Counted from the first letter of the stretch, positions 1 to 64,000 are shown. The stretch is DNA of 64,000 nucleotides from a virus (IMGVR_UViG_3300047382_000771:32001-96000), one strand, 5' to 3'. Numbers and translations are program-made. The notes: a model not told the origin generated them from the letters alone.

Positions 1-190
1 CTAATATTCGAACAGTTAGTTCGAGATTAGATAAAACTTGATTAGATAAAACCTCTAAAGCTTCTGACTCGCCCTTCTCTGAAGATAAGGCAGCGAACTG
101 CTTACGAGTCATCGCTTTAAAGGTGTTTAAAGATGCATCTTCTTCTTGAAGATGCTTTGAGACGCAGATTAATCCATATTTAGTATTCAT
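1..190 (-). CDS. uvsE: UV-damage endonuclease UvsE/UvdE, N-terminal part (runs off the window start)
   Basis: Not in the ORF track. Manual translation from ATG at 190: MNTKYGLICVSKHLQEEDASLNTFKAMTRKQFAALSSEKGESEALEVLSNQVLSNLELTVRIL. This fits the UvdE N-terminus (G..C....L...F..M....F ... L....L.NL....IL). Confidence 0.7.
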   Translation of the reverse strand, partial: MNTKYGLICVSKHLQEEDASLNTFKAMTRKQFAALSSEKGESEALEVLSNQVLSNLELTVRIL

Positions 191-199
191 AAGAATACT

Positions 200-204
200 T
201 ACAC
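200..204 (-). promoter_or_regulatory. GTGTA motif, 9 nt upstream of uvsE ATG
   Basis: aaGTGTAagtattcttATG. Confidence 0.7.
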
Positions 205-459
205 TTAAATTAAGTCTGGTTCTTCTACTACTTTAGGCTCAGGAGCTGCAGAGGAAGATTCTCCTTGAGGTTTCTGTTTATAGATCCTAAAATCAGGAGC
301 TTTTGCGTTCTCTTCTTTATATTTATTCTTGAAGACAATAACTTTCTCTCCATTCATGGTACCTGTTAAGTATTTGGTACCATCTTGCTTTTGATTTACC
401 CAAAGGGCGCCGACTTCACGATCATCCCATTCATTCTTTTCTTTATCTTTATCTGACAT
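205..459 (-). CDS. DUF736-like small protein (putative ssDNA-binding fold)
   Basis: GALW...G..YLTG...VIVFKN..K....PDFRI pattern and an acidic C-terminal tail. Confidence 0.55.
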   Translation of the reverse strand: MSDKDKEKNEWDDREVGALWVNQKQDGTKYLTGTMNGEKVIVFKNKYKEENAKAPDFRIYKQKPQGESSSAAPEPKVVEEPDLI

Positions 460-466
460 AGTAGTA

Positions 467-538
467 TTAGTATTTACGAATTAAAACAAAGGCCACAATT
501 AGACCTATTAAAAAATTAAACAAAATCATATCCGCCAT
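467..538 (-). CDS. 23-aa single-TM peptide MADMILFNFLIGLIVAFVLIRKY
   Basis: Fills the 80-nt gap. The ATG lies 1 nt after the upstream TAA. Hydrophobic core followed by RKY. Confidence 0.5.
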   Translation of the reverse strand: MADMILFNFLIGLIVAFVLIRKY

Positions 539-539
539 A

Positions 540-1076
540 TTATCTAAACTCTTTTCTCAAGAGTCTCCATCTATCTGAATCAATATTTTTTGTACCATTA
601 TCAATAGCATACAACATTTTTATGATTTCGTCAAGCGAATTATAAATATATTTATGAGGCAACATTCCTAACATCCATAAGGGAGCCTTTGATTTACCAC
701 CTTCCATGCTTACAAAAACTGGTTTTTTTTCTCTTACCGCTGTAACAATTTCTTCTGCGCTCCCCCAACTTGCAACATCTGGAACAAGATGAGCTATAAT
801 AAAATCACTTCTGTCTACAAGATTTAAATCATAAGCCCTGACTGTTTTCATTTTGTCAGCAACTAATTCATAATTTTCATCCTGCATCCATTTTTCCATA
901 AGCATACGAGAGCCTTCATCCTCTTCGACATCTTTCATGAAAGGTTTTTCGTAGGGATTGAAACAAGTGATAGAAAGCTTAGATAACTTTTTTGTTACTT
1001 CTTGCCTCCAGTCTCGCCCACTCAGATACTGCATGTGGCCAACCAAATAAGTTTTGGTTTTGTATAATAAATTCAT
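540..1076 (-). CDS. Nucleoside 2-deoxyribosyltransferase-like / dNMP N-glycosidase-fold protein
   Basis: TYLVGHM..WRQ..FNP, DLNLVDRSDFIIA and WGSAEEI..A...KPV motifs. Confidence 0.65.
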   Translation of the reverse strand: MNLLYKTKTYLVGHMQYLSGRDWRQEVTKKLSKLSITCFNPYEKPFMKDVEEDEGSRMLMEKWMQDENYELVADKMKTVRAYDLNLVDRSDFIIAHLVPDVASWGSAEEIVTAVREKKPVFVSMEGGKSKAPLWMLGMLPHKYIYNSLDEIIKMLYAIDNGTKNIDSDRWRLLRKEFR

Positions 1077-1083
1077 GCTACAT

Positions 1084-1112
1084 ATAGTAGCATCAATAAA
1101 CTAAAATGTCAA
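1084..1112 (-). promoter_or_regulatory. sigma70-type promoter, near-leaderless
   Basis: TTGACA (1112-1107), 17 nt, TACTAT (1089-1084), 7 nt, ATG (1076). Confidence 0.8.
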
Positions 1113-1129
1113 GTATTTTTTGTTTGCTG

Positions 1130-4100
1130 CTAAGCGGAAACTCGATAATGCTGGTAAATTGTCGTTTCGGGATTACCCGCAGCCATAGCTGAAAAAGGGT
1201 ATGGGTAGCAAGTTAAAATATTAGAGCCTACACCTCTTTGGTAGGTATTCCAATAACTGTCATTTGTCATATATAAAGCCATAGACTTACTTGGCCCTTC
1301 ACCTTCTCTTTTAAACCAAGCAGAGAAGCCCCAGCTACCTCCTACATGCAAGTCACTCATGTCACTAGGAAATGCTAATTGCGTTCTGAATTTAGTAGTG
1401 CTTGTGGTTGAACCATATAGCGGATCGGCACCTCTGCCATAATTAGTTAACCCATTTAATTCATCCCAAACTTGTGTTTTTGTATAATCATTAGGCCCAG
1501 GGTTATGAAGGTTCATATCGCTTTGAAATGGGTGGTAGCCAGAACTACTAACTTTACCTGTACCAACTTGAAAAACTTTTTGATTGTTATGACGCCCGCT
1601 ATTTGGACCAGAAACTCTTAATGTAAAACCACTAGGAGCTCCTACAATATTACCCGATGGGTTTAGTTCATTTTTGTAACCATAAGTTCCAACTGCAGCA
1701 CCACTTGGGATATTGAAACCTGAAAAAGCGCCAGTAAATTCAGCCTTATATTTTACTTTGTTTAATAAACCTGAACTCCAGCCAGTAGATATTAGACCGT
1801 TCGAGCCATTGTACATTTCGTCAACATCATTTTGGAAAATTGGCGAATCAAAGAAAACGGGTTGATCGATAACACCATTAAAGCAATTATCAATAGACCA
1901 AGAAGAATGTTGAGAGGCTCCTACTCCCCATCTCACGGCCCCAAAGCGAGAAGCATCGTAACTATACCTAGGCGAATAAGTATTGGTCTGTGAGCCCGAT
2001 CCTTTGTGCCAACTAGTATGAACAGCTACAGGGAGCCCGTTAACCCACATTACAACTCTTCTGTCATCTTGTGAGAATGCAATATGATACCATTCCCCAG
2101 TTATGAATTGCTCATAAGGACCTGTGCCAACTGATTTGACGGTACCTGGCCTATAACTATAAGCACTAGATGTAATTACACCGTCAGTATAAGTATCTTC
2201 ATCGGTATCACCTGTATTGGTTGTGACAGCCTGTAACGAGGTACTGTTTGAAACACTAGAAGTGGGAGGCTCCGTTAACCCAGTCTCTTCCCAAGTTGTA
2301 GTTGCTCCTGCAGGTATGCCTGAAACTCCACATCCATCAGCGGTAAATGCAAATACTTCACCATAACCAATACTTACTCCAGCTGAATGGCTGGTTATGG
2401 TAGCATTGCCACTAGCATCAGCGGTATGGTTAGAAGTTGTTGACAATATTGGGTAATTAGTTGTATCTTGACCAGTATTGTACTCTATGATAGCTTCTGA
2501 AGTTCCAGCAAGTATAGAGCTATTTACATCAAGTCCAGAAAATAATGGATGCCAACCTTGGGGAATGTATGTTTGATCAGCTAGCATACTGCTTATTTTA
2601 TAAGCAGGATCAGAACCAGTTCTAGTAAAGTTTCCTGTCGCAAATATTCCATAGTAAGATAAAATTTGGTTGATAGCTACAGGAAAAACAGGAGCATGGT
2701 CGGTAGTCATATATGACCCACCTCCACCATCTATGAAGTTTAAGAATCCATCAATAAATGCTTGTGGTAGATATGCTATAGAGGAACTATGTCCATTAGT
2801 CTCACCATTAACACCTACATAAATAATTAAATCATAATTGTTGAAATAATCTGTCCACTGTTGAGTGGTGCTGTGTAAATTCTCAATAGCATCGTGATGC
2901 AGCCATGTATTTCCTGCGCCTGTATTAACGGGGAGTTGCTCAAAAGTATAGCCAGCATGTTCAGATATATACTTAAATCCATGATAAAATTTATGAGCAC
3001 CATAATATGGAAAAGGTGAAGACCCTGATATACCATTTTTATAGTCGTTGATATATAAAATTTTATTGGTTTTATTTGTGCTTCTTGATAAAAAATTTAT
3101 ATTATTATATAAAAAAGACCATTGAGCTGGTATGTTTGAGGAATCATAAATACTGCCACCTCCTGCTAGAAATGATTCTTCTGTGGTGGTCCATTGGGGA
3201 TCGCCACCTATATTAATTCCTGCAGAATGTGATGACCAACTAGTGCCATCACCATAAGTTGGAACAATAGCTGGAGGAAGGTAACCTACATATTTTAACA
3301 TGCCACCATCAACTGTAATTTTTCCCCCATTTGGTGCGGCAGATCTAATTATGCCTAAGAAGGGATCCCCCTGTTCGTCGTCAGCTAAAGTAGAAAAAGA
3401 TCCTCTGATTCCACTAGAAGTAGCATATTCAGAAATAGTTATTAAAGAATTTGGCCTTGCACCAGTTACTGTAACTGTTTGAGTTGAGTCTCCGTCGTCT
3501 GCTATAGAAATAGATGCCGAAGAACAAGGGTCCGTAATAATAGCCCCCGAACTACCAGCTGAACCTACCGATGTATCAAGCAAGCCTGTAATTCTTAACC
3601 TAGCATAATATGTAGTATCTGGACTAAGGTCGGAAAATGCTACAGAAGCTAGAAGTGTTGGGGATGAAATTGTTTTAGCTATACTTGAAAAGTTTGAATC
3701 TGTCGCCAGCTCATAGTGAAAAGTCGAAAATCCTGCAGCAGGCATGGTTTGCCCAGTAGTTTCAGCAAAATCAAAACCCAAATCATTTTGACCAACAAAA
3801 TTAGATGTAGCTGTAGTGGTTGCTGCAAGCGGATTAAATGCAACAGCAGTTACATTAGAATATGGACTGTCTCCGTACTGAGAGCTGTCAGCTTTTACTC
3901 TATAATAATAAGTGGTTCCCGCAGTTAAATTTGCGGCTGCAGTGTTATAATTATTAGTATAAGATGTACTGTTTGCTGCAAGATGAGCTATATTGGAAAA
4001 CCCTGCGGTACTAGAGGTAGAACTTCTTTCAACCGTAAAACTATCTTCAATAAGAGTATTATCTTGGAATGAAATTTGTATCGATGTGTTTACTTGGCTT

Positions 4101-6166
4101 GCAGAGATAACTTGAGGAGCATTCATGCCAGCTTGAGTAGTAGCAGAAACAGCGGTAGACCAACTACTTACACCGCTGGTATTTTTAGCTCTTATTCTCC
4201 ATTGGTATGTGGTTGCTTGAGTTAAACCGATGTGTGAATATGTAGCAGAAGTTTGAGGCGAAGTAAGTGAGTTTGTAGCTGATGCGTAAGTATTACCTCC
4301 GTCAGAGCTAAATTCTAATTCAAAACTATCTTCATTTGTATTAGTGTCTGTAAAACTAATATCTACCTGTTCATGAGAAACTACGGTCGCCGATGTTATC
4401 GTAGGAGCGGTAAGATCGTCTAGAGTCGTAACAGTTACAGTGGTAAAACTAGATGTTGCGTCCGAATTATAGCCTCTAATCTGATAATGATAGGTATAAT
4501 TAGCAGTTAAATTGGTATCTGAGAAACTAGTTGTATTCGCAGCAAGATCAGCAAGAGGTCCATATGCCCCATTACCTGTTGCTCTTTGTAGGGTGAATCC
4601 ATCTTCATTGTTCGATGTATCAGTCCAAGAGAGTGAAATTGTTGTGTTTGATGTTGGCACTGCAGTTAAATTACTGGGTGCAGAAAGTGAGTTTGTTGTT
4701 GTGGCGCTATCCGTAGCTGTATTTGAGTCACCAGAAGTGTTGAAGCTACGAACTTGGTAGTGGTAGGTTGTATTAAATGTTAACCCAGTGTCAGTATAAG
4801 TTGTGGCACCTGAATTTAAGGTGTCTATGTCAGTATAATTTATTCCGTCCGTACTTCTCGCAATTTTAAAACCGTCTTCATTGTCCGATGTATCAGTCCA
4901 AGACAGTGAAATTGTTGAGTTTGATGCCGCAGTAGCACTGAAACCAGTAATGTCTGACAAAGTGTCCGTGGTAGTAAAGGAGCCACTGAGAGCTGAAGAA
5001 CTGCCTGATGAATTTGTAGCTATAACCTGAAAAGAATAACTATTATCTGTCACTAAGGATCCCCAGGTATAACTAGTCGTTCCTGCTGGCAGATTTACGG
5101 ACCCAATAGACTGCATACTGTTATCTGCATCAAAGCCGTTGATAGTAAACCCATCTTCATTGATAGAGTTATCAGTCCACTGCAACCCTATACTAGTATT
5201 TGTAATGCTTGTAGTAACCAAGTTTGTTGGTGCAGAGAGTGAGTTTGTTGTTGTGGCGCTACCATCGACTGTATTTGAGTCGCCAGAAGTGTTGTAGCCA
5301 CGAACTTGATAATGATAAGTAGTATTGAATGTTAAACCAGTGTCAGTATAAGTTACAACATCTGGACCTACAGTATCTATGTCGGTATAATTTATCCCAT
5401 CTGTGCTTCTTGCAATTTTAAAACCATCTTCGTTAACGGTATTATCTTGCCAATTTAACTCAATAACAGAGTTGCTAATAGGTGTAACAGTTAAACCGCT
5501 TGGACTAAGTAAATCATTAGTTGTAGTAGCACCAAGTACAGCTGGAGCACTTGTGTCATCAGTATTATATCCAATGATTCTATAATGATATGTCGTATCA
5601 TATGTTAACCCTACATCATTGTAGCTAGTAGCATCACTAGGTAGATCAGCTATTTCAGTAAAAGGTCCTGTAGCAGAAGTTGATCGTTCAATTTTGAATC
5701 CATCTTCGTTGTTAGAATTGTCTATCCATGCAAGAGATATACTGCTATTGGATGTACCTGTTGCTGACACTGGGGTTGGAGGCGCAACTAAATTAAGGGT
5801 TGTAATTGTAATTACATCAGAAAAATCACTAACTTGCCCAGCAGGATAATCACCTTTAATTCTATAATAATAGGTAGTGTTATGTGATAAAGCATTATCT
5901 ATAAGACTCTGTTGATTTGGTCCGACAGTTAATGTAGTAAGGTCAACGGTAAAAGCTGCATCTAAGGCTCTTTCAATAACAAATTGAAGCTCGATACCAG
6001 AGTCATCGGTCCAAGATAACTGAGTTTCAGTGTTGCTATTAGCTACTCCTGAAGGATTTTTCGCTGCAACACGAGTCCAAATAACTTGGGCTCCTTGAGC
6101 AATTTTTTCAGCTTTAATATTGCCAACAAAAGCTCGTGCTTGATTGTCTCCTAGTGCCCAGGTCAT
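1130..6166 (-). CDS. Large putative virion adhesin: about 9 fibronectin type III domains, a central alpha/beta domain and C-terminal LamG/ConA-like domain(s)
   Basis: Repeats of about 90 aa with W.D.S.NEDGF.I.RS..G / L...TTY.Y..R motifs. LamG-like GEWYHIAFS..VMWVNG..FNGVID. Ser/Thr-rich. Confidence 0.8.
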   Translation of the reverse strand: MTWALGDNQARAFVGNIKAEKIAQGAQVIWTRVAAKNPSGVANSNTETQLSWTDDSGIELQFVIERALDAAFTVDLTTLTVGPNQQSLIDNALSHNTTYYYRIKGDYPAGQVSDFSDVITITTLNLVAPPTPVSATGTSNSSISLAWIDNSNNEDGFKIERSTSATGPFTEIADLPSDATSYNDVGLTYDTTYHYRIIGYNTDDTSAPAVLGATTTNDLLSPSGLTVTPISNSVIELNWQDNTVNEDGFKIARSTDGINYTDIDTVGPDVVTYTDTGLTFNTTYHYQVRGYNTSGDSNTVDGSATTTNSLSAPTNLVTTSITNTSIGLQWTDNSINEDGFTINGFDADNSMQSIGSVNLPAGTTSYTWGSLVTDNSYSFQVIATNSSGSSSALSGSFTTTDTLSDITGFSATAASNSTISLSWTDTSDNEDGFKIARSTDGINYTDIDTLNSGATTYTDTGLTFNTTYHYQVRSFNTSGDSNTATDSATTTNSLSAPSNLTAVPTSNTTISLSWTDTSNNEDGFTLQRATGNGAYGPLADLAANTTSFSDTNLTANYTYHYQIRGYNSDATSSFTTVTVTTLDDLTAPTITSATVVSHEQVDISFTDTNTNEDSFELEFSSDGGNTYASATNSLTSPQTSATYSHIGLTQATTYQWRIRAKNTSGVSSWSTAVSATTQAGMNAPQVISASQVNTSIQISFQDNTLIEDSFTVERSSTSSTAGFSNIAHLAANSTSYTNNYNTAAANLTAGTTYYYRVKADSSQYGDSPYSNVTAVAFNPLAATTTATSNFVGQNDLGFDFAETTGQTMPAAGFSTFHYELATDSNFSSIAKTISSPTLLASVAFSDLSPDTTYYARLRITGLLDTSVGSAGSSGAIITDPCSSASISIADDGDSTQTVTVTGARPNSLITISEYATSSGIRGSFSTLADDEQGDPFLGIIRSAAPNGGKITVDGGMLKYVGYLPPAIVPTYGDGTSWSSHSAGINIGGDPQWTTTEESFLAGGGSIYDSSNIPAQWSFLYNNINFLSRSTNKTNKILYINDYKNGISGSSPFPYYGAHKFYHGFKYISEHAGYTFEQLPVNTGAGNTWLHHDAIENLHSTTQQWTDYFNNYDLIIYVGVNGETNGHSSSIAYLPQAFIDGFLNFIDGGGGSYMTTDHAPVFPVAINQILSYYGIFATGNFTRTGSDPAYKISSMLADQTYIPQGWHPLFSGLDVNSSILAGTSEAIIEYNTGQDTTNYPILSTTSNHTADASGNATITSHSAGVSIGYGEVFAFTADGCGVSGIPAGATTTWEETGLTEPPTSSVSNSTSLQAVTTNTGDTDEDTYTDGVITSSAYSYRPGTVKSVGTGPYEQFITGEWYHIAFSQDDRRVVMWVNGLPVAVHTSWHKGSGSQTNTYSPRYSYDASRFGAVRWGVGASQHSSWSIDNCFNGVIDQPVFFDSPIFQNDVDEMYNGSNGLISTGWSSGLLNKVKYKAEFTGAFSGFNIPSGAAVGTYGYKNELNPSGNIVGAPSGFTLRVSGPNSGRHNNQKVFQVGTGKVSSSGYHPFQSDMNLHNPGPNDYTKTQVWDELNGLTNYGRGADPLYGSTTSTTKFRTQLAFPSDMSDLHVGGSWGFSAWFKREGEGPSKSMALYMTNDSYWNTYQRGVGSNILTCYPYPFSAMAAGNPETTIYQHYRVSA
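4679..5434. repeat. Imperfect direct repeat of about 204 nt (4679-4882 and 5231-5434), period 552 nt (two FN3 units)
   Basis: For example tgcaga(a/g)agtgagtttgttgttgtggcgcta and gcaattttaaaacc(g/a)tctt occur at both copies. Confidence 0.8.
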
Positions 6167-6167
6167 T

Positions 6168-6506
6168 TTAAATAATAATATAAAGTGTTAACGGATCTTT
6201 ATTCACAAGGTTATCGTAATCAGTTTGGCTAATCCTATACATACCAGTAACTTGACTACCAGCAGATGCAACATAATTCGAACTATTTAATAATTGATCA
6301 TTGGAAGTAGGTACTTGACTTACGAAAGCTAAGTCTTGACCTGCAAATTGCGGGTTAGAGCCTCCTCCAACTGTTATATCTTGATTAGATATTGTTATTT
6401 TATTATTAAAGACGGCATCTTTAAAAAATCCAGACCCCCAATTATTACCTGGGAGACCTAAAGATCCTTCACCGTCAGCGACTGGAATTATATTTTTAAT
6501 TGGCAT
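6168..6506 (-). CDS. Small virion/tail-fibre adaptor-like protein
   Basis: N-terminal MPIKNIIPVADGEGSLG..W and C-terminal SQTDYDNL..KDPLTLYII, a common phage structural motif; paralog of 6520-6900. Confidence 0.6.
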   Translation of the reverse strand: MPIKNIIPVADGEGSLGLPGNNWGSGFFKDAVFNNKITISNQDITVGGGSNPQFAGQDLAFVSQVPTSNDQLLNSSNYVASAGSQVTGMYRISQTDYDNLVNKDPLTLYIII

Positions 6507-6519
6507 GACAAATTTTTAT

Positions 6520-6900
6520 TTAATTAACTACTATGTAAAGTGTATTTGAATCCTTAGTTGGAAGAGCATCATAGTCTGTTTGTGTGATCTTTAAAACGTT
6601 TGTGATATTATCAGAAGCTACATACTCAGCGTGATTTTGGAGTTGGCTTATGTCCGTAGGAATGATTGATGCAAAAGCAATGTCGTCTTGTATAATGGGG
6701 GTAACTGGATCAGCCTCCAGAGAATAACTTAAGGTAGAGGCGGATGTAGAATAAAATTTACCATAGTTAGTGTCAAATGAATCCATAATTCTGAAAGAAT
6801 TTTCGAAATCACCATGGTTAAACATTCCAGAAGCCCATGCCCGATCTGGTAAACCTAAACTACTATCGCTACCATTGGGGGTTATGTTTTGAATACTCAT
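6520..6900 (-). CDS. Small virion/tail-fibre adaptor-like protein
   Basis: MSIQNITPNGSDSSLGLP..W N-terminus and TQTDYDALPTKDSNTLYIV C-terminus. Confidence 0.6.
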   Translation of the reverse strand: MSIQNITPNGSDSSLGLPDRAWASGMFNHGDFENSFRIMDSFDTNYGKFYSTSASTLSYSLEADPVTPIIQDDIAFASIIPTDISQLQNHAEYVASDNITNVLKITQTDYDALPTKDSNTLYIVVN

Positions 6901-6919
6901 AATTTATTACATTATATAA

Positions 6920-6924
6920 TACAC
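6920..6924 (-). promoter_or_regulatory. GTGTA motif, 19 nt upstream of ATG 6900
   Basis: aaGTGTAttatataatgtaataaattATG. Confidence 0.6.
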
Positions 6925-6934
6925 TTAAAAACTC

Positions 6935-8701
6935 TTAGGGATTCTTAAAAGTAATATTTTCTAAGTCTTCTATCTCGAACGCATCATCAAAGTTGACTGT
7001 ATCTGTAAAGGTATTAGCATTTAATTGTAATGTTTCTGGGTCATATTGTGAAAAATATTTTGACTTGAAACCATTGGTTGAACCAACGAAAGATTGTAGA
7101 GAAGCTGAATCACTATTTGTTGTAAAAAATGAATTACCACTCTCGGTTGAAGTTATTTCAGGCTTACAAAGTATCCAGCCAGGAGGTAATGTAAAGACAG
7201 TATCGAATGGTATAGTTGTGGTCTCTCCATTTGGACCTATAAGCACAACAGGGAACGGAAATGGTCCCATTGTAAGTGGTGTTGGGGGATTACTTGTATT
7301 TTTAACCAAAATGTATGGAGGTGTCATAAGCCCACCTATAGTAACCGAAGTTCCACTGTCAGTAACCAAGGGGTCTTGAGTAAATGGAACTGTGGTTCCT
7401 AGTGCATCAGGTATGCCATCCCCATCTGCGTCTAGAATTTCTCCAAAGAAAACAGTGTCAGTCGGCTCAACTGAAATCATTTTATCTTTTTGAAAAACTG
7501 TTAATCCTCCTGAAGTTGAAATAATAACACCAGAATTTTTTGAAAGTATACTGTATTTTCTTCCTAGCCCGTTGTATGAACCATTATCATGTGTGACAAA
7601 TAAACTTTTCACATTAATAGCAGTAACAATGTCATCCGTGCCGTCACCGTCAACATCAAAGGTGAAGTCGCCTACCGTGTATCCAGCTGGAATATCAACA
7701 GGATTAGGTAGTGAATCCGCATCACTATCAATTAAACTATCTCCAAAAAATACTGTGTCATTTGGTGCAAGTTCAATAGATTCACCCGCACTAAATATAA
7801 CCACTTCACAATTAGTAGTAATAATGATTCCATGTTTCTTAGCTGACAACGAGAATGTTGTTAAGCTAGAATTTGTAGATCCGCTGTCTACATTAGTTAA
7901 AAACAAAGATGGATTGACTCCAGTACATGTTGAAAAATCTCCAGCCCCAGGATAACCTGCATCTAAATCTACTCCGTCAGGTATACCATCTCCGTCAGCA
8001 TCGCTGAATGTACCAAAGAATACAACTGTAGATGGAGTGTAATCTATAATATCTCCTGCCGCAAAATAACCGATAGAGCCGTCTGGATTGATTGAAAAAC
8101 CTCCGTCCTTAGCTGTAATTTTTACAGAGGTAGTTGTGTCGTTTCTAGAGCCATCCCCATTTAGAGGAGAAAGCAATAAAGAGGGATCTATATTTCCCCC
8201 ATCAAAAGGACCTGAACCTGCATAGTTTACATTAGTATCAAAAGGATCTACTATGCCGTCGCCATCAGAATCAACATAGGTTCCGCAAAACATTGTAGCT
8301 TTGGGTGGGAAATCAAAAACATCTCCTGGTTGAAAGAAGTGTAAGCTGCCATCAGCCAAAATTAAAAGCCCTTCGCAATCTGAGGTTTTTATAGATGTGA
8401 CTGTACTATTGTTAACGAGACTTTTTCCAACTGGATTTAAATAATCATTCATTGGAATGATATATCCATCTGGGTTTGTGTAAGGCCCGCTGCCAGGATA
8501 GTCAGCTACAGTTTCAGGGTCAAATTCGTCAGGTATGCCATCAAAGTCAAGATCGTAACTGTCGATGGGTAGTTTTGCCATGAAGGGGTCGTAATAAACC
8601 CATCGCCCACCACGATAAACTCCTAATTTATTCTTGGGAACATTAAAATAATTACCTCCTTCATAAGGAACGCTGGGCCAGTCACTAACAATATAAATCA
8701 T
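6935..8701 (-). CDS. Repeat protein with DxDGDGIxD (thrombospondin type 3-like, Ca-binding) motifs, putative virion-associated
   Basis: DLDFDGIPD, DSDGDGIVD, DADGDGIPD (twice) and DSDADSLPN punctuate repeats of about 85-95 aa. Confidence 0.6.
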   Translation of the reverse strand: MIYIVSDWPSVPYEGGNYFNVPKNKLGVYRGGRWVYYDPFMAKLPIDSYDLDFDGIPDEFDPETVADYPGSGPYTNPDGYIIPMNDYLNPVGKSLVNNSTVTSIKTSDCEGLLILADGSLHFFQPGDVFDFPPKATMFCGTYVDSDGDGIVDPFDTNVNYAGSGPFDGGNIDPSLLLSPLNGDGSRNDTTTSVKITAKDGGFSINPDGSIGYFAAGDIIDYTPSTVVFFGTFSDADGDGIPDGVDLDAGYPGAGDFSTCTGVNPSLFLTNVDSGSTNSSLTTFSLSAKKHGIIITTNCEVVIFSAGESIELAPNDTVFFGDSLIDSDADSLPNPVDIPAGYTVGDFTFDVDGDGTDDIVTAINVKSLFVTHDNGSYNGLGRKYSILSKNSGVIISTSGGLTVFQKDKMISVEPTDTVFFGEILDADGDGIPDALGTTVPFTQDPLVTDSGTSVTIGGLMTPPYILVKNTSNPPTPLTMGPFPFPVVLIGPNGETTTIPFDTVFTLPPGWILCKPEITSTESGNSFFTTNSDSASLQSFVGSTNGFKSKYFSQYDPETLQLNANTFTDTVNFDDAFEIEDLENITFKNP

Positions 8702-8726
8702 TTTTTCTTATTTCTATAGGATTATT

Positions 8727-8731
8727 TACAC
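8727..8731 (-). promoter_or_regulatory. GTGTA motif, 25 nt upstream of ATG 8701
   Basis: aaGTGTAaataatcc in the intergenic region. Confidence 0.6.
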
Positions 8732-8764
8732 TTTAAAAATTAACATCGGGAAACTAATGCTTCA

Positions 8765-11700
8765 TTAACTAGCCATTCCTATCAAAGGAGAAGTGGGGCG
8801 AAGCGAAAAATTGCCATTATCTGGACCAACAAATTTAGGATCAAAATCATAAATAATAATACCGTCTGGACCACTTAAATATTCAGTAATTAATGATCCC
8901 CTGTAAGGCTTGTCTGCTTCGTCAATACCAAAAGTACCTCTGACACCATAAATACAAGTATTATGTATTAAATAATTAGCAGTAGAGGTTGTTACTTTTA
9001 CATTTGATACAAATCCAAGATTGCTGCCATGGCCAGAACTGTTGTGACTATAAGACATTTTTTCATTTCCATAAAGAATGCAATTTTTCACTAAAACAGG
9101 ACCGTTAGGAGGGCCATGACTCCAGGCACCGACACCTCCACTACCAACGAGAAAGAGCGTATTCGATATGGGTGTATTTTTGCCAACATAAAAAGTGCAG
9201 CCAATTAAATTCATTCGATCAATAGCTACAAAGCCTGAAGAATTATTACCCCCCGTAGATGTTGACCCCCAAGTACAATCAATTGTACAGTTTTTAAGCT
9301 CCGAACCATCAGCAGCACTTCTGCAAGAACCTGCTGAAGACCCACCTATTGCTGCGCTCTTATTATTGGTTACGGTGCCTTGAAAATTACAGGATTCAAT
9401 TTTAAAAACAGAAAGACTTGTACTTGCCTCAATTGAAAGTAAGCTGTATGTGCCCCGTAGGTTTGTAAAATTAAAATTGTTTAGCCCAGTCTCTAGTGCC
9501 CCTGTGTCTGATAAGATAATCCCATAACCATTATTGCCATCAATATTACAATAAGAAGCAGGTTTATAATCTCTGCCTCCAGGCAAAGTCAGATTAGACG
9601 ATAAAGTTAATTCTTGATTGACGATATATATAGTGTCGCGATTAATGGATGCTGTATGAGCCGCCGCAACAGTTAGCATGGCTGTGGCTGGAGTCTTTCC
9701 ATCGTTAGCATCGTCACCATTAACCAAGTCAACATACCATCCTGATGCTGATTCGCTATAAGTTTGTATGCCCCCAATTAATTCAGAACTTGGACGAAGT
9801 CTATAGTCTGTTTCAGAAATAAAAGCGGGTATCTCTGTGCCGATAAAATCATCGCTAGATGGGGTTGATGAAAGGTTGACATTGTAGTAAAAATTTGAAC
9901 CGCCAGTAGGGGCCCTGTGCCATAAAGTAGTCGATCCAGTGCCTATATGTATAGTATTTTTAACAGAAAAATTTGTTGTACTGTTTAAACCTTGATTGGA
10001 GGTCCCATAGATATTTGCAGCAGAACGTTTGCAGATAAAAGTGCAGTTTTCGATAATTGCTTCTCTGAAAGTGTCTTGATTGTAGTCTCCACCAAAAACA
10101 AGAGCATTAGTTGATTTACCTGTTATGGTACTATTTTTGATCGTAGCAGAAGAACCCCCCAAGAACCAGCCTCTAGTTGTAGCACTGGAATTTATGCTGT
10201 CATCAGTTTGCTCAATATTGCAAGATCCAATATCTAAGTGCCCCCTCATATATATAAGCCCGTAACTAGTACTAAAACCATTATACCGAAGAGTTAAATT
10301 CTTTATAGAAAAAGAAGTACAGTCTGGACCATAAAAGAAAGCATTATAACTGGTTCCAGTAGCACCTGTCGAAAAAATTATAGTGTTTTTAGTATTTTCA
10401 CCTATGATTTTAAGGTCAGCAGCTAAGTCCGACTCTTGACGAGGCAGCGTGTGAGTTCCGTTTTTGACAAGCAATGTCCCTGATACGTGTAGTGAAGCAA
10501 GAAAATTATTGTGAGGATTATCATAACTACCAACACCACGAGTAACAACAATTTCATTACTCATATTTGGATGTGGAGCTTGACACTCATATCTATAGAC
10601 ACCTTCTCTAAGAGTGCTAAAAGTTAATATGCCACCACTTTCTTGAGCTATCAATGCACCACTAGAATCTTTAATACCGATAGGATGCCCGCCCGTATTG
10701 TTTGTGAAAATTAAAGTGTCCCCAGTTTTAACATCAAGTTTTGGATCTGTGCCTGTAGCATCACCACTAAATGTATAGTTGTTTCCATCTCCGCTATCTA
10801 GGGAATAGTTACGTGTGGCAAATGTAGGTGTATGATTAGAGTCATACCAAAATCCTTCAGGGTATTCTAGTGATAAAGAATCTTTTGGTTGGTATCCACC
10901 AATCAAGGGGGAAGTTGGGCGTAAAGAAAGATTACTTTCATCTGCGTTAATAAATTCTGGATTAGTTGTTATGCCTCCAGATAAATTATTATTTATAACT
11001 CCTCCTGTATCTGAATCGTTTTCCAAATAAAAACTATTTGTTCCTTCAGTTATAGTACCTAAACGGCTTAAGCTTTGAGTTGGGTGTCCGTCTTGTAAAT
11101 ATTTAATATGGAATATATTATTCTTGAGAGTTATATCTCCACAGTTATATATTAAGTTATATTGACTATTTTTAACTCTAATATAAAAAGTATTATTTTC
11201 AAAAACAGAACCACTACCACCAGAAAGGCTAAATAAGTAGGAAGGGCCCTTGTATTGATAGTCAAAAACACAACCCCTTATATAGCCACCATTCCAAGAG
11301 CCACTTAATGTACGAGTCCAAAGTCCACTTGATGGCTCTTGCTTGAGTGGGGATAATGTCCCCCAAGGCGTTTCTTGTGTGGATATGCAAGAGTCTAAAT
11401 TATGCTTAAACCCTGTGCCATAAGTACCAGGTATAACATTAGTTTGTACGCTGTTGTAAAAAACTACATCCTTCCATGTTACATTGCTTCCTGCCCAGTA
11501 TGCACAATTAACAATGATGTATGCCTTGTGCCTGTTTTTTGCTTGGATAGTACAATTATTTGGCCACCACATGGCATATGTTGAGTAGTCCCAAGTGTAT
11601 CTGCCATCTCCAAGAATGATGGTGCCGCCTGCGCCGTCTGCTTGGTAGATAGCATTGCCACCAATAGGATTATCTGGCGTCCATGTTCCTAGCTCTTCAG

Positions 11701-12007
11701 CAAGAAAATTAACAGTACTAGAGCTTGTTCCATGAAGAGTCCATTCGCTGTTATTTATTACCCGAAGGTTAGTGGTCGAATCAATGAGTAAAAAAGGGTA
11801 CTCTTTACTTCCTGCAGGTGCCCAATCTGTAGGATTGTTTTGAGGCTCTGTGGTTGAGTTGTTGCTATTTATGCATACGAAAATTCTATTTCTAGAACCA
11901 TCAAAATAATCTACCCTGTCCCCAGGGTTATAGTTTGTTGACCCAAGATCATCCCAGGTGCTTCGTGAATAATTTGATGTGACCTCTACATATACAGTTT
12001 TGCTCAT
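8765..12007 (-). CDS. Putative tailspike/adhesin: N-terminal CBM5/12-like module, three pectin-lyase-like beta-helix modules, one cupredoxin-like domain
   Basis: W....NYNPGDRVDY..F.C. Three modules end in PxF...LRPxSxLIG. GGHP...YECQAPHPNM copper-ligand pattern. Confidence 0.65.
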   Translation of the reverse strand: MSKTVYVEVTSNYSRSTWDDLGSTNYNPGDRVDYFDGSRNRIFVCINSNNSTTEPQNNPTDWAPAGSKEYPFLLIDSTTNLRVINNSEWTLHGTSSSTVNFLAEELGTWTPDNPIGGNAIYQADGAGGTIILGDGRYTWDYSTYAMWWPNNCTIQAKNRHKAYIIVNCAYWAGSNVTWKDVVFYNSVQTNVIPGTYGTGFKHNLDSCISTQETPWGTLSPLKQEPSSGLWTRTLSGSWNGGYIRGCVFDYQYKGPSYLFSLSGGSGSVFENNTFYIRVKNSQYNLIYNCGDITLKNNIFHIKYLQDGHPTQSLSRLGTITEGTNSFYLENDSDTGGVINNNLSGGITTNPEFINADESNLSLRPTSPLIGGYQPKDSLSLEYPEGFWYDSNHTPTFATRNYSLDSGDGNNYTFSGDATGTDPKLDVKTGDTLIFTNNTGGHPIGIKDSSGALIAQESGGILTFSTLREGVYRYECQAPHPNMSNEIVVTRGVGSYDNPHNNFLASLHVSGTLLVKNGTHTLPRQESDLAADLKIIGENTKNTIIFSTGATGTSYNAFFYGPDCTSFSIKNLTLRYNGFSTSYGLIYMRGHLDIGSCNIEQTDDSINSSATTRGWFLGGSSATIKNSTITGKSTNALVFGGDYNQDTFREAIIENCTFICKRSAANIYGTSNQGLNSTTNFSVKNTIHIGTGSTTLWHRAPTGGSNFYYNVNLSSTPSSDDFIGTEIPAFISETDYRLRPSSELIGGIQTYSESASGWYVDLVNGDDANDGKTPATAMLTVAAAHTASINRDTIYIVNQELTLSSNLTLPGGRDYKPASYCNIDGNNGYGIILSDTGALETGLNNFNFTNLRGTYSLLSIEASTSLSVFKIESCNFQGTVTNNKSAAIGGSSAGSCRSAADGSELKNCTIDCTWGSTSTGGNNSSGFVAIDRMNLIGCTFYVGKNTPISNTLFLVGSGGVGAWSHGPPNGPVLVKNCILYGNEKMSYSHNSSGHGSNLGFVSNVKVTTSTANYLIHNTCIYGVRGTFGIDEADKPYRGSLITEYLSGPDGIIIYDFDPKFVGPDNGNFSLRPTSPLIGMAS

Positions 12008-12009
12008 TA

Positions 12010-15000
12010 CTATAATCCTTTGCCAATTAATGTCGAAGTTGGTCGTAAGTTGAATTTATTACTATCTGGGTCTACAAATTTTGGGTCAACTCCGAATAAA
12101 TTATTTTTTGAATTCAGTATTTCCGTATGATCATGGCTGCTATAAACTGGGCTAACCCCATTAAAACAATTGTTTTTTATATTAGGTAATTTAGAGGAAT
12201 TGTTCGTTCCTATGCTGGCTGCTCCATTTGGTATGTGAATAATATTGTTTTGAAATATTCTTTGGTTTTGAGAATAGTTAGTTCCGAAAATTAACGAAGG
12301 AGATACATATGTGCCATTGGCAGCGTTTCTTCCATTAAAAGTTGTAATGCCTGCGGGAATGTAAAATGTGCAATTTTTCCAACTCCATGCTCCATGATAT
12401 TGATCATCCGCAAAGCTGTCTCCTCCACATAATAACCCACCAGCATGGTCAAAAGCAATAGAGATCTCACAATTTTCCCAATGCATCGTAGAGGAATATA
12501 TGTTTCTGCCGCCACCTGTCCACGGGTAAGTGGTGCTTGATGCAGTATTTATATGCCCTAAGAATTTACAATTTTTAAAGGTACAAGACCCTAAGCCAGC
12601 TGAACCAGATACAGAAGTTATCATATTTCTTGTAGCATTATCTGCACCTATCATATTATTAAATTGGATACCAGTAAAGGTAGTATCTAGATCTAGGAAT
12701 GCCCCAATCGAAGGCCCTGGAACTGTACCCCCATATGGTTTGTATGCGAAAATATTACTTGGGTCCAATTTTGCATCAAATATAACTTCATTTATTGTCT
12801 CTGCAATATAATTGTAGCCCGCACAAGTATAAGCATACCATACATTTGAGCTGACATTTGATGACGGGCTCCTGCCAAACGATGTAGTCCAGTCGTATGT
12901 TCCGTTTATTATTATAATAGTTGATCCATAAGGAACTCCAGCATTAACAATTTCCTTAAATTCATTAAACGGACCAGCGTCTCCATGAGCACTCATTGAG
13001 GAAGCATCTTTTTGTGAGCCGTCTCCATTGTATGCATTACCTGGCTGGAGATAGTAGACATTAGTGGGTTCTGCCGTTAACCCTCCTATCGCTGGAGAGT
13101 CAGCACGCAATCTAAGGTCTTCAGATCCCGCAATTGTTTGAACGAATGAAGGGTCAGCTGTACTATTGAGATCCATATCCGCAGGGAGCCGTGTGAAAGA
13201 ATCAGTAGTGGAATAAAAGATACAACTAGAAAACACTCCAGTTGAGGGGTTATTGGAATAAAAATCCCCTCCAACATTACTGTAAAATATGCAATTTTTA
13301 ATTGAAGAACCGTTATTAACGCTAAAAGCACCGCCTACCATAAGTGGACTTGGACCGCTGTGAACATAATTATACCCACTAAGCTTGCAAAATGTACAAG
13401 ACTGAACATCGTAAGCAATCTTACTAGTGCCATTTAGAAACGCTCCACCAGGACCATTATTATCTGACAATGGTACATTAAATTGGCAGCCTGAGAGCTT
13501 GAATGAATATCCGTCAGGTAGATGACTTGTAAAATAATCAAATACACTTGAATTAATACCAGCGCCCAACTCAGCGGTAATGTTTACAGATTTGGCGCTA
13601 AAACTTTTCCAATGAGCACCCGAGAATAAACCCCTATTAAGATAACTAGAAGTATTATTTATATGAATAGTAATATTCTCTAGATTAAGTGGGGTTTGTG
13701 ACTGAGGGCCGCCAGTAAAGAGCGAGGTCCCCACATAAAAAGCTGAATAAGAATTAAAATTATTCCCAGTGGTTAACCTTGAATTATGGTTTTCTCCGAT
13801 AAAATACAAGCCGCCTGAAAAAGCTGAAGATATACCAGTGCTAGTCGAGTATCCAGTTCCTGGATACCAAGACATCAAATGATCCCCCTCCTTAAATAAA
13901 AGAGTCAGTTTTGAATCGAAGTAACCAGCATCTATTGCATCATGATAGCTCTCGAAAGGATTATTATAAGAACCAAGAGTACCTTGTGATACCACTATGT
14001 CACCTCTCATGTTTTGATGTCCAGAAACTGTACATTGATAGTAGTATGTGTCTGCGTATTTTGGAGTGAATGTAGTTGTACCTCCAGATTCAGAAGCTAC
14101 TTCAAGTCCTTGGCTATTGTAAATTGCAAGGGGGTGACCTCCAGTATTATTTGCAAAAGTTAATGTGTCTTGAATGTTGACATTAAGTGTTGGGTCTGAT
14201 CCTGTTTCATCACCGCTAAATGTATAATTTGTTCCGTTACCACTATCTAGGCTAAAGGTATGTGACGCTTGCACTGGAGTATGGTTATGGTCCACCCATA
14301 CTCCATCTGGGTATTTTTTAGATAAAGAACTTTCGTCTTTAATTCCACCAATCAATGGAGAGGACGGCCTTAAAGAAAAATTACCTTTACTAGAATCCAC
14401 AAATCCAGGGTCTAAATATTGGAAATCATCAGTAACCTCCGTGAAAGTATTAGCGTCAGAAGCTGAATATAATATATTAGATTCACCTATATTATTTGAA
14501 TGTGTTATATTAATCGGTCCAGTAGAGGTGTACCCCAGGTGGGTCGCATAAAAAATACAACTCTTTACATAGGGGCTTTTGCTAAGATTGCTAGAACCGT
14601 AGAAAAGTGGGCTATAGTTATTGCCGCTACCAAAGCCCAGGGCAAATGTAGTATTTTCCCAAATAGGACGCTCTCCTTCATGTAGCGTCGTGCCATTGCC
14701 AAATAATGGGGCAGTTGCATTAGGGAAATATAAAAGCGTATCTTTAAATGATGTATGATTAGCATTACCAATCCTGAAGTCATTACCATTTGCTGGCCCA
14801 TAAGGGCAATCTTCATCAGTTAATTTACATTGTTTAAAAAATATTTTAGAATTACTTTCTATAAGTTTAATACTACTACCTCCACCCATTATTAAATTAA
14901 TTCCAGTAATTTCACTTCTATGAGTAGTTAAGCTGTTTCCATAATGAATATAATGATAATTAAAATAGAAATGAGTAATGGTCACCTGACCTGTATTTAA

Positions 15001-15417
15001 CGCTGTGTAATCAAGACCATCGACACATAAAGCACTAGTGGGTTGAAAGTATTCACCATCTTCTAGTATAATCTCCCCAGGCACGGTGCCATCTTCAGTT
15101 GCATGAGCCCAAACTGCCCCTCCGCTACCTAGATACCTACCATTAATTGATTCAAGATAAACTTCGCCCAAAGTGTGACTATCTAATCTACCATCGCCCG
15201 CATAATATGGGTATTCTTTACTACCTATCCTAGCCCAATAAGCGTCTCCGTTTGTCTGAGGAATAGAACTGGAATGAGACTGAATACATGTATAGAGTTT
15301 TTTGTAAGCTCCATCATCATATGTAATTCTATCACCTACATTATAACTTGTCGCACTGTCCCATACGCTGTTTGACCATTCAGATGACGGTACTCTCTTG
15401 ATGTAAATTTTAGGCAT
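12010..15417 (-). CDS. Paralog of 8765-12007: CBM-like module, three beta-helix modules, cupredoxin-like domain
   Basis: WDSATSYNVGDRITY..YTCIQSH. Three DPxF...LRxxSxxIG module ends. GGHP...YQCTVSGHQNMRGDIVV. Confidence 0.65.
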   Translation of the reverse strand: MPKIYIKRVPSSEWSNSVWDSATSYNVGDRITYDDGAYKKLYTCIQSHSSSIPQTNGDAYWARIGSKEYPYYAGDGRLDSHTLGEVYLESINGRYLGSGGAVWAHATEDGTVPGEIILEDGEYFQPTSALCVDGLDYTALNTGQVTITHFYFNYHYIHYGNSLTTHRSEITGINLIMGGGSSIKLIESNSKIFFKQCKLTDEDCPYGPANGNDFRIGNANHTSFKDTLLYFPNATAPLFGNGTTLHEGERPIWENTTFALGFGSGNNYSPLFYGSSNLSKSPYVKSCIFYATHLGYTSTGPINITHSNNIGESNILYSASDANTFTEVTDDFQYLDPGFVDSSKGNFSLRPSSPLIGGIKDESSLSKKYPDGVWVDHNHTPVQASHTFSLDSGNGTNYTFSGDETGSDPTLNVNIQDTLTFANNTGGHPLAIYNSQGLEVASESGGTTTFTPKYADTYYYQCTVSGHQNMRGDIVVSQGTLGSYNNPFESYHDAIDAGYFDSKLTLLFKEGDHLMSWYPGTGYSTSTGISSAFSGGLYFIGENHNSRLTTGNNFNSYSAFYVGTSLFTGGPQSQTPLNLENITIHINNTSSYLNRGLFSGAHWKSFSAKSVNITAELGAGINSSVFDYFTSHLPDGYSFKLSGCQFNVPLSDNNGPGGAFLNGTSKIAYDVQSCTFCKLSGYNYVHSGPSPLMVGGAFSVNNGSSIKNCIFYSNVGGDFYSNNPSTGVFSSCIFYSTTDSFTRLPADMDLNSTADPSFVQTIAGSEDLRLRADSPAIGGLTAEPTNVYYLQPGNAYNGDGSQKDASSMSAHGDAGPFNEFKEIVNAGVPYGSTIIIINGTYDWTTSFGRSPSSNVSSNVWYAYTCAGYNYIAETINEVIFDAKLDPSNIFAYKPYGGTVPGPSIGAFLDLDTTFTGIQFNNMIGADNATRNMITSVSGSAGLGSCTFKNCKFLGHINTASSTTYPWTGGGRNIYSSTMHWENCEISIAFDHAGGLLCGGDSFADDQYHGAWSWKNCTFYIPAGITTFNGRNAANGTYVSPSLIFGTNYSQNQRIFQNNIIHIPNGAASIGTNNSSKLPNIKNNCFNGVSPVYSSHDHTEILNSKNNLFGVDPKFVDPDSNKFNLRPTSTLIGKGL

Positions 15418-16694
15418 TAGAAATAGCCTCCGTCAATCAATAAAGGAGCTGGGTTGGCACCAATAGAAGGAGACTGAAAACCCTGCCTGATCGGTAATCC
15501 ATTTGTGCCAAGACTGTCACTGTCCCCGTTAATCACTGAATAAGATTCTCCATCTGTATGCACAAACTCGATATCTGAAGGAGTGTCGCCATCATCAACT
15601 TTAACAGCTATACCTAAAGCAATCGCATTGTTGGCGCTGACTTCTTCTTCACCCCCAACCAGGTGAGCTACTCTATTACCAGCTGTATCAGTTGTAAATA
15701 AAATAAAAGAACTTTCATCAGAATAAATCCTTGTATCAACTGGGTTGATGGCGTGAGCCCCAATATCAGTAGCACCTTTAACTTTAAAGTCGTTGAATCT
15801 ATACCATCCAGATTCTAACCCATAATCACCTGTAGTACCAATAACAAAACGTTGTTCGTCAGTTAAGAGCTTGAACACTAGATCTTGATCTATACCTGTT
15901 AGAACATTGGATGTACCTAACCCTAATTTATCAGCAGTTAAAACTGTAACAGCATTACCTTCTGCATCTTTTACCTGTGGGATTTCGTTGAAAAACAAAG
16001 ATTTAGGGTTATCTGGATCTGGTTTTAATTCGACTTCTCCAACTTTAAGGCCAGAAGGACCGAGTAATAGCCTACCATTGCCATCGGTATCTAAAGATAT
16101 ACTCTCTGCGCCACCAAGGACAATACCTGATGGAAAATTGACAGTGGTTCCATTGGAACTTAGTACGGCATCGCCAAGGTGTAAGGAATTGTTTGTTAGA
16201 TACAAATCTCTAACCTTATTAGTTGGGCTTCCGATATCATATGCTGCATCTGACTCAGGAAGAATAGAACTATTAAATGTTAGTTGATCTGAATCGATTT
16301 TAAGGGATCCCGAGTGCTGAGTTACAGAACTCTGAGTGATGTTAGTGTCAGGTACATTTACCCACGTTACTGCAGAGCCAAGATCGTTTAGCTCAGTAAA
16401 TGATGTCAAGAAACCCTGTGCGCTAAGGTCGCTGATTTGACTAGCTGACAAGGTAAGAGATGCTTCGTGCTGAGTTACAGAGCTCTGAGTAATGTTAGTG
16501 TCGGGTACATTTACCCATGTTACTGCAGAGCTAAGATCGTTTAGCTCAGTGAAGCCAGTTAATACTGGGTTGCCTTCTAAGGTTAAGTCTGTTAAGAAGT
16601 GACCACTTTTAAAATAAGCGTCACCCCATGCCTGAGTAGAGATACCTATGCCTCCCTCTCCGTCTGATCTTGGTATTAAATTTTTAGTAGCCAT
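15417..16694 (-). CDS. Putative tail-fibre protein with a KN(L/I)IP-type N-terminus and a duplicated ELNDLxSAVTWVNVPDTNITQSSVTQH repeat
   Basis: N-terminus shared with 6168 and 6520; internal 51-aa-period repeat; overlaps the downstream gene as TAATG. Confidence 0.6.
   Translation of the reverse strand: MATKNLIPRSDGEGGIGISTQAWGDAYFKSGHFLTDLTLEGNPVLTGFTELNDLSSAVTWVNVPDTNITQSSVTQHEASLTLSASQISDLSAQGFLTSFTELNDLGSAVTWVNVPDTNITQSSVTQHSGSLKIDSDQLTFNSSILPESDAAYDIGSPTNKVRDLYLTNNSLHLGDAVLSSNGTTVNFPSGIVLGGAESISLDTDGNGRLLLGPSGLKVGEVELKPDPDNPKSLFFNEIPQVKDAEGNAVTVLTADKLGLGTSNVLTGIDQDLVFKLLTDEQRFVIGTTGDYGLESGWYRFNDFKVKGATDIGAHAINPVDTRIYSDESSFILFTTDTAGNRVAHLVGGEEEVSANNAIALGIAVKVDDGDTPSDIEFVHTDGESYSVINGDSDSLGTNGLPIRQGFQSPSIGANPAPLLIDGGYF
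16314..16550. repeat. Direct repeat of about 84 nt (16314-16397 and 16467-16550), period 153 nt
   Basis: gtgctgagttacag...ggtacatttaccca...actgcagag...agatcgtttagctcagt occurs at both copies. Confidence 0.85.
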
Positions 16695-16716
16695 AGTTGT
16701 TGAAGTTTTATTTTAT

Positions 16717-16721
16717 TACAC
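16717..16721 (-). promoter_or_regulatory. GTGTA motif, 22 nt upstream of ATG 16694
   Basis: aaGTGTAataaaataaaacttcaacaactATG. Confidence 0.6.
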
Positions 16722-16729
16722 TTTATATT

Positions 16730-18166
16730 TTAAATTATTGGATTGTTTTTTGGGATAATGTCTCCATTAGAGTCTTCTTCGAAATACTGATAGCTGTCAG
16801 AAGTAGAACTGTAAGCACCGTCTCTTGGCATGTAGGAATCAGATCCAGATTCCTCCCAGAATTGTAAGCCAGTATTATCAGTAAACGATACAGTCCTTAG
16901 GGCGAGACTACCATTGAGATCCTCAAACCATTGTATGGAGGATGAAGATACTGGAGATGGTGGTGTTGGAGTTACCCCTAAACTAGTGTTAGCAACATTA
17001 ACGAAAGTAGATTGATTTGTGAATAAAACAAATCCAGGAGGAATGATATGGGAACCAGGTATTGGCACCAAGACTGTTACTGATCCATCTGGACCCACTA
17101 AAATAGAAGGTTCCGAAAGTTGAATAGAGATTGGAAGCCCAGTGTCATTAATTGATCCGCCATCAGGGTTAGATAGGTAATCTTTAATATTTACAGAAGC
17201 ACCGCTCGATGTAGTGAAGGGGTCCGATGTATATGCAGGAGTTGGCTGACCGAGAGGAGATGTTGAATTACCTACATCTCTAAACATAGTGCAACCTGGA
17301 TTAATGGTCACCTTTCCTGGCATAAAATAAGTGACAGATCCATCGTCACAAACAATAATTCCAGCATCCACTGTTTCTATATTAATTGGAGAACCTCCGC
17401 CATTAAAAGAACCGCTATCTGGATTAGATATCAAGGAAGTGATATTGACGGAACTACCCCCAGCCGTAATGAAAGGGTCAGATGTATACGCAGGATTTGG
17501 TTGGGGTAATGGGGATGATGTTTTCCCTGAGTCTTGGAATAAGACCCAACCAGGAGGTATGGACGCGGCCCCTGGACCAATAAAATATTTGATTTCTCCG
17601 TTCGGCCCAATAATTAACCCTGAAGAATGAACGAATACAGTAATAGGGTCATTTGTATTATTTAATGTGCCTGAATCAGGATTATCAAGTAGGGAATCAA
17701 TATCAACCGATACACCCCCACTAGTTATATAAGGAGCGGGAGGAGAATATCCTACGGTAGGCAAAGCAGCTATGCCCAATAAATCTGGATCTCTAAAGTT
17801 GAGTATGCCGTCTCCGTCTGAATCACCTATCGGATCAATGTAGTTACCTAAGTAACTGTTAGTTAGCCCATCAGGCATCCAAACAGGGTAAGTTACCCCA
17901 GGAGGTGGTGGGCCTAATTCGGCCAGTCCATAAGCTGTAGCCGTACCTGAAGGCGACTTTTGTTTAGCTAGTAATTCAGAAGTAAGTAAAGGGTAGTAGC
18001 CTGCTATAGAAATAACATCAACTTCTTTGGGGACATAAACCGCTTGAAATTTTTGTTTTCCAGAGGGAGTATTTAATAAAACCTCTCTAGTGCTCCTATT
18101 ATAATATATTACCCCATCCTGTATATCTCCTTGTGGAAATTGAGAAACTTTATAAATAGTGGCCAT
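16730..18166 (-). CDS. Repeat protein, paralog of 6935-8701 (DSDGDG motif, three internal repeats of about 85 aa)
   Basis: MATIYKVSQFP resembles MIYIVSDWP; repeats PAYTSDPF..GG.SVNI..L.SNPD.GS.N; C-terminal FEEDSNGDIIPKNNP resembles FEIEDLENITFKNP. Confidence 0.6.
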   Translation of the reverse strand: MATIYKVSQFPQGDIQDGVIYYNRSTREVLLNTPSGKQKFQAVYVPKEVDVISIAGYYPLLTSELLAKQKSPSGTATAYGLAELGPPPPGVTYPVWMPDGLTNSYLGNYIDPIGDSDGDGILNFRDPDLLGIAALPTVGYSPPAPYITSGGVSVDIDSLLDNPDSGTLNNTNDPITVFVHSSGLIIGPNGEIKYFIGPGAASIPPGWVLFQDSGKTSSPLPQPNPAYTSDPFITAGGSSVNITSLISNPDSGSFNGGGSPINIETVDAGIIVCDDGSVTYFMPGKVTINPGCTMFRDVGNSTSPLGQPTPAYTSDPFTTSSGASVNIKDYLSNPDGGSINDTGLPISIQLSEPSILVGPDGSVTVLVPIPGSHIIPPGFVLFTNQSTFVNVANTSLGVTPTPPSPVSSSSIQWFEDLNGSLALRTVSFTDNTGLQFWEESGSDSYMPRDGAYSSTSDSYQYFEEDSNGDIIPKNNPII

Positions 18167-18175
18167 ATTTATTTA

Positions 18176-18180
18176 TACAC
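18176..18180 (-). promoter_or_regulatory. GTGTA motif, 9 nt upstream of ATG 18166
   Basis: aaGTGTAtaaataaatATG. Confidence 0.7.
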
Positions 18181-18217
18181 TTGTTTTGCAGCGAAACTGC
18201 AATTATTTTAATAAAAC

Positions 18218-18243
18218 AAAAAGCCTCCTAAGGGAGGCTTTTT
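18218..18243. terminator. Intrinsic terminator, potentially bidirectional
   Basis: aaaaagcctcc-taag-ggaggcttttt: a GC stem flanked by A and T tracts, 25 nt after the 18269 stop. Confidence 0.85.
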
Positions 18244-18268
18244 ATTAATTCGTTTGTGTTAAACAGAA

Positions 18269-18949
18269 TTAAGCGTATAAAGCTCCGCTAAAATCGGCGA
18301 TATCACCAAGATTTTTATACCCAGCCACATCACTGTCATCGTAAAGATGGACTCCACTAACTTTGATTTCGCCAGGAGTAACTGTAAAAGTTGTGGAACT
18401 TGCTGTGTCGGAAGAATCAGCTGTACCAACAACAAATTTAGAATCAGAATGATCCCAGATAAAAACTTGGTTGTCAAAAGAAGAACCTCTGTTAAAAAAG
18501 AAACCAGCGTCATTGGTGTAGCTGGCTCCAGCTCCATCTGAAAGCTCTATAACATTGTCTTCAATCGAGGAGTTGGTTGTGGATAATGTAGTAGTTGTGC
18601 CATTAACCGTAAGGTTGCCCCCAATGACAATGTCATTGGTTACATTTGCAGCGTCAACATAAAGTGTTCCAGCATCATAACTAAAACTGGCAGAATCATT
18701 AGCGAGAACATTGCCAGTTGTAAAAACGATTCCTCCATCTACATCTAAATTTGTACCTTTGAAACTTGCTGATTCAATAAGGGTTCCAGTTAAACCCGCA
18801 GAGAATGTTTGGCCAGCGGTAAAGTTATTTTCCGTAGCAAAAATAGAGGTATTATTATTACTGATAGCATTGCTAATTTCTGTGGAAATTTTATCGTTCG
18901 TTAATTGACCAATCTTGTAAAAGATTGAAGCGGTGTCTGGGTTAGCCAT
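18269..18949 (-). CDS. Putative tail-fibre/virion protein
   Basis: VIGGNLTVNGTTTTLSTTN.SIEDNVIEL..G and AGFFFNRG..VFIWD motifs typical of phage fibres; N-terminus shared with 21646-22485. Confidence 0.65.
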   Translation of the reverse strand: MANPDTASIFYKIGQLTNDKISTEISNAISNNNTSIFATENNFTAGQTFSAGLTGTLIESASFKGTNLDVDGGIVFTTGNVLANDSASFSYDAGTLYVDAANVTNDIVIGGNLTVNGTTTTLSTTNSSIEDNVIELSDGAGASYTNDAGFFFNRGSSFDNQVFIWDHSDSKFVVGTADSSDTASSTTFTVTPGEIKVSGVHLYDDSDVAGYKNLGDIADFSGALYA

Positions 18950-19003
18950 GATAATTAGTTAGTTATTTTTTTGTTTGTTAAAAAAAGGTTAGTTAATAAA
19001 AGG

Positions 19004-19008
19004 TACAC
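19004..19008 (-). promoter_or_regulatory. GTGTA motif, 54 nt upstream of ATG 18949
   Basis: ttGTGTAcctttt in an AT-rich intergenic region; spacing is longer than at the other sites. Confidence 0.45.
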
Positions 19009-19035
19009 AAAAATTTTATTTTTTTTCTTTTTATT

Positions 19036-21546
19036 TTATAAAAGTCCTGGAATTAAATTTGTTTTCTTTTGAATAGAATTAATTTTTACGTTCGCATTTA
19101 ATGAAGTTTCGATTTGAGGTTGAATGTTTGTAACCAAGGATCCAGTATCTAAGGAGAGAGGGTAATCTCCTTGCGCCCCATAAAGTACACTTGCTCCATC
19201 CTTCCTGAATAATCTACCACCAGATATATTTACTGCGGTATTTCCGACGTTCTGAATTTTTACATCCGCAATATTTTGGTCTATTTGATAATTACTTCCA
19301 TCAATCGCTTGCACTACACCAAACCACTTGTCCACCCCATCTGATGTGGTTTGCGAATATACCAAGAAGGCATAAATCTCTTGAACTGTAGCATTACCGT
19401 CAGTCTCACTTAAATCAATACCCATGGGGGTATTAGTGTAGTCGGCAGTGAAGGTGGTTATTAGGCTAGCATCTATACCGTTTGTATTATATATATTGTC
19501 AGGCTGTTGATTTACTTGGAATACAATGCCTGTCGTTGTTGCTACCCCAGTTTGTACAAATGGTAACAGAGCTGTTGGCCCCACTACACATGTCACACGA
19601 AGTCTGACGGTATCTCCTACCGCTATCTGCGATGCAGTATATGTTCCTGAGACATCAATAAATGGATCGGTTGATGAGTACTTGATGTTAACGACTTCTG
19701 CGTCCTTAGTTACATTATAAATCTGCACCCGTGATGTACCCTCTATATTTTTTACTTCCCAGGGGAGAACCGTGGTCGATCCAAATGTACCAATGACTTC
19801 TGCCCCATTACTGAGAGTAGTTGTTCCAGTGGTTGTTATATTTCCAATGTAGGTAGTGGCTTTGATTGTTAAAGTGTTGCCACTTATCGCAAGTACCGAA
19901 CCTGCGCTTGCGTCCACCACCACATCATAAGAGCCCGCATTAATGGTGTTACCATCACGAGAAACCAAGGTATTGGCCTCTCCTGCATAATTATCCGCTA
20001 AGTAAGCCTTTGCCCTGTTGTAGAACTTCTCAGGCGTATCGATTACTGAGTACGCATCCGTAGTTGCTCTTGTGTCAGTAATTAGTGCATCGTCAAATAA
20101 TACCCAATCAACTGCGAGTTCTCCTAATCCTTTAAGTGCTTGTGTTGAGGTGGACAATGAGTGCCCATAAGAGCAAAACTTAAATGTGAAATCGTCTGCG
20201 TTAGAATTGGAATCAGACCTTCTGTCTACACGATAAAAGCCCCCAAAGTTAGCAGTGTCCCAGTCTGAGTAAGATGGTTGTGCGTTATTGGTACTACTTA
20301 CTCTCCATCTCCCACCCGATAAATGTATTCCATATTCAGTAGCACCATCAGAGTCATTAGTGGTGTACTCATGGACTTGCACTCCAGTCAGAACTTCAAA
20401 TTTAGCTATATCACCACTAGCATCTGTAGTCTTATTGTAAATCTCTGAGGTGCTATAATCATAAATCATGTCACCATTCGCATCTACAACTCCTCTGGTA
20501 ATTGGCGAGTCTCCAGATGCAGTGTATCCATTGACAGTATCAAACGCCTTACTCTTAACAAATGTTGCATTCTTTGCGTATGCGGATGGGTTGTCTTCAA
20601 GGTATAATTTTACCCCCTCAATTGCAGTTCCGCTTGCATTCTTAATATTAAATGAAACTTCTTTTTTTGTAACAACTACACCTCTTTGCCCAGTTGAACC
20701 TCTTGTGTCCCTCCACATCTTAACAATGTCACTACCAGTTGCAGAATTTATAACTTCGTATTCACGATGGCATTGATTATTTTGCCCATCTGAACCAATG
20801 TCGTAATCATTAATATTCTGCGAAACATCAAATTCTCGCAATGTGTGATATGAAATTACACCTTGGTTGATGACCTCGCCAATAGACGAGTTTGCAAAAT
20901 TAAATGTCGCACTAAATGCAGGAAGTAAAACTGCAACCCCATCAAATGTTCCATTAAATGAACCATTGGCATTACCGAATGGATTTCTCCACTCTAGTGA
21001 TGATGTTGTGCCTCGCCAAGTAGTGCCAATGACATCTAGGGTCATAGAACCAGTGCATGGTCTACCAGTCAGAATAACTCCACCTCTACCAACGAAAGTA
21101 GAACCTCCACCTCCACCTCCCATACAAGCATCACTTGGATGCCAGTTAGAAATCCTAGCTCCTGCAAAGATTAAACCTGTGCTTTTAGAATTAGTAGATG
21201 TACCTCTAGTTGCATTGGTTCTAGTAGTCCCGTAGTAATAATAAGCTGGATTCGCATTCGTCCCGCTAATACTTATAGCGTTTGTTGCATCAGCATTTGA
21301 TAGCCCTGCATTCGTGTGCCGAAGGATAAGTATCTCAGTATCTGGATTATGATACAATGTGCCTTTGATGACTATCTTTACTGTAGGTGCAATTTCGTAA
21401 ACATCTATATGGCTTTCATTTATGTAATGAGTTACGCCTGTTAATCCGATTAACCCACTAAGGTCATTCTCAGTTGTTCCTGATGTTAACTCTAAAATAT
21501 TTCTATTACCCGATGAGTGGGTGGAAGCTTTGTAAGTCCAGGCCAT
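19036..21546 (-). CDS. Hypothetical beta-rich virion/tail protein (836 aa)
   Basis: Long T/S/G-rich ORF inside the structural block; no catalytic motif recognised. Confidence 0.55.
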   Translation of the reverse strand: MAWTYKASTHSSGNRNILELTSGTTENDLSGLIGLTGVTHYINESHIDVYEIAPTVKIVIKGTLYHNPDTEILILRHTNAGLSNADATNAISISGTNANPAYYYYGTTRTNATRGTSTNSKSTGLIFAGARISNWHPSDACMGGGGGGSTFVGRGGVILTGRPCTGSMTLDVIGTTWRGTTSSLEWRNPFGNANGSFNGTFDGVAVLLPAFSATFNFANSSIGEVINQGVISYHTLREFDVSQNINDYDIGSDGQNNQCHREYEVINSATGSDIVKMWRDTRGSTGQRGVVVTKKEVSFNIKNASGTAIEGVKLYLEDNPSAYAKNATFVKSKAFDTVNGYTASGDSPITRGVVDANGDMIYDYSTSEIYNKTTDASGDIAKFEVLTGVQVHEYTTNDSDGATEYGIHLSGGRWRVSSTNNAQPSYSDWDTANFGGFYRVDRRSDSNSNADDFTFKFCSYGHSLSTSTQALKGLGELAVDWVLFDDALITDTRATTDAYSVIDTPEKFYNRAKAYLADNYAGEANTLVSRDGNTINAGSYDVVVDASAGSVLAISGNTLTIKATTYIGNITTTGTTTLSNGAEVIGTFGSTTVLPWEVKNIEGTSRVQIYNVTKDAEVVNIKYSSTDPFIDVSGTYTASQIAVGDTVRLRVTCVVGPTALLPFVQTGVATTTGIVFQVNQQPDNIYNTNGIDASLITTFTADYTNTPMGIDLSETDGNATVQEIYAFLVYSQTTSDGVDKWFGVVQAIDGSNYQIDQNIADVKIQNVGNTAVNISGGRLFRKDGASVLYGAQGDYPLSLDTGSLVTNIQPQIETSLNANVKINSIQKKTNLIPGLL

Positions 21547-21620
21547 TATGCGTAATCCTTTGTAATAGATGAGACATTACCATCCCCATCGTATGCTATT
21601 GTTTTAAAAATTAAATTCAT
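21546..21620 (-). CDS. 24-aa mini-ORF MNLIFKTIAYDGDGNVSSITKDYA, resembling the C-terminus of the upstream gene
   Basis: Manual translation. Its TAA overlaps the ATG of 19036-21546 (TAATG). Similar to ...LTKQLVYNVDGNLKTVTRTYA of 21646-22485. Confidence 0.55.
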   Translation of the reverse strand: MNLIFKTIAYDGDGNVSSITKDYA

Positions 21621-21637
21621 AATCAACTTATATTATA

Positions 21638-21642
21638 TACAC
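21638..21642 (-). promoter_or_regulatory. GTGTA motif, 17 nt upstream of the mini-ORF ATG 21620
   Basis: atGTGTAtataatataagttgattATG. Confidence 0.6.
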
Positions 21643-21645
21643 ATA

Positions 21646-22485
21646 TTACGCATATGTTCTAGTAACTGTTTTGAGGTTCCCATCCACATTATAAACTAAT
21701 TGTTTTGTTAGTGTGGCCCCCGTTACAACATCGGTGATTAATATTTGTGTTAAATCACCGCTGGTGTACGTAAATGCTTTGGTGAAAAGCTTTGTGGTTT
21801 TGGTGTTGTTCAACCAAACATCTATAGTGTCCACATCACCATCAACAGTATATGAAATTTCGTGGTAATATGTGGATAACCGAGATTTATAATCAAGATC
21901 AATTAAATTAGTACCTGGCTCACTAAAGCGAGTGGGACCATTGGGTAGATGATCTTTGAGGATGGCGGCAGTATCGCTACCCTCCTCTGACACAGTTAAA
22001 TTAACTGAAGAGAAATTGACAACTTGGGGTGTAGAATGGTTATAGTCTGTATAAAGAGTGGCACCCGAAGCTGCACTTGGGATAGAGTTAGGTTCATTTT
22101 CATCAGTTACATAGTACAATATATCATCATGAACGATGAACTCATTAGCAGCAGGAGTGTCGCCAGCACTAGCGACTCGAGTTAATGCGGCAGCTTCTGT
22201 TTCGTCAACTATGTCAAACTTTATAACACTAATGTTTTGAGTATTATCACTAGCATCAACGGATGCAAGAAAGTTGCCAGCAACCGTAATTGTTAAAACG
22301 GTGATATCTGTAAGGTCTACTAATGGATATATGTCAACTGAAACTGTAGCGTCTGTAGGAAGACCTGCTGTGCCGCCTCCGCCACCTCCGCCGCCTGTAA
22401 CAGCGTTAGCAACTTCCGATGCAATTTTTTGCTTGGTTAGTTGCCCGATTTTATAAAAAATAGAATTTGTATCTGGATTTGGCAT
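21646..22485 (-). CDS. Putative virion protein with an NPDTxSIFYKIGQLT N-terminus and a C-terminal YD-like repeat
   Basis: N-terminal ~28 aa shared with 18269-18949, then a poly-Gly linker; SYTVDGD / TYTSGD / VYNVDGN repeats. Confidence 0.55.
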   Translation of the reverse strand: MPNPDTNSIFYKIGQLTKQKIASEVANAVTGGGGGGGGTAGLPTDATVSVDIYPLVDLTDITVLTITVAGNFLASVDASDNTQNISVIKFDIVDETEAAALTRVASAGDTPAANEFIVHDDILYYVTDENEPNSIPSAASGATLYTDYNHSTPQVVNFSSVNLTVSEEGSDTAAILKDHLPNGPTRFSEPGTNLIDLDYKSRLSTYYHEISYTVDGDVDTIDVWLNNTKTTKLFTKAFTYTSGDLTQILITDVVTGATLTKQLVYNVDGNLKTVTRTYA

Positions 22486-22491
22486 CAGTAT

Positions 22492-22519
22492 ATTATAATA
22501 TTAATTATGTTTTTGTAAA
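22492..22519 (-). promoter_or_regulatory. Possible sigma70-type promoter, leaderless
   Basis: TTTACA (22519-22514), 16 nt, TATAAT (22497-22492), 6 nt, ATG 22485. Confidence 0.4.
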
Positions 22520-23308
22520 GTATGCCGTCACTAATTTTTCACCGTGCATAGTTACGGTTGTTGTTGAAGAAAATGAGTCAGCTATGTTTTCTCCAGACCA
22601 GTGATTGAATGAATATCCAGGTAGGGCAGAAGCAGATATGTTGGCGGTGGAGCCACTAAGGTAAAGATTAGATGAGTCGGAGACTGACGCAAGTCCCCCT
22701 TTTCTTGCTGTAGTAATCAGCCTAAACTCGTACTCAAACTGATTACCTGTTATGCCATCATTAAAATGTTCAATCATTCTATTATCGAGAGATTGAGCTG
22801 AGAACAAAGCATATTCTAATGCATCGTCTTTAGTTTTAATGTGGTCAGGATATAATGAGCCGTCATGAGTAAACGCAGTATCAGCTTCAGATGATTGAGA
22901 TATTTCATTTGAAATATAATTAGCTATAGTTACTCCTTGCACTCTCAAATCTCCCTCGACAGCAAGGCCAGCTCCGCCAATCATAATTCCAGAAGTAGGA
23001 TCGTCAGATATACTACTACCTCCTATGTATATGGTGTCTGGATTAAAGTAAGCATCTCCAGTAACATATAGGTCATTATTTAATCGTACATCCCCATTAA
23101 AATAAGATTGGCCCTGGACTGAAAGATATCCATTAATATCAGCATTTGTAATCCCGTGACCTACTAAAGTACTAGGTATAGAAGCTAAATCACTAAAAGA
23201 AATAGTGTCAGGCACAGCATCCCAGCTAGTACCGTTCCAGATATAGTTCCTTCCTGCTTGGCTTACAGTGTCATTTAAGGATGGGTTTGATGGAAATTGT
23301 ATGGCCAT
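22505..23308 (-). CDS. Putative tail-fibre-associated protein with one C-terminal InlB B-repeat-like domain
   Basis: MAIQFPSNP.LND...YIWNGTSW phage motif; C-terminal ISASALPGYSFNHWSG...TTTVTM..VTAYF. Confidence 0.6.
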   Translation of the reverse strand: MAIQFPSNPSLNDTVSQAGRNYIWNGTSWDAVPDTISFSDLASIPSTLVGHGITNADINGYLSVQGQSYFNGDVRLNNDLYVTGDAYFNPDTIYIGGSSISDDPTSGIMIGGAGLAVEGDLRVQGVTIANYISNEISQSSEADTAFTHDGSLYPDHIKTKDDALEYALFSAQSLDNRMIEHFNDGITGNQFEYEFRLITTARKGGLASVSDSSNLYLSGSTANISASALPGYSFNHWSGENIADSFSSTTTVTMHGEKLVTAYFTKT

Positions 23309-23318
23309 TGTTATAGAT

Positions 23319-23323
23319 TACAC
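23319..23323 (-). promoter_or_regulatory. GTGTA motif, 10 nt upstream of ATG 23308
   Basis: aaGTGTAatctataacaATG. Confidence 0.7.
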
Positions 23324-23351
23324 TTATTTAATTGTTTTTATATTAATAGTT

Positions 23352-24836
23352 CTAAGTTATCTGAGAATTATCTGTAGTCCTATACCAGGAGCCATTATAA
23401 TGGTATGCCATAACCTGCGTATTTGTAGTGGAACCGTCTATGACTAGAGCTAGGGTTCCATCTTTAATAGAGGTAGGTAAATCTAATTTATTATAAACAA
23501 GAGGGGTGGATACTGTTTTAATTTCATCTTGCAATAAAGTAATATCGTCAGACAGGGATATAAAATTAGCTAAAGATTCCCCGCTGACCGTTATTAAGTC
23601 ATCGGCGGCTGCACCAATAGTCCCATCAACTATCGAGTCTGATAACTGCTGTAAATCGTCTGATAAAGCTATGAAATTAGCTAAAGCTTCCCCACTAACA
23701 TTAATCAAATCAGATGTAGCGGCCCCAATACTTCCATCAGAAACAGCTCCCGATAGTGCATCCAAGCTATTAGATAATGAAGCTATGCTAGCCACAGACC
23801 TGCCACTAAGAGAGTCGAGCCCTGATTCAATTCCGTACTGTTGGTCTAAAATTTGACCAAAAGTAGCTATTGTTCTACCGCTGAAATTTTCGAGACTATT
23901 ATCTACCTCGTAGATGTCTCCAATTAATTTACCAAAAGAAGCTACCGATCTACCGCTTAAAGAATCTAGATTATTGTCTAAATCGTATATGTCATTTTGG
24001 AGTAGCCCAAATGTAGAAACCGTTCTACCGCTTAAATAGTAAAAAGCATCATCAATGTCAATATATTCATCAAGATCGTTTTTAATATATACATTGTCTG
24101 CATAAAATTCTTTACCACTTATATCTCCTTGGACCGTGTAATCTAAAACTTCCGTTACATGAGTTTTACCTGTTACATATAAGTCTCCAGAAATATAAAC
24201 ATTTTCAGCATAGAACTCGTCAAACTTTCCACTAGCACCACTTGTGATTCCTAAATCATAGTTATAAATATAATTGGGTACGCCAGCTAATCTGTCACCA
24301 CTATTGAATTGAACATGGTAATCTTCGCCTGCGGCATAATCACGGGGTTGACCCAAGTATGCAATTTGTAACCAATCAGTATCATTATTGTCGCCTGTTT
24401 TTTCGTAAATATCGCTTGTAGATAGATCTAAAAAATGTGCCCCTCTAATACCTGCAGCCTTATCGCTTTTCCCTACACCAGTAGGAGGAGCAAAATCCCA
24501 AATAAGGGGTTTTCTATTGCCCAAGTTAGCACTAACAAAATCTTCAAAAGGTAAATTAGCACCGCCACCTGCGCCTCCTTGGCCAACTTGAATTGTTGTG
24601 TTTACCCACTTAGAGCCATCGTAAACTAAGACTTCCCCAGGAGAGGCATTAAGTGCATCTACATTACCTATTTGGTTAATCGAGTTAACAGATGGGCTAC
24701 CTGCTGGAAAAGCATCCACCCATTGTTCGCTATCACCGTCACCGTAATATATTTTTAGTTTACCAGCATCACTCTCCCACCAAAGATCTCCTGTTTGGGG
24801 GGTTAGGGGTGCATCATCTTGAATAGAAATAGCCAT
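23352..24836 (-). CDS. Putative tail fibre with coiled-coil repeats
   Basis: GDLWWESDAGKLKIYYGDGDSEQWVDA motif; four 25-aa-period (L/F)SGR(T/S)VA repeats; two 36-aa DG.IGAA..DLI.VSGE.LANFI.LSDD repeats. Confidence 0.65.
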   Translation of the reverse strand: MAISIQDDAPLTPQTGDLWWESDAGKLKIYYGDGDSEQWVDAFPAGSPSVNSINQIGNVDALNASPGEVLVYDGSKWVNTTIQVGQGGAGGGANLPFEDFVSANLGNRKPLIWDFAPPTGVGKSDKAAGIRGAHFLDLSTSDIYEKTGDNNDTDWLQIAYLGQPRDYAAGEDYHVQFNSGDRLAGVPNYIYNYDLGITSGASGKFDEFYAENVYISGDLYVTGKTHVTEVLDYTVQGDISGKEFYADNVYIKNDLDEYIDIDDAFYYLSGRTVSTFGLLQNDIYDLDNNLDSLSGRSVASFGKLIGDIYEVDNSLENFSGRTIATFGQILDQQYGIESGLDSLSGRSVASIASLSNSLDALSGAVSDGSIGAATSDLINVSGEALANFIALSDDLQQLSDSIVDGTIGAAADDLITVSGESLANFISLSDDITLLQDEIKTVSTPLVYNKLDLPTSIKDGTLALVIDGSTTNTQVMAYHYNGSWYRTTDNSQIT

Positions 24837-27529
24837 TATAATTCAGATATTAAGTATTTTGCTGGTGTACTAGTGTCAGCATTTGCGGCCCTAGATAAAA
24901 AATCAAGGTTGAAAAAGAATGATCCTGTGCTAGATATTAAACCATCTCCAGAGCAAATAGTAAATCCATCATCAATATCCATTCTGATTGAAATTTCAGG
25001 GCCAACGGTTTGTGACGGATCTCTGTAATAATAGTCCGTTCCCCCATTTGGCCCCGCCCCAGCTTCACTTAAGTTTTCCATTGATACATTCAAGGGGTTT
25101 GTAACTGTTGTACCTATGTCGCCCAATCCTTGAAGTAAGGAGTGCGGATGTACTGAGATTGTTCTCTCTGTGAATCCAGAAATTTGATAAGAGGTTGGTG
25201 TGGATGTGAAAGTTTCTACTCCAGCTAAGTTTTTCCCGCTTGCTGTAAAATCAAAAACGCCTTTAAGGTCTGAATCTTTAACAAGTATTTCAAAATTATT
25301 ATCAGTTAGGGATGTTCCTTGAGATTTTTGAATTAAAATTGATTGAGGGGATTGATCTGGACTTAATTCCAGTGAAGGATTTTCGTACATTTCTTGGTCT
25401 GATTCCAATGAGAAAGTATAATTTTCACCATTTAGCGAGCTTACTAGGGCACTTGGTAGGTTGATGGAAAACTCTATAGGTTTGGAAGCAATATTAACTA
25501 CAAAAGAATCTTCTAGAACCAAGCCATTAGTTGTTTTAGTTAATAGAACCTTAACATTTGGTACACTTATATTGTAAGTAGAAGGGTTAATGCAATTAAT
25601 AACTTTTAAGTCAAAATCTACACCTGGGTCAGGAATGTCTAAGTCCCCATCAATAGATGTATATAAAATATTATCAAAATTAGATGTTGAAACATTAACA
25701 GCACAGCTATCACCTGGCCCCAAAGCAAGATTAGGTAAAATGTAGGATATATTATTTAATGTAAAAGATGGGCCAATTTGATCTAGATTAGCTGTATTAC
25801 TTGATGTTGTTGTGTCTGAAAGTGTATTGTGGGTATTTTTAGCAACCATAGTCACAGACTGCACCCCAGTTCTAGTAGAAGAAACCGTTACGGGTACATT
25901 AACTACATATATGTCATTGCCATTATCAGTAACTAATGTTGGGTCAGAAGTATAACTGTTGGTAAAAGCTGTTTGGCTACCGTCAGAAATACCACTGTCC
26001 TCAACAGAGATTTGAATAGAGTCTATACTGACTCCTTGGGTATCTATAGTAGTAGATACATGCACCGTGTCTCCAGCCTTAAGATCTGCGGTACCCACTA
26101 AGTGTGGGCTGACCGACTGTACTGCTGGTAAAGTGATTTCACAATCAGTAATAGATGGACCGTTAGCTATTTTTATAGTTGTTTCTTTAGAGTCCGTAGC
26201 TCCATTAAACCGTCTTGCTGAGGATAGTCTCAGATTAGGAGATTCATTAAATATGCCAGCTGAATAAGAAACTGTTTTAGGATCTTGATATATATCTAAG
26301 CCTAAAACTAATATATCAGTAGCATTAACTTGTAGATTTAAATATTCCACAGTATCGCCATCGTTTGAATCCCAGTTTAATATAGAGTGAACTACATCAA
26401 TGCTTTCACCTTCTCTTAAGCCGTCTGATCTTCCGTTGTAATCAGTAATTGGCTGAAATATAATATCAGGATACAGTTGATCTAATAAACGAGTTGAATT
26501 TACCCCTGGAAAATTGTCAGCAGTAGATTGGGTAGTGCCTGTAGTTCCAAGGTTACTAATTGACCTAATTGAAACACCAAGATCCCCAACCCTGTCCGAA
26601 ACTGTCACTGGTATAGTCGCCCTTTTTATCCCTGCGCCCATCTCTATCAACGGGTAAGAAGTAAAATCTATGTGCTCAGCTAAACCTTCGTCAAAAACTT
26701 CTATACCTGAAGGTTCTTGAAGGACATCGTGGTATAAATTAAAATCATAATCTACAAAAATATTTATAATATCTCCATGTTTTAATGCAGATTCGCCAAG
26801 ATTTTCTCCAGGCCTTGGTGTTGCAAGAGCTATATCATCTATAAAAATATTAGTAGCAGTAGGTCCTGGACCCATTTCGATTACATCAATATAACCAGAG
26901 GATTTTAAAATATATGGATCTCTACCATTTTCAGCGTTCCATGCAACTTCATTTCTGCCACTAATTATGCCTGTCCTTGGATAAAATGCTTCACTAGAAG
27001 AGCCATTAATTCCGTCGATGGTTCCTTCAAACCTCCTAGACATTTCACCAAACTCTGTAATATTTGATAGCGGAATAACGCTCTCTTGTATGTAGCCAGT
27101 ACCTATATAATCACTAAATGTTCCATCCCATCTAGATGAAACTTGCAGTGAATTAGCTGTGTTAACATAAATTCCTGACAAAACGGTATTTGGTGTCGGG
27201 GTATGGTCGTAGTAAATCGGTATAATTGGACCTTGATCATTTTTTACATCATGTATGAAATAGTGGGTTTGCTGTAATGCTGCAAATCCAGATCTAAATT
27301 CATCACGATTATCCATAGCGATACCGCTAACAATATCGATTTTATTTTCTAAAATTTGTCCTGTAGCAACTAGCTGGCCAGAGAGATCTCCAATTTGACC
27401 AGTGATTGGGCCAATGACACCAGAATATGGGATTTGGTAATTATTAGCCTGAGTAGCTACAACAAACCTGTGATCTCCAATGGGTTCCGTTAACGGAAGA
27501 TCTGTGATTTTCCTATTAGGAGTAGCCAT
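24836..27529 (-). CDS. Putative tail/baseplate-associated protein with duplicated Ig-like blocks
   Basis: RKITDLP N-terminus; an internal duplication of about 220 aa (ALKHGDIINI / DLKAGDTVHV; IPVTVS / VPVTVS; LDQLYP / LDQIGP). Confidence 0.55.
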   Translation of the reverse strand: MATPNRKITDLPLTEPIGDHRFVVATQANNYQIPYSGVIGPITGQIGDLSGQLVATGQILENKIDIVSGIAMDNRDEFRSGFAALQQTHYFIHDVKNDQGPIIPIYYDHTPTPNTVLSGIYVNTANSLQVSSRWDGTFSDYIGTGYIQESVIPLSNITEFGEMSRRFEGTIDGINGSSSEAFYPRTGIISGRNEVAWNAENGRDPYILKSSGYIDVIEMGPGPTATNIFIDDIALATPRPGENLGESALKHGDIINIFVDYDFNLYHDVLQEPSGIEVFDEGLAEHIDFTSYPLIEMGAGIKRATIPVTVSDRVGDLGVSIRSISNLGTTGTTQSTADNFPGVNSTRLLDQLYPDIIFQPITDYNGRSDGLREGESIDVVHSILNWDSNDGDTVEYLNLQVNATDILVLGLDIYQDPKTVSYSAGIFNESPNLRLSSARRFNGATDSKETTIKIANGPSITDCEITLPAVQSVSPHLVGTADLKAGDTVHVSTTIDTQGVSIDSIQISVEDSGISDGSQTAFTNSYTSDPTLVTDNGNDIYVVNVPVTVSSTRTGVQSVTMVAKNTHNTLSDTTTSSNTANLDQIGPSFTLNNISYILPNLALGPGDSCAVNVSTSNFDNILYTSIDGDLDIPDPGVDFDLKVINCINPSTYNISVPNVKVLLTKTTNGLVLEDSFVVNIASKPIEFSINLPSALVSSLNGENYTFSLESDQEMYENPSLELSPDQSPQSILIQKSQGTSLTDNNFEILVKDSDLKGVFDFTASGKNLAGVETFTSTPTSYQISGFTERTISVHPHSLLQGLGDIGTTVTNPLNVSMENLSEAGAGPNGGTDYYYRDPSQTVGPEISIRMDIDDGFTICSGDGLISSTGSFFFNLDFLSRAANADTSTPAKYLISEL

Positions 27530-27531
27530 GA

Positions 27532-30099
27532 CTAGGAGCTCTTTTTAATTGTTTCTACTTGCCTTTTAAGAGAGTCTATTTCCCTTTGTTGGTCTTTAAG
27601 AGCCTCTATTAAAACGGGTATTAATTTATGATAAGAAACAGCCAGGTTACCTTCGGAATCATTACCTACTGCATCAGGAAAAACTGATTGGACATCTTGA
27701 GCAATAACACCTATATCTTTTTTCCCCGCAAGATCTAAAGGAGCATCTTCAGTCCATACAAACTCGTAACCAGAAATTTTAGAGACTTTGTCTATAGCAT
27801 TGGTTAGAAACTTTAAATTAGATTTTAATCTCTTATCAGATGTGAATAAACTAGGTTCAGTCCCTGCGTTCCAATTGGTTATAGATAGAGTTCCGTCCGC
27901 TGCAACAGAAAGACCATTGCCTGGTTTGACTGTGCCTACTGCAGCAGCTGTTGCGACTGCAACACTGGCAGCGAGAGTTATTTGGGTGTCCGATGCTTGG
28001 TCGGCTGTAAAAGTTCCAACTTGAGTTCCTGATCCATCAACAAATGTTAGTGTTCCATTGTTGGGGGCAGGAGGATCTGGTACAGTGATCGTTGTGTTGG
28101 TCGATTGGTTTGCTGTAAAGTTACCTAGTACTGTGCCAGAATTTGTTGTTATACTTAATGTCCCATCGTTGGGGGTGTCAGGCACCGTGACAGTTGAGTC
28201 TCCATTTTGGTTAGCGGTGAATGTCCCAAGTGTTGTGCCACTTTGGTTTTGGACTGTTAATGTTCCATCCTTAATATCAGAAAGTAAAGCTACTTGACTG
28301 CCGTTCCATAATAAATCAGTAGTTGTAACCTTAAGAACTTCAGACCAATTTGATCCGCTGTCGCCACTGGTTTCAAAAGAAAAGCCTGCATTAGTATTAA
28401 AGGGTCCATCGACAAGGGTGAATTGCTGCCAAGAACTACCTTCTCTGTTCCTTAGTGTGACATCTCTACCATCCACTCTCCCTGTACTTGTAATAATATT
28501 GCCAGGAGAAATATTTGTGTTAGTCTGACCAAAAGCTATGTTGCCTAAGTTATCAACAACAAGTGGGTTTGGTAATGTCGCTCCATTATCAGTTGTTGTT
28601 CCAATAGCTATATTGTTTAAATCTGAAGCTATAGCGGCAGTAGCTGCTCCAGAACTCGCGCCTCTTAAATAAAGCGAGGGTGTATTTGAAACTCCGTCAA
28701 TACATAGCAGATCTTGCATGAAAGAAAAGCCACCGATTACTTTAAATTTAGATGTACCAATTGGTGTGGTGCCCGCAACAATATCTCCAACTGATACATT
28801 GCCAGTGGAATCTATAGATATCCTAGGGGAAGCAGTGGTTGAAATATGGAAATAAGATGAAGTAGTTGTCCCTATATATGAGTCATTAAAATCCCCAACC
28901 TCTACCTTCAATTCTGTAGATGAATTTTTAATTCTCAAACCATTATTACCATCCGCGCCCCCTTCATTAACTGTTGAGTCAATCCAGGAACTGGGATTAT
29001 TGTCATTTAAACCAAGTTTACCTAAGCTCGTGATGCGAGCCCTCTCTGTGGCACCATCAATGCCTGCAGTAGAATTATTTAAAGTAGTATGAAAAACTAA
29101 TGCACCATCTTCGGCATTATTTGTGTTTGTTTCGATGGCCCCACCAATAAAAGCATATGGCTTATTAGCTTCAGAGTTAGATGAATGTCCAAAATTGAAA
29201 GAAACCCCAACCATGTCTCCTTCAATAGAACTAGGTTTTTCAATAAAAATTGGAGCATTGTCTCCAGCATAAACGTGGAGTTGAGTTGATGGTTCTTCTG
29301 TATGAATCCCTACTAAACCATCTTTAACTATAAATTGGCCAGATTGAAAGTCGTCAATTAAAAATTGTATTCCATCTTCGTAACTAATGTTTAACTTGCC
29401 TGTTGGTGCTGCGCCTGAACCCATATGTATATTACCAGCAGAATTAGCCCAAAAAAATGTTTCATTAGCTGAAGCTAAACCCGCGTCTAATCTTATCAGT
29501 GGCACATTGTCTTCTGCACCATCCCTGGTTCTAGCATCTATATATAAACCAGAATGGCTAGCATTTAATGCTGTATTAATGTATTGCCTATAATTATAGT
29601 GGTTGCAGGAGTTTCTGTAATCATTAAAGTGATTACCGCCAACAATAATAGAATCTGAAAAACATCCCGTTACTGATTTTAAATTTTTTGCAATAGAATG
29701 GTCTGAGGTTAATAATGTAAATGTCCCGCTATTACCAAAAATCTCATCAACATAAGTATTTTCTAATAAATATGTATCACCACTAACCCTTAAGTTGTCT
29801 TTTATGTACATACCTTCTCCTGAAGCTATATACATTTTGGTGTCACCACCTATGTCAAATTTTAAATCTCTTGCGTCTGTAGGATCAAAGAGGCCTATGT
29901 GTAATGCCTCATCATTCCCAGAAAAAGGGTATAACCCTCCGAACATTTCGTCTTTTAGGTCAACTGAAAGACGCTTAAAATCCCATTTATAGTTCCTTGC
30001 ATTAACGTCGGAACTGACCCCACTAGCTACTACAAAATAAGTATGAGAATCTCCTGAACCGTAAAAATCTTCAAACTGACTAATTTTTTTATCTGCCAT
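27532..30099 (-). CDS. Tail fibre with a C-terminal peptidase S74 intramolecular chaperone
   Basis: SDKRLKSN...ISGYEFVW...DIGVIAQDVQ...VSYHKLIPVLIEALK coiled coil; repeated G.VGI/LGL fibre motifs; three (D/N)GTL....G..LG.FTA.Q repeats. Confidence 0.85.
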   Translation of the reverse strand: MADKKISQFEDFYGSGDSHTYFVVASGVSSDVNARNYKWDFKRLSVDLKDEMFGGLYPFSGNDEALHIGLFDPTDARDLKFDIGGDTKMYIASGEGMYIKDNLRVSGDTYLLENTYVDEIFGNSGTFTLLTSDHSIAKNLKSVTGCFSDSIIVGGNHFNDYRNSCNHYNYRQYINTALNASHSGLYIDARTRDGAEDNVPLIRLDAGLASANETFFWANSAGNIHMGSGAAPTGKLNISYEDGIQFLIDDFQSGQFIVKDGLVGIHTEEPSTQLHVYAGDNAPIFIEKPSSIEGDMVGVSFNFGHSSNSEANKPYAFIGGAIETNTNNAEDGALVFHTTLNNSTAGIDGATERARITSLGKLGLNDNNPSSWIDSTVNEGGADGNNGLRIKNSSTELKVEVGDFNDSYIGTTTSSYFHISTTASPRISIDSTGNVSVGDIVAGTTPIGTSKFKVIGGFSFMQDLLCIDGVSNTPSLYLRGASSGAATAAIASDLNNIAIGTTTDNGATLPNPLVVDNLGNIAFGQTNTNISPGNIITSTGRVDGRDVTLRNREGSSWQQFTLVDGPFNTNAGFSFETSGDSGSNWSEVLKVTTTDLLWNGSQVALLSDIKDGTLTVQNQSGTTLGTFTANQNGDSTVTVPDTPNDGTLSITTNSGTVLGNFTANQSTNTTITVPDPPAPNNGTLTFVDGSGTQVGTFTADQASDTQITLAASVAVATAAAVGTVKPGNGLSVAADGTLSITNWNAGTEPSLFTSDKRLKSNLKFLTNAIDKVSKISGYEFVWTEDAPLDLAGKKDIGVIAQDVQSVFPDAVGNDSEGNLAVSYHKLIPVLIEALKDQQREIDSLKRQVETIKKSS

Positions 30100-30112
30100 A
30101 TCAAGTATAGAT

Positions 30113-30117
30113 TACAC
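30113..30117 (-). promoter_or_regulatory. GTGTA motif, 13 nt upstream of ATG 30099
   Basis: atGTGTAatctatacttgatATG. Confidence 0.7.
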
Positions 30118-30143
30118 ATAATTGGCAAAAAGTTTTAAACTAA

Positions 30144-32558
30144 TTATGATACTTTAAATTTTATTTCAGAATTCGATAGGTAGAAATCAAAATTTATAGA
30201 TGTATTTACATTTTTATTTAAAACATAAGAAGATAGTGGAGACTCTATGTTTTTCTTAATTATTCTATCTAAAGGCCTAGCTCCCATGTTTTCTTTTCTT
30301 GCTAATTCACATATATATTGTACGGAATCTTCATCTAAAGATAGGGAGATATCTCTTTTTTTCAGTTTCTTTTTTAGAGAAGAGATTTTGCCATTTAATA
30401 TTTTAATAAAAGATTCTTGTGGTAAGTTCTCGAATAAAATAATCTCATCAAGCCTATTGCAAAGTTCTGGGCTTAATAATTTTATAGCTTCTTCTCTGAC
30501 TTCTTCTTCTTTTGTATTATTTGACTGGCTAAACCCGAGACTGGTTTTGGTTAAAAGGTGAGCCCCTATGTTACTAGTTAATATAATAACACAATCTTTA
30601 AAATACGCTTTGCCGCCAAACTGATCTTCTATCTCACCTTCCTCTAAGATTTGTAATAATAATTGCTGGACATCTCTATGAGCTTTCTCTATTTCATCAA
30701 AAATTAAAACACAGTGTGGGGTTTTTTTAACTTTTTCTATTAAGAATCCCCCCTCTTCATAACCCACATAGCCAGGAGAAGAGCCTATAAGCTTTGATGA
30801 GGATATTTTTTCAGAGTACTCAGACATATCTAGTCTGATGACTTTTTTAGAATCTCCAAAAAACTTTTCAGCTAAAACTTTGCCAGTATAGGTTTTGCCA
30901 GTACCTGTTAGACCTAGAAATAAAAATGAAGATATTGGTTTGTGGTTATCCTTAATGCCTAATTTTGACCTACCTATGCTATCCACTATGGAGTCAATAG
31001 CAGATGGTTGACCTATAACTTGAGATTTTAGGGAACGTTTTAAATTATTTAAATTAAACGAAGATGATTTATTGATATGCTCTACTGGCACCTTTGTTTT
31101 TTTAGCGACTATAGACTCAATCAGGTCTATTGATATGGTTCTATCTATAGATTTTTCCCATTTGTTGTATTCATCTTCGTATCTATCCAGTAAGCTTTCC
31201 TCTAGTTTAGCATTAATTTCAGGCTCATAACTTAAGTCGTAGAGCTGGGATTCTATTTGAGATAAAGAGGAAGGTTCGGTTAGATTAAATATTTTTAAAC
31301 AAGAGCCAGCCTCATCCATTAAATCGATGGCTTTATCAGGGAAATATTTAGTTGGCAAAAACTCTTCAGCCAAATCCACAATTTTCTTCAAGCATGTTTT
31401 GGAGTATTTTACATCATGGAATTCTTCGTATGATTTTTTAATTCCATTAAGTATTTCTAGGCACTCGCTTTTGTTGGGCTCATCAACAAACACAGGTTCA
31501 AGCCTTCTGTTCAAAGCCATATCTTTTTCTATGCTTTTTTTATACTCTGGATATGTAGTGGCGGTAATTAGTTTGATTTGACCCCTAGCGAGAGCTGGCT
31601 TTAATATATTAGCAGCATCCAATGCCCCCTCCGCACTCCCCGCACCAATCAAGGTATGAGCCTCGTCAATAAATAAAATAATATTAGAATCAGAAACCTC
31701 TGAAATTAAGTTTTTTAATCTTTGCTCGAATTGACCTCTATATTTAGTGCCAGCAACCATTGATGCTATATCGACAGCATAAACTTCAAAATTTTGCAAG
31801 AAAGATGGGCAGCGTTTAGCCACAATTAGATTAGCTAGACCTTCCACACATGCAGTTTTACCTACGCCAGGGTCACCAATTAAAATGGGATTGTTTTTAT
31901 TTTTTCTACCCAAGATTTCGAAAATTCTATTAACTTCAGAGTCACGACCTATGACTTTATCAATCTTGCCCCTCGATGACATTTCATTTAAATTAACACA
32001 GAAATTTTCTAAACTACTACCTTCAGTATTGCTGGGAATTTCGGTCGGAGTTTTGGGGAAACTGCCTGGGTTGCCTTGGTTGCCAGGAATATCAAATGTA
32101 AGATTTTTAAATTTTAATAAATTCAAAAAGTCTAACATAACCTTGTTTGGTTCTTTATCTATGGAAGTTAGGAACATGCAACCTGCTCCTCCTTTCCTAT
32201 TTAACAAAGCAAAGAAAAGGTGTTCTGCACCTATGTAATGGTCTTGACACTTCTCAGAGAGCTTATGGGCTTCGTTTAAAGCAGTTTTGAAATCATCATT
32301 ATACTGAACATCTTTAAGGCTAAGGTCTGATTCCCCTTTCTTGTTCAGGGAACCAAAGGTTGTTACAAAAGATACGAATTCATTTTTAGATATTTTTTGT
32401 TTACGCAGAAACAGATCTATGAAATCATCTTCAGATTCTAACAAAAGAATCAACAAATGCTCTTCTCTTACGGACAGATGGCCAAGAGAAAATGCAAGCT
32501 CTTTAGATTTAGTTATGAAATACTGGGACTTCGGTGAAAAGTTTGGGCCTTGTGACAT
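30144..32558 (-). CDS. ClpA/ClpC-family AAA+ unfoldase
   Basis: Clp N-domain (EEHLLILLL, GAEHLFFALL); NBD1 GDPGVGKT / FIDEAH; NBD2 GLTGTGKT / FDEIEKAH; LGF loop; no long ClpB middle domain. Confidence 0.92.
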   Translation of the reverse strand: MSQGPNFSPKSQYFITKSKELAFSLGHLSVREEHLLILLLESEDDFIDLFLRKQKISKNEFVSFVTTFGSLNKKGESDLSLKDVQYNDDFKTALNEAHKLSEKCQDHYIGAEHLFFALLNRKGGAGCMFLTSIDKEPNKVMLDFLNLLKFKNLTFDIPGNQGNPGSFPKTPTEIPSNTEGSSLENFCVNLNEMSSRGKIDKVIGRDSEVNRIFEILGRKNKNNPILIGDPGVGKTACVEGLANLIVAKRCPSFLQNFEVYAVDIASMVAGTKYRGQFEQRLKNLISEVSDSNIILFIDEAHTLIGAGSAEGALDAANILKPALARGQIKLITATTYPEYKKSIEKDMALNRRLEPVFVDEPNKSECLEILNGIKKSYEEFHDVKYSKTCLKKIVDLAEEFLPTKYFPDKAIDLMDEAGSCLKIFNLTEPSSLSQIESQLYDLSYEPEINAKLEESLLDRYEDEYNKWEKSIDRTISIDLIESIVAKKTKVPVEHINKSSSFNLNNLKRSLKSQVIGQPSAIDSIVDSIGRSKLGIKDNHKPISSFLFLGLTGTGKTYTGKVLAEKFFGDSKKVIRLDMSEYSEKISSSKLIGSSPGYVGYEEGGFLIEKVKKTPHCVLIFDEIEKAHRDVQQLLLQILEEGEIEDQFGGKAYFKDCVIILTSNIGAHLLTKTSLGFSQSNNTKEEEVREEAIKLLSPELCNRLDEIILFENLPQESFIKILNGKISSLKKKLKKRDISLSLDEDSVQYICELARKENMGARPLDRIIKKNIESPLSSYVLNKNVNTSINFDFYLSNSEIKFKVS

Positions 32559-32569
32559 ATATAATATTA

Positions 32570-35146
32570 TTACACAGAATCGTTCTTAAAGTCGGAAAGT
32601 TTCATGTAGATCATTTCGTCAATGATCCTTATTCGATTTAAAAATAATGCATCTCCAGACCTATTTTTTTCCCCATAAACAACAACTATGTTCCCTTCTG
32701 AGGGGACCTTATTATCCTTTAAATATTCTGTGCATTTTTTGAACCTAGCTGTATCTACTAATATACCATCGACATTCCCGACCTCATCTTCGAGTTCGAG
32801 TTTGATGTAAAGATTACCATTTCTGGATTTTTCTTTTTTTGCAAATTTAACGACCAGTAAATATTTAGCAACAGTACCAGCTTCGCACTCTTTAAAAAAC
32901 TTAGAGTCCTTTAACTCCGAGTGTGAACTAGAAAATACATCTTTTAATCTAGTCGAGTAACTGAACCCAAGTAAGCTGCGTTCGAAGTACCAATTGGCGA
33001 ATTTCTGGTTCTTACTGTTTTTGTAGTATATTTCTTTTTGTGGCAAGTATTTTTTCTTAATAGTTTCATATCTAGATTCTTTAATTAATGGCTTGCCATC
33101 GTCCCCTGAGTATTTAAAACCAGAAGTTTTTGCTGAATTAAATATTTCGAACACGTCTTTATCTTCTTTTTCATGTATTGATATGAAGTTTCTTTTCTCT
33201 CTGTCAGTAAGAATATTAAATAATTGAGCCTCTAGTACTTGTTTGGCCCTATCTTCGTTTTGAGAGTCACTAAGAGCGCCTGCCTGTATTAAGGATGACA
33301 ATGTGCCTATATTGAGACCAGAATGCTTAGCTGCTATGAATACTTCGAATTTATTAACAAACTTTTCTTCCTTGAACAACTGTATGGCATGTAAAGTTTT
33401 ATCGCTTATGCCCTTTATGCTAGACAAACCATATCTTATGTTTCCATCTTCAACACAATAATCAAAATCAGATTTAACTAAATTTGGTGGTAATAGTTTT
33501 ATGTCAAAATTTGGTAGCTCTTTGCTGATATTAGAGACTTCAAGCTGCGGATTTGGCTCAAAGTTTGTCATTTTTAATAACGCAAGAAAGAACTCTTGTG
33601 GATGATTAAATTTTAAATAAACAGTCCATGCCGCTAATGTAGCGTAACTGATAGAGTGGCTTTTATTAAATGAATAATTAGCACTATCTTCAGCCACCTT
33701 CCATAAAATATCACCAATAGTCTCTTCGAGATTTTGTTCTTCTATCTTATCTTCAATCTTGCTTTTCCACTCTGGCATTTTGTCTACCTTTTTCTTGCCT
33801 ACAATTCTTCTTAATTGTTCTGACTCGTCAAGGGTGAACCCTAATCTCACCGCCATCTTCATTAACTGCTCTTGGTATAATGGTATACCACCAGTATACG
33901 AGAGCTCTTCTTCAAAGAAATCATGAACTACCTGAGCCTCTCCAGACCTAATATAGTCAGAGTACTTATCAACAAAATCTAATGCCCCTGGCCTGGCTAA
34001 AGCTATAACAGCACTAAGCTCTTCAAGGCTTCTGGGTTTCACTTTTCTGCAAACAGAAAAATTAGTATGAGCCTCTATCTGAAATAAACCATGCGGAGAA
34101 TCTAGTTCAGAGAAAGGGTAATAGGTCTTGTCTTCATCTAGAGGTATCTTTGTTGGGTCAATACCTATTGAGTTGCAGGTGTTGTAAATTACACTTAACG
34201 TACGCAACCCAAGAATATCAAACTTAACCATAAGTTCTGACACCCAATTCATATCATAACCAGTGACAAGAGAGCCGTCATTAGTTTTTTGAACGGGACA
34301 TATGTCTTCGATTGCATTACAGGAAATAGCTATGCCAGACGGATGAACTCCTGAGTTTTTGTTTAAACCCTCAAGCTTCCTTGAAATGTCTACCACCCTC
34401 GTGTTATCTTCGGACCACTCCTTGAATTTAGTACTCTCCTCTAAGGATTTATCTATAGATGCTACCTTCCCAAAATTCTTGGGTATAAATGATGTAACAT
34501 GATTTATGTCTTGCTCTATATAATTACCTACTATTTTTCCACACTCCCTAATGCAGAGTTTGCTGCTCAAAGTATTCAATGTGAGAATTTTAGCAGTTCT
34601 ATTTGGGTAGCGATTTTCTATGTAAGAAACAACCCTGTCCCTATGTTCATAAGAAATATCATTATCAATATCAGCTAGTAAGCTTCCATCAAGATATGTT
34701 ACTCCATCTTTCTTGATCTTTTTTGCTCGACTCTCACTCACGAACCTCTCAAAAAATAAGTCATACTTAATAGGGTCAATCTTTGTGACACCAATAAAGA
34801 ATAAAACTAAAGAACCAGCGGCAGAACCACGACCTGGCCCAGTAGGTATATCATTTTCATGACAAAAATTTAATATGTCCCAATTCAGCAATATATAATC
34901 TATAAACCCTAATCTTTTTAAAATTGATAGCTCGCTAGATAGTCTGCCCTTGTACCCAAGTTTATCTTTTGATAAATCAATCCCTTTTAGTTTAGCTCCC
35001 GATTCACAGATCCTTTTTAGAAACATGAAATTAGATGCCCCGTCCTCCAAACCAACAGACTCGTACTGTTCTTTAGAGATGTTGATAGTGGGAAGGAGCA
35101 CTCCCGCAGGGATGCATTCTTCATAACTTGTGTAGGAATCAAACAT
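32570..35146 (-). CDS. dnaE: DNA polymerase III alpha-like catalytic core, lacking the PHP domain
   Basis: GPGRGSAAGSLV, FERF, DIDND, HPSG, KFDILGL, LYQEQLM, YSFNKSH and a C-terminal OB fold. Confidence 0.95.
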   Translation of the reverse strand: MFDSYTSYEECIPAGVLLPTINISKEQYESVGLEDGASNFMFLKRICESGAKLKGIDLSKDKLGYKGRLSSELSILKRLGFIDYILLNWDILNFCHENDIPTGPGRGSAAGSLVLFFIGVTKIDPIKYDLFFERFVSESRAKKIKKDGVTYLDGSLLADIDNDISYEHRDRVVSYIENRYPNRTAKILTLNTLSSKLCIRECGKIVGNYIEQDINHVTSFIPKNFGKVASIDKSLEESTKFKEWSEDNTRVVDISRKLEGLNKNSGVHPSGIAISCNAIEDICPVQKTNDGSLVTGYDMNWVSELMVKFDILGLRTLSVIYNTCNSIGIDPTKIPLDEDKTYYPFSELDSPHGLFQIEAHTNFSVCRKVKPRSLEELSAVIALARPGALDFVDKYSDYIRSGEAQVVHDFFEEELSYTGGIPLYQEQLMKMAVRLGFTLDESEQLRRIVGKKKVDKMPEWKSKIEDKIEEQNLEETIGDILWKVAEDSANYSFNKSHSISYATLAAWTVYLKFNHPQEFFLALLKMTNFEPNPQLEVSNISKELPNFDIKLLPPNLVKSDFDYCVEDGNIRYGLSSIKGISDKTLHAIQLFKEEKFVNKFEVFIAAKHSGLNIGTLSSLIQAGALSDSQNEDRAKQVLEAQLFNILTDREKRNFISIHEKEDKDVFEIFNSAKTSGFKYSGDDGKPLIKESRYETIKKKYLPQKEIYYKNSKNQKFANWYFERSLLGFSYSTRLKDVFSSSHSELKDSKFFKECEAGTVAKYLLVVKFAKKEKSRNGNLYIKLELEDEVGNVDGILVDTARFKKCTEYLKDNKVPSEGNIVVVYGEKNRSGDALFLNRIRIIDEMIYMKLSDFKNDSV
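32571..32575 (-). promoter_or_regulatory. GTGTA motif, 12 nt upstream of the clp ATG
   Basis: ctGTGTAataatattatatATG. Confidence 0.7.
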
Positions 35147-35345
35147 TATTCTGTAAGGTGTTTTCTATTTCAAGTAAATCTGTATAAACTGCGTATACTT
35201 CATCTGGTCTCGTGCTCCAATATTCTGGAGGTTTTGATAAGAAAAATTTAATTAGATCAGCTAAGTGTTGGTTGGCTTTGTTCTTGAGTAATGTGTCTTT
35301 TAAGTATTGGTATGTAATAGTATTATTCATATTGAAATATTCCAA
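35139..35345 (-). CDS. Hypothetical protein (68 aa)
   Basis: ORF overlaps both neighbours within the operon. Confidence 0.5.
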   Translation of the reverse strand: MEYFNMNNTITYQYLKDTLLKNKANQHLADLIKFFLSKPPEYWSTRPDEVYAVYTDLLEIENTLQNNV

Positions 35346-35974
35346 ATCATTTTATTAAAAACTTCAAAATTTTTAGTTATATCGTAAAGCGCATCATGCA
35401 GTTTTGCAGGATCAAAACTTATATCGTACTTTTTGCAACAAGAGGCTAAGTTTAAACTCATACCCCTCTCTCTGAAAGAATTTAATTTGAATTGAAAAAC
35501 AGATAAATCTTCTTTTTTGTTGTATGGTATTTCTTTTTGTATAGCTTTGCCGATTGATAATGTATCAATAGATCTTTTAAGATAACTGTAGTCAGTCTTT
35601 CTGCCTAAGCACTGTCTGAATATGTTGTGTATATATATATCAAAACCAAATATATTGTGCCCCAAATTTATGTACTCTGGATTATACAAGTAGGTCTCAA
35701 AGTGATCTAAGATAAAAGAAGGATCTTCGCCTCTAGCATTATATACTTTTCTCGAAAAACCAGTAATCTTTTCTGCATCTTTGGATATTTTTAAGTCATC
35801 CCATTTTATATAATAATCGTGCTTGGAAATAATCTTTGTTCCCTCAGCAATAATAAATGCTAACTGCCAAGGCTTGTTATCTTCTGACGCTAAATTAAGA
35901 TTGCAGGTTTCGAAATCAAAGATAAGATATTTTTGATCTTTTTTAAACCTTAAAAGTTCGTTATCCATTATCAC
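35327..35974 (-). CDS. dnaQ: DEDDh 3'-5' exonuclease (DnaQ/epsilon-like)
   Basis: ExoI IFDFET, ExoII GHNIFGFD, ExoIII HDALYD. Confidence 0.88.
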   Translation of the reverse strand: MIMDNELLRFKKDQKYLIFDFETCNLNLASEDNKPWQLAFIIAEGTKIISKHDYYIKWDDLKISKDAEKITGFSRKVYNARGEDPSFILDHFETYLYNPEYINLGHNIFGFDIYIHNIFRQCLGRKTDYSYLKRSIDTLSIGKAIQKEIPYNKKEDLSVFQFKLNSFRERGMSLNLASCCKKYDISFDPAKLHDALYDITKNFEVFNKMIWNISI

Positions 35975-36167
35975 TTGAGAGGTTTTTTAAATTATTAATT
36001 AAAGCATGCTTTTCCTTGCTGGGTAAGGAGTTATACTGCCTCTTTAATGCTTTAAGCATTCTTTTGTGTTCTGGTATAGAGCTGTCATAATTTATGATAG
36101 ATTTTATTTTTTTAACAGTACTGGAATTCATAATTTTATATTTAGGATTGTTATAGGAGACTCTCAT
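35961..36167 (-). CDS. Hypothetical basic protein (68 aa)
   Basis: ORF overlaps both neighbours. Confidence 0.45.
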   Translation of the reverse strand: MRVSYNNPKYKIMNSSTVKKIKSIINYDSSIPEHKRMLKALKRQYNSLPSKEKHALINNLKNLSSDNG

Positions 36168-36900
36168 AGCAAAATTCTTTACTACCCATGTGGTCTAAGT
36201 TGGGTTTTTCTAGAGAACTTTTTCTAGACGCGAAAGAGCTTCTAGAACATATGAGTTTATATGTTAAGAATGCTTCAAAATCTTTACGATTTTTATAAAA
36301 AACAGATTTAGTTTTATGGGTCGGGTAAGAATGATTCAATGTATAGTTTTTGATATTGTTTTCTAACATAAAATCAAAGGGTAAACCATTGTCTTCCAAA
36401 AAGAAATGAGGGTTAAAACTAGATAAATCCACGACAAATGAATTAAATAAAAATAAATTACAAAACAAAAAAGAATCATAAAATGGAACAGCTAAATCTA
36501 GATGGTCTGAATTCCAATATGAAGCCAAATCCGTTAAGGTGATAGCATTTATATCACTCGACTTTACTTTACTATAAATTTTAAATAAACACTTGCACCC
36601 TTCGGAATTCTTACTAAATACAATTAACTTATGTTTCGGAGTTTTTTTGTCTTCTGGGTCAAAAGATTCGTCTACTATATCTATTCTTAAACCGAATCTA
36701 AAATTAACATCCATAGCCTTAGCTACTTTGTTCGCTTGAAGGAAACCCATAAAGCTATCTTCAACCATTACTACTTCTGTAAGATTGTTTTCTTTAACTA
36801 TATCAAATACAGAATCTGATGAGCCATTCGACTCGGAAGGCTCGTTTAATGTTAAGATAGATTTACCAATAGAATAGTGGCTTTTGAATAGCGGTATCAT
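36151..36900 (-). CDS. Stand-alone PHP domain of DNA polymerase III alpha, metal ligands degenerate
   Basis: SHYSIGKS resembles HSEYSLLDG; MVEDS resembles ITDH; FRFGLR resembles IIGxE; HKLIVFSKNSEG resembles HLxLLAKNxxG. 249 + 858 aa is about a full-length DnaE. Confidence 0.8.
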   Translation of the reverse strand: MIPLFKSHYSIGKSILTLNEPSESNGSSDSVFDIVKENNLTEVVMVEDSFMGFLQANKVAKAMDVNFRFGLRIDIVDESFDPEDKKTPKHKLIVFSKNSEGCKCLFKIYSKVKSSDINAITLTDLASYWNSDHLDLAVPFYDSFLFCNLFLFNSFVVDLSSFNPHFFLEDNGLPFDFMLENNIKNYTLNHSYPTHKTKSVFYKNRKDFEAFLTYKLICSRSSFASRKSSLEKPNLDHMGSKEFCYESLL

Positions 36901-36908
36901 CGCTAAAC

Positions 36909-36937
36909 ATCATAGCAATAAACAGGTTCGAAGTCAA
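36909..36937 (-). promoter_or_regulatory. sigma70-type promoter with extended -10, near-leaderless
   Basis: TTGACT (36937-36932), 17 nt ending TGc, TATGAT (36914-36909), 8 nt, ATG. Confidence 0.75.
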
Positions 36938-36939
36938 GG

Positions 36940-38094
36940 CTATTTTTTAGCTCTCTCAATGAAGTGGTCGGCTAAACCACCTTCGTCTATGTACTCCTGC
37001 AACTCTTCTAATAATTTATTCCTAATAGCTTTTACATCTGGTGGTAGCTCTTCCTTCTTGTGGGCTGCGAAAGTCATCGTAGCTGCTATCAGGAGTAGGA
37101 TAGCTAGAGGGTCAAATACGAATATAAGAGTTATTATAACTACACGGATGGCTTGATTAGTGTCAATAGACATACCTGCCCATTCGTTTAGCATGTTAGC
37201 TATATATAGGATTGGACCTATCTCCACTTCTAGGGCCCTTAATTTGGATCCATACTCAAATTTTTCTGACTCCATGACATCTATTCTGTCGTAAGCTTCT
37301 TCTATGACAGTTCTTGGGACACTTGTTTCTTTTGGAGCAATGGAGGTGCCTATTAAAATATTATCAATTTTATCTCTTGAGTCTTTTATTTTATCATCAA
37401 AACTTGAAGAAATAGATTGAATTTCTTCCTCAATAGATAAACGCTGTGAAGCTAAGCTTTCTTTTTCTTTTTTTTGAGCATCGACTAGTTGGTCATATTT
37501 TTTTTGACTCCCAAAAAGACCGCTTGGTTTTGCGTTTTTTAATTCTAGATCTAACTCCAAGAGCCTTCCTGATATATTTGTTATAATTTTCTCTTGTACA
37601 GATATAGAGGAAGACTTTTCTTCTTTTAATAATTTAACCCTAGACTCTAATACTGCAACAGTATCGCTCGAATTTTCTTGAGCGGACTGCATGGATTCAT
37701 TTAAGGATTTAAATTCTAACTCTTTTCTTTCTATAAATTTTAATTCCCTATTGATTTTATCATCTATCTGTTGAATGATTGCTTGTTCTTTTTCTATAGA
37801 TGCGTGGTGCTCCACGTGCGATCTTGAAAGGAAGCCAAAAATACCCATACTTGTTATCAAACTTAAAACAACAACAGAAAATAAAAGATAACGTTTAAGA
37901 AACTTAAATGCATTATTCCAATTATGGTGCAACCATACGGACGCAATAAGTTTTCCAATCTCCAGTACCCCGCCCATAATTATGATAGCTTCCCTTGAGC
38001 CTGGGAACATGGTAGCTAGACCTATGACACTAAAATAAGCTGCCGTCAAAGAAATAGATACGGCAGAAACAAAAACTAGTCCTGCAAAAAACAT
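36940..38094 (-). CDS. Membrane protein with N-terminal TM helices, a long coiled coil and a C-terminal TM segment
   Basis: Hydrophobic AAYFSVIGL, GGVLEIGKL and ITSMGIFGFLS segments; EVEIGPILYIA...FDPLAILLLIAA; resembles a family I recall from large aquatic phages. Confidence 0.7.
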   Translation of the reverse strand: MFFAGLVFVSAVSISLTAAYFSVIGLATMFPGSREAIIIMGGVLEIGKLIASVWLHHNWNNAFKFLKRYLLFSVVVLSLITSMGIFGFLSRSHVEHHASIEKEQAIIQQIDDKINRELKFIERKELEFKSLNESMQSAQENSSDTVAVLESRVKLLKEEKSSSISVQEKIITNISGRLLELDLELKNAKPSGLFGSQKKYDQLVDAQKKEKESLASQRLSIEEEIQSISSSFDDKIKDSRDKIDNILIGTSIAPKETSVPRTVIEEAYDRIDVMESEKFEYGSKLRALEVEIGPILYIANMLNEWAGMSIDTNQAIRVVIITLIFVFDPLAILLLIAATMTFAAHKKEELPPDVKAIRNKLLEELQEYIDEGGLADHFIERAKK

Positions 38095-38355
38095 TTATAA
38101 GTCCTCCTTTAATCCTCTTTTCTTTATTTTATTATTTTGATATGTACAAAAAGTAATCAAAACAAAATGCCTACCCATAACTTTTTTATGAGTAATAGAA
38201 TAATTGTAGTTTTTTAGGAAACGAGATAAATCAATTAAGTATTTATCTTGTACATATATTATGATTTTTTTTGGATTACCTTTGTCGTCAATATCTTGAG
38301 AGAACATGACATCGTCTGCATATTCATAGCAAATATTTTCTATCGTAGTATTCAT
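38095..38355 (-). CDS. Hypothetical protein (86 aa)
   Basis: ORF preceded by the GTGTA motif. Confidence 0.5.
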   Translation of the reverse strand: MNTTIENICYEYADDVMFSQDIDDKGNPKKIIIYVQDKYLIDLSRFLKNYNYSITHKKVMGRHFVLITFCTYQNNKIKKRGLKEDL

Positions 38356-38366
38356 TCATAATAATG

Positions 38367-38371
38367 TACAC
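38367..38371 (-). promoter_or_regulatory. GTGTA motif, 11 nt upstream of ATG 38355
   Basis: taGTGTAcattattatgaATG. Confidence 0.7.
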
Positions 38372-38377
38372 TACAAA

Positions 38378-39448
38378 TTACAAAAAATCATCAATTTCTA
38401 CAGCAGGTTTATTCCAATAAGGGCAGCCTTTGTATTCCATTTTTTCCACATATTCCCCTTTAGATTCGTCAGGTGTAAGTATATTTTTGGCTTCTTCAAA
38501 AACTGACTTAATAATTTTACCAGATTCATTTTTGATAACATAATAAGTCAACGGCTTCCTGTAAGAACATATATATGCCACGATAGGCTCACCGTTTTTA
38601 TCTAAAAGGGGACTACCTTTAGATATTTTATAACCATCCTTCCCGCACATTAGCGGGCCGCCAAAGGTTCCGTCTTGAGGATAACCTTGTGATCCAGCAA
38701 AGTTAGCTACTGCGTCTTGCTCGTCAAAACTATCTAGGAAAGATTGTATATCGGTTAAGTGAAGCTCTACCCCCTCTAGCTCTTCGTCTGATAAATTTTT
38801 CATTTTCAAATTGCCATTCGCATTTAAATCAAACTTTAAAAACAAAAACTCAACTTGACGTTTGGTGAAATTAGGGAACATTTTTTTAACAGCGAGAGTG
38901 TAAAGAAAATCTTGGAGATTATCTGTCACTTCTTTACCTTTGAAAATTTGCTTACTGCTCTTAAAGTCTCTGATGATGGCGGTGCTTTTTTCTTTATACA
39001 AGAATAATTTATCAATAAAGCCTCTAAGTCGGTAAAGTTTTCCTGCTTCATCAACAGTAATATCAAAAGATTGCTCAGATATAGCTTGATCGGGCGTCCC
39101 ATTATGATTGTCCCCGAAGAAATCAAAGTGCAGGCCTGCCAGCGTCATGTCGTCAATCATTTTTAAATTGTCTACATCGTTTACATTTAATTTTTTAGCA
39201 TGATACTGGACCAGCCTTTTGATTGGGGCACACGCAAATATAGAATCTTTAAGAATGATTTCGTCATATATTTTTTTGTGTTTTTCTTCCCCTAATAACT
39301 CAAAGATTAAGTGGCATATCCATCCCCTGCTTGCACCATCGTTACTTTTGTCTGGAACTTTTAAATGGTATGTAGCCCAATAACTCCAAGAGCAACTTTG
39401 GGCTTTTTTAATTTTACTAGCTGATAGTGGAGTGAGTTCTTTTTTCAT
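38378..39448 (-). CDS. PD-(D/E)XK exonuclease, RecB/AddB/Cas4-like
   Basis: LSASKIK..SC N-terminal motif; RG..CH; LRGFIDK; IIRDFKS; C-terminal cysteines (MCG, ICS, GCP). Confidence 0.8.
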   Translation of the reverse strand: MKKELTPLSASKIKKAQSCSWSYWATYHLKVPDKSNDGASRGWICHLIFELLGEEKHKKIYDEIILKDSIFACAPIKRLVQYHAKKLNVNDVDNLKMIDDMTLAGLHFDFFGDNHNGTPDQAISEQSFDITVDEAGKLYRLRGFIDKLFLYKEKSTAIIRDFKSSKQIFKGKEVTDNLQDFLYTLAVKKMFPNFTKRQVEFLFLKFDLNANGNLKMKNLSDEELEGVELHLTDIQSFLDSFDEQDAVANFAGSQGYPQDGTFGGPLMCGKDGYKISKGSPLLDKNGEPIVAYICSYRKPLTYYVIKNESGKIIKSVFEEAKNILTPDESKGEYVEKMEYKGCPYWNKPAVEIDDFL

Positions 39449-40482
39449 TACATGTGTTTTTTGAATGATTGATAAGCAGATTTAGATATATCACCAGATT
39501 CATTGTAAGATTTTATATCACTATCTATTTGTTCTAGATTTGAGCCTGGCTCAGAAAGGTTTGATGACCAGACTTCTATCTGATATTCATTCATGTCTCC
39601 GAAGTCATTAAGTGTCGGAGGGTTAATAGCTATCCTTGATCGAGAGAAATAATTCAAAAGCTTACAATAAACTCCTAGAGATCCTATTTTGCCTCTATTT
39701 TTTTCTTTCCCTTCATCGTTATTAAGACAAATGTGAATACATTCAGCGTCAATACTTAATAAAAAACATAGAACTTTTGAAGATATAGATGTACCAAAAG
39801 TACATATAGTATTATGTATACCTGCAGAATGAAGTGATAGTATATCACCTATACTTTCAACTAAATATATACATCTGTTTTCTTTAATTGAATTTAGGAA
39901 TATATTTTCACCGTCAACGGGAACAAAAGCTGGGTATACCCAATTAGTTTTTTTACCGACATGTTTCCATTTGGGCCTATTAGAGGATTTACTATTCATG
40001 TCCCTTCCGCTGAAACCATGTATCTGACCAGTTTCATTGTAAATTGGGAAAACGAACCTTTGATACATAGCCCCCTCTGTAGCGAGACCCCCTTTTAAAT
40101 TAACCAAGACATCTTCACTAACCCCCTTGTTGGTATAAAAAATATAGTGAGGCATTAATTTTTGCAGAATGGATTCGTCGTATATTTTTTCAGAAGACAT
40201 TTTAGGTTTTTGCTGATTTACTGGGTTGTTAGAAAAGTTTTCTAAAAACTCACTAATTTTAGATTCATCTGTAGTTTTAATTGTTGCACAAATTAATTCC
40301 TTAAATGGCATTCTTGGGGTGTTTTTAACGAAGTCAGTCCACACCCCTGTGTCCTTATATATCATTAAAGCTGTGGGATTATTACCACCCCTGTACAATG
40401 CACTGGTCCTCCAATGATTGCCGCAATCTTGCAGAGAGTAGCCCATTTTGTTTAGGCTAGTTTTAATTACTTCTTGATTCAT
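39448..40482 (-). CDS. dnaG: DnaG-type DNA primase (TOPRIM)
   Basis: RFVFPI.N..G.IHGFSGR; KWKH; LVESIGD; G TS; LNND; DFGDM. Lies directly downstream of the helicase. Confidence 0.85.
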   Translation of the reverse strand: MNQEVIKTSLNKMGYSLQDCGNHWRTSALYRGGNNPTALMIYKDTGVWTDFVKNTPRMPFKELICATIKTTDESKISEFLENFSNNPVNQQKPKMSSEKIYDESILQKLMPHYIFYTNKGVSEDVLVNLKGGLATEGAMYQRFVFPIYNETGQIHGFSGRDMNSKSSNRPKWKHVGKKTNWVYPAFVPVDGENIFLNSIKENRCIYLVESIGDILSLHSAGIHNTICTFGTSISSKVLCFLLSIDAECIHICLNNDEGKEKNRGKIGSLGVYCKLLNYFSRSRIAINPPTLNDFGDMNEYQIEVWSSNLSEPGSNLEQIDSDIKSYNESGDISKSAYQSFKKHM

Positions 40483-41984
40483 TAAAGCTCTGGATCGAAT
40501 AAGTCTCCTCCGCCTGGGTTATTTACATTTAATTCTGCAGCTGTCTGTGCATCCACCATGTCCTGCAAGTCGCCTACTTCTTTGACTGCAAAATTTTCAA
40601 TTTCAAGATTAATGCAGTTGCGTTTTAATTCACCGTCATGCATCCTTACTGGAACTACAGCTCTATGTACGTCTTCCCCTAAGTGCCTACACTTAAACCA
40701 GCTCAATTTATGAGTACCAAAACCCTCTTCTTCAGCTAATTCGTCTGTTGTTTTCTGCCTAAGACTAAGTAAGTGAGAGCTGAACTGAGTAATCCTGTCG
40801 GATAAAGAGACGATGCTCTCATCTTCAACTAAACTGTCTGACCTTCTATTATTAGTGATGCCAGTCCTATTACTTTGAACGCTGGTTATTAATGATAAGG
40901 CGGGTTCATCATTAAAGACTAAGTCTTTTTGGATGAGTCTTTTAAGTTTATCAACCATCTCCCCAACAACTTGCCATTCAGATTTATTTTGCATGCTTTC
41001 TGACGTGGTTTTGATATAGTCAAAGCTTAATATCATGGGGTTACCCCTCCCTACATTTGAAAAATAAAAATGTTTTACTTTCTGGATCATGGCATCTACA
41101 GGTAATCCCCCTACATTTTCATAGAAAAACTGATAGTTTTTAACCTTAGACCAAACATCTCTTACCTTAGAAACTATTTCGTCACCAGCCTGCCTCCATT
41201 GACCAGTTTCTAATAGTCTAATAGGTACCCCAGATAAAGCAGAGCACTGACGCATTATAAGTTCTTCTTTACTCATTTCGCCGTTGTCTAGATGCAAAAC
41301 AGGTATGCTGTATTTCAAGGAAACTTTAGTACAAAAGTCCATGACAAATTGTGTTTTACCAACACCAGATCTAGCTACTATTGTGGTGATGTTTCCAGGC
41401 CTAAGTAATGAACCTAGAACTTGATGTAACCTAGGGTGCGGACCAGTTGGGCCAAAATCTGTTATTGGATTGTTGCCTCTATCTTCTATTAACTCGCTCA
41501 TCTCTGAGAAAATATTTTTAGGAGCATCTGCTTGGTTTTCATAAGAACTAATTGTTTTATTGAAAATTTCATCAGCAGTATTGACTATATCTGTATAGGA
41601 TTTTTCTGCACTCATCTTTTCCATGGAGGATGAGAGTTTTAATCCTACTTGTTTAATTTCCCTGCGTATCGATAATTTTTTTACTTCTCGAGCTGAGGAA
41701 ACCGTACCTGCTTCAGAGCACTTCCTTAAGGATAACGCATGCAGATAGTCACCTATATCTATGTTGTCTTCAAAAGAGATCCCCGATAGAGATATCTTTT
41801 CAGCAAGAATAGATGAGTCTATTGATTCAGACTTTTCGTAACTGTTAGCGAGGAAAGCATAAATAGTTTTATTGACATCTGATACGAAGTCGTTAGCACT
41901 AAAAAAGGGGGCTACTTGACTGTAAGCACAAGGATGAGATAATAATCCAGCAATTAATTGCTGTTCGAGTTCAAATGAATGCAT
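40482..41984 (-). CDS. dnaB: DnaB replicative helicase
   Basis: Walker A ARSGVGKT; LDNGEMS; FDYIK; SVQSNR; SDRITQFS. Confidence 0.92.
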   Translation of the reverse strand: MHSFELEQQLIAGLLSHPCAYSQVAPFFSANDFVSDVNKTIYAFLANSYEKSESIDSSILAEKISLSGISFEDNIDIGDYLHALSLRKCSEAGTVSSAREVKKLSIRREIKQVGLKLSSSMEKMSAEKSYTDIVNTADEIFNKTISSYENQADAPKNIFSEMSELIEDRGNNPITDFGPTGPHPRLHQVLGSLLRPGNITTIVARSGVGKTQFVMDFCTKVSLKYSIPVLHLDNGEMSKEELIMRQCSALSGVPIRLLETGQWRQAGDEIVSKVRDVWSKVKNYQFFYENVGGLPVDAMIQKVKHFYFSNVGRGNPMILSFDYIKTTSESMQNKSEWQVVGEMVDKLKRLIQKDLVFNDEPALSLITSVQSNRTGITNNRRSDSLVEDESIVSLSDRITQFSSHLLSLRQKTTDELAEEEGFGTHKLSWFKCRHLGEDVHRAVVPVRMHDGELKRNCINLEIENFAVKEVGDLQDMVDAQTAAELNVNNPGGGDLFDPEL

Positions 41985-41994
41985 GTTTTATTTA

Positions 41995-42267
41995 TTAGTT
42001 GGAATCCTCTGGATCTATATCTCCGAAGCCAAACATGGATTCAGATTCTTCTAAGTTGGTGAGGTATTTTTCCAAAGATTTGCGTAATCCCATTTCTATG
42101 ATTTGGTTTTGAGCCCTTGTATAAACAAGAGGTTTTCCCTCTTGAGTTACGAAAGCTAATATGAAACCTTTGTGTTGGTTTCCCTCCCCGCTTAATTCAA
42201 AAATTGTATCAAGCAATGATTCGGGCATTTCAAATTTATTTAAGTCGTCTGGATTTATATCTGACAT
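41995..42267 (-). CDS. Hypothetical acidic protein (90 aa)
   Basis: ORF preceded by the GTGTA motif. Confidence 0.55.
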   Translation of the reverse strand: MSDINPDDLNKFEMPESLLDTIFELSGEGNQHKGFILAFVTQEGKPLVYTRAQNQIIEMGLRKSLEKYLTNLEESESMFGFGDIDPEDSN

Positions 42268-42276
42268 AATAATATA

Positions 42277-42687
42277 TTACACATCTATCCCTAAGGATTT
42301 TAATAAAGTTTTGGATAAATCGTCCTTGGGGTATACCTCTATGAACTTAATGTTGTTGAGTTTGCAATATTCTTCTTTACTATTGTCACGTCTAATTTGG
42401 CTAAGAAAATTTGACTTAGCTTTGCCGTGAAAAAATGGAGTATATTTTAAGTGTTGCTCTCCTTGGACTTCTATAGCTATTGAGTGACTGGCATTGTAAA
42501 AATCAAAGGACATTCTAGTGCCAACTACAGGCATTTCCTCAAAAACAAAATCTGAAGACCAGTACTTTTTTAGAAATTGTTTTACAAAGAATTGCCTTTT
42601 GCTTCTGCTTGGTTTTTCCCAATCAATTAAATATTTTTTTGGCTTACTTAATCTTTTACTGCCGCCTGTGAGAGTTTTAAAAATCAT
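42277..42687 (-). CDS. Vsr/DUF559-like PD-(D/E)XK endonuclease
   Basis: FDFY...IAIEVQGEQH...Q..RD..K..YC..NNI..IEV. Confidence 0.75.
   Translation of the reverse strand: MIFKTLTGGSKRLSKPKKYLIDWEKPSRSKRQFFVKQFLKKYWSSDFVFEEMPVVGTRMSFDFYNASHSIAIEVQGEQHLKYTPFFHGKAKSNFLSQIRRDNSKEEYCKLNNIKFIEVYPKDDLSKTLLKSLGIDV
42278..42282 (-). promoter_or_regulatory. GTGTA motif, 10 nt upstream of ATG 42267
   Basis: atGTGTAatatattattATG (inside the 3' end of the upstream gene). Confidence 0.65.
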
Positions 42688-43799
42688 GCTTTACAGATTA
42701 AGTTTTTAAAATGTTTAATTAAAAAATCTACTAACTCTGGGTTGGCTTCTAGTTCTTTGTTTAGATTAGATTCTCCTTGTATCTTATCTGGGAACTCAAA
42801 TTTGTTTTGCTTTAAGGTCGATATAAAATCTTCTTCACAGGATATCCAAGCTCCTTTCCTATTGATGTAGCCCCACATATAAAGCATGTCTATGATTTCA
42901 CGCTCAACCCATATAGAATTACCATCAGTTCTGCCATACTTGATTGGGTATTCGAGAGTATAATTAGTTTTTTCAATTGGAGATTTCTTTACCGTGATTT
43001 TAGCTATATGTCCAAGTATTTTATTTTTCTGTTGATCTATCGGTTGAGTTTGGTTCTCTAAGATGAGATCTTTTTTGAATCTAGGCTCGAACTCGAGTAT
43101 GTAATTAGCAAAGTGGAGTAAAGCATTACCTCCCGTCGCTGTTGTTTGCCTTATGGGAGCTTTACTGTAGGGGTCAAGTTTAATATCTGCACGAACTTGC
43201 GAGATAAAAATAGCCATATGACCTCTTTTAGCTAAAGCTATACTCATTTTTTGCATGAACTTAGCTCCCAATAAAGCTCCTCCTGCAACTTTATGAGAGT
43301 CCTGAAAGTCTTTTTCTAAGTCATCTTTCATGATTAAGCCATCTAAGGAATCCAAGACAAAGCAATACCTTGTTTCGTCTGGATTTTTAGCAACTAAAAC
43401 TCTCATTAGATCTAAAACCGTCTCATATATATTACAGTCAAAGATGAAGCATGTGCCTTGCTCCCAGTCACTTTCCTCTGTGACAAAGTTTATGCCGCAC
43501 CTTTTCTTCATTTCTTTAGAAAGTCTTCCTTCAGCTTTTATATAAACTGCTTTTGAATTAGGCATTTTGAGGAAATTTTTTGCTACCTCTAAAGCTTCAG
43601 AGCTCTTGCCCCCTTCATTCATCCCTGTAAAGCGATGTAATCCTGGACCTAGACCCCCATTTAATTCAAAGTCAACCTTTAAACTTCCAGAAGAGACTTT
43701 GTAATCTACTTCCTTTTCGAAGTTGTAATGGTGATCTTCGTTTTGTTTTAAAAATATTTTTAAAGCTTGTTGTCCTGATAAATCTTGCGTCTTACTCAT
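42684..43799 (-). CDS. recA: RecA/UvsX-family recombinase
   Basis: Walker A GMNEGGKS; YIKAEG; FVLDSL; FISQVR; TGGNALLHFA; KITVKKS; IEYG-like IKYG. Confidence 0.9.
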   Translation of the reverse strand: MSKTQDLSGQQALKIFLKQNEDHHYNFEKEVDYKVSSGSLKVDFELNGGLGPGLHRFTGMNEGGKSSEALEVAKNFLKMPNSKAVYIKAEGRLSKEMKKRCGINFVTEESDWEQGTCFIFDCNIYETVLDLMRVLVAKNPDETRYCFVLDSLDGLIMKDDLEKDFQDSHKVAGGALLGAKFMQKMSIALAKRGHMAIFISQVRADIKLDPYSKAPIRQTTATGGNALLHFANYILEFEPRFKKDLILENQTQPIDQQKNKILGHIAKITVKKSPIEKTNYTLEYPIKYGRTDGNSIWVEREIIDMLYMWGYINRKGAWISCEEDFISTLKQNKFEFPDKIQGESNLNKELEANPELVDFLIKHFKNLICKA

Positions 43800-44127
43800 A
43801 AAGGAATGATTTGATAGTTTTTGTAGATTTTTTATTTAAAATATTATCGCCACAAACTTCTCCGAGTTCTACCGTTTGTTTTTGTGGGATTTTATAATGA
43901 AACCTTTTGTACTTTTTGTCAAGCTCTTTAGCATAAAACCCTGACCTAAGTACGATTAATGTTTCTATTTTATCTGGAAACCTAAGGTTTTTCCAGAATA
44001 ACTTGGATGGATATTTTTCTAATAAAATATTAAGCGTTTTGATTTCTCTTGCCCAGAAAGGTCTTTTACCTTTTGCGGGAACATCTACCAAAGATTCAAT
44101 AATTATTTTCTTGTCTGAATGCCTCAC
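43792..44127 (-). CDS. Hypothetical basic protein (111 aa), first gene of the recA-dnaB-dnaG operon
   Basis: GTG start lies directly behind a sigma70 promoter. Confidence 0.55.
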   Translation of the reverse strand: MRHSDKKIIIESLVDVPAKGKRPFWAREIKTLNILLEKYPSKLFWKNLRFPDKIETLIVLRSGFYAKELDKKYKRFHYKIPQKQTVELGEVCGDNILNKKSTKTIKSFLYE

Positions 44128-44133
44128 CCGACC

Positions 44134-44162
44134 ATAATACCAAAAGAGTTCGGTAAAGTCAA
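44134..44162 (-). promoter_or_regulatory. sigma70-type promoter with extended -10, leaderless
   Basis: TTGACT (44162-44157), 17 nt ending TGg, TATTAT (44139-44134), 6 nt, GTG 44127. Confidence 0.78.
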
Positions 44163-44168
44163 GTATAA

Positions 44169-47100
44169 TTATGAATAACTATTTGGTGTAAAAGATGTAT
44201 TACTAGAAGGGTAGGATCTTGATGGGCCCCAAATCAATCTCGCTGCACCAACTCCACCTAGGCCTCCGTTAGCTCGGGTATCGTCTTCTGCACCACCACC
44301 GCCGCCACCGAAATTTCCTCCGTGTCCGCCAGATGAGCCATCGCTCCCTCCAGAACCACCCTTGCCTATTGTTGAGCCGCTTCCAGATCCTCCAGAACCA
44401 CTACTACCAACACCATAAATGCCGACTCCGCCACCCCCATTAGATTGAGTGCCACCTCTTGCTTGACCTGCTCCGCCTCCTCCGCCGCCACCTGATCCAT
44501 TAAATCCATTTTTGTAATTTCCTGATGAACCTTGGCCTCCATTACCAGAATACCCAGCAGCACCACCTCCACCGCCGCCCCCGTTATTGTATTGAGAGGG
44601 TCCTCCGTATCCTCCTCTGAAGCCATTTGGGCCAGTAATATGAGAACCTCCAAGAGTGGCATTACTACTTCCATACGCTCCACCTTTACCACCGCCTGCT
44701 TCTAAAATGGTTGAATTGTTAAGTTTAATTACAGTATTACCTCCGTCAACCCCAGATGTTTTTGCCCAACCAACTCCTCCGCTACCACCTCTACCGACTA
44801 TGATGGTTATTTCATCACCTGGATTCACTGACTGTGAGGATGTGTAAGAGAGTGCTCCCCCGCCTCCTCCAGAACCAGAGTGTGTACTATTACCGAAAGA
44901 TCCAGCGGCCCCACCACCAGCACCAACCGCTAAAGCTGATATAGAATTAACGTGATTTGGTACTATGAATCTATATGTACCATCGGTTGTAAATTGCTCT
45001 TCACCCTGAGGGGTGATTGGGTTAGTTCCACCACTCATTTGAATGGTTTGTCCTTGGTTTAAAATTACAGAGCCACCTTGGTTTATAATAATGTCGGGAT
45101 CATTAGAGTCGTTCCAGTCATTAACAAACTCGGTTATAGTTTTTATTCCGTCCCCACTAAATGTGAACCCATTAAAAAACGAACTGTTGGTACTACTAGT
45201 TAATGAAACACTGGCCTGACTCTGGTCTGACGCAGTCACATTGCCAGAAAATAAAGAAGGGGAGCCTATAGAGCCTACCATGTACAAGGCTCTTATGTTA
45301 TCATTACCAGTAGAAGTAGTAAACTCAGTGTTCGGGTCAATCGGGTCCGCAAAAGTTCCAGGGCCATCCGTAACCCATTTAGCAAAAAGATATCCATTAT
45401 TAGGTGAAGCTGATAATGTGATTTTAGAATCCATTACCTTAGACAGGTTATTAACTCCATCCCCGTTTTGGGTACCTTGATTACCTGAAACCGTGATATT
45501 GTATCTGATTAATTTAACAGACAAATTAATAGTAGCATTTCCAGCCCCAACCGTAAAAGTTGTGCTAGGAGTGCTTGGACCAATTTGGCCAGCACCAGAA
45601 AGAGACCATGATTCAAATTCATAGCCAAGATTAGGGAGTGAGGATATAGTAACTACATCACCAATATTATAAACCCCACCCCCAGTTGCACTGGAGTTAG
45701 AGCCATTAATTGTAATTGTATAATCGATTGGTGTGAAGACCGCCTCTAAGAAAGCATTTCCATCACCGCCAATAAAAGTGGTTGATGCGGAGTTTACGTC
45801 TCCTATCGAGCCAGGTCCGCTTATGTTCCAGTGACTAAATTCGTAGCCGAGGTTAGGTGTAGCTGAAATGTTTACAACTTCCTGGTAATTAAATGAACTA
45901 GAACCAGTGGTTGAACCCGTGAAAGATTGCAGGCTTAGTTCGTAATTTATTAATGTATAAGTACCTTCTATTGTAGCATCACCTGCACCAACAGTAAAAG
46001 TTGTGCGTTTATTGAAAGAGTCAAATAAGGATCCAGTACCAGTTATGCTCCAATGACTGAACTCGTATCCAGTATTACCTATAGCTTCAATAGAAAAGGT
46101 ATCATTTATATTATATATGCCAGATCCAGTTTCGGTACCATTATCACCTTGTACTGAAATATTGTAATCAATAGCTGAGTAGTTTGCTGTAAGAGTAGTA
46201 TGCCCTTCTCCGACTGTAAAACTAGTCGAAGCTGAATTAGAATTAGCAATGCTTCCAGAACCTGACTTAGTCCAGTTTACAAACTCATAACCAGAGTTTG
46301 GTACAGCTTCAATAGTGAAGTTATCGTTAATGATGTGACTACCCCCAGCGGTTTCAACTCCGTTCTGTCCACGAATAGATATCGTGTAAGGTATTGCTAC
46401 ATAATTAGCTGTTATTGTTGCATCTCCAGCACCAACTATAAAATTAGTATTAGTGATAGAGCTATTTTGTATAACTCCAGATCCAGATAAAGACCAATGA
46501 GAGAATCTGTAGCCAGGGTCAGGGTTAGCTGTTAAAGATACAATATTATTTATATTATAAATGCCCCCTAAGCTTTCTGTTCCATTGTCTCCGTTTACAG
46601 TTATAGTATAATCGATAGCATTATATGTCGCTGATATGTCACAGTCTCCGTTTCCTACTGTGAATTGTGTTGATGCGGAGGAGGTGTCAGCTATAGTTCC
46701 AGCTCCAGATTTAGACCAAGATACAAATTCATAACCTAGGTCTGGAGTTGATAATAAATTAATATTGTCATTAATATTGTATATACCAGGGCTATTAACT
46801 GTTCCATTAGTACTATTAAAGTTAATTAAATAATCTATAGCTTTATAGATTGCAGTAAGTACTGCATCACTAGTATTGACAACATAACTAGTATTATTTA
46901 AACTGGAATTAGTAATTGACCCATCTCCATTTGTGGACCAATTAGAAAATAAATAGCCAAGGTCTGGTGTCGCTGTTATATTAACAATATTGCCTATGTT
47001 ATGAATCCCTGGGCCAGGTGTTTCCGTACCATTGGAACCGTCTGTACTAATGGAGTAATCTATTAAAGTGTAAATAGCTTCAACCGTACAATTACCTGCA

Positions 47101-49547
47101 CCTACTGTGAGTTTTGCATTAGGGGAGGTTGAGGAATCCAGAGAGCCTTGACCTGTTATAGACCAAGAAGTAAACTCATAACCAGGATCTGGTGTTGAAG
47201 TGATATTAATTACATTATTTATATTATAAACTCCAGAACCTGTTTCTACGCCATTTGAACCTTCGACAGTAATTGTGTAATCTATCAACTCGTAAATAGC
47301 TGTGACTGCAGCGTGTCCTGCACCAACAATAAATGTCGTTGATGATACAGCTGTATTGGAAATTGATCCTGGGCCAGATTTAGACCAAGATACAAATTTA
47401 TATCCAGGGTCTGGGTTAGCACTTAATGAAATTGCGTCTCCTATATTGTAGACACCTGAGCCAGACTGACTGCCATTTGGGCCAATGATTGATATATTAT
47501 AATCTATAGCTGTATAATTAGCGCTGATTAATGCATCTCCTGCACCTACTGTAAATTTGGTTTGAGTTGAGGCAGCTGAAAGTATGGTGCCTGGATCAGA
47601 AGATGACCAAGAGGTGAATTCATATCCAAGTTCTGGCTTGGCTGTTATATCTAAAACATTACCTATATTATAGATGCCTCCGCCTGTTTCTACCCCATTA
47701 GATCCATTTGTAGATATTGTGTAGTCAATAGCTTCATAGATAGCCTCTATGGTGCAGTTGCCGTTTCCAATAACAATAGATGTGCTTCTTGAGGTGCGGC
47801 TTGTAAGGCTTCCAGGTCCAGTTAGTACCCAGTTTTTAAATAAATAACCAGGATTGGGTGTAGCCGTAATATTAATTACATCGTTAATATTATAAATCCC
47901 GCCTCCTGTGGAGCTTCCATTAGATCCTGATAGTATTAGGGTGTAATCAATTGCTTGATAGTTTGCAGTAATTAAAGCATCAGATGAAGATACTTGGAAA
48001 GTAGTTGATGGGGAGTTAGGTTGTGTTATTGATCCCGCGTCTGAGGTAGACCAGTTAGAGAATTCATAACCAGGGTCAGGGGTAGCTGTAAGTCCAGGAG
48101 CACTTAAATATTCAAAGGACCCAGATCCAGTCTCGGTTCCATTATCCCCAGATACTGTGATGTTGTATAGTATTTTTGAGTATGAGGGGTATACCTCAGA
48201 GTTGCCAGCACCAACTACAAATGTTGTGGTTTCAGAACTTGGCGAAGATACTGTGCCGTCTCCTTTTACTATCCATTTGTCAAAATTAAAACCAACCAAA
48301 GCATCGGCGGAAATATTTATAGTATCACCTATGTTGGATACCGTTTTAGTAGTATAATCATTTACTGGGGTGTTGTCAGACTCCCGTCTTGTTGAAGTGG
48401 TAATATTATAATCTATAGCTTCATAAGTAGCTGTTAAGTCAACACTGGAGGTACCTATAGTAAAAACAGTGCTTGCGGATCTGTCGTTTTTAATAGATCC
48501 TGCACCAGAATTTATTACCCATTTTTTGAACTTGTAACCCGCATTTGGGGTAGATGAAATATTAACGGTATTTCCTGTTTTATATTGTCCAGAGCCAGTC
48601 TCTATACCATTACCACCTGTAAGATTGAGTAGGATAATACTCTTTTTATATTTAGCTATAATTTCACACGATCCCGCACCGACAGTAAAATTAGTGGTTA
48701 ATGAAGATTTATTTTCCAGATTACCAGGTCCAGACAATCCCCATTGTGTAAATTCATAACCAGGCACAGATGCGGCAGAAATAGAAAATGTATCACTAAT
48801 ATTGTATATGCCACCTTCTGTTTGAGGACCTAGTCCAGATACTTTTACATTATAATCTATAGCTTCGTAATTAGCTACTATATTTGCATTGCCTGCTCCA
48901 ACTTTAAAATTAGTAGATGATGAAGAAGGGTCAGCTATAGTTCCTGGGCCAGTGAAACTCCATTGTTTAAACCTATATCCTGCAAATGGTTTTGCTGATA
49001 TATTAACTATGTTGGTGATATTGTATACTCCTGAGCCTTTTTCAGAACCATTAGTACCAGAAACATCTATGTCGTAGTCAATAGCTGTATAGCTAGCTTC
49101 AACTTTAGAGTGGAATGTGCCTACTGTAAATTGTGTAGAAGGGGAGGTTTTTTGAGCAACTGAACCTGGGCCGATGACTTTCCAGCTTTTAAATAAATAG
49201 CCAGGATTAGGTGTTGAGGATATTGGGATAGAGGTACCTACTGGAAATGCTCCCGCTCCAGTTTCTACACCGTTGTCGCCATCAATTTCTATGATGAATG
49301 TTGATATTTCAGCTAAGTCATCTGGCCTAAATGAGTTATCAAATGTATCTTGTAATAGATTATCTAATTCAGCTGTTTTTAATCTTCTATTAAATTCCCT
49401 ACCAATATGATTAACATAATAATCTTTTGCGAACTCTCCTCCGTTTTTTAAATATTCCTGAATCTCAACTTCAAGAGCATTATGTTTGCTCGAAAGTTTC
49501 CCTGAATTTCTAAGGGCATGTATTCGGTGGCGAAGATCGTATGACAT
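44169..49547 (-). CDS. 1792-aa protein with 18 tandem InlB B-repeat-like (Flg_new-type) domains and a C-terminal glycine-rich fibre-tip domain
   Basis: Counted 18 units of about 74 aa (NG.ETG.G.Y...I.A.P..GY.F..W...G.G.I....ST.F.VG.G...A.Y.AIDY). C-terminal FTTDGTY.F.VP..V..I....VGAGGG...GARLIWG. Confidence 0.82.
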   Translation of the reverse strand: MSYDLRHRIHALRNSGKLSSKHNALEVEIQEYLKNGGEFAKDYYVNHIGREFNRRLKTAELDNLLQDTFDNSFRPDDLAEISTFIIEIDGDNGVETGAGAFPVGTSIPISSTPNPGYLFKSWKVIGPGSVAQKTSPSTQFTVGTFHSKVEASYTAIDYDIDVSGTNGSEKGSGVYNITNIVNISAKPFAGYRFKQWSFTGPGTIADPSSSSTNFKVGAGNANIVANYEAIDYNVKVSGLGPQTEGGIYNISDTFSISAASVPGYEFTQWGLSGPGNLENKSSLTTNFTVGAGSCEIIAKYKKSIILLNLTGGNGIETGSGQYKTGNTVNISSTPNAGYKFKKWVINSGAGSIKNDRSASTVFTIGTSSVDLTATYEAIDYNITTSTRRESDNTPVNDYTTKTVSNIGDTINISADALVGFNFDKWIVKGDGTVSSPSSETTTFVVGAGNSEVYPSYSKILYNITVSGDNGTETGSGSFEYLSAPGLTATPDPGYEFSNWSTSDAGSITQPNSPSTTFQVSSSDALITANYQAIDYTLILSGSNGSSTGGGIYNINDVINITATPNPGYLFKNWVLTGPGSLTSRTSRSTSIVIGNGNCTIEAIYEAIDYTISTNGSNGVETGGGIYNIGNVLDITAKPELGYEFTSWSSSDPGTILSAASTQTKFTVGAGDALISANYTAIDYNISIIGPNGSQSGSGVYNIGDAISLSANPDPGYKFVSWSKSGPGSISNTAVSSTTFIVGAGHAAVTAIYELIDYTITVEGSNGVETGSGVYNINNVINITSTPDPGYEFTSWSITGQGSLDSSTSPNAKLTVGAGNCTVEAIYTLIDYSISTDGSNGTETPGPGIHNIGNIVNITATPDLGYLFSNWSTNGDGSITNSSLNNTSYVVNTSDAVLTAIYKAIDYLINFNSTNGTVNSPGIYNINDNINLLSTPDLGYEFVSWSKSGAGTIADTSSASTQFTVGNGDCDISATYNAIDYTITVNGDNGTESLGGIYNINNIVSLTANPDPGYRFSHWSLSGSGVIQNSSITNTNFIVGAGDATITANYVAIPYTISIRGQNGVETAGGSHIINDNFTIEAVPNSGYEFVNWTKSGSGSIANSNSASTSFTVGEGHTTLTANYSAIDYNISVQGDNGTETGSGIYNINDTFSIEAIGNTGYEFSHWSITGTGSLFDSFNKRTTFTVGAGDATIEGTYTLINYELSLQSFTGSTTGSSSFNYQEVVNISATPNLGYEFSHWNISGPGSIGDVNSASTTFIGGDGNAFLEAVFTPIDYTITINGSNSSATGGGVYNIGDVVTISSLPNLGYEFESWSLSGAGQIGPSTPSTTFTVGAGNATINLSVKLIRYNITVSGNQGTQNGDGVNNLSKVMDSKITLSASPNNGYLFAKWVTDGPGTFADPIDPNTEFTTSTGNDNIRALYMVGSIGSPSLFSGNVTASDQSQASVSLTSSTNSSFFNGFTFSGDGIKTITEFVNDWNDSNDPDIIINQGGSVILNQGQTIQMSGGTNPITPQGEEQFTTDGTYRFIVPNHVNSISALAVGAGGGAAGSFGNSTHSGSGGGGGALSYTSSQSVNPGDEITIIVGRGGSGGVGWAKTSGVDGGNTVIKLNNSTILEAGGGKGGAYGSSNATLGGSHITGPNGFRGGYGGPSQYNNGGGGGGGAAGYSGNGGQGSSGNYKNGFNGSGGGGGGGAGQARGGTQSNGGGGVGIYGVGSSGSGGSGSGSTIGKGGSGGSDGSSGGHGGNFGGGGGGAEDDTRANGGLGGVGAARLIWGPSRSYPSSNTSFTPNSYS

Positions 49548-49557
49548 AAATAATAGT

Positions 49558-49562
49558 TACAC
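49558..49562 (-). promoter_or_regulatory. GTGTA motif, 10 nt upstream of ATG 49547
   Basis: taGTGTAactattatttATG. Confidence 0.7.
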
Positions 49563-49568
49563 TAAAAA

Positions 49569-49808
49569 TTAAGATATGACTGCATCAACCCACTGAGAAT
49601 TTGTTCCGTCATTATAGTAGATTCTAAGTTTGCCGTAAACAGTATCAAACCAAAGGTCATTGTCGGCAGGATTAGATGGTGGCGTATCGCCACTAGCAAT
49701 GCCTGGGGTGAGGTCAGCGTTTGTGTTGACTGTAGTCTTGATTTCATTAACATTTACTGCTAATAATTTATCTCCGCTATTTTTATTCGCAAAAGTTATT
49801 TTATTCAT
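49569..49808 (-). CDS. Small virion-type protein ending in DLWFD...KLRIYYNDG..SQWVDA
   Basis: Same motif as the N-terminus of 23352-24836; coupled to the upstream gene by TAATG. Confidence 0.65.
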   Translation of the reverse strand: MNKITFANKNSGDKLLAVNVNEIKTTVNTNADLTPGIASGDTPPSNPADNDLWFDTVYGKLRIYYNDGTNSQWVDAVIS

Positions 49809-50101
49809 TATTGTAAGATCATTGGTAGTGTTCCTGGTAGAAAAGCTGGATAATCAATAAACCTCGAGGTGATCCCAGACTGGGTAACATAAAATAAAAA
49901 AGCAACTCCAGGGGTTCCTATTTTTTTACATTTAATAGGGGAGAAAAAAGATATAGGCTCAACATCAATAGCTACATCATCAATAACAATAGTTCCAGCA
50001 TTTAAAATAGAAGTAAGATGTATGTACTCACCATCGGCCTGCATAGTGTTAGCATAAGGAGTCAAAACTGAGGATGAAGATACTATCTTTGATGTAATCA
50101 T
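49808..50101 (-). CDS. Hypothetical protein, paralog of 50098-50361
   Basis: IHLTSILNAGTIVID...ISFFSPIKCK aligns with IYITAVLYSGPIVID...LSFASPLECK. Confidence 0.6.
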   Translation of the reverse strand: MITSKIVSSSSVLTPYANTMQADGEYIHLTSILNAGTIVIDDVAIDVEPISFFSPIKCKKIGTPGVAFLFYVTQSGITSRFIDYPAFLPGTLPMILQ

Positions 50102-50361
50102 TGTATGTAATACGCAACCTGAGCTAAACCCGCAGTAAAAGATTTACATTCTAAAGGTGAGGCGAAACTTAATGCTGCGAAATCAGACTCTTCTCCGTCT
50201 ATAACTATAGGGCCAGAGTATAGCACAGCCGTAATATATATATTATCGTATTGACTGCGGGTCCAATCAGCACTGGGTGGCCAAGATAAATTGGAGTTAT
50301 TATCGATAGATACAGTTGGGTCAAGATTTAACTTGCTTGGTATAGATTGCGATAGGGGCAT
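50098..50361 (-). CDS. Hypothetical protein, paralog of 49808-50101
   Basis: Same alignment as above; ATGA overlap. Confidence 0.6.
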   Translation of the reverse strand: MPLSQSIPSKLNLDPTVSIDNNSNLSWPPSADWTRSQYDNIYITAVLYSGPIVIDGEESDFAALSFASPLECKSFTAGLAQVAYYIQ

Positions 50362-50364
50362 TAA

Positions 50365-50799
50365 TCATCTCCTTTTGTTTGGGACTGCATAAAAACCCAC
50401 AACCATAAAACATAAATCCATAAATGCCGACAACATTAGGCCTCCAGTTAATGTCACAACTTCCCAATCTTTACCACCAAAAACCCAACTAAATAAACCC
50501 CATTTAGCTGAATCACCTTTGGGTACTATTAAGTCATAAGTGATGTTGGGGTTATGGGCATAATAAATCATCATATAGCACATTGTAAAAGTTATACTCA
50601 TAAACAAAACCCTGCGTGTGACTTTAACAAATGGGTCATCAGCCCTCTTGTCTTGGTTGGATATTAATGCATTAAGCATTTCATTATCTCTTGCTGCAAG
50701 TAACATTTGATCTTGCCTCTTTTGTTCGAGCCAGGCATTAACTAGGTTACATCCAAGCTTGATGCCAGCACCTAAAATAGTATTTAATATGGGACCCAT
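50365..50799 (-). CDS. Holin-like membrane protein (resembles the 3TM GTA-type holins)
   Basis: Amphipathic N-terminus, charged linker, TM RRVLFMSITFTMCYMMIYY, TM ending VVGFYAV, basic tail KRR. Confidence 0.45.
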   Translation of the reverse strand: MGPILNTILGAGIKLGCNLVNAWLEQKRQDQMLLAARDNEMLNALISNQDKRADDPFVKVTRRVLFMSITFTMCYMMIYYAHNPNITYDLIVPKGDSAKWGLFSWVFGGKDWEVVTLTGGLMLSAFMDLCFMVVGFYAVPNKRR

Positions 50800-50808
50800 A
50801 AAGGTATA

Positions 50809-51339
50809 TTACACTTTTATGGAAACAAATAGTTTAATTATTGAAGTTTTTTTAATCGAGTCAGAGTAAAACCATACCCAGGGATAACTGCAATGTATTG
50901 AATTTACTTCTTTTTCTGCATCACTTATAGATTGTTCTAAATGCCTTATACTTTTGTAATCTATATCTGATGTGTCTATTTTTAATTTTTCAGCTATAGA
51001 GATCAAATCATAGGATTTGTTTTCTTTTTTAGCTTGAACAGCTTCTTCTAGTAGGCCTCTAGTGGAGTCATCTTTAGTTATATCTGTATGGGTTTGTGTA
51101 GCTATTTTCCTAAAAATACTTTTAAGATTTTTTGGGAGAGGCTCTTTTTTTTGACCCTCTTCTTTTTTGAGGTTTTGAAAGGGGTCTTTTAAATTATTCT
51201 TAGAGCAATACTCGTGAACAGCAGAGCAGAATAAAGGGACGGATTGTTCGTAAATTTCTTTACAAAGCGAAAGCTCTTCTTTTATCTCTTTGCTTTTAAA
51301 CTTTAACCTTCTGATTAAAGTTTTTTTATACCCATCCAC
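50809..51339 (-). CDS. Helical protein containing a J-domain-like segment (HPD replaced by HTD)
   Basis: LKSIFRKIATQTHTD resembles the J-domain helix II-loop (IKKAYRKLAxxxHPD). Confidence 0.5.
   Translation of the reverse strand: MDGYKKTLIRRLKFKSKEIKEELSLCKEIYEQSVPLFCSAVHEYCSKNNLKDPFQNLKKEEGQKKEPLPKNLKSIFRKIATQTHTDITKDDSTRGLLEEAVQAKKENKSYDLISIAEKLKIDTSDIDYKSIRHLEQSISDAEKEVNSIHCSYPWVWFYSDSIKKTSIIKLFVSIKV
50810..50814 (-). promoter_or_regulatory. GTGTA motif, 10 nt upstream of ATG 50799
   Basis: aaGTGTAatatacctttATG. Confidence 0.7.
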
Positions 51340-51340
51340 A

Positions 51341-52357
51341 TTAAAAGTCGTCTTCTAATGATCCTGCCTGTTGGTATTCTCTAACTCTGCGCTCAAAGAA
51401 ATTACCCATAGCTTGCACATCTACAACCTCACCCAACCAGGGGAATGGGTTTTTATCACTAGGGAAACGAAAATCTAAACCGATTCCTTCTAATCTCCTA
51501 TTGCCTATATAATGCATGTAGTCAACGAACATTTCCGCATTCAAGCCCAAGATACCTGTCGGTAAAACATCGTGAGCATAGGCTATTTCAAGCTCTACAG
51601 CTTTTTTGATATGGTTGACAAATTCATCTTGGATTTCTTTGGTCCAAATTTCTGGGTTTTGCTCAATCAATGTATTGATTAAATATGTCCCAAAAGCTAT
51701 GTGGGAACTTTCATCTCTCAAAGTGTATTTAATTTGGTCAGAGACCCCTTGGAGTTTATTCTGGCGACCAAGAGCTAGAAGCATTGCGAAGCCGCTGAAG
51801 AAAAATGTACCCTCACAAACAATCCAGTAGGTCAAGAAATTTCTCAACAACTCTTGTTTGCCCTCTATGGTGGAAGTACTAAAATCATTTCTGGTTAAAT
51901 CATTAGTGATGCTCATTAAGAAGTCGTCTTTAGCCTTGATACTAGGTATAGTTTCGTAGGCTGTGTAAACTTCATCTATATCTAAGTCTAGACTATCGCA
52001 AATATAGACTACGGTTAAATTGTGCAAACTCTCTTCAAAGGCCTGCCTTAAGATGTACTGCCTACATTCCGCATCTGTGATATATTTAAACGCAGATAAT
52101 AATAAATTATTGCCCACTAAAGATTCAGACCCAGCAAAGAAACCTAAGCATCTTTTGACTAAAAGTTTTTCATCTTCTGTGATTTCGTCACCTTTCCATT
52201 GTTTGATATCATTTTGCATTGATATCTCAGTAGGCATCCAGTTGTTTGCGCAACTTTTTAAAAACAAGTCCCAGGCATATTTGTGTTTATGCGGAAGGAT
52301 CCTGTTGACGCCAGCAATATTTTCAGTTAAAAGTTGTCCTGTCTTATTAGTATTCAT
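51341..52357 (-). CDS. nrdB: Ribonucleotide reductase beta subunit with class Ic (R2c)-type signatures
   Basis: Metal ligands E78, E109, H112, E (CEG) and E/H (RDESSH); Val116 at the radical-Tyr position; C-terminal FFERRVREYQ. Confidence 0.93.
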   Translation of the reverse strand: MNTNKTGQLLTENIAGVNRILPHKHKYAWDLFLKSCANNWMPTEISMQNDIKQWKGDEITEDEKLLVKRCLGFFAGSESLVGNNLLLSAFKYITDAECRQYILRQAFEESLHNLTVVYICDSLDLDIDEVYTAYETIPSIKAKDDFLMSITNDLTRNDFSTSTIEGKQELLRNFLTYWIVCEGTFFFSGFAMLLALGRQNKLQGVSDQIKYTLRDESSHIAFGTYLINTLIEQNPEIWTKEIQDEFVNHIKKAVELEIAYAHDVLPTGILGLNAEMFVDYMHYIGNRRLEGIGLDFRFPSDKNPFPWLGEVVDVQAMGNFFERRVREYQQAGSLEDDF

Positions 52358-52366
52358 AGTGTGATC

Positions 52367-52395
52367 ATTATATAACGAAACTAAACTAATGTCAA
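52367..52395 (-). promoter_or_regulatory. Consensus sigma70 promoter of nrdB
   Basis: TTGACA (52395-52390), 17 nt, TATAAT (52372-52367), 9 nt, ATG 52357. Confidence 0.85.
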
Positions 52396-52458
52396 GATCA
52401 ATTTTATTTCCATAAAGTTAAAATAAGAACTATAACGCATAATAAAATAAGTCCCCAA

Positions 52459-52848
52459 TTACTTTTTTCGTTTAAATATCCCTTTAGCATAATTGTAAAA
52501 ATATAATATTAACCCTGGGAATGTAAAAATCAAGCAACAACCTATAATAAATAAAAAAGTAAACGCAGAATTAGATATACTATCGGGAGTGATGGAGGAT
52601 AATGGATAGTCCATTTCTTTAGTGATATTTAATTCATCCGATTTAATTATAGGTTTCATCGTTTTATTCGGTTGTTGTAATGTTTTTAGTTTACTGACAA
52701 CCTTTGTAGAACAAGAGCTTAATCCGAGAGTAAATAAGACATAAAGGCTAAGTAGCCATATATAGTGAGATAGTAAGCGAGGAAACTTGATAAACATAAT
52801 ATTGCTGATAGCAAAAGAGCTATTTTGTCTTTCATAATTTATATTCAT
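52459..52848 (-). CDS. Putative lipoprotein with a C-terminal TM helix (u-spanin-like topology)
   Basis: Hydrophobic signal ending in lipobox-like LSSC; about 48-aa soluble segment; TM AFTFLFIIGCCLIFTFPGLILYFY; tail KRKK. Alternative start at 52797. Confidence 0.45.
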   Translation of the reverse strand: MNINYERQNSSFAISNIMFIKFPRLLSHYIWLLSLYVLFTLGLSSCSTKVVSKLKTLQQPNKTMKPIIKSDELNITKEMDYPLSSITPDSISNSAFTFLFIIGCCLIFTFPGLILYFYNYAKGIFKRKK

Positions 52849-52849
52849 T

Positions 52850-53155
52850 TTATATAGAGCGCAATGAATTAATTATAAAAGCTAAGTTCCCAGCATGTAT
52901 GTTTGGTATTTTAAGGTTTCCTTTTGTAGTTGAAATGGTAAATCCGTATTCTTTTTCGTCTTCTGTTAGTAAATATGATATAAAATCATGCGCCCCATGT
53001 CTTTTTAACCAATCCCAATATATACTGCGAGTTCCATTTTTACAGCGAAGTAAAACATCTTCGCAGCGATATACTTTCGCATACAGTGTAACATCCCTAA
53101 AACATGAAATTTCGCTAGGAGGCTCAGATAGAACCGAATCTATAATTAATTTCAT
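52850..53155 (-). CDS. Hypothetical protein (likely start MKLII at 53155)
   Basis: The GTGTA motif sits 9 nt before ATG 53155, inside the longer predicted ORF. Confidence 0.55.
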   Translation of the reverse strand: MKLIIDSVLSEPPSEISCFRDVTLYAKVYRCEDVLLRCKNGTRSIYWDWLKRHGAHDFISYLLTEDEKEYGFTISTTKGNLKIPNIHAGNLAFIINSLRSI

Positions 53156-53164
53156 GCATAATAA

Positions 53165-53169
53165 TACAC
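53165..53169 (-). promoter_or_regulatory. GTGTA motif, 9 nt upstream of ATG 53155
   Basis: gtGTGTAttattatgcATG. Confidence 0.65.
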
Positions 53170-53179
53170 ACAAAAAAAA

Positions 53180-53566
53180 CTAGCAGTTCGATTTTATAAT
53201 TTTTACTATCTTGCTATCTATTAAATATGGGAACCTATCTAGCTCTTCAACTTTAAACCAACCGTACTCTGTATGCTCTTCATTCAGGTTAACATTAGGT
53301 ATTTCATCGAAGTTGTATTTGAATATGTCAAAAGTATTTGAACCCTTATATATAGTTTTGCAGAAAACAAGGTCTATTGGAGATATTTTTATGCCCGTTT
53401 CTTCGTCCAGTTCTCTGCTGGCACAAACCCTAGGAGACTCTGCAGGAGGCTCTCTTGAGCCTGCAAATATACTCCAGTAACCACTGTAGGCGATCTCTGG
53501 CCCTTCTATGCGTCTAGCCAAAAGGACTAAGGAATTATTATATATAATACAACCAGCAGCACTCAC
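53180..53566 (-). CDS. NUDIX hydrolase (likely start GTG 53566)
   Basis: Nudix box G(SREPPA)ESPRVCASRELDEETGI, with one extra residue after the Gly; LNEEHTEYGWF. Confidence 0.85.
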   Translation of the reverse strand: MSAAGCIIYNNSLVLLARRIEGPEIAYSGYWSIFAGSREPPAESPRVCASRELDEETGIKISPIDLVFCKTIYKGSNTFDIFKYNFDEIPNVNLNEEHTEYGWFKVEELDRFPYLIDSKIVKIIKSNC

Positions 53567-53576
53567 TGCCAATATG

Positions 53577-53581
53577 TACAC
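53577..53581 (-). promoter_or_regulatory. GTGTA motif, 10 nt upstream of GTG 53566
   Basis: agGTGTAcatattggcaGTG. Confidence 0.55.
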
Positions 53582-53585
53582 CTAA

Positions 53586-56084
53586 TTACTGGCAACTTTC
53601 ACAGATTTCTCCATTTTTCATAGCCTCGATACTACAAGCAGAGGCTTCGGTTGTTTCCTTGGATTCCGTTTCAGACGAAGAGGGGGTGGATTTCTCAATT
53701 TTACTAGCAGCCCTATTCCTTAAATAGTAGGTTGTTTTTAAACCATCTTCCCATGACTTCATATATATATCATTAAGATACTTGAGAGATGTCCCTTTAT
53801 TATACAGATTAAAACTAATCGATTGATCGAACCACTTTTGCCTAGAAGCATTACATTCAATCAACTTGATCATATCCCTGTCGAAAGCTGTTTTATATTT
53901 TTCCTTAATACGATCAGGTATAGATCCATTGAGTAGAGATAAATCTCCATCGCAACTTTTAACTAAAGCTGCCATTTCGCTATTCCATAAACCTATGTCC
54001 TTCATGTCTTTAACGAAATGAGGGTTTGTGATGTAAAAATTCCCGCTCTTATTTTCGTAAACGAATAAAACAGAAAAGTTTGGCTCAATGCTTTGTTCTA
54101 CACCATTAATGTAACCTATTGTTGCGGTAGGCGCAATAGCCATGACATTGGAGTTTCTCATGCCAAATTCAGCGATGTGATCCCTGACAGTTTTCCAGTC
54201 ATCAAGAGATTCACCCTTGCCTTTTGGTGGGGATTTTCTCTCTTGGACTTGGTCGTTGTATTGGTATGTCTTGTTCCTGTATGCCATTAGATTATTGTAA
54301 GAATCTATAGGGAGTATGTTTTGACTCCACAGAGAACCTTCGTAAGTTTCATAAGAACCTCTTTCTTTTGCTAATTTAGAGCTAGCAAGAATAGCTTGTT
54401 TGCTAAAAAACTCAAAGAAAGAATCGTTCCATTTAACGGCTTCGTCGCTATCAATATTAATATTCATTACATGCAATACATCATGAATACCCATGACACC
54501 CAAGCCTATAGGCCTGTTCTTGAGATTGGAGTTACTAGACTCCTTTGTTGGGTAGAAATTAATATCAATAACATTATCTAACATTCTTACCGCTGTATGT
54601 ATTGATTCTTTTAATTTTTCGTAATCAAATACATAACTACTTTTACCATGAGTCATCTTTTCCTTGACATGATTGAGTAGATTAATAGAACCTAAATTAC
54701 AAACAGCAGTTTCTCCTATCTCTGTTTTTTCTCCTTTACTGTACTTTGAGGCTTTTGTGTGGAGAGTTATTTCTGTACAAAGATTACTACTATGAACTAC
54801 TCCTTCGTGCTGATTAGTATAACGTATGTTACAGGGATCCTTAAATGTACTCCATGGGTGAGAAGTTTCAAATAAAACCTTTAACATTTTTTTCCATAAC
54901 TCTTTTGCAGGGCTTACTCTGTAATTTTTAATTAAACCTTCCTCTGCTTTAGCGCATAGTTCATTGTATTTTTTATCAAATTCAGCCCCAAAGCAATCGT
55001 GTAAATCAGCTTCTGTTGGGTCAAAAAAGTACCAATCATCTTCGTTCTGTACTCTCCTCATGAACTCATCTGGAATCCAAGACGCAGTATTCATATCGTG
55101 ACAACGTAATCTGTCATCTCCAGTATTTCTTCTTAAGTTGAGGAAATCTTCGTAATCCAAATGCCAGGGCTCTAGATAAGCACAGCCTGCTCCAGGCCTT
55201 TTACCTCCCTGGTTAACTGCAACCAGAAGATCATTGTATATTTTTAACCAAGGTATTAAACCTCCAGATATACCATTCGTTCCTTTAATGTGAGAACCAG
55301 CAGAGCGAAACGGAGTGACATCAAAACCTAAACCTCCTGCAAATTTTGACTTGCGAGCTTCTTGCCAAGCCCCATCAAAAATTCCATCAATACTGTCGTC
55401 AAAGGTATTTAAATAACAAGAGCTAAGTTGAGAATGCGTGGTACCACTATTGAATAAAGTGGGTGTTGAGGACGTGTAAAGTTGTTGGCTTATCAGATTG
55501 TAAAACTCTATAGCTTTTTCGTTCTTATCTTTCTCGTTTAAGGCTAAACCCATGGCGACCCTCATGTAGAAAGACTGTGGAGCTTCCATCACTTTATTAT
55601 CAAGTCTTATAAAGTACCTGTCATACAAAATTTGTATGCCGAGATATTTTAAGTTCCTGTCTCTTCTAATAGAAATTGCTTCTGACAATTTAGAGAGATC
55701 GAAGTCGAGCAACTTACTATCTAACCTTTCTTCTTTTACTAATTTTTTAGTATTCTGAATAAAACTTTTCCTGTACTGGAGCTTGAACGCATCCGAATCC
55801 GCGCTTTCTTTAAATACTTCTTTATACAAAGTATTGAGTAATAATCCCGCTGCAGCGTAGGAATAGTTTGGTTCTTTCTCTATCTTTTCCCTTGCCGAAA
55901 AAATCAGAGCTTGGTCTATCTCTCTCGTAGTGATTTTATCAAATAGCTGAAGCTGTGCGTCTAGCACTATCTCGCTAGCTGATACATCTTCAATGCCTTC
56001 ACACGCTCTTTGGGCGCTGGCATTAATTTTCTCTACAGTAAAGTCTTCTAATCTTCCGTTTCTCTTCTTAACTTTTATATCCAT
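53586..56084 (-). CDS. nrdA: Ribonucleotide reductase alpha subunit (class I) with an N-terminal ATP cone
   Basis: VKKRNG ATP cone; TPTLFNSG; SSCYL; QGGKRPGA; SNLCTEI; APTA; KTTYYLR; C-terminal CESCQ. Confidence 0.96.
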   Translation of the reverse strand: MDIKVKKRNGRLEDFTVEKINASAQRACEGIEDVSASEIVLDAQLQLFDKITTREIDQALIFSAREKIEKEPNYSYAAAGLLLNTLYKEVFKESADSDAFKLQYRKSFIQNTKKLVKEERLDSKLLDFDLSKLSEAISIRRDRNLKYLGIQILYDRYFIRLDNKVMEAPQSFYMRVAMGLALNEKDKNEKAIEFYNLISQQLYTSSTPTLFNSGTTHSQLSSCYLNTFDDSIDGIFDGAWQEARKSKFAGGLGFDVTPFRSAGSHIKGTNGISGGLIPWLKIYNDLLVAVNQGGKRPGAGCAYLEPWHLDYEDFLNLRRNTGDDRLRCHDMNTASWIPDEFMRRVQNEDDWYFFDPTEADLHDCFGAEFDKKYNELCAKAEEGLIKNYRVSPAKELWKKMLKVLFETSHPWSTFKDPCNIRYTNQHEGVVHSSNLCTEITLHTKASKYSKGEKTEIGETAVCNLGSINLLNHVKEKMTHGKSSYVFDYEKLKESIHTAVRMLDNVIDINFYPTKESSNSNLKNRPIGLGVMGIHDVLHVMNINIDSDEAVKWNDSFFEFFSKQAILASSKLAKERGSYETYEGSLWSQNILPIDSYNNLMAYRNKTYQYNDQVQERKSPPKGKGESLDDWKTVRDHIAEFGMRNSNVMAIAPTATIGYINGVEQSIEPNFSVLFVYENKSGNFYITNPHFVKDMKDIGLWNSEMAALVKSCDGDLSLLNGSIPDRIKEKYKTAFDRDMIKLIECNASRQKWFDQSISFNLYNKGTSLKYLNDIYMKSWEDGLKTTYYLRNRAASKIEKSTPSSSETESKETTEASACSIEAMKNGEICESCQ

Positions 56085-56094
56085 GAAAGTAATT

Positions 56095-56099
56095 TACAC
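56095..56099 (-). promoter_or_regulatory. GTGTA motif, 10 nt upstream of the nrdA ATG
   Basis: tcGTGTAaattactttcATG. Confidence 0.7.
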
Positions 56100-56186
56100 G
56101 ATCTTGTGTGGGGTTTTAAAAAAATACAATTAAATTGTTATCTTTTATAGATTAGCACATTTTTATGTGTATGACAAGACTATAAT

Positions 56187-57218
56187 TCAAGAGTTGTTAA
56201 CAAAATCATTTTGGTACATCTTTTCTACTAATTTATTAAAGTCTGTTTTTCTTGTCCAACCTAACTCTGTTTCAGCCATAGAGGGGTCTCCGCAAAGCTT
56301 GTGTACTTCTGCTGGTCTATAAAAATTGGGGTCAACTTCGAAAAATAATTTACCGTCGAGGGTGAAGTATTTTTCATTAACACCTTCTCCTCTTGAGATA
56401 AATGGTATATCTGCGTAAGCGAGACTAAGGTTTAAGAATTCTCTGACAGAGTGCATCTCCCCGCTGGCTAGAATATAATTTTTTGGCGAATCTTGGTTTA
56501 ACATTAACCATACACCCTCCATAAAATCTTCTGCGTCACTCCAATCTCTTTTAGCTTCTATGTTGCCTAATTTAAGTAGGGGCAGTTCGTCTGCATTTGA
56601 GTTTATTGCTTTTTTAAGTTTAGCTATTGAGTGGGAGATCTTCCTGGTGACAAAATCTAAACCCCTCCTAGATCCCTCATGGTTGAAGAGCCAGCCTTGA
56701 ACGGCATATAAACCGTAAGATTCTTTATAAACTCTAACTATGTGCCTCGCTGCACATTTAGCTGCCCCGTAAGGAGATTGGGGGTTTAATGGATGAGACT
56801 CGTTTTGAGGTGTGTACTCTACATCTCCAAACTCTTCAGATGATCCAGCATTATAAAAATTACAATGTGGGGAAAACCTTCTTATGGACTCCAAGATATG
56901 CAGGACTGAGTTTGAGTCTGTCTCCCATGTTTGTATGGGGTAATCCCAGCTCCCAGCAACGAATGACTGTGCTGCAAAGTTAATAAAGTAATCTGGCTGT
57001 ATGTCAATAATAACATCCCTGATACTATGAGCATCGTTTAGGTCCATGTTTAGTAATTGAAATCTGGGCTCTTTCTCTAGATGGAGGATATTACCATGGT
57101 TTTTGACACTCAACCTTCTCGCTGTTCCGTATATCATGTGCTTAGTATTGGCTAGAAGGTAATCAACCATGTGGCTTCCGTCTTGACCTGTAACTCCTGT
57201 GACTATAATTTTTTTCAT
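56187..57218 (-). CDS. gmd: GDP-mannose 4,6-dehydratase
   Basis: TGVTGQDGS; NFAAQSFV; SSEEFG; SPYGAAK; LFNHE; FVTRKI; RDWSDAEDF. True start MKKII at 57218 (ATGA overlap). Confidence 0.95.
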   Translation of the reverse strand: MKKIIVTGVTGQDGSHMVDYLLANTKHMIYGTARRLSVKNHGNILHLEKEPRFQLLNMDLNDAHSIRDVIIDIQPDYFINFAAQSFVAGSWDYPIQTWETDSNSVLHILESIRRFSPHCNFYNAGSSEEFGDVEYTPQNESHPLNPQSPYGAAKCAARHIVRVYKESYGLYAVQGWLFNHEGSRRGLDFVTRKISHSIAKLKKAINSNADELPLLKLGNIEAKRDWSDAEDFMEGVWLMLNQDSPKNYILASGEMHSVREFLNLSLAYADIPFISRGEGVNEKYFTLDGKLFFEVDPNFYRPAEVHKLCGDPSMAETELGWTRKTDFNKLVEKMYQNDFVNNS

Positions 57219-58003
57219 AACATTTGTATCCATTCTTCGGGGATTATATCTCGATAACCAGGACCTTCTGGGCCAAACCATTTAGATGGTGCGATAATTT
57301 TCTTTTGTTTATTTTGGTTTAACCATGCAGCCCACCAGCTAAAACTACTATTTGCGATAATATTGTTTTCACAGCAACTCATGATTTTGAGGTCCTCTAG
57401 ATTGGAGTTACCTTCCATGAATATCATGTTCGGATATTTTAGTGAATTCTTGCACCATTGTATATCATCTGAGAATACGAATATATTACCACTTGGGTTA
57501 ATTTCTTCAAGGGCTTTATTATAATAATCAGCACTTAAATTTAAGTGGTATTTAGGAGCATTTAAATAATCCGTGCGTCTTATATGTATGGAGCAAGATC
57601 CAAGGAAGTCGAAGTTGGTAAACTTAGGGTTTTCTCCAAAATCTAATAAATTAATAATACCCTCTCTATGATGTTTGAAATATTTCTCCGATTGCCAGAA
57701 GCCGTCAAGCAATAGATTGCCATCAAGGGTGCTCAGATCTAGGTGATTGTAGAAATTTTCATCGCTAATTTTGTAAACTTTTTTGCTAAAAAAGTCATCC
57801 ATGATTTGGCCTTCGAATCTATCTATTTTTATTTTCTCAAAGTTTTGAAGGTCAAACGTCCTTGGAGTACAACCCTTGCAACCACCTCTAAAAAAAGAAT
57901 CATCTAGGTATAGGTCTAGTCCGTAATCTAAACTTAATGAATAACCGTAGGCCCATTGAAAGATTTGATTAGCTAGTCCACCTTGTATTTTGGATACTAT
58001 CAT
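57215..58003 (-). CDS. GT11 alpha-1,2-fucosyltransferase-like
   Basis: GGLANQIFQ; GFWQSEKYF; IHIRRTDY; FSDDI.WC; IIANSSFSWWAAWL. Start MIVSK at 58003 (ATGA overlap). Confidence 0.9.
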   Translation of the reverse strand: MIVSKIQGGLANQIFQWAYGYSLSLDYGLDLYLDDSFFRGGCKGCTPRTFDLQNFEKIKIDRFEGQIMDDFFSKKVYKISDENFYNHLDLSTLDGNLLLDGFWQSEKYFKHHREGIINLLDFGENPKFTNFDFLGSCSIHIRRTDYLNAPKYHLNLSADYYNKALEEINPSGNIFVFSDDIQWCKNSLKYPNMIFMEGNSNLEDLKIMSCCENNIIANSSFSWWAAWLNQNKQKKIIAPSKWFGPEGPGYRDIIPEEWIQML

Positions 58004-58602
58004 ATTTCCACATACCAATTATGGTGACTTAAGACATTAACACCCAGACCCTTAGAGTTGAAGAAACGGTCTACACATTGTGAAACATGAGGGAAGTTAG
58101 GGTGATTGTAATCGTGCCCTGAAAGTATGCCTCCTGACCTTATTTTCGGAAACCAATTTTCTATATCTTGCTTGACAAATTTTTCAAAATGATTCCCGTC
58201 TATGTATACGAAATCCAAAGACGCATCTTCGAATAGTTCGTAGCATTCATTGGATAATTTCCTAATAAGCTCGAATCTATCTCCGTAGAAAGACATTCTA
58301 CCCTTGACCATGAGGTGTAGATCATCTTGCTTCTCTTGTTCTAAATTCCTCGAATCCCCTTTGTATTCGGAATAATTTAAATAAGGATCTATGCCGTAAA
58401 GTTTTGTGATATTAGTTTTATCTAAAATACTAATAGAATGACCACCATAAGCTACACCAACCTCTACCCCGATCTCATAATTATTGTCATTAATTATATT
58501 GGGTATATCGTTATGCCACTCTTTCCATTCCGAAAGATTTTCAGAAGGATATTTTGCAGTATATTTAACTTCGATTTCTTTTTGTTGTTTTTTACTTATC
58601 AT
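58000..58602 (-). CDS. Class I SAM-dependent methyltransferase (Methyltransf_24-like)
   Basis: EVGVAYGGHS; GIDPY; LDFVYIDGNH; GGILSGHDY. Confidence 0.85.
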   Translation of the reverse strand: MISKKQQKEIEVKYTAKYPSENLSEWKEWHNDIPNIINDNNYEIGVEVGVAYGGHSISILDKTNITKLYGIDPYLNYSEYKGDSRNLEQEKQDDLHLMVKGRMSFYGDRFELIRKLSNECYELFEDASLDFVYIDGNHFEKFVKQDIENWFPKIRSGGILSGHDYNHPNFPHVSQCVDRFFNSKGLGVNVLSHHNWYVEI

Positions 58603-58608
58603 GAGAGG

Positions 58609-59340
58609 TTAAAACATAGACCTTAATTGGGCGGATATTTTCTGAGACTCAAAAGAGTTCTGGGTGTACCAACTGTCTTTAGAGGTTATGTCGTGATTAT
58701 ACTTTAGGCCTGGAACTATATTTAGCTTGAAGTTTTTTTCATTCCTAAAACATAAACATAACACATATAGCACATCAACACCGAGTGGGTTTATTGGGTT
58801 TTTACAAGATTCAATACAAGAGGTGTAAGTGTGTTTGTTGACTAGAAAATTGCCTGTATTAATTAAACACTGGTCAATTGAATCTTTGGAATAAATTAGA
58901 CCCCTGAAATCATCAATATCTAAAGTCCTGCCTGAGTAACGGGAATAATCGAGAGAGGGCGAATTACATTTAGCTAAGCTTGGTAGATAAAAAGTTTTAC
59001 TATCCAATTCACCTGGTAATGAATCTAAATAATCAGTACCGATAATATTGTCAGAGTCGAGTAGAACCACCCAATCATTTGAGGCAAGATCTATAGCTTT
59101 ATATTTATTTAGGAAGGCTCCTAGGTTTTCTGTATTCCTGTGTATTTTTAGCTTTTTAGATCCTATACATTGCACTTGGTCAGATAGGTCATTGAAAATA
59201 CTTGGCTTGGAGTGATCATCTAAAATAATAATTTCATCAACCCTGTCATCGTTTACAACGTTGTGGAAAGATCTAATTGTTTCACTAGACCTATTGTAGG
59301 ATGTGATAGCTAGGGTAATTTTATTTAACATATAATGCAT
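58609..59340 (-). CDS. GT2-family glycosyltransferase
   Basis: AITSYNR; EIIILDDHS; NLG; DWVVLLDSD. Confidence 0.82.
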   Translation of the reverse strand: MHYMLNKITLAITSYNRSSETIRSFHNVVNDDRVDEIIILDDHSKPSIFNDLSDQVQCIGSKKLKIHRNTENLGAFLNKYKAIDLASNDWVVLLDSDNIIGTDYLDSLPGELDSKTFYLPSLAKCNSPSLDYSRYSGRTLDIDDFRGLIYSKDSIDQCLINTGNFLVNKHTYTSCIESCKNPINPLGVDVLYVLCLCFRNEKNFKLNIVPGLKYNHDITSKDSWYTQNSFESQKISAQLRSMF

Positions 59341-59941
59341 CCCCCCATTCGTACTCTGTCATTTTAGTTTCCTTTCTGGAGAAACCAAACTGGCTTAGGT
59401 AGTAGTCAATTTCATCTATCAGTGCACAGTTTTTATATAAATGTGCGGTGTTGACTTCTGTATAAATAAGGTCTATTGAATTTATTAAATTACCCGCACC
59501 CTTGAGAGCTAAGAGTTCCGCCCCTTGGATATCTATATTTAAAAAGTTATAAGAACTTATGTCAATTGAGTTTTCTTTAATTAAAGAATCGAGACGCTTT
59601 GTCTTCACTTTTATCGTCTCAGTAACATGTATGTGTGGGTGATGTATAGTATGTTTGCCTAAATCAAGTATTGAGGAAGACTCCCCGTTGTTTGTTATAT
59701 GGAAATCTAACTCTTGGTTATCAGTATCTGTAATCGCATAATTAAAGACACACTCAGGGCTTGGTGTATTGTTTGTTTTGCAAATAGATTTGTATTTGGA
59801 AGGGTTAGCCTCAATCCATATGGTGTTTTCTAAACCATGAAGAAGGTAGTCATTCCTTTCCTCCATAAGGTGAGCACCTATATGTATAATACCTTTTGGA
59901 GTACCATACTTAGATACTATATCTTTGAATTTAATTAACAT
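59321..59941 (-). CDS. FkbM-family methyltransferase
   Basis: HIGAH; IEANP; LNIDIQGAELLALKG; IYTEVN; WGDALY. Confidence 0.88.
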   Translation of the reverse strand: MLIKFKDIVSKYGTPKGIIHIGAHLMEERNDYLLHGLENTIWIEANPSKYKSICKTNNTPSPECVFNYAITDTDNQELDFHITNNGESSSILDLGKHTIHHPHIHVTETIKVKTKRLDSLIKENSIDISSYNFLNIDIQGAELLALKGAGNLINSIDLIYTEVNTAHLYKNCALIDEIDYYLSQFGFSRKETKMTEYEWGDALYVK

Positions 59942-60591
59942 TATAAGATTTTACTTAGGTCGTGCTTCTTAGTATTGAAGTTACTTTCTGAATGAACTCT
60001 ATGAAAGACGAGGCTGATTGGTATATTATGGAAAAGGTAGCCTTTTTTCAATAGCTTTAACCAAAAGTCAAAATCCTCTATTCCATCTAAAGACTCATCC
60101 CAGCCCCCAATTTCAAGTGCGTGTTGTTTTTTGAACACCGCACTAGAATTTGCTGTCTGGTTATCTCCAGAAAGGGATTTGTTTTTTATTTTACTATGCT
60201 CCATAGATAAGTCTGGTTGACCGCATGGTTTATTGTTTTCATCTATGTAAGTTATGAAGGAGCCAATCACATCGAATTTATCAATGTACTTTACCTGCTC
60301 TTTTAGTTTATCTTGATGCCATAAATCGTCGTCATCTTGGATAGCACAAAAATCATAATTAGACTCTTTAATTAATTTATTAAGAGTTTTGGCTTTCCCC
60401 TTGTCGTTAGCATAATCAAAAACCCTAATCCTAGTATCACTAAATGAATTAACTAAATCTTTTGAGTTATCAGTCGTTCCGTTGAACCCTACTAATAATT
60501 CCCAGTCCGTGAAATTTTGATTTAATATAGATTCGATACTTGATTTTATATATTTTTCTCCATTATATGTCGCTAGTAGAATAGAAATCAT
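59941..60591 (-). CDS. GT2-family glycosyltransferase
   Basis: SILLATYNGEKYI..SI.SIL.Q; IQDDDD; EDFDFW. Confidence 0.88.
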   Translation of the reverse strand: MISILLATYNGEKYIKSSIESILNQNFTDWELLVGFNGTTDNSKDLVNSFSDTRIRVFDYANDKGKAKTLNKLIKESNYDFCAIQDDDDLWHQDKLKEQVKYIDKFDVIGSFITYIDENNKPCGQPDLSMEHSKIKNKSLSGDNQTANSSAVFKKQHALEIGGWDESLDGIEDFDFWLKLLKKGYLFHNIPISLVFHRVHSESNFNTKKHDLSKIL

Positions 60592-60593
60592 TA

Positions 60594-61286
60594 CTAAGTC
60601 CTTAGTTCTTTGTGGTTTTTGTCGAGGGCTATTAATCTTGGATGAAACGGAGGTTTAAGACTTTCTCCATAACAGTAACCTGGGTCTAGGATTTTGGTTG
60701 GAGGGTTATCTATCATGTATCTATTAAGGTGACTTTCGTCGTGCCAAATAGCTATGTATTTTTTAGTTAAATCTTTATTAATGTTGCTTGATATTCGATT
60801 GGCCATTCTTAGGTAGGCAGATGAGCTGCCGCCATTAAAACCCCCAGCAAAATACTCCATTGGTTCTGAATCAGATACAAATGCCGAAGAGTCTTTATTA
60901 GTCTCAGGTGTGCCGCGTGTACCGTAGTAACCAGGATGTTGTGTGGCTACTAAATGGCTTAATATTTCCTCACCGACATGATCTCTAAAAATCATATCAG
61001 CATCGCAATAAAATAAATAATCGAATTTAGATAGTTGTTCTTTATTTTTATCAAAAATGTGATACCTACCTAAAGTCATCCAGGGCCAAGGCTCATGCTT
61101 CGTTAAGATAAAGTTCACAACTCTATCAGTATTTTTTGTATCGCATATAGTATCAGTAAAAATACAATACTCTACATCTATATTGTTTTGTTTTAAAAAA
61201 TATTTGTCCGCACTATGTATTAGGGGTTGTATAAATTTTTGGTATTTATTTGTAGCAATAATTAATAAGCCAACCTTAACACCCAT
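60594..61286 (-). CDS. GT6 (ABO blood-group-like alpha-1,3-Gal/GalNAc transferase)
   Basis: IATNKY; IFTD; WPWMTLGR; YLFYCDAD; HPGYY; YFAGGFNGG; WHDESHLNRY. Confidence 0.9.
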   Translation of the reverse strand: MGVKVGLLIIATNKYQKFIQPLIHSADKYFLKQNNIDVEYCIFTDTICDTKNTDRVVNFILTKHEPWPWMTLGRYHIFDKNKEQLSKFDYLFYCDADMIFRDHVGEEILSHLVATQHPGYYGTRGTPETNKDSSAFVSDSEPMEYFAGGFNGGSSSAYLRMANRISSNINKDLTKKYIAIWHDESHLNRYMIDNPPTKILDPGYCYGESLKPPFHPRLIALDKNHKELRT

Positions 61287-61914
61287 AGTTAACCACCCTT
61301 CCTTCTATATCACTAAAATCATTAGCTTGCACCCCGCATCTTTTTAATAAATACCATTTATTTTCAATAGATTGAAAAGATTTCCAAGTTTGGTCTATAG
61401 CATGTAGGTTAGGGTCTTCTCCGTTTTTTAAGGCATCTATTGATGCTTGTATTTTAGGTACGATCTTTTCACAAAAAGAAAGCCTAATAACATACGCAGA
61501 TGTAGTTTGAACATTATCGGATTTTAAAACTAAGCCTGATGAATCGATAGGTTCGCCTTTGGTCACATCATTATAGGATAGTTGGCATATATTAAAGTCT
61601 GGGTAACGTTCTATGAAATAATTCCACCTAGAAAGTAATTCACTAGTTTCTATCACTGGTATAAAATCATCCTCTAGAACAATAATTGTTTTATAGTCTT
61701 TCTCTATAGCGTCTTTGTATATATTTAAGTGGGATTGAGCGCAACCCACACTACGTAGGGGTAGTGTGGGTTGCTTTGATGTATCTATGGCTGGATATCG
61801 AGTAAAAAATCCCTCCTTAAAATTAAAAAAAGGTAGAACTAATTTGAGGGTGTGGCGATTCCTGTCCTCCCTTTTGTCTAGGTTTAAATAATAACAGTGA
61901 TCAATTTCATTCAT
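61276..61914 (-). CDS. GT25 (Lex2B/LgtB-like beta-galactosyltransferase)
   Basis: YLNLDKREDR; AID; GCAQSH; IVLEDD; TSAYVI; ID. Confidence 0.85.
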   Translation of the reverse strand: MNEIDHCYYLNLDKREDRNRHTLKLVLPFFNFKEGFFTRYPAIDTSKQPTLPLRSVGCAQSHLNIYKDAIEKDYKTIIVLEDDFIPVIETSELLSRWNYFIERYPDFNICQLSYNDVTKGEPIDSSGLVLKSDNVQTTSAYVIRLSFCEKIVPKIQASIDALKNGEDPNLHAIDQTWKSFQSIENKWYLLKRCGVQANDFSDIEGRVVNYGC

Positions 61915-62575
61915 AATTACAAGCAATGCCTACGCACATATCTTCGCACCCTCCCATGAGATTTTTACAGTCTTCGAACAAATCTTTTTGTTTAATGATT
62001 TTACTTACATATCTTTTACTTAAACAGTATCCACCGCCAGCCCAGTAATGATCTGGGAGTCCACTTAGGGAGTGGTTTGATATGAATATTTCTGGTAGTA
62101 CAAATAGTTTTTTAGATGAAGCCCAGTTCCTGAAGCCTTCAATCGTGCTTCCAATTATGGGTGTGAACCCACCGTAATCTTCAAACATAGTTTCATCGTG
62201 AAAACATTTCTTGAAATTATCGAAAGAAAATAAAGGGCTTGTTTGATTGTGTAGATTGTCTATGATTCTGCAGTCTATTTTAAGCAAGAAGTCAAATTCA
62301 AATATAGTTGAACAACAAGATAGCATTTTGAATGTTTTAATCGATAGGTTATCGTAAGACTCCTCGGTATTTAACCTTAAAACTTTAGTACTTGCGTCAT
62401 AAAGGAAGTCATTTTTATCAAGGGATGGATCTGCATAATAAGAAATTATTGTTATATTATCTTTTGACTCGCAATACTTATACCAATCAGATTTCTTTAT
62501 TTTATCTACTGAGCCAATATCTTTCTCGCAAGAATTTATACATATTAGTATTTCACTTGTGGATAAAATAGACAT
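61907..62575 (-). CDS. GT31 (Galactosyl_T)-like glycosyltransferase, DxD motif degenerate
   Basis: ESYDNLSIKT; FDFLLKIDCR (usually KxDDD); YWAGGGYCLS; EDMCVG. Start site uncertain. Confidence 0.6.
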   Translation of the reverse strand: MSILSTSEILICINSCEKDIGSVDKIKKSDWYKYCESKDNITIISYYADPSLDKNDFLYDASTKVLRLNTEESYDNLSIKTFKMLSCCSTIFEFDFLLKIDCRIIDNLHNQTSPLFSFDNFKKCFHDETMFEDYGGFTPIIGSTIEGFRNWASSKKLFVLPEIFISNHSLSGLPDHYWAGGGYCLSKRYVSKIIKQKDLFEDCKNLMGGCEDMCVGIACNYE

Positions 62576-63305
62576 CACTTCTTTCCTCCTCGTACTCTTT
62601 ATACTTACTACACACAGGGTCACCCATTACAAATTCCTTCTCAGATAAAACTGACCTAAGCAAATATTGGCATATCCACATGTCGGCATTAAACTCTGGC
62701 TCACCCATTTCCTCCCTCACCTCCTTGAATTTAGAATAAAACATGAGCATATCATCATAACTTCCGCCCACTACACCCATATTAATTAAATCCCAATCAT
62801 GGTAGTTTAACATAAACTTAAACCTATCATCCCAACCGAAGTGATCATGAACTTTGATATAAGGGAAGGAATCTAGGGGTATAGAATCCTTACAGCAAAA
62901 ATAAGACATACTAGGCATCTCAGAGATAAGGGTAGATGGATCCCTGACAACCTTCACATCTGAACCATCCGTATGAAAGACCACATCTGGTTTATCTTTT
63001 AGATTTAGCAAAAAATCATTAAAGCAGAAAAACCTCCAGTCATTATTGGAGTAGGTGCCAACATCTACTTTTTCGAAAGAAACTTGATCAGAGCTATATT
63101 CCTGCACGAATTCATCTGATAATTCGTCGTGAAAAACCACACCATTAATATCGCTGGAGTGAATTGAATCATACCAACCTTTAATATAATTAATATCTTG
63201 TTGCATAACCCTACCATCTGGACCCCTACCCACAACTGCGTTATCCGATGGGTCATTAGGGTGAGGCTTTGACGAAAAGTAAGAGGTTAGAATTAAGGTT
63301 TTCAT
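62553..63305 (-). CDS. Putative GT-A-fold glycosyltransferase
   Basis: VFHTDGSDV and NMGVVGG motifs; first gene of the glycan cluster. Confidence 0.5.
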   Translation of the reverse strand: MKTLILTSYFSSKPHPNDPSDNAVVGRGPDGRVMQQDINYIKGWYDSIHSSDINGVVFHDELSDEFVQEYSSDQVSFEKVDVGTYSNNDWRFFCFNDFLLNLKDKPDVVFHTDGSDVKVVRDPSTLISEMPSMSYFCCKDSIPLDSFPYIKVHDHFGWDDRFKFMLNYHDWDLINMGVVGGSYDDMLMFYSKFKEVREEMGEPEFNADMWICQYLLRSVLSEKEFVMGDPVCSKYKEYEEERSDVYFIHK

Positions 63306-63312
63306 TTTTTAC

Positions 63313-63341
63313 TTGACATTTTGCTAAATTATTGTTATAAT
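63313..63341 (+). promoter_or_regulatory. Perfect sigma70 promoter with extended -10, upstream of the sigma-factor gene
   Basis: TTGACA (63313-63318), 17 nt ending TGt, TATAAT (63336-63341). Confidence 0.9.
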
Positions 63342-63345
63342 AGTT

Positions 63346-63367
63346 TTTCCAAAACTGGTTTTGGAAA
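63346..63367. repeat. Perfect 10-bp inverted repeat over the predicted transcription start
   Basis: tttccaaaac-tg-gttttggaaa. Confidence 0.85.
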
Positions 63368-63415
63368 TATAAATCGTTAATCTTAGATATATTTCTAACG
63401 TTAACCTTAAATATA

Positions 63416-63448
63416 ATGTTGACATAACTATAGATTATATGTTAACAT
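63416..63448. repeat. Imperfect 33-bp palindrome in the sigma-gene leader
   Basis: atgttgacat-aactatagattat-atgttaacat; it contains a TTGACA with no matching -10. Confidence 0.6.
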
Positions 63449-63465
63449 AGTCATTTTTCAAATAT

Positions 63466-64000
63466 ATGGAGCAAAAAGATGATCAAGAGTTGGTATCCAA
63501 CCTTAAAGTTGGAAGGGATGTGAATGAAAGTTTATTTCATTTAGTCGAAAAGCATAGTGGCATATTTATAAATATGGTAAACCAGTACATGAATAAACAG
63601 TGTAGGTCTGAATTCATAAATGACAAGGAATACTATATTTATCAAGCTGCACTAAAATATGATTCAAGTAGGAATACAAAATTTTCAACATACCTAGGGA
63701 GTGAAACGAAGTGGATGTGCCTAAACACATACAACCGCTCGAAGAAAAAACATGAGGTTGATATTGATTATATAGAAAACCTAGGAGACAATTCCCAGCA
63801 ATACCATCAGATAATCAAAAGAGATACCCAGAATAAAATCTTAGAATTAGCTAACAGTAATCCAGACAAAAGAGTTCATAAAATTTTTCAATTAAGATAT
63901 AGTGGAGGCAATAAGAATAAAGTTATGCCATGGAGCGAGGTTTGCTCAAAAATAGGCCTAAGTGTGCAAGGCTGCATTAATGTACACGATCAAGCTTTAA
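63466..64000 (+). CDS. Phage-encoded sigma70-family RNA polymerase sigma factor (partial, runs off the window end)
   Basis: Manual translation MEQKDDQELV...LVEKHSGIF...YDSSRNTKFSTYL (region 2, compare FDPxRGxKFSTY)...FQLRY...MPWSEVCSKIGLSVQGCINVH (region 4 HTH). Confidence 0.85.
   Translation, partial: MEQKDDQELVSNLKVGRDVNESLFHLVEKHSGIFINMVNQYMNKQCRSEFINDKEYYIYQAALKYDSSRNTKFSTYLGSETKWMCLNTYNRSKKKHEVDIDYIENLGDNSQQYHQIIKRDTQNKILELANSNPDKRVHKIFQLRYSGGNKNKVMPWSEVCSKIGLSVQGCINVHDQAL

What the first reader, a model, noticed from the sequence alone, without database searches (positions are those of the whole stretch)
56187..63305. Phage glycan cluster with the enzyme families needed for a blood-group-A-like epitope
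SEEN: one coupled operon holds a GT-A-like gene, a GT31-like gene, GT25, GT6, GT2, FkbM, GT2, a methyltransferase, GT11 and gmd. KNOWN: GT25 enzymes add beta-Gal, GT11 enzymes add alpha-1,2-Fuc (H antigen), GT6 enzymes add alpha-1,3-GalNAc or Gal to H antigen (A/B antigens), and Gmd is the first step towards GDP-fucose. GT6 and GT11 genes have been reported in marine cyanophage P-SSM2, so the components are not unprecedented. INFERENCE: the cluster builds a methyl-decorated A-type glycan, either on the very Ser/Thr-rich virion proteins encoded in this window or on the host surface for superinfection exclusion.
Basis: partly seen in the sequence, partly recalled or inferred. Interest (0 to 1): 0.75.

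Follow-up and report, generated by a model that had tools for sequence, protein, structure and literature searches.

The report
Phage glycan island with A-antigen-type enzymes
An uncultured 200-kb marine phage carries a swappable ten-gene sugar-building operon whose last steps look like those that make the human blood-group H and A sugars; similar gene sets are already annotated in cyanophages, and where the sugar ends up is still unknown.

Summary
Ten tightly packed minus-strand genes (56187-63305) encode seven glycosyltransferases (a new GT-A protein with a GT6-like fold, GT31-like, GT25, GT6, two GT2, GT11), two methyltransferases (FkbM, Methyltransf_24) and Gmd.

The GT6 keeps the DXD motif, the catalytic WHDE and every residue that forms the fucosyl-galactose pocket in the solved A-antigen synthase BoGT6a. 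Its donor-side residues are of the GalNAc type. GT11 keeps HxRRxD.

- The genome has no fcl and no GalE-type epimerase, so GDP-fucose and UDP-GalNAc must be completed by the host.
- The "very Ser/Thr-rich" virion proteins are ordinary fn3, Ig-like and repeat fibres without mucin-like tracts.
- The target is not shown.

New context:
- The operon fills a hypervariable accessory site (about 1 to 9 kb) between conserved flanks in at least 80 related phages.
- GT11 lies within 8 kb of GT6 in 54 of 80 viral GT6 loci.
- None of 111 island proteins has a membrane segment.

Verdict: a new member of the known P-SSM2-type phage GT6/GT11 clusters, in a non-cyanophage lineage. Virion-protein glycosylation is slightly favoured over host-envelope remodelling. 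This scan re-read the same stretch in other windows; I saw no follow-up.

The parts
63434..63461 (-). sigma-70-like promoter candidate (TTGAAA, 16 nt, TATAAT; 11 of 12 matches), 128 nt upstream of the first gene
   Evidence: This is a consensus match only and is not conserved at this spacing in relatives. No GTGTA word lies before any of the ten start codons.
62553..63305 (-). orf1: 250-aa glycosyltransferase-like protein of no described family, with a GT-A fold nearest to GT6
   Evidence: No Pfam or NCBIfam hit. 208 homologues at E<=0.001, none carrying a functional name or a Pfam domain. Model pLDDT 93.5. Best PDB matches are BoGT6a, alpha3GalT and GTB, with TM-scores of 0.5-0.65. It is the first gene of the island in 5 of the 16 islands compared, the window's included.
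61907..62575 (-). GT31-like glycosyltransferase (beta-1,3-Gal/GlcNAc-transferase type)
   Evidence: Pfam Galactosyl_T at 25.6 bits. Model pLDDT 93. The top 30 fold matches are all GT31 enzymes. E211-D212 are invariant among homologues. The ATG at 62575 follows GAGGAGG.
61276..61914 (-). GT25-like glycosyltransferase
   Evidence: Pfam Glyco_transf_25 at 33.7 bits over residues 52-98. The only PDB sequence matches, all weak, are GT25 proteins, sharing the GCxxSH...EDD motif.
60594..61286 (-). GT6: minimal-domain, DXD-type histo-blood-group-A-synthase-like transferase
   Evidence: Pfam at 141.5 bits. BoGT6a E=5e-48, human GTA/GTB about 1e-34, alpha3GalT 1e-23. Key residues: D95-A-D97, H117, G119, T126, Y145, A147-G-G149, W181-H-D-E184, A220, K223.
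59941..60591 (-). GT2 glycosyltransferase (GT2a), which travels with GT6
   Evidence: Pfam Glycos_transf_2 at 88.1 bits. A homologue lies within 8 kb of GT6 in 26 of 80 viral loci, in most of them just downstream at 56-64% identity. GT6 and GT2a together form the divergent segment when the window is compared with L004.
59321..59941 (-). FkbM-family methyltransferase
   Evidence: Pfam Methyltransf_21 at 72 bits; TIGR01444 at 55 bits. 37% identical to P-SSM2 PSSM2_267, which lies next to that phage's GT6.
58609..59340 (-). second GT2 glycosyltransferase (GT2b)
   Evidence: Pfam Glycos_transf_2 at 52.1 bits.
58000..58602 (-). class I SAM methyltransferase (Methyltransf_24)
   Evidence: Pfam at 58.1 bits. 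Only weak PDB matches, to a demethylmacrocin O-methyltransferase.
57215..58003 (-). GT11 alpha-1,2-fucosyltransferase-like enzyme
   Evidence: Pfam Glyco_transf_11 at 87.6 bits. The motifs GGLANQ, HIRRTDY and SFSWWAAWL can be read in the translation. No solved relative was found by sequence.
56187..57218 (-). Gmd (GDP-mannose 4,6-dehydratase)
   Evidence: Pfam GDP_Man_Dehyd at 341.5 bits. The best NCBIfam match is TIGR01472 gmd at 313.6 bits, below its equivalog cut-off of 415. It is the only Epimerase-family gene in the genome.
53586..56084 (-). right flank of the island: nrdA, with its own GTGTA word at 56099-56095, 10 nt before the ATG
   Evidence: PHROG 84, E=3e-233. Sequence read. This gene anchors the 80 related loci.
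63466..63999 (+). left flank of the island: a conserved 189-aa gene of unknown function, transcribed divergently
   Evidence: Homologues (37-98% identity) mark the left edge of the island in 22 related loci anchored on nrdA and in the near-identical fragment L004/L088. No Pfam match.

Best explanation
The ten genes are one accessory operon that builds an oligosaccharide in the cytoplasm with soluble enzymes.

Inferred chemistry: inverting GT-A enzymes (GT31-like, GT25, two GT2) and the retaining-type orf1 lay down a chain that presents a beta-galactose. GT11 adds alpha-1,2-fucose to give an H-type end. The DXD-type GT6 then adds alpha-1,3-GalNAc to the fucosylated galactose to give an A-type end. 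The two methyltransferases O-methylate sugars.

Inferred donor supply: the phage provides only the committed step of the fucose pathway (Gmd). The host must supply Fcl and UDP-GalNAc.

Shown: the operon is a swappable cassette in a hypervariable site between nrdA and a conserved 189-aa gene. Related phages carry other glycan gene sets there, or none.

Least certain step: the acceptor. I favour phage proteins, probably virion surface proteins, slightly over host envelope precursors.
For: Enzyme families and folds.

GT6 specificity: all acceptor residues that PMC3516806 lists for 2'-fucosyllactose binding in BoGT6a are kept (His122, Gly124, Thr134, Tyr153, Trp189, Glu192, a small residue at Ile228, and Lys231). 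The donor-side residues are Ala-Gly-Gly, as in the GalNAc-using BoGT6a. The only characterised DXD-type minimal GT6, PaGT6, transfers GalNAc to H antigen and not to LacNAc.

Coupling of GT6 and GT11: GT11 lies within 8 kb of GT6 in 54 of 80 viral GT6 loci, or 26 of 42 groups at 90% identity. The comparison figure is 3 of 80 nrdA-anchored islands. L094 and L103 keep the order GT6-GT2a-FkbM-GT2b-(MT24 in L094)-GT11.

Operon: packed gene junctions.

Cassette nature: the site is about 1 to 9 kb in relatives. Against L004, nucleotide identity is 88-96% from the left flank through GT25, 84% at the junction, and 70-78% across GT6-GT2a. Metagenome contigs diverge at gene junctions.

Cytoplasmic and soluble: no membrane-type segment in the ten proteins or in 111 island proteins from 16 phages.

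Precedents for soluble viral enzymes glycosylating virion proteins: mycobacteriophages (Freeman 2023, cited in PMC12619734) and chloroviruses (PMC9614988).
Against: - No fcl and no GalE-like gene occur anywhere in the genome. All three GT11-bearing nrdA-anchored loci (a near-identical fragment and two copies of one other island) also lack fcl. The donor of GT11 is therefore not secured and could differ from GDP-L-fucose.
- The order of sugar additions and the presence of a beta-Gal acceptor are inferred from family names only. The GT25 and GT31 matches are weak at the sequence level.
- Nothing ties the glycan to virion proteins. The operon sits among replication and nucleotide-metabolism genes.
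- There are no mucin-like acceptor tracts.
- O-antigen glycosyltransferases are also soluble or peripheral proteins, so the absence of membrane proteins is weak evidence.
Confidence: 0.4

Rival explanations
1. Same enzymes, different target. The operon remodels the infected host's envelope glycans (LPS O-unit, capsule or S-layer glycan) by extending host undecaprenyl-linked intermediates, which the host's own flippase, polymerase and ligase then export. The effect would be to block superinfection or to stop progeny sticking to debris. This is the usual reading of cyanophage 'LPS' or cell-wall modification genes.
For: - The gene content mirrors O-antigen loci. Nucleotide-sugar genes are conserved (gmd in about half of 80 loci, often with fcl, a GalE-like SDR and Ugd), while the glycosyltransferases vary. 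Sister islands hold DegT, a CMP-sugar synthetase, a sialyltransferase-like gene and an aldolase.
- Dependence on host Fcl and UDP-GalNAc implies a host that itself makes such glycans.
- The promoter candidate is of the host type, and the operon lies in the replication region rather than the virion region.
- The cyanophage literature reads homologous clusters this way (PMC9602691; PMC12801897).
- E. coli O86 uses GT11 (WbnK) and GT6 (WbnI) on an Und-PP-linked unit (PMC4506291).
Against: - There is no initiating transferase, flippase, polymerase, ABC transporter or any membrane protein in this island or in the 15 others examined.
- From my own knowledge, the phage systems known to alter host O-antigen (Gtr, acetyltransferases, polymerase swaps) all use membrane proteins.
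- New O-units would not mask receptors already on the surface of a non-growing infected cell (inference).
Confidence: 0.33
2. The cluster builds a glycan that is not A-like. The GT11 and GT6 homologues would use other donors or acceptors. For example, a 6-deoxyhexose made by Gmd alone (GDP-4-keto-6-deoxymannose, or GDP-D-rhamnose if the Gmd is bifunctional as in chlorovirus PBCV-1) could take the place of L-fucose.
For: - No fcl is present in the genome, nor in the other GT11-bearing nrdA-anchored loci.
- The combination GT11 plus gmd without fcl recurs in 5 of 17 GT6 groups at 70% identity.
- No phage GT6 or GT11 has been assayed in the papers found.
Against: - The complete fucosyl-galactose pocket of GT6 is conserved, with DxD in 80 of 80 viral homologues, A-G-G in 76 and WHDE in 79.
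- The strong linkage of GT6 and GT11 fits an H-then-A order.
- 28 of the 80 GT6 loci do carry fcl.
- From my own knowledge, all characterised GT11 enzymes use GDP-L-fucose.
Confidence: 0.2
3. The enzymes hypermodify phage DNA with sugars to evade restriction, as in T-even phages and the systems of Pyle et al. 2024.
For: The operon lies between SSB and replication genes on one side and ribonucleotide reductase on the other. Diverse viral glycosyltransferases are known to decorate DNA (cited in PMC12619734).
Against: No ThyA-family pyrimidine hydroxymethylase is present, only ThyX. From my own knowledge, GT6, GT11, GT25 and GT31 act on glycan acceptors. Seven transferases plus Gmd is far more than known DNA glycosylation needs.
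Confidence: 0.03

Closest known systems
[quoted passage not shown]
   Same: A same-strand phage cluster with GT11, an FkbM-like gene next to GT6, GT6 (45% identity), GT25 and GT2 genes. S-SCSM1 also has gmd, fcl and an alpha-1,2-fucosyltransferase. Function is untested in all of them.
   Different: This phage is not a T4-like cyanophage. It has no psbA, and its helicase and terminase are at most 26% identical to any cultured phage. It carries no epimerases or fcl, whereas P-SSM2 has three epimerases. It adds orf1 and a GT31-like gene. Its cluster sits in a defined hypervariable site.
DXD-type minimal GT6 clade (cyanophage P-SSM2 GT6, marine metagenome homologues, Parachlamydia PaGT6), as defined in PMC3516806
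   Same: About 230 aa with no membrane-binding C-terminal domain and an intact DXD motif. PaGT6 is a metal-dependent GalNAc-transferase that needs H-type acceptors. The window protein keeps the same pocket.
   Different: It has not been assayed. It is 45% identical to the P-SSM2 enzyme. Its nearest relatives are unnamed environmental proteins (2429 clusters at E<=1e-10).
Bacteroides ovatus BoGT6a (PDB 4AYJ, 4AYL, 4CJ8)
   Same: The best solved match (E=5e-48). Acceptor and donor residues are identical or equivalent.
   Different: BoGT6a has NXN in place of DXD, is metal-independent and has a C-terminal membrane-binding domain. The phage enzyme has DXD and no such tail.
E. coli O86 O-antigen cluster (WbnH, WbnJ, WbnK = GT11, WbnI = GT6)
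   Same: A GT11 and a GT6 work in sequence to build a blood-group-like end on a glycan.
   Different: O86 makes a B-like epitope on Und-PP and relies on membrane-bound steps, starting with initiation by WecA; from my own knowledge also on Wzx and Wzy. The phage island has no membrane protein.
Virus-encoded virion glycosylation: mycobacteriophages (Freeman 2023) and chloroviruses (PMC9614988)
   Same: Soluble, virus-encoded glycosyltransferases act in the cytoplasm. From my own knowledge, chloroviruses also encode GMD and add methylated sugars.
   Different: In mycobacteriophages the genes sit in the structural operon and the acceptors are C-terminal tails of the capsid and tail-tube proteins. 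Here the operon lies away from the virion genes and no acceptor is known.

Membership tests
CAZy GT6 / Pfam PF03414 | Profile match above the curated cut-off over the catalytic domain | tested here: met
   141.5 bits against a cut-off of 25, covering profile positions 75-311 of 313.
CAZy GT6 / Pfam PF03414 | Metal-binding DXD motif and the catalytic Glu in WHDE | tested here: met
   D95-A-D97 and W181-H-D-E184, aligned to N95-A-N97 and E192 of BoGT6a. The same holds for 80 of 80 (DxD) and 79 of 80 (WHDE) viral homologues.
Histo-blood-group A synthase type (GTA, BoGT6a, PaGT6) | Pocket residues for a 2'-fucosylated galactose (His, Gly, Thr, Tyr and Trp, plus a small residue where alpha3GalT has Trp356) | tested here: met
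   H117, G119, T126, Y145, W181 and A220 correspond to BoGT6a H122, G124, T134, Y153, W189 and I228 (with the residue list of PMC3516806).
Histo-blood-group A synthase type (GTA, BoGT6a, PaGT6) | [quoted passage not shown] | not testable with these tools
   Only residues can be read: A147-G-G149 matches BoGT6a A155-G-G157. An enzyme assay is needed.
CAZy GT11 / Pfam PF01531 (alpha-1,2-fucosyltransferase) | Profile match above the cut-off, and the HxRRxD motif | tested here: met
   87.6 bits against 23.9. HIRRTD can be read in the translation. That this motif defines the family is from my own knowledge.
GDP-L-fucose pathway (Gmd plus Fcl) | Gmd present | tested here: met
   Pfam at 341.5 bits. 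The best NCBIfam match is gmd at 313.6 bits, below the equivalog cut-off of 415.
GDP-L-fucose pathway (Gmd plus Fcl) | Fcl (GDP-L-fucose synthase) present | tested here: not met
   Gmd is the only Epimerase-family match in the 200-kb genome. Relatives do carry an Fcl (425.6 bits to NF047922) directly after gmd.
CAZy GT31 / Pfam PF01762 | Profile match, GT31 fold and the ED motif | tested here: met
   25.6 bits against 23. The top 30 fold matches are all GT31. E211-D212 are invariant. The usual DDD motif is reduced to a single invariant Asp, D101.
CAZy GT25 / Pfam PF01755 | Profile match over the domain | tested here: inconclusive
   33.7 bits against 24, but only 47 of 199 profile positions matched. 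PDB sequence matches to GT25 proteins have E-values of only 0.3-0.9. It was not folded.
Bacterial O-antigen or capsule locus | Export and initiation genes (Wzx and Wzy or an ABC transporter; WecA- or WbaP-type initiating transferase) | tested here: not met
   No hydrophobic 19-residue segment in the ten proteins or in 111 island proteins. No such Pfam families were found.
T4-like cyanophage (Kyanoviridae) glycan cluster | Carried by a T4-like cyanomyovirus | tested here: not met
   No psbA. No megablast match to any phage record. Terminase and helicase are at most 26% identical to cultured phages.
Mycobacteriophage-type virion glycosylation | Glycosyltransferase genes inside the structural operon, and Ser/Thr-rich C-terminal acceptor tails | tested here: not met
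   The operon lies between nrdA and an SSB block. No Ser/Thr-rich tracts were found beyond fn3 domain boundaries.

The most novel reading that the evidence does not exclude
A large family of uncultured roughly 200-kb marine phages carries a serotype-like, freely exchanged glycan locus made only of soluble enzymes. These enzymes decorate the virion's own fibres or capsid. This phage's allele would put a methylated, blood-group-A-like cap on virus particles, so that closely related phages differ in 'glycotype'.
Probability: 0.25. Interest if true: 0.75.

Novelty: new member of a known kind. Interest (0 to 1): 0.45.

Why it matters
GT6 enzymes were long thought of as vertebrate blood-group synthases, and a prokaryotic or phage origin by gene transfer has been proposed (PMC3516806). 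This locus shows the full H-then-A enzyme pair embedded in a mobile cassette of a non-cyanophage marine lineage. The comparison also shows that the GT6-GT11 pairing is common in viral contigs, with thousands of environmental homologues.

If the enzymes work as predicted, A-type glycans are being made in the sea by infected bacteria or are carried on virus particles. That would bear on phage-host recognition, on lectin-based capture of viruses, and on the history of the ABO family. The enzymes are small, soluble and easy to assay, so the claim is directly testable.

The weaker side: similar clusters have been annotated since 2005, none has a known target, and this one adds no direct evidence on that point.

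Tried and rejected
- Megablast of the cluster and of 16 kb beside it against 50,697 phage records: no match.
- Sequence search of GT11 against PDB chains: no hit.
- Host identification: no tRNA in the window and no psbA. Helicase and terminase match only distant Firmicutes phages at 22-26% identity. The best genome-collection hits for GT6 are MAG contigs of mixed labels, several of them probably mis-binned phage DNA. The host remains unknown.
- Expression: no RNA holder is listed among the public runs. The DNA runs show the same genotype in several seawater and viral metagenomes but say nothing on timing.
- Promoter conservation: the sigma-70-like site is not kept at a fixed place in relatives' islands, and none has GTGTA close to its first start codon. 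Timing therefore stays inferred.
- The 'Ser/Thr-rich acceptor' idea: scanned all ORFs of at least 200 aa for windows with at least 60% Ser+Thr. Only fn3 domain boundaries of one fibre protein qualified.
- DNA-glycosylation idea: no ThyA-type hydroxymethylase was found.
- 'Moraphages' (PMC12619734) were considered as the lineage. That paper describes contractile tails and found no tape measure protein, so I did not equate them.

Full report
**What is there**

The window is bases 32001-96000 of a single 200,094-bp IMG/VR virus record, rated 100% complete by CheckV. Its first 30 bases recur 161 bases before the end, and its GC content is 36%.

Positions 56187-63305 hold ten minus-strand ORFs and no other credible genes. 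Some listed ORFs begin too early. With start codons chosen by Shine-Dalgarno context and family N-termini, the genes are:

| Gene | Window coordinates |
|---|---|
| orf1 | 63305-62553 |
| GT31-like | 62575-61907 |
| GT25 | 61914-61276 |
| GT6 | 61286-60594 |
| GT2a | 60591-59941 |
| FkbM | 59941-59321 |
| GT2b | 59340-58609 |
| MT24 | 58602-58000 |
| GT11 | 58003-57215 |
| gmd | 57218-56187 |

Neighbouring genes overlap by up to 23 nt or lie at most 6 nt apart, with ATGA overlaps at MT24/GT11 and GT11/gmd.

**Family assignments**

Pfam places nine of the ten genes above its curated cut-offs. The strong calls are GT6 (141.5 bits), GT11 (87.6), Gmd (341.5), GT2a (88.1), FkbM (72), MT24 (58.1) and GT2b (52.1). 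The weak calls are GT25 (33.7 bits over 47 residues) and GT31 (25.6 bits).

I folded the two least certain proteins.
- orf1 has no Pfam or NCBIfam match. It has 208 homologues at E<=0.001, none with a functional name or a Pfam domain, on contigs of up to 216 kb. It folds at pLDDT 93.5 into a GT-A fold. Its best solved matches are GT6 enzymes: BoGT6a, bovine alpha3GalT and human GTB.
- The GT31-like protein folds at pLDDT 93. Its first 30 PDB matches are all GT31 members: B3GalT5, B3GNT2 and B3GalT6. Its homologues keep an invariant Glu-Asp pair near the C-terminus.
- For GT25, the only PDB sequence matches are GT25 proteins. They are weak but share the GCxxSH...EDD signature.

For Gmd, the best NCBIfam match is the gmd equivalog, at 313.6 bits and therefore below its strict cut-off of 415.

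**What the GT6 residues say**

The closest solved protein is BoGT6a of Bacteroides ovatus, an enzyme that makes A antigen (E=5e-48). Human GTA and GTB follow at about 1e-34, and alpha3GalT at 1e-23.

I read the alignment against the residue list in PMC3516806.
- The phage enzyme keeps His117, Gly119, Thr126, Tyr145, Trp181 and Glu184. These correspond to BoGT6a His122, Gly124, Thr134, Tyr153, Trp189 and Glu192.
- It has Ala220 where alpha3GalT has the Trp that excludes a 2'-fucose.
- It keeps Lys223 (BoGT6a Lys231).
- On the donor side it reads Ala-Gly-Gly, like the GalNAc-using BoGT6a.
- Unlike BoGT6a it has an intact DXD motif (Asp95-Ala-Asp97) and no C-terminal membrane-binding tail.

This places it in the clade that PMC3516806 defines by the cyanophage P-SSM2 enzyme, marine metagenome homologues and Parachlamydia PaGT6. 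PaGT6 was shown there to be metal-dependent, to transfer GalNAc to H trisaccharide or 2'-fucosyllactose, and to be inactive on LacNAc.

The prediction 'alpha-1,3-GalNAc onto Fuc-alpha-1,2-Gal' therefore rests on conserved residues plus one assayed clade member. It does not rest on an assay of this protein.

GT11 shows the family's GGLANQ, HIRRTDY and SFSWWAAWL motifs.

**The donor gap**

Gmd is the only Epimerase-family gene in the whole genome. The phage therefore has no Fcl and no GalE-type 4-epimerase. This is not a general trait of such phages.
- In 33 of the 80 related loci, gmd and an fcl lie in the same locus, in most of them adjacent. The copy tested matches the Fcl equivalog at 425.6 bits.
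- A GalE-like SDR lies within 8 kb of GT6 in 50 of 80 viral GT6 loci.
- All three GT11-bearing nrdA-anchored loci (a near-identical fragment and two copies of one other island) also lack fcl.
- GT11 plus gmd without fcl recurs in 5 of 17 GT6 groups at 70% identity.

The simplest reading is that the phage supplies the committed step and the host finishes GDP-fucose and provides UDP-GalNAc. The alternative is that the 6-deoxyhexose is not L-fucose. I keep that as a rival explanation.

**Context: a swappable island**

Searching IMG/VR with nrdA gave 80 loci at 74-97% identity. In 22 of them both flanks are present: nrdA, and a homologue of the divergent 189-aa gene at 63466. The space between the flanks ranges from about 1.05 kb with no ORF to 9 kb.

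Among 15 non-redundant islands plus the window there are 50 protein families, most of them seen once or twice. They include GT2, GT8, a CAP59-like transferase, a sialyltransferase/MptE-like protein, a CMP-sugar cytidylyltransferase, an HpcH aldolase, a DegT aminotransferase, Fcl, a GalE-like SDR and a short Ugd. One site holds a spermidine synthase instead.

GT6, GT25 and GT31 of the window are found only in near-identical fragments from one sample (L004/L088 and L007) and in one more distant relative (L101).

Against L004, nucleotide identity is 88-96% from the left flank through GT25, 84% at the GT25-GT6 junction and 70-78% across GT6-GT2a. This points to replacement of that two-gene segment by recombination.

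Contigs from four other seawater or viral metagenomes carry stretches of the operon without a single difference. Other contigs in the same runs break away exactly at gene junctions such as 57218.

**How general is the GT6-GT11 pair?**

A profile search found 224 viral contigs encoding a GT6 relative. I examined the best 80 (45-80% identity). Within 8 kb of GT6 the counts are:

| Neighbour | Loci out of 80 |
|---|---|
| GT11 | 54 |
| gmd | 34 |
| FkbM | 29 |
| fcl | 28 |
| GT2a | 26 |

After grouping GT6 at 90% identity, 26 of 42 groups have GT11. In the nrdA-anchored glycan islands GT11 occurs in 3 of 80. The Fisher p-value is 1e-18, but related sequences inflate it.

L094 and L103 keep the window's order GT6-GT2a-FkbM-GT2b-(MT24 in L094)-GT11 at 37-67% identity.

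All 80 viral GT6 proteins have DxD, 76 have Ala-Gly-Gly and 79 have WHDE. The wider protein database holds 2429 clusters at E<=1e-10. JGI's automatic naming already labels many of them 'histo-blood group ABO system transferase'.

In GenBank phages, GT6 is annotated in P-SSM2, P-SSM5, S-CAM9 and others, often next to GT11. The P-SSM2 cluster holds GT11, an FkbM-like gene, GT6 and GT25. S-SCSM1 is described with gmd, fcl and an alpha-1,2-fucosyltransferase. The kind of cluster is therefore known. No member has a demonstrated product or target in the papers I found.

**Where does the glycan go?**

This is not shown.

For a cytoplasmic protein target, most plausibly virion proteins:
- None of the ten proteins has a membrane-type segment, and none of 111 island proteins from 16 phages has one.
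- There is no initiating transferase, flippase, polymerase or transporter.
- From my own knowledge, the phage systems known to change host O-antigen use membrane proteins.
- Mycobacteriophages and chloroviruses glycosylate virion proteins with soluble enzymes.
- A second block with a GT4 and a GT9-like gene lies about 3.5 kb away on the other strand.

For a host-envelope target:
- The island's make-up resembles O-antigen loci.
- It depends on host nucleotide-sugar enzymes.
- It sits among replication and nucleotide-metabolism genes.
- It has a near-consensus sigma-70-type site 128 nt upstream instead. That site is only a pattern match and is not conserved in relatives.

They neither support nor exclude glycosylation.

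DNA glycosylation is unlikely, because there is no ThyA-type hydroxymethylase and only ThyX.

I put virion or other phage-protein glycosylation slightly ahead of host-envelope remodelling.

**Verdict**

The finding is a new member of a known kind of phage glycan cluster, in an uncultured non-cyanophage lineage. Two facts are added here: it is one allele of a hypervariable, membrane-protein-free glycan island, and the GT6-GT11 pairing is widespread in viral contigs.

Noticed in passing
window 61741-61774: A perfect 14-bp inverted repeat with a 6-nt loop lies inside the GT25 coding region, over the codons for the conserved GCAQSH motif. About 0.001 such repeats are expected per window by chance. 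The near-identical relative L088 keeps the stem with one G-U change; the 55%-identical L101 does not.
   Followed up: partly
window 63346-63367: A 10-nt palindrome (TTTCCAAAAC, ca, GTTTTGGAAA) lies between the two divergent sigma-70-like promoter candidates, just downstream of the perfect rightward TTGACA/TATAAT pair at 63313-63341. It could be an operator or a 5' hairpin.
   Followed up: no
L087 3942-7015 (genome 98942-102015, just beyond the window's end): A second glycosyltransferase block on the plus strand holds a 638-aa GT4 protein with a DUF4214 domain and a 386-aa GT9-like (heptosyltransferase-type) protein. It lies downstream of an SSB gene and several small unknown genes.
   Followed up: partly
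L014 1370-9880, L016 2049-9679, L023 8999-9901: Sister islands at the same site carry quite different pathways: a CMP-sugar synthetase with a sialyltransferase-like gene and an HpcH aldolase; a DegT aminotransferase after gmd (perosamine-type); GT8; a CAP59-like transferase; and a 284-aa Ugd lacking its C-terminal domain. In L023 the site holds a spermidine synthase instead of glycan genes.
   Followed up: partly
window 57218, 57314-57364, 56082-56304: In four public seawater or viral metagenomes, some contigs match the operon perfectly. Others diverge exactly at gene junctions or near gene ends. This suggests co-occurring phages that share gmd or nrdA but carry other neighbouring genes.
   Followed up: partly
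window 44169-49547: The 1792-aa protein with 18 InlB B-repeats lies in the window's only 2-kb stretch with 44% GC, against 33-42% in the other 2-kb stretches and a genome mean of 36%.
   Followed up: no
window 52459-53581: Three small genes sit between nrdA and nrdB. One (52459-52848) has a strongly hydrophobic segment. This spacer also varies among relatives: nrdB follows nrdA directly in some loci and lies several kb away in others.
   Followed up: no
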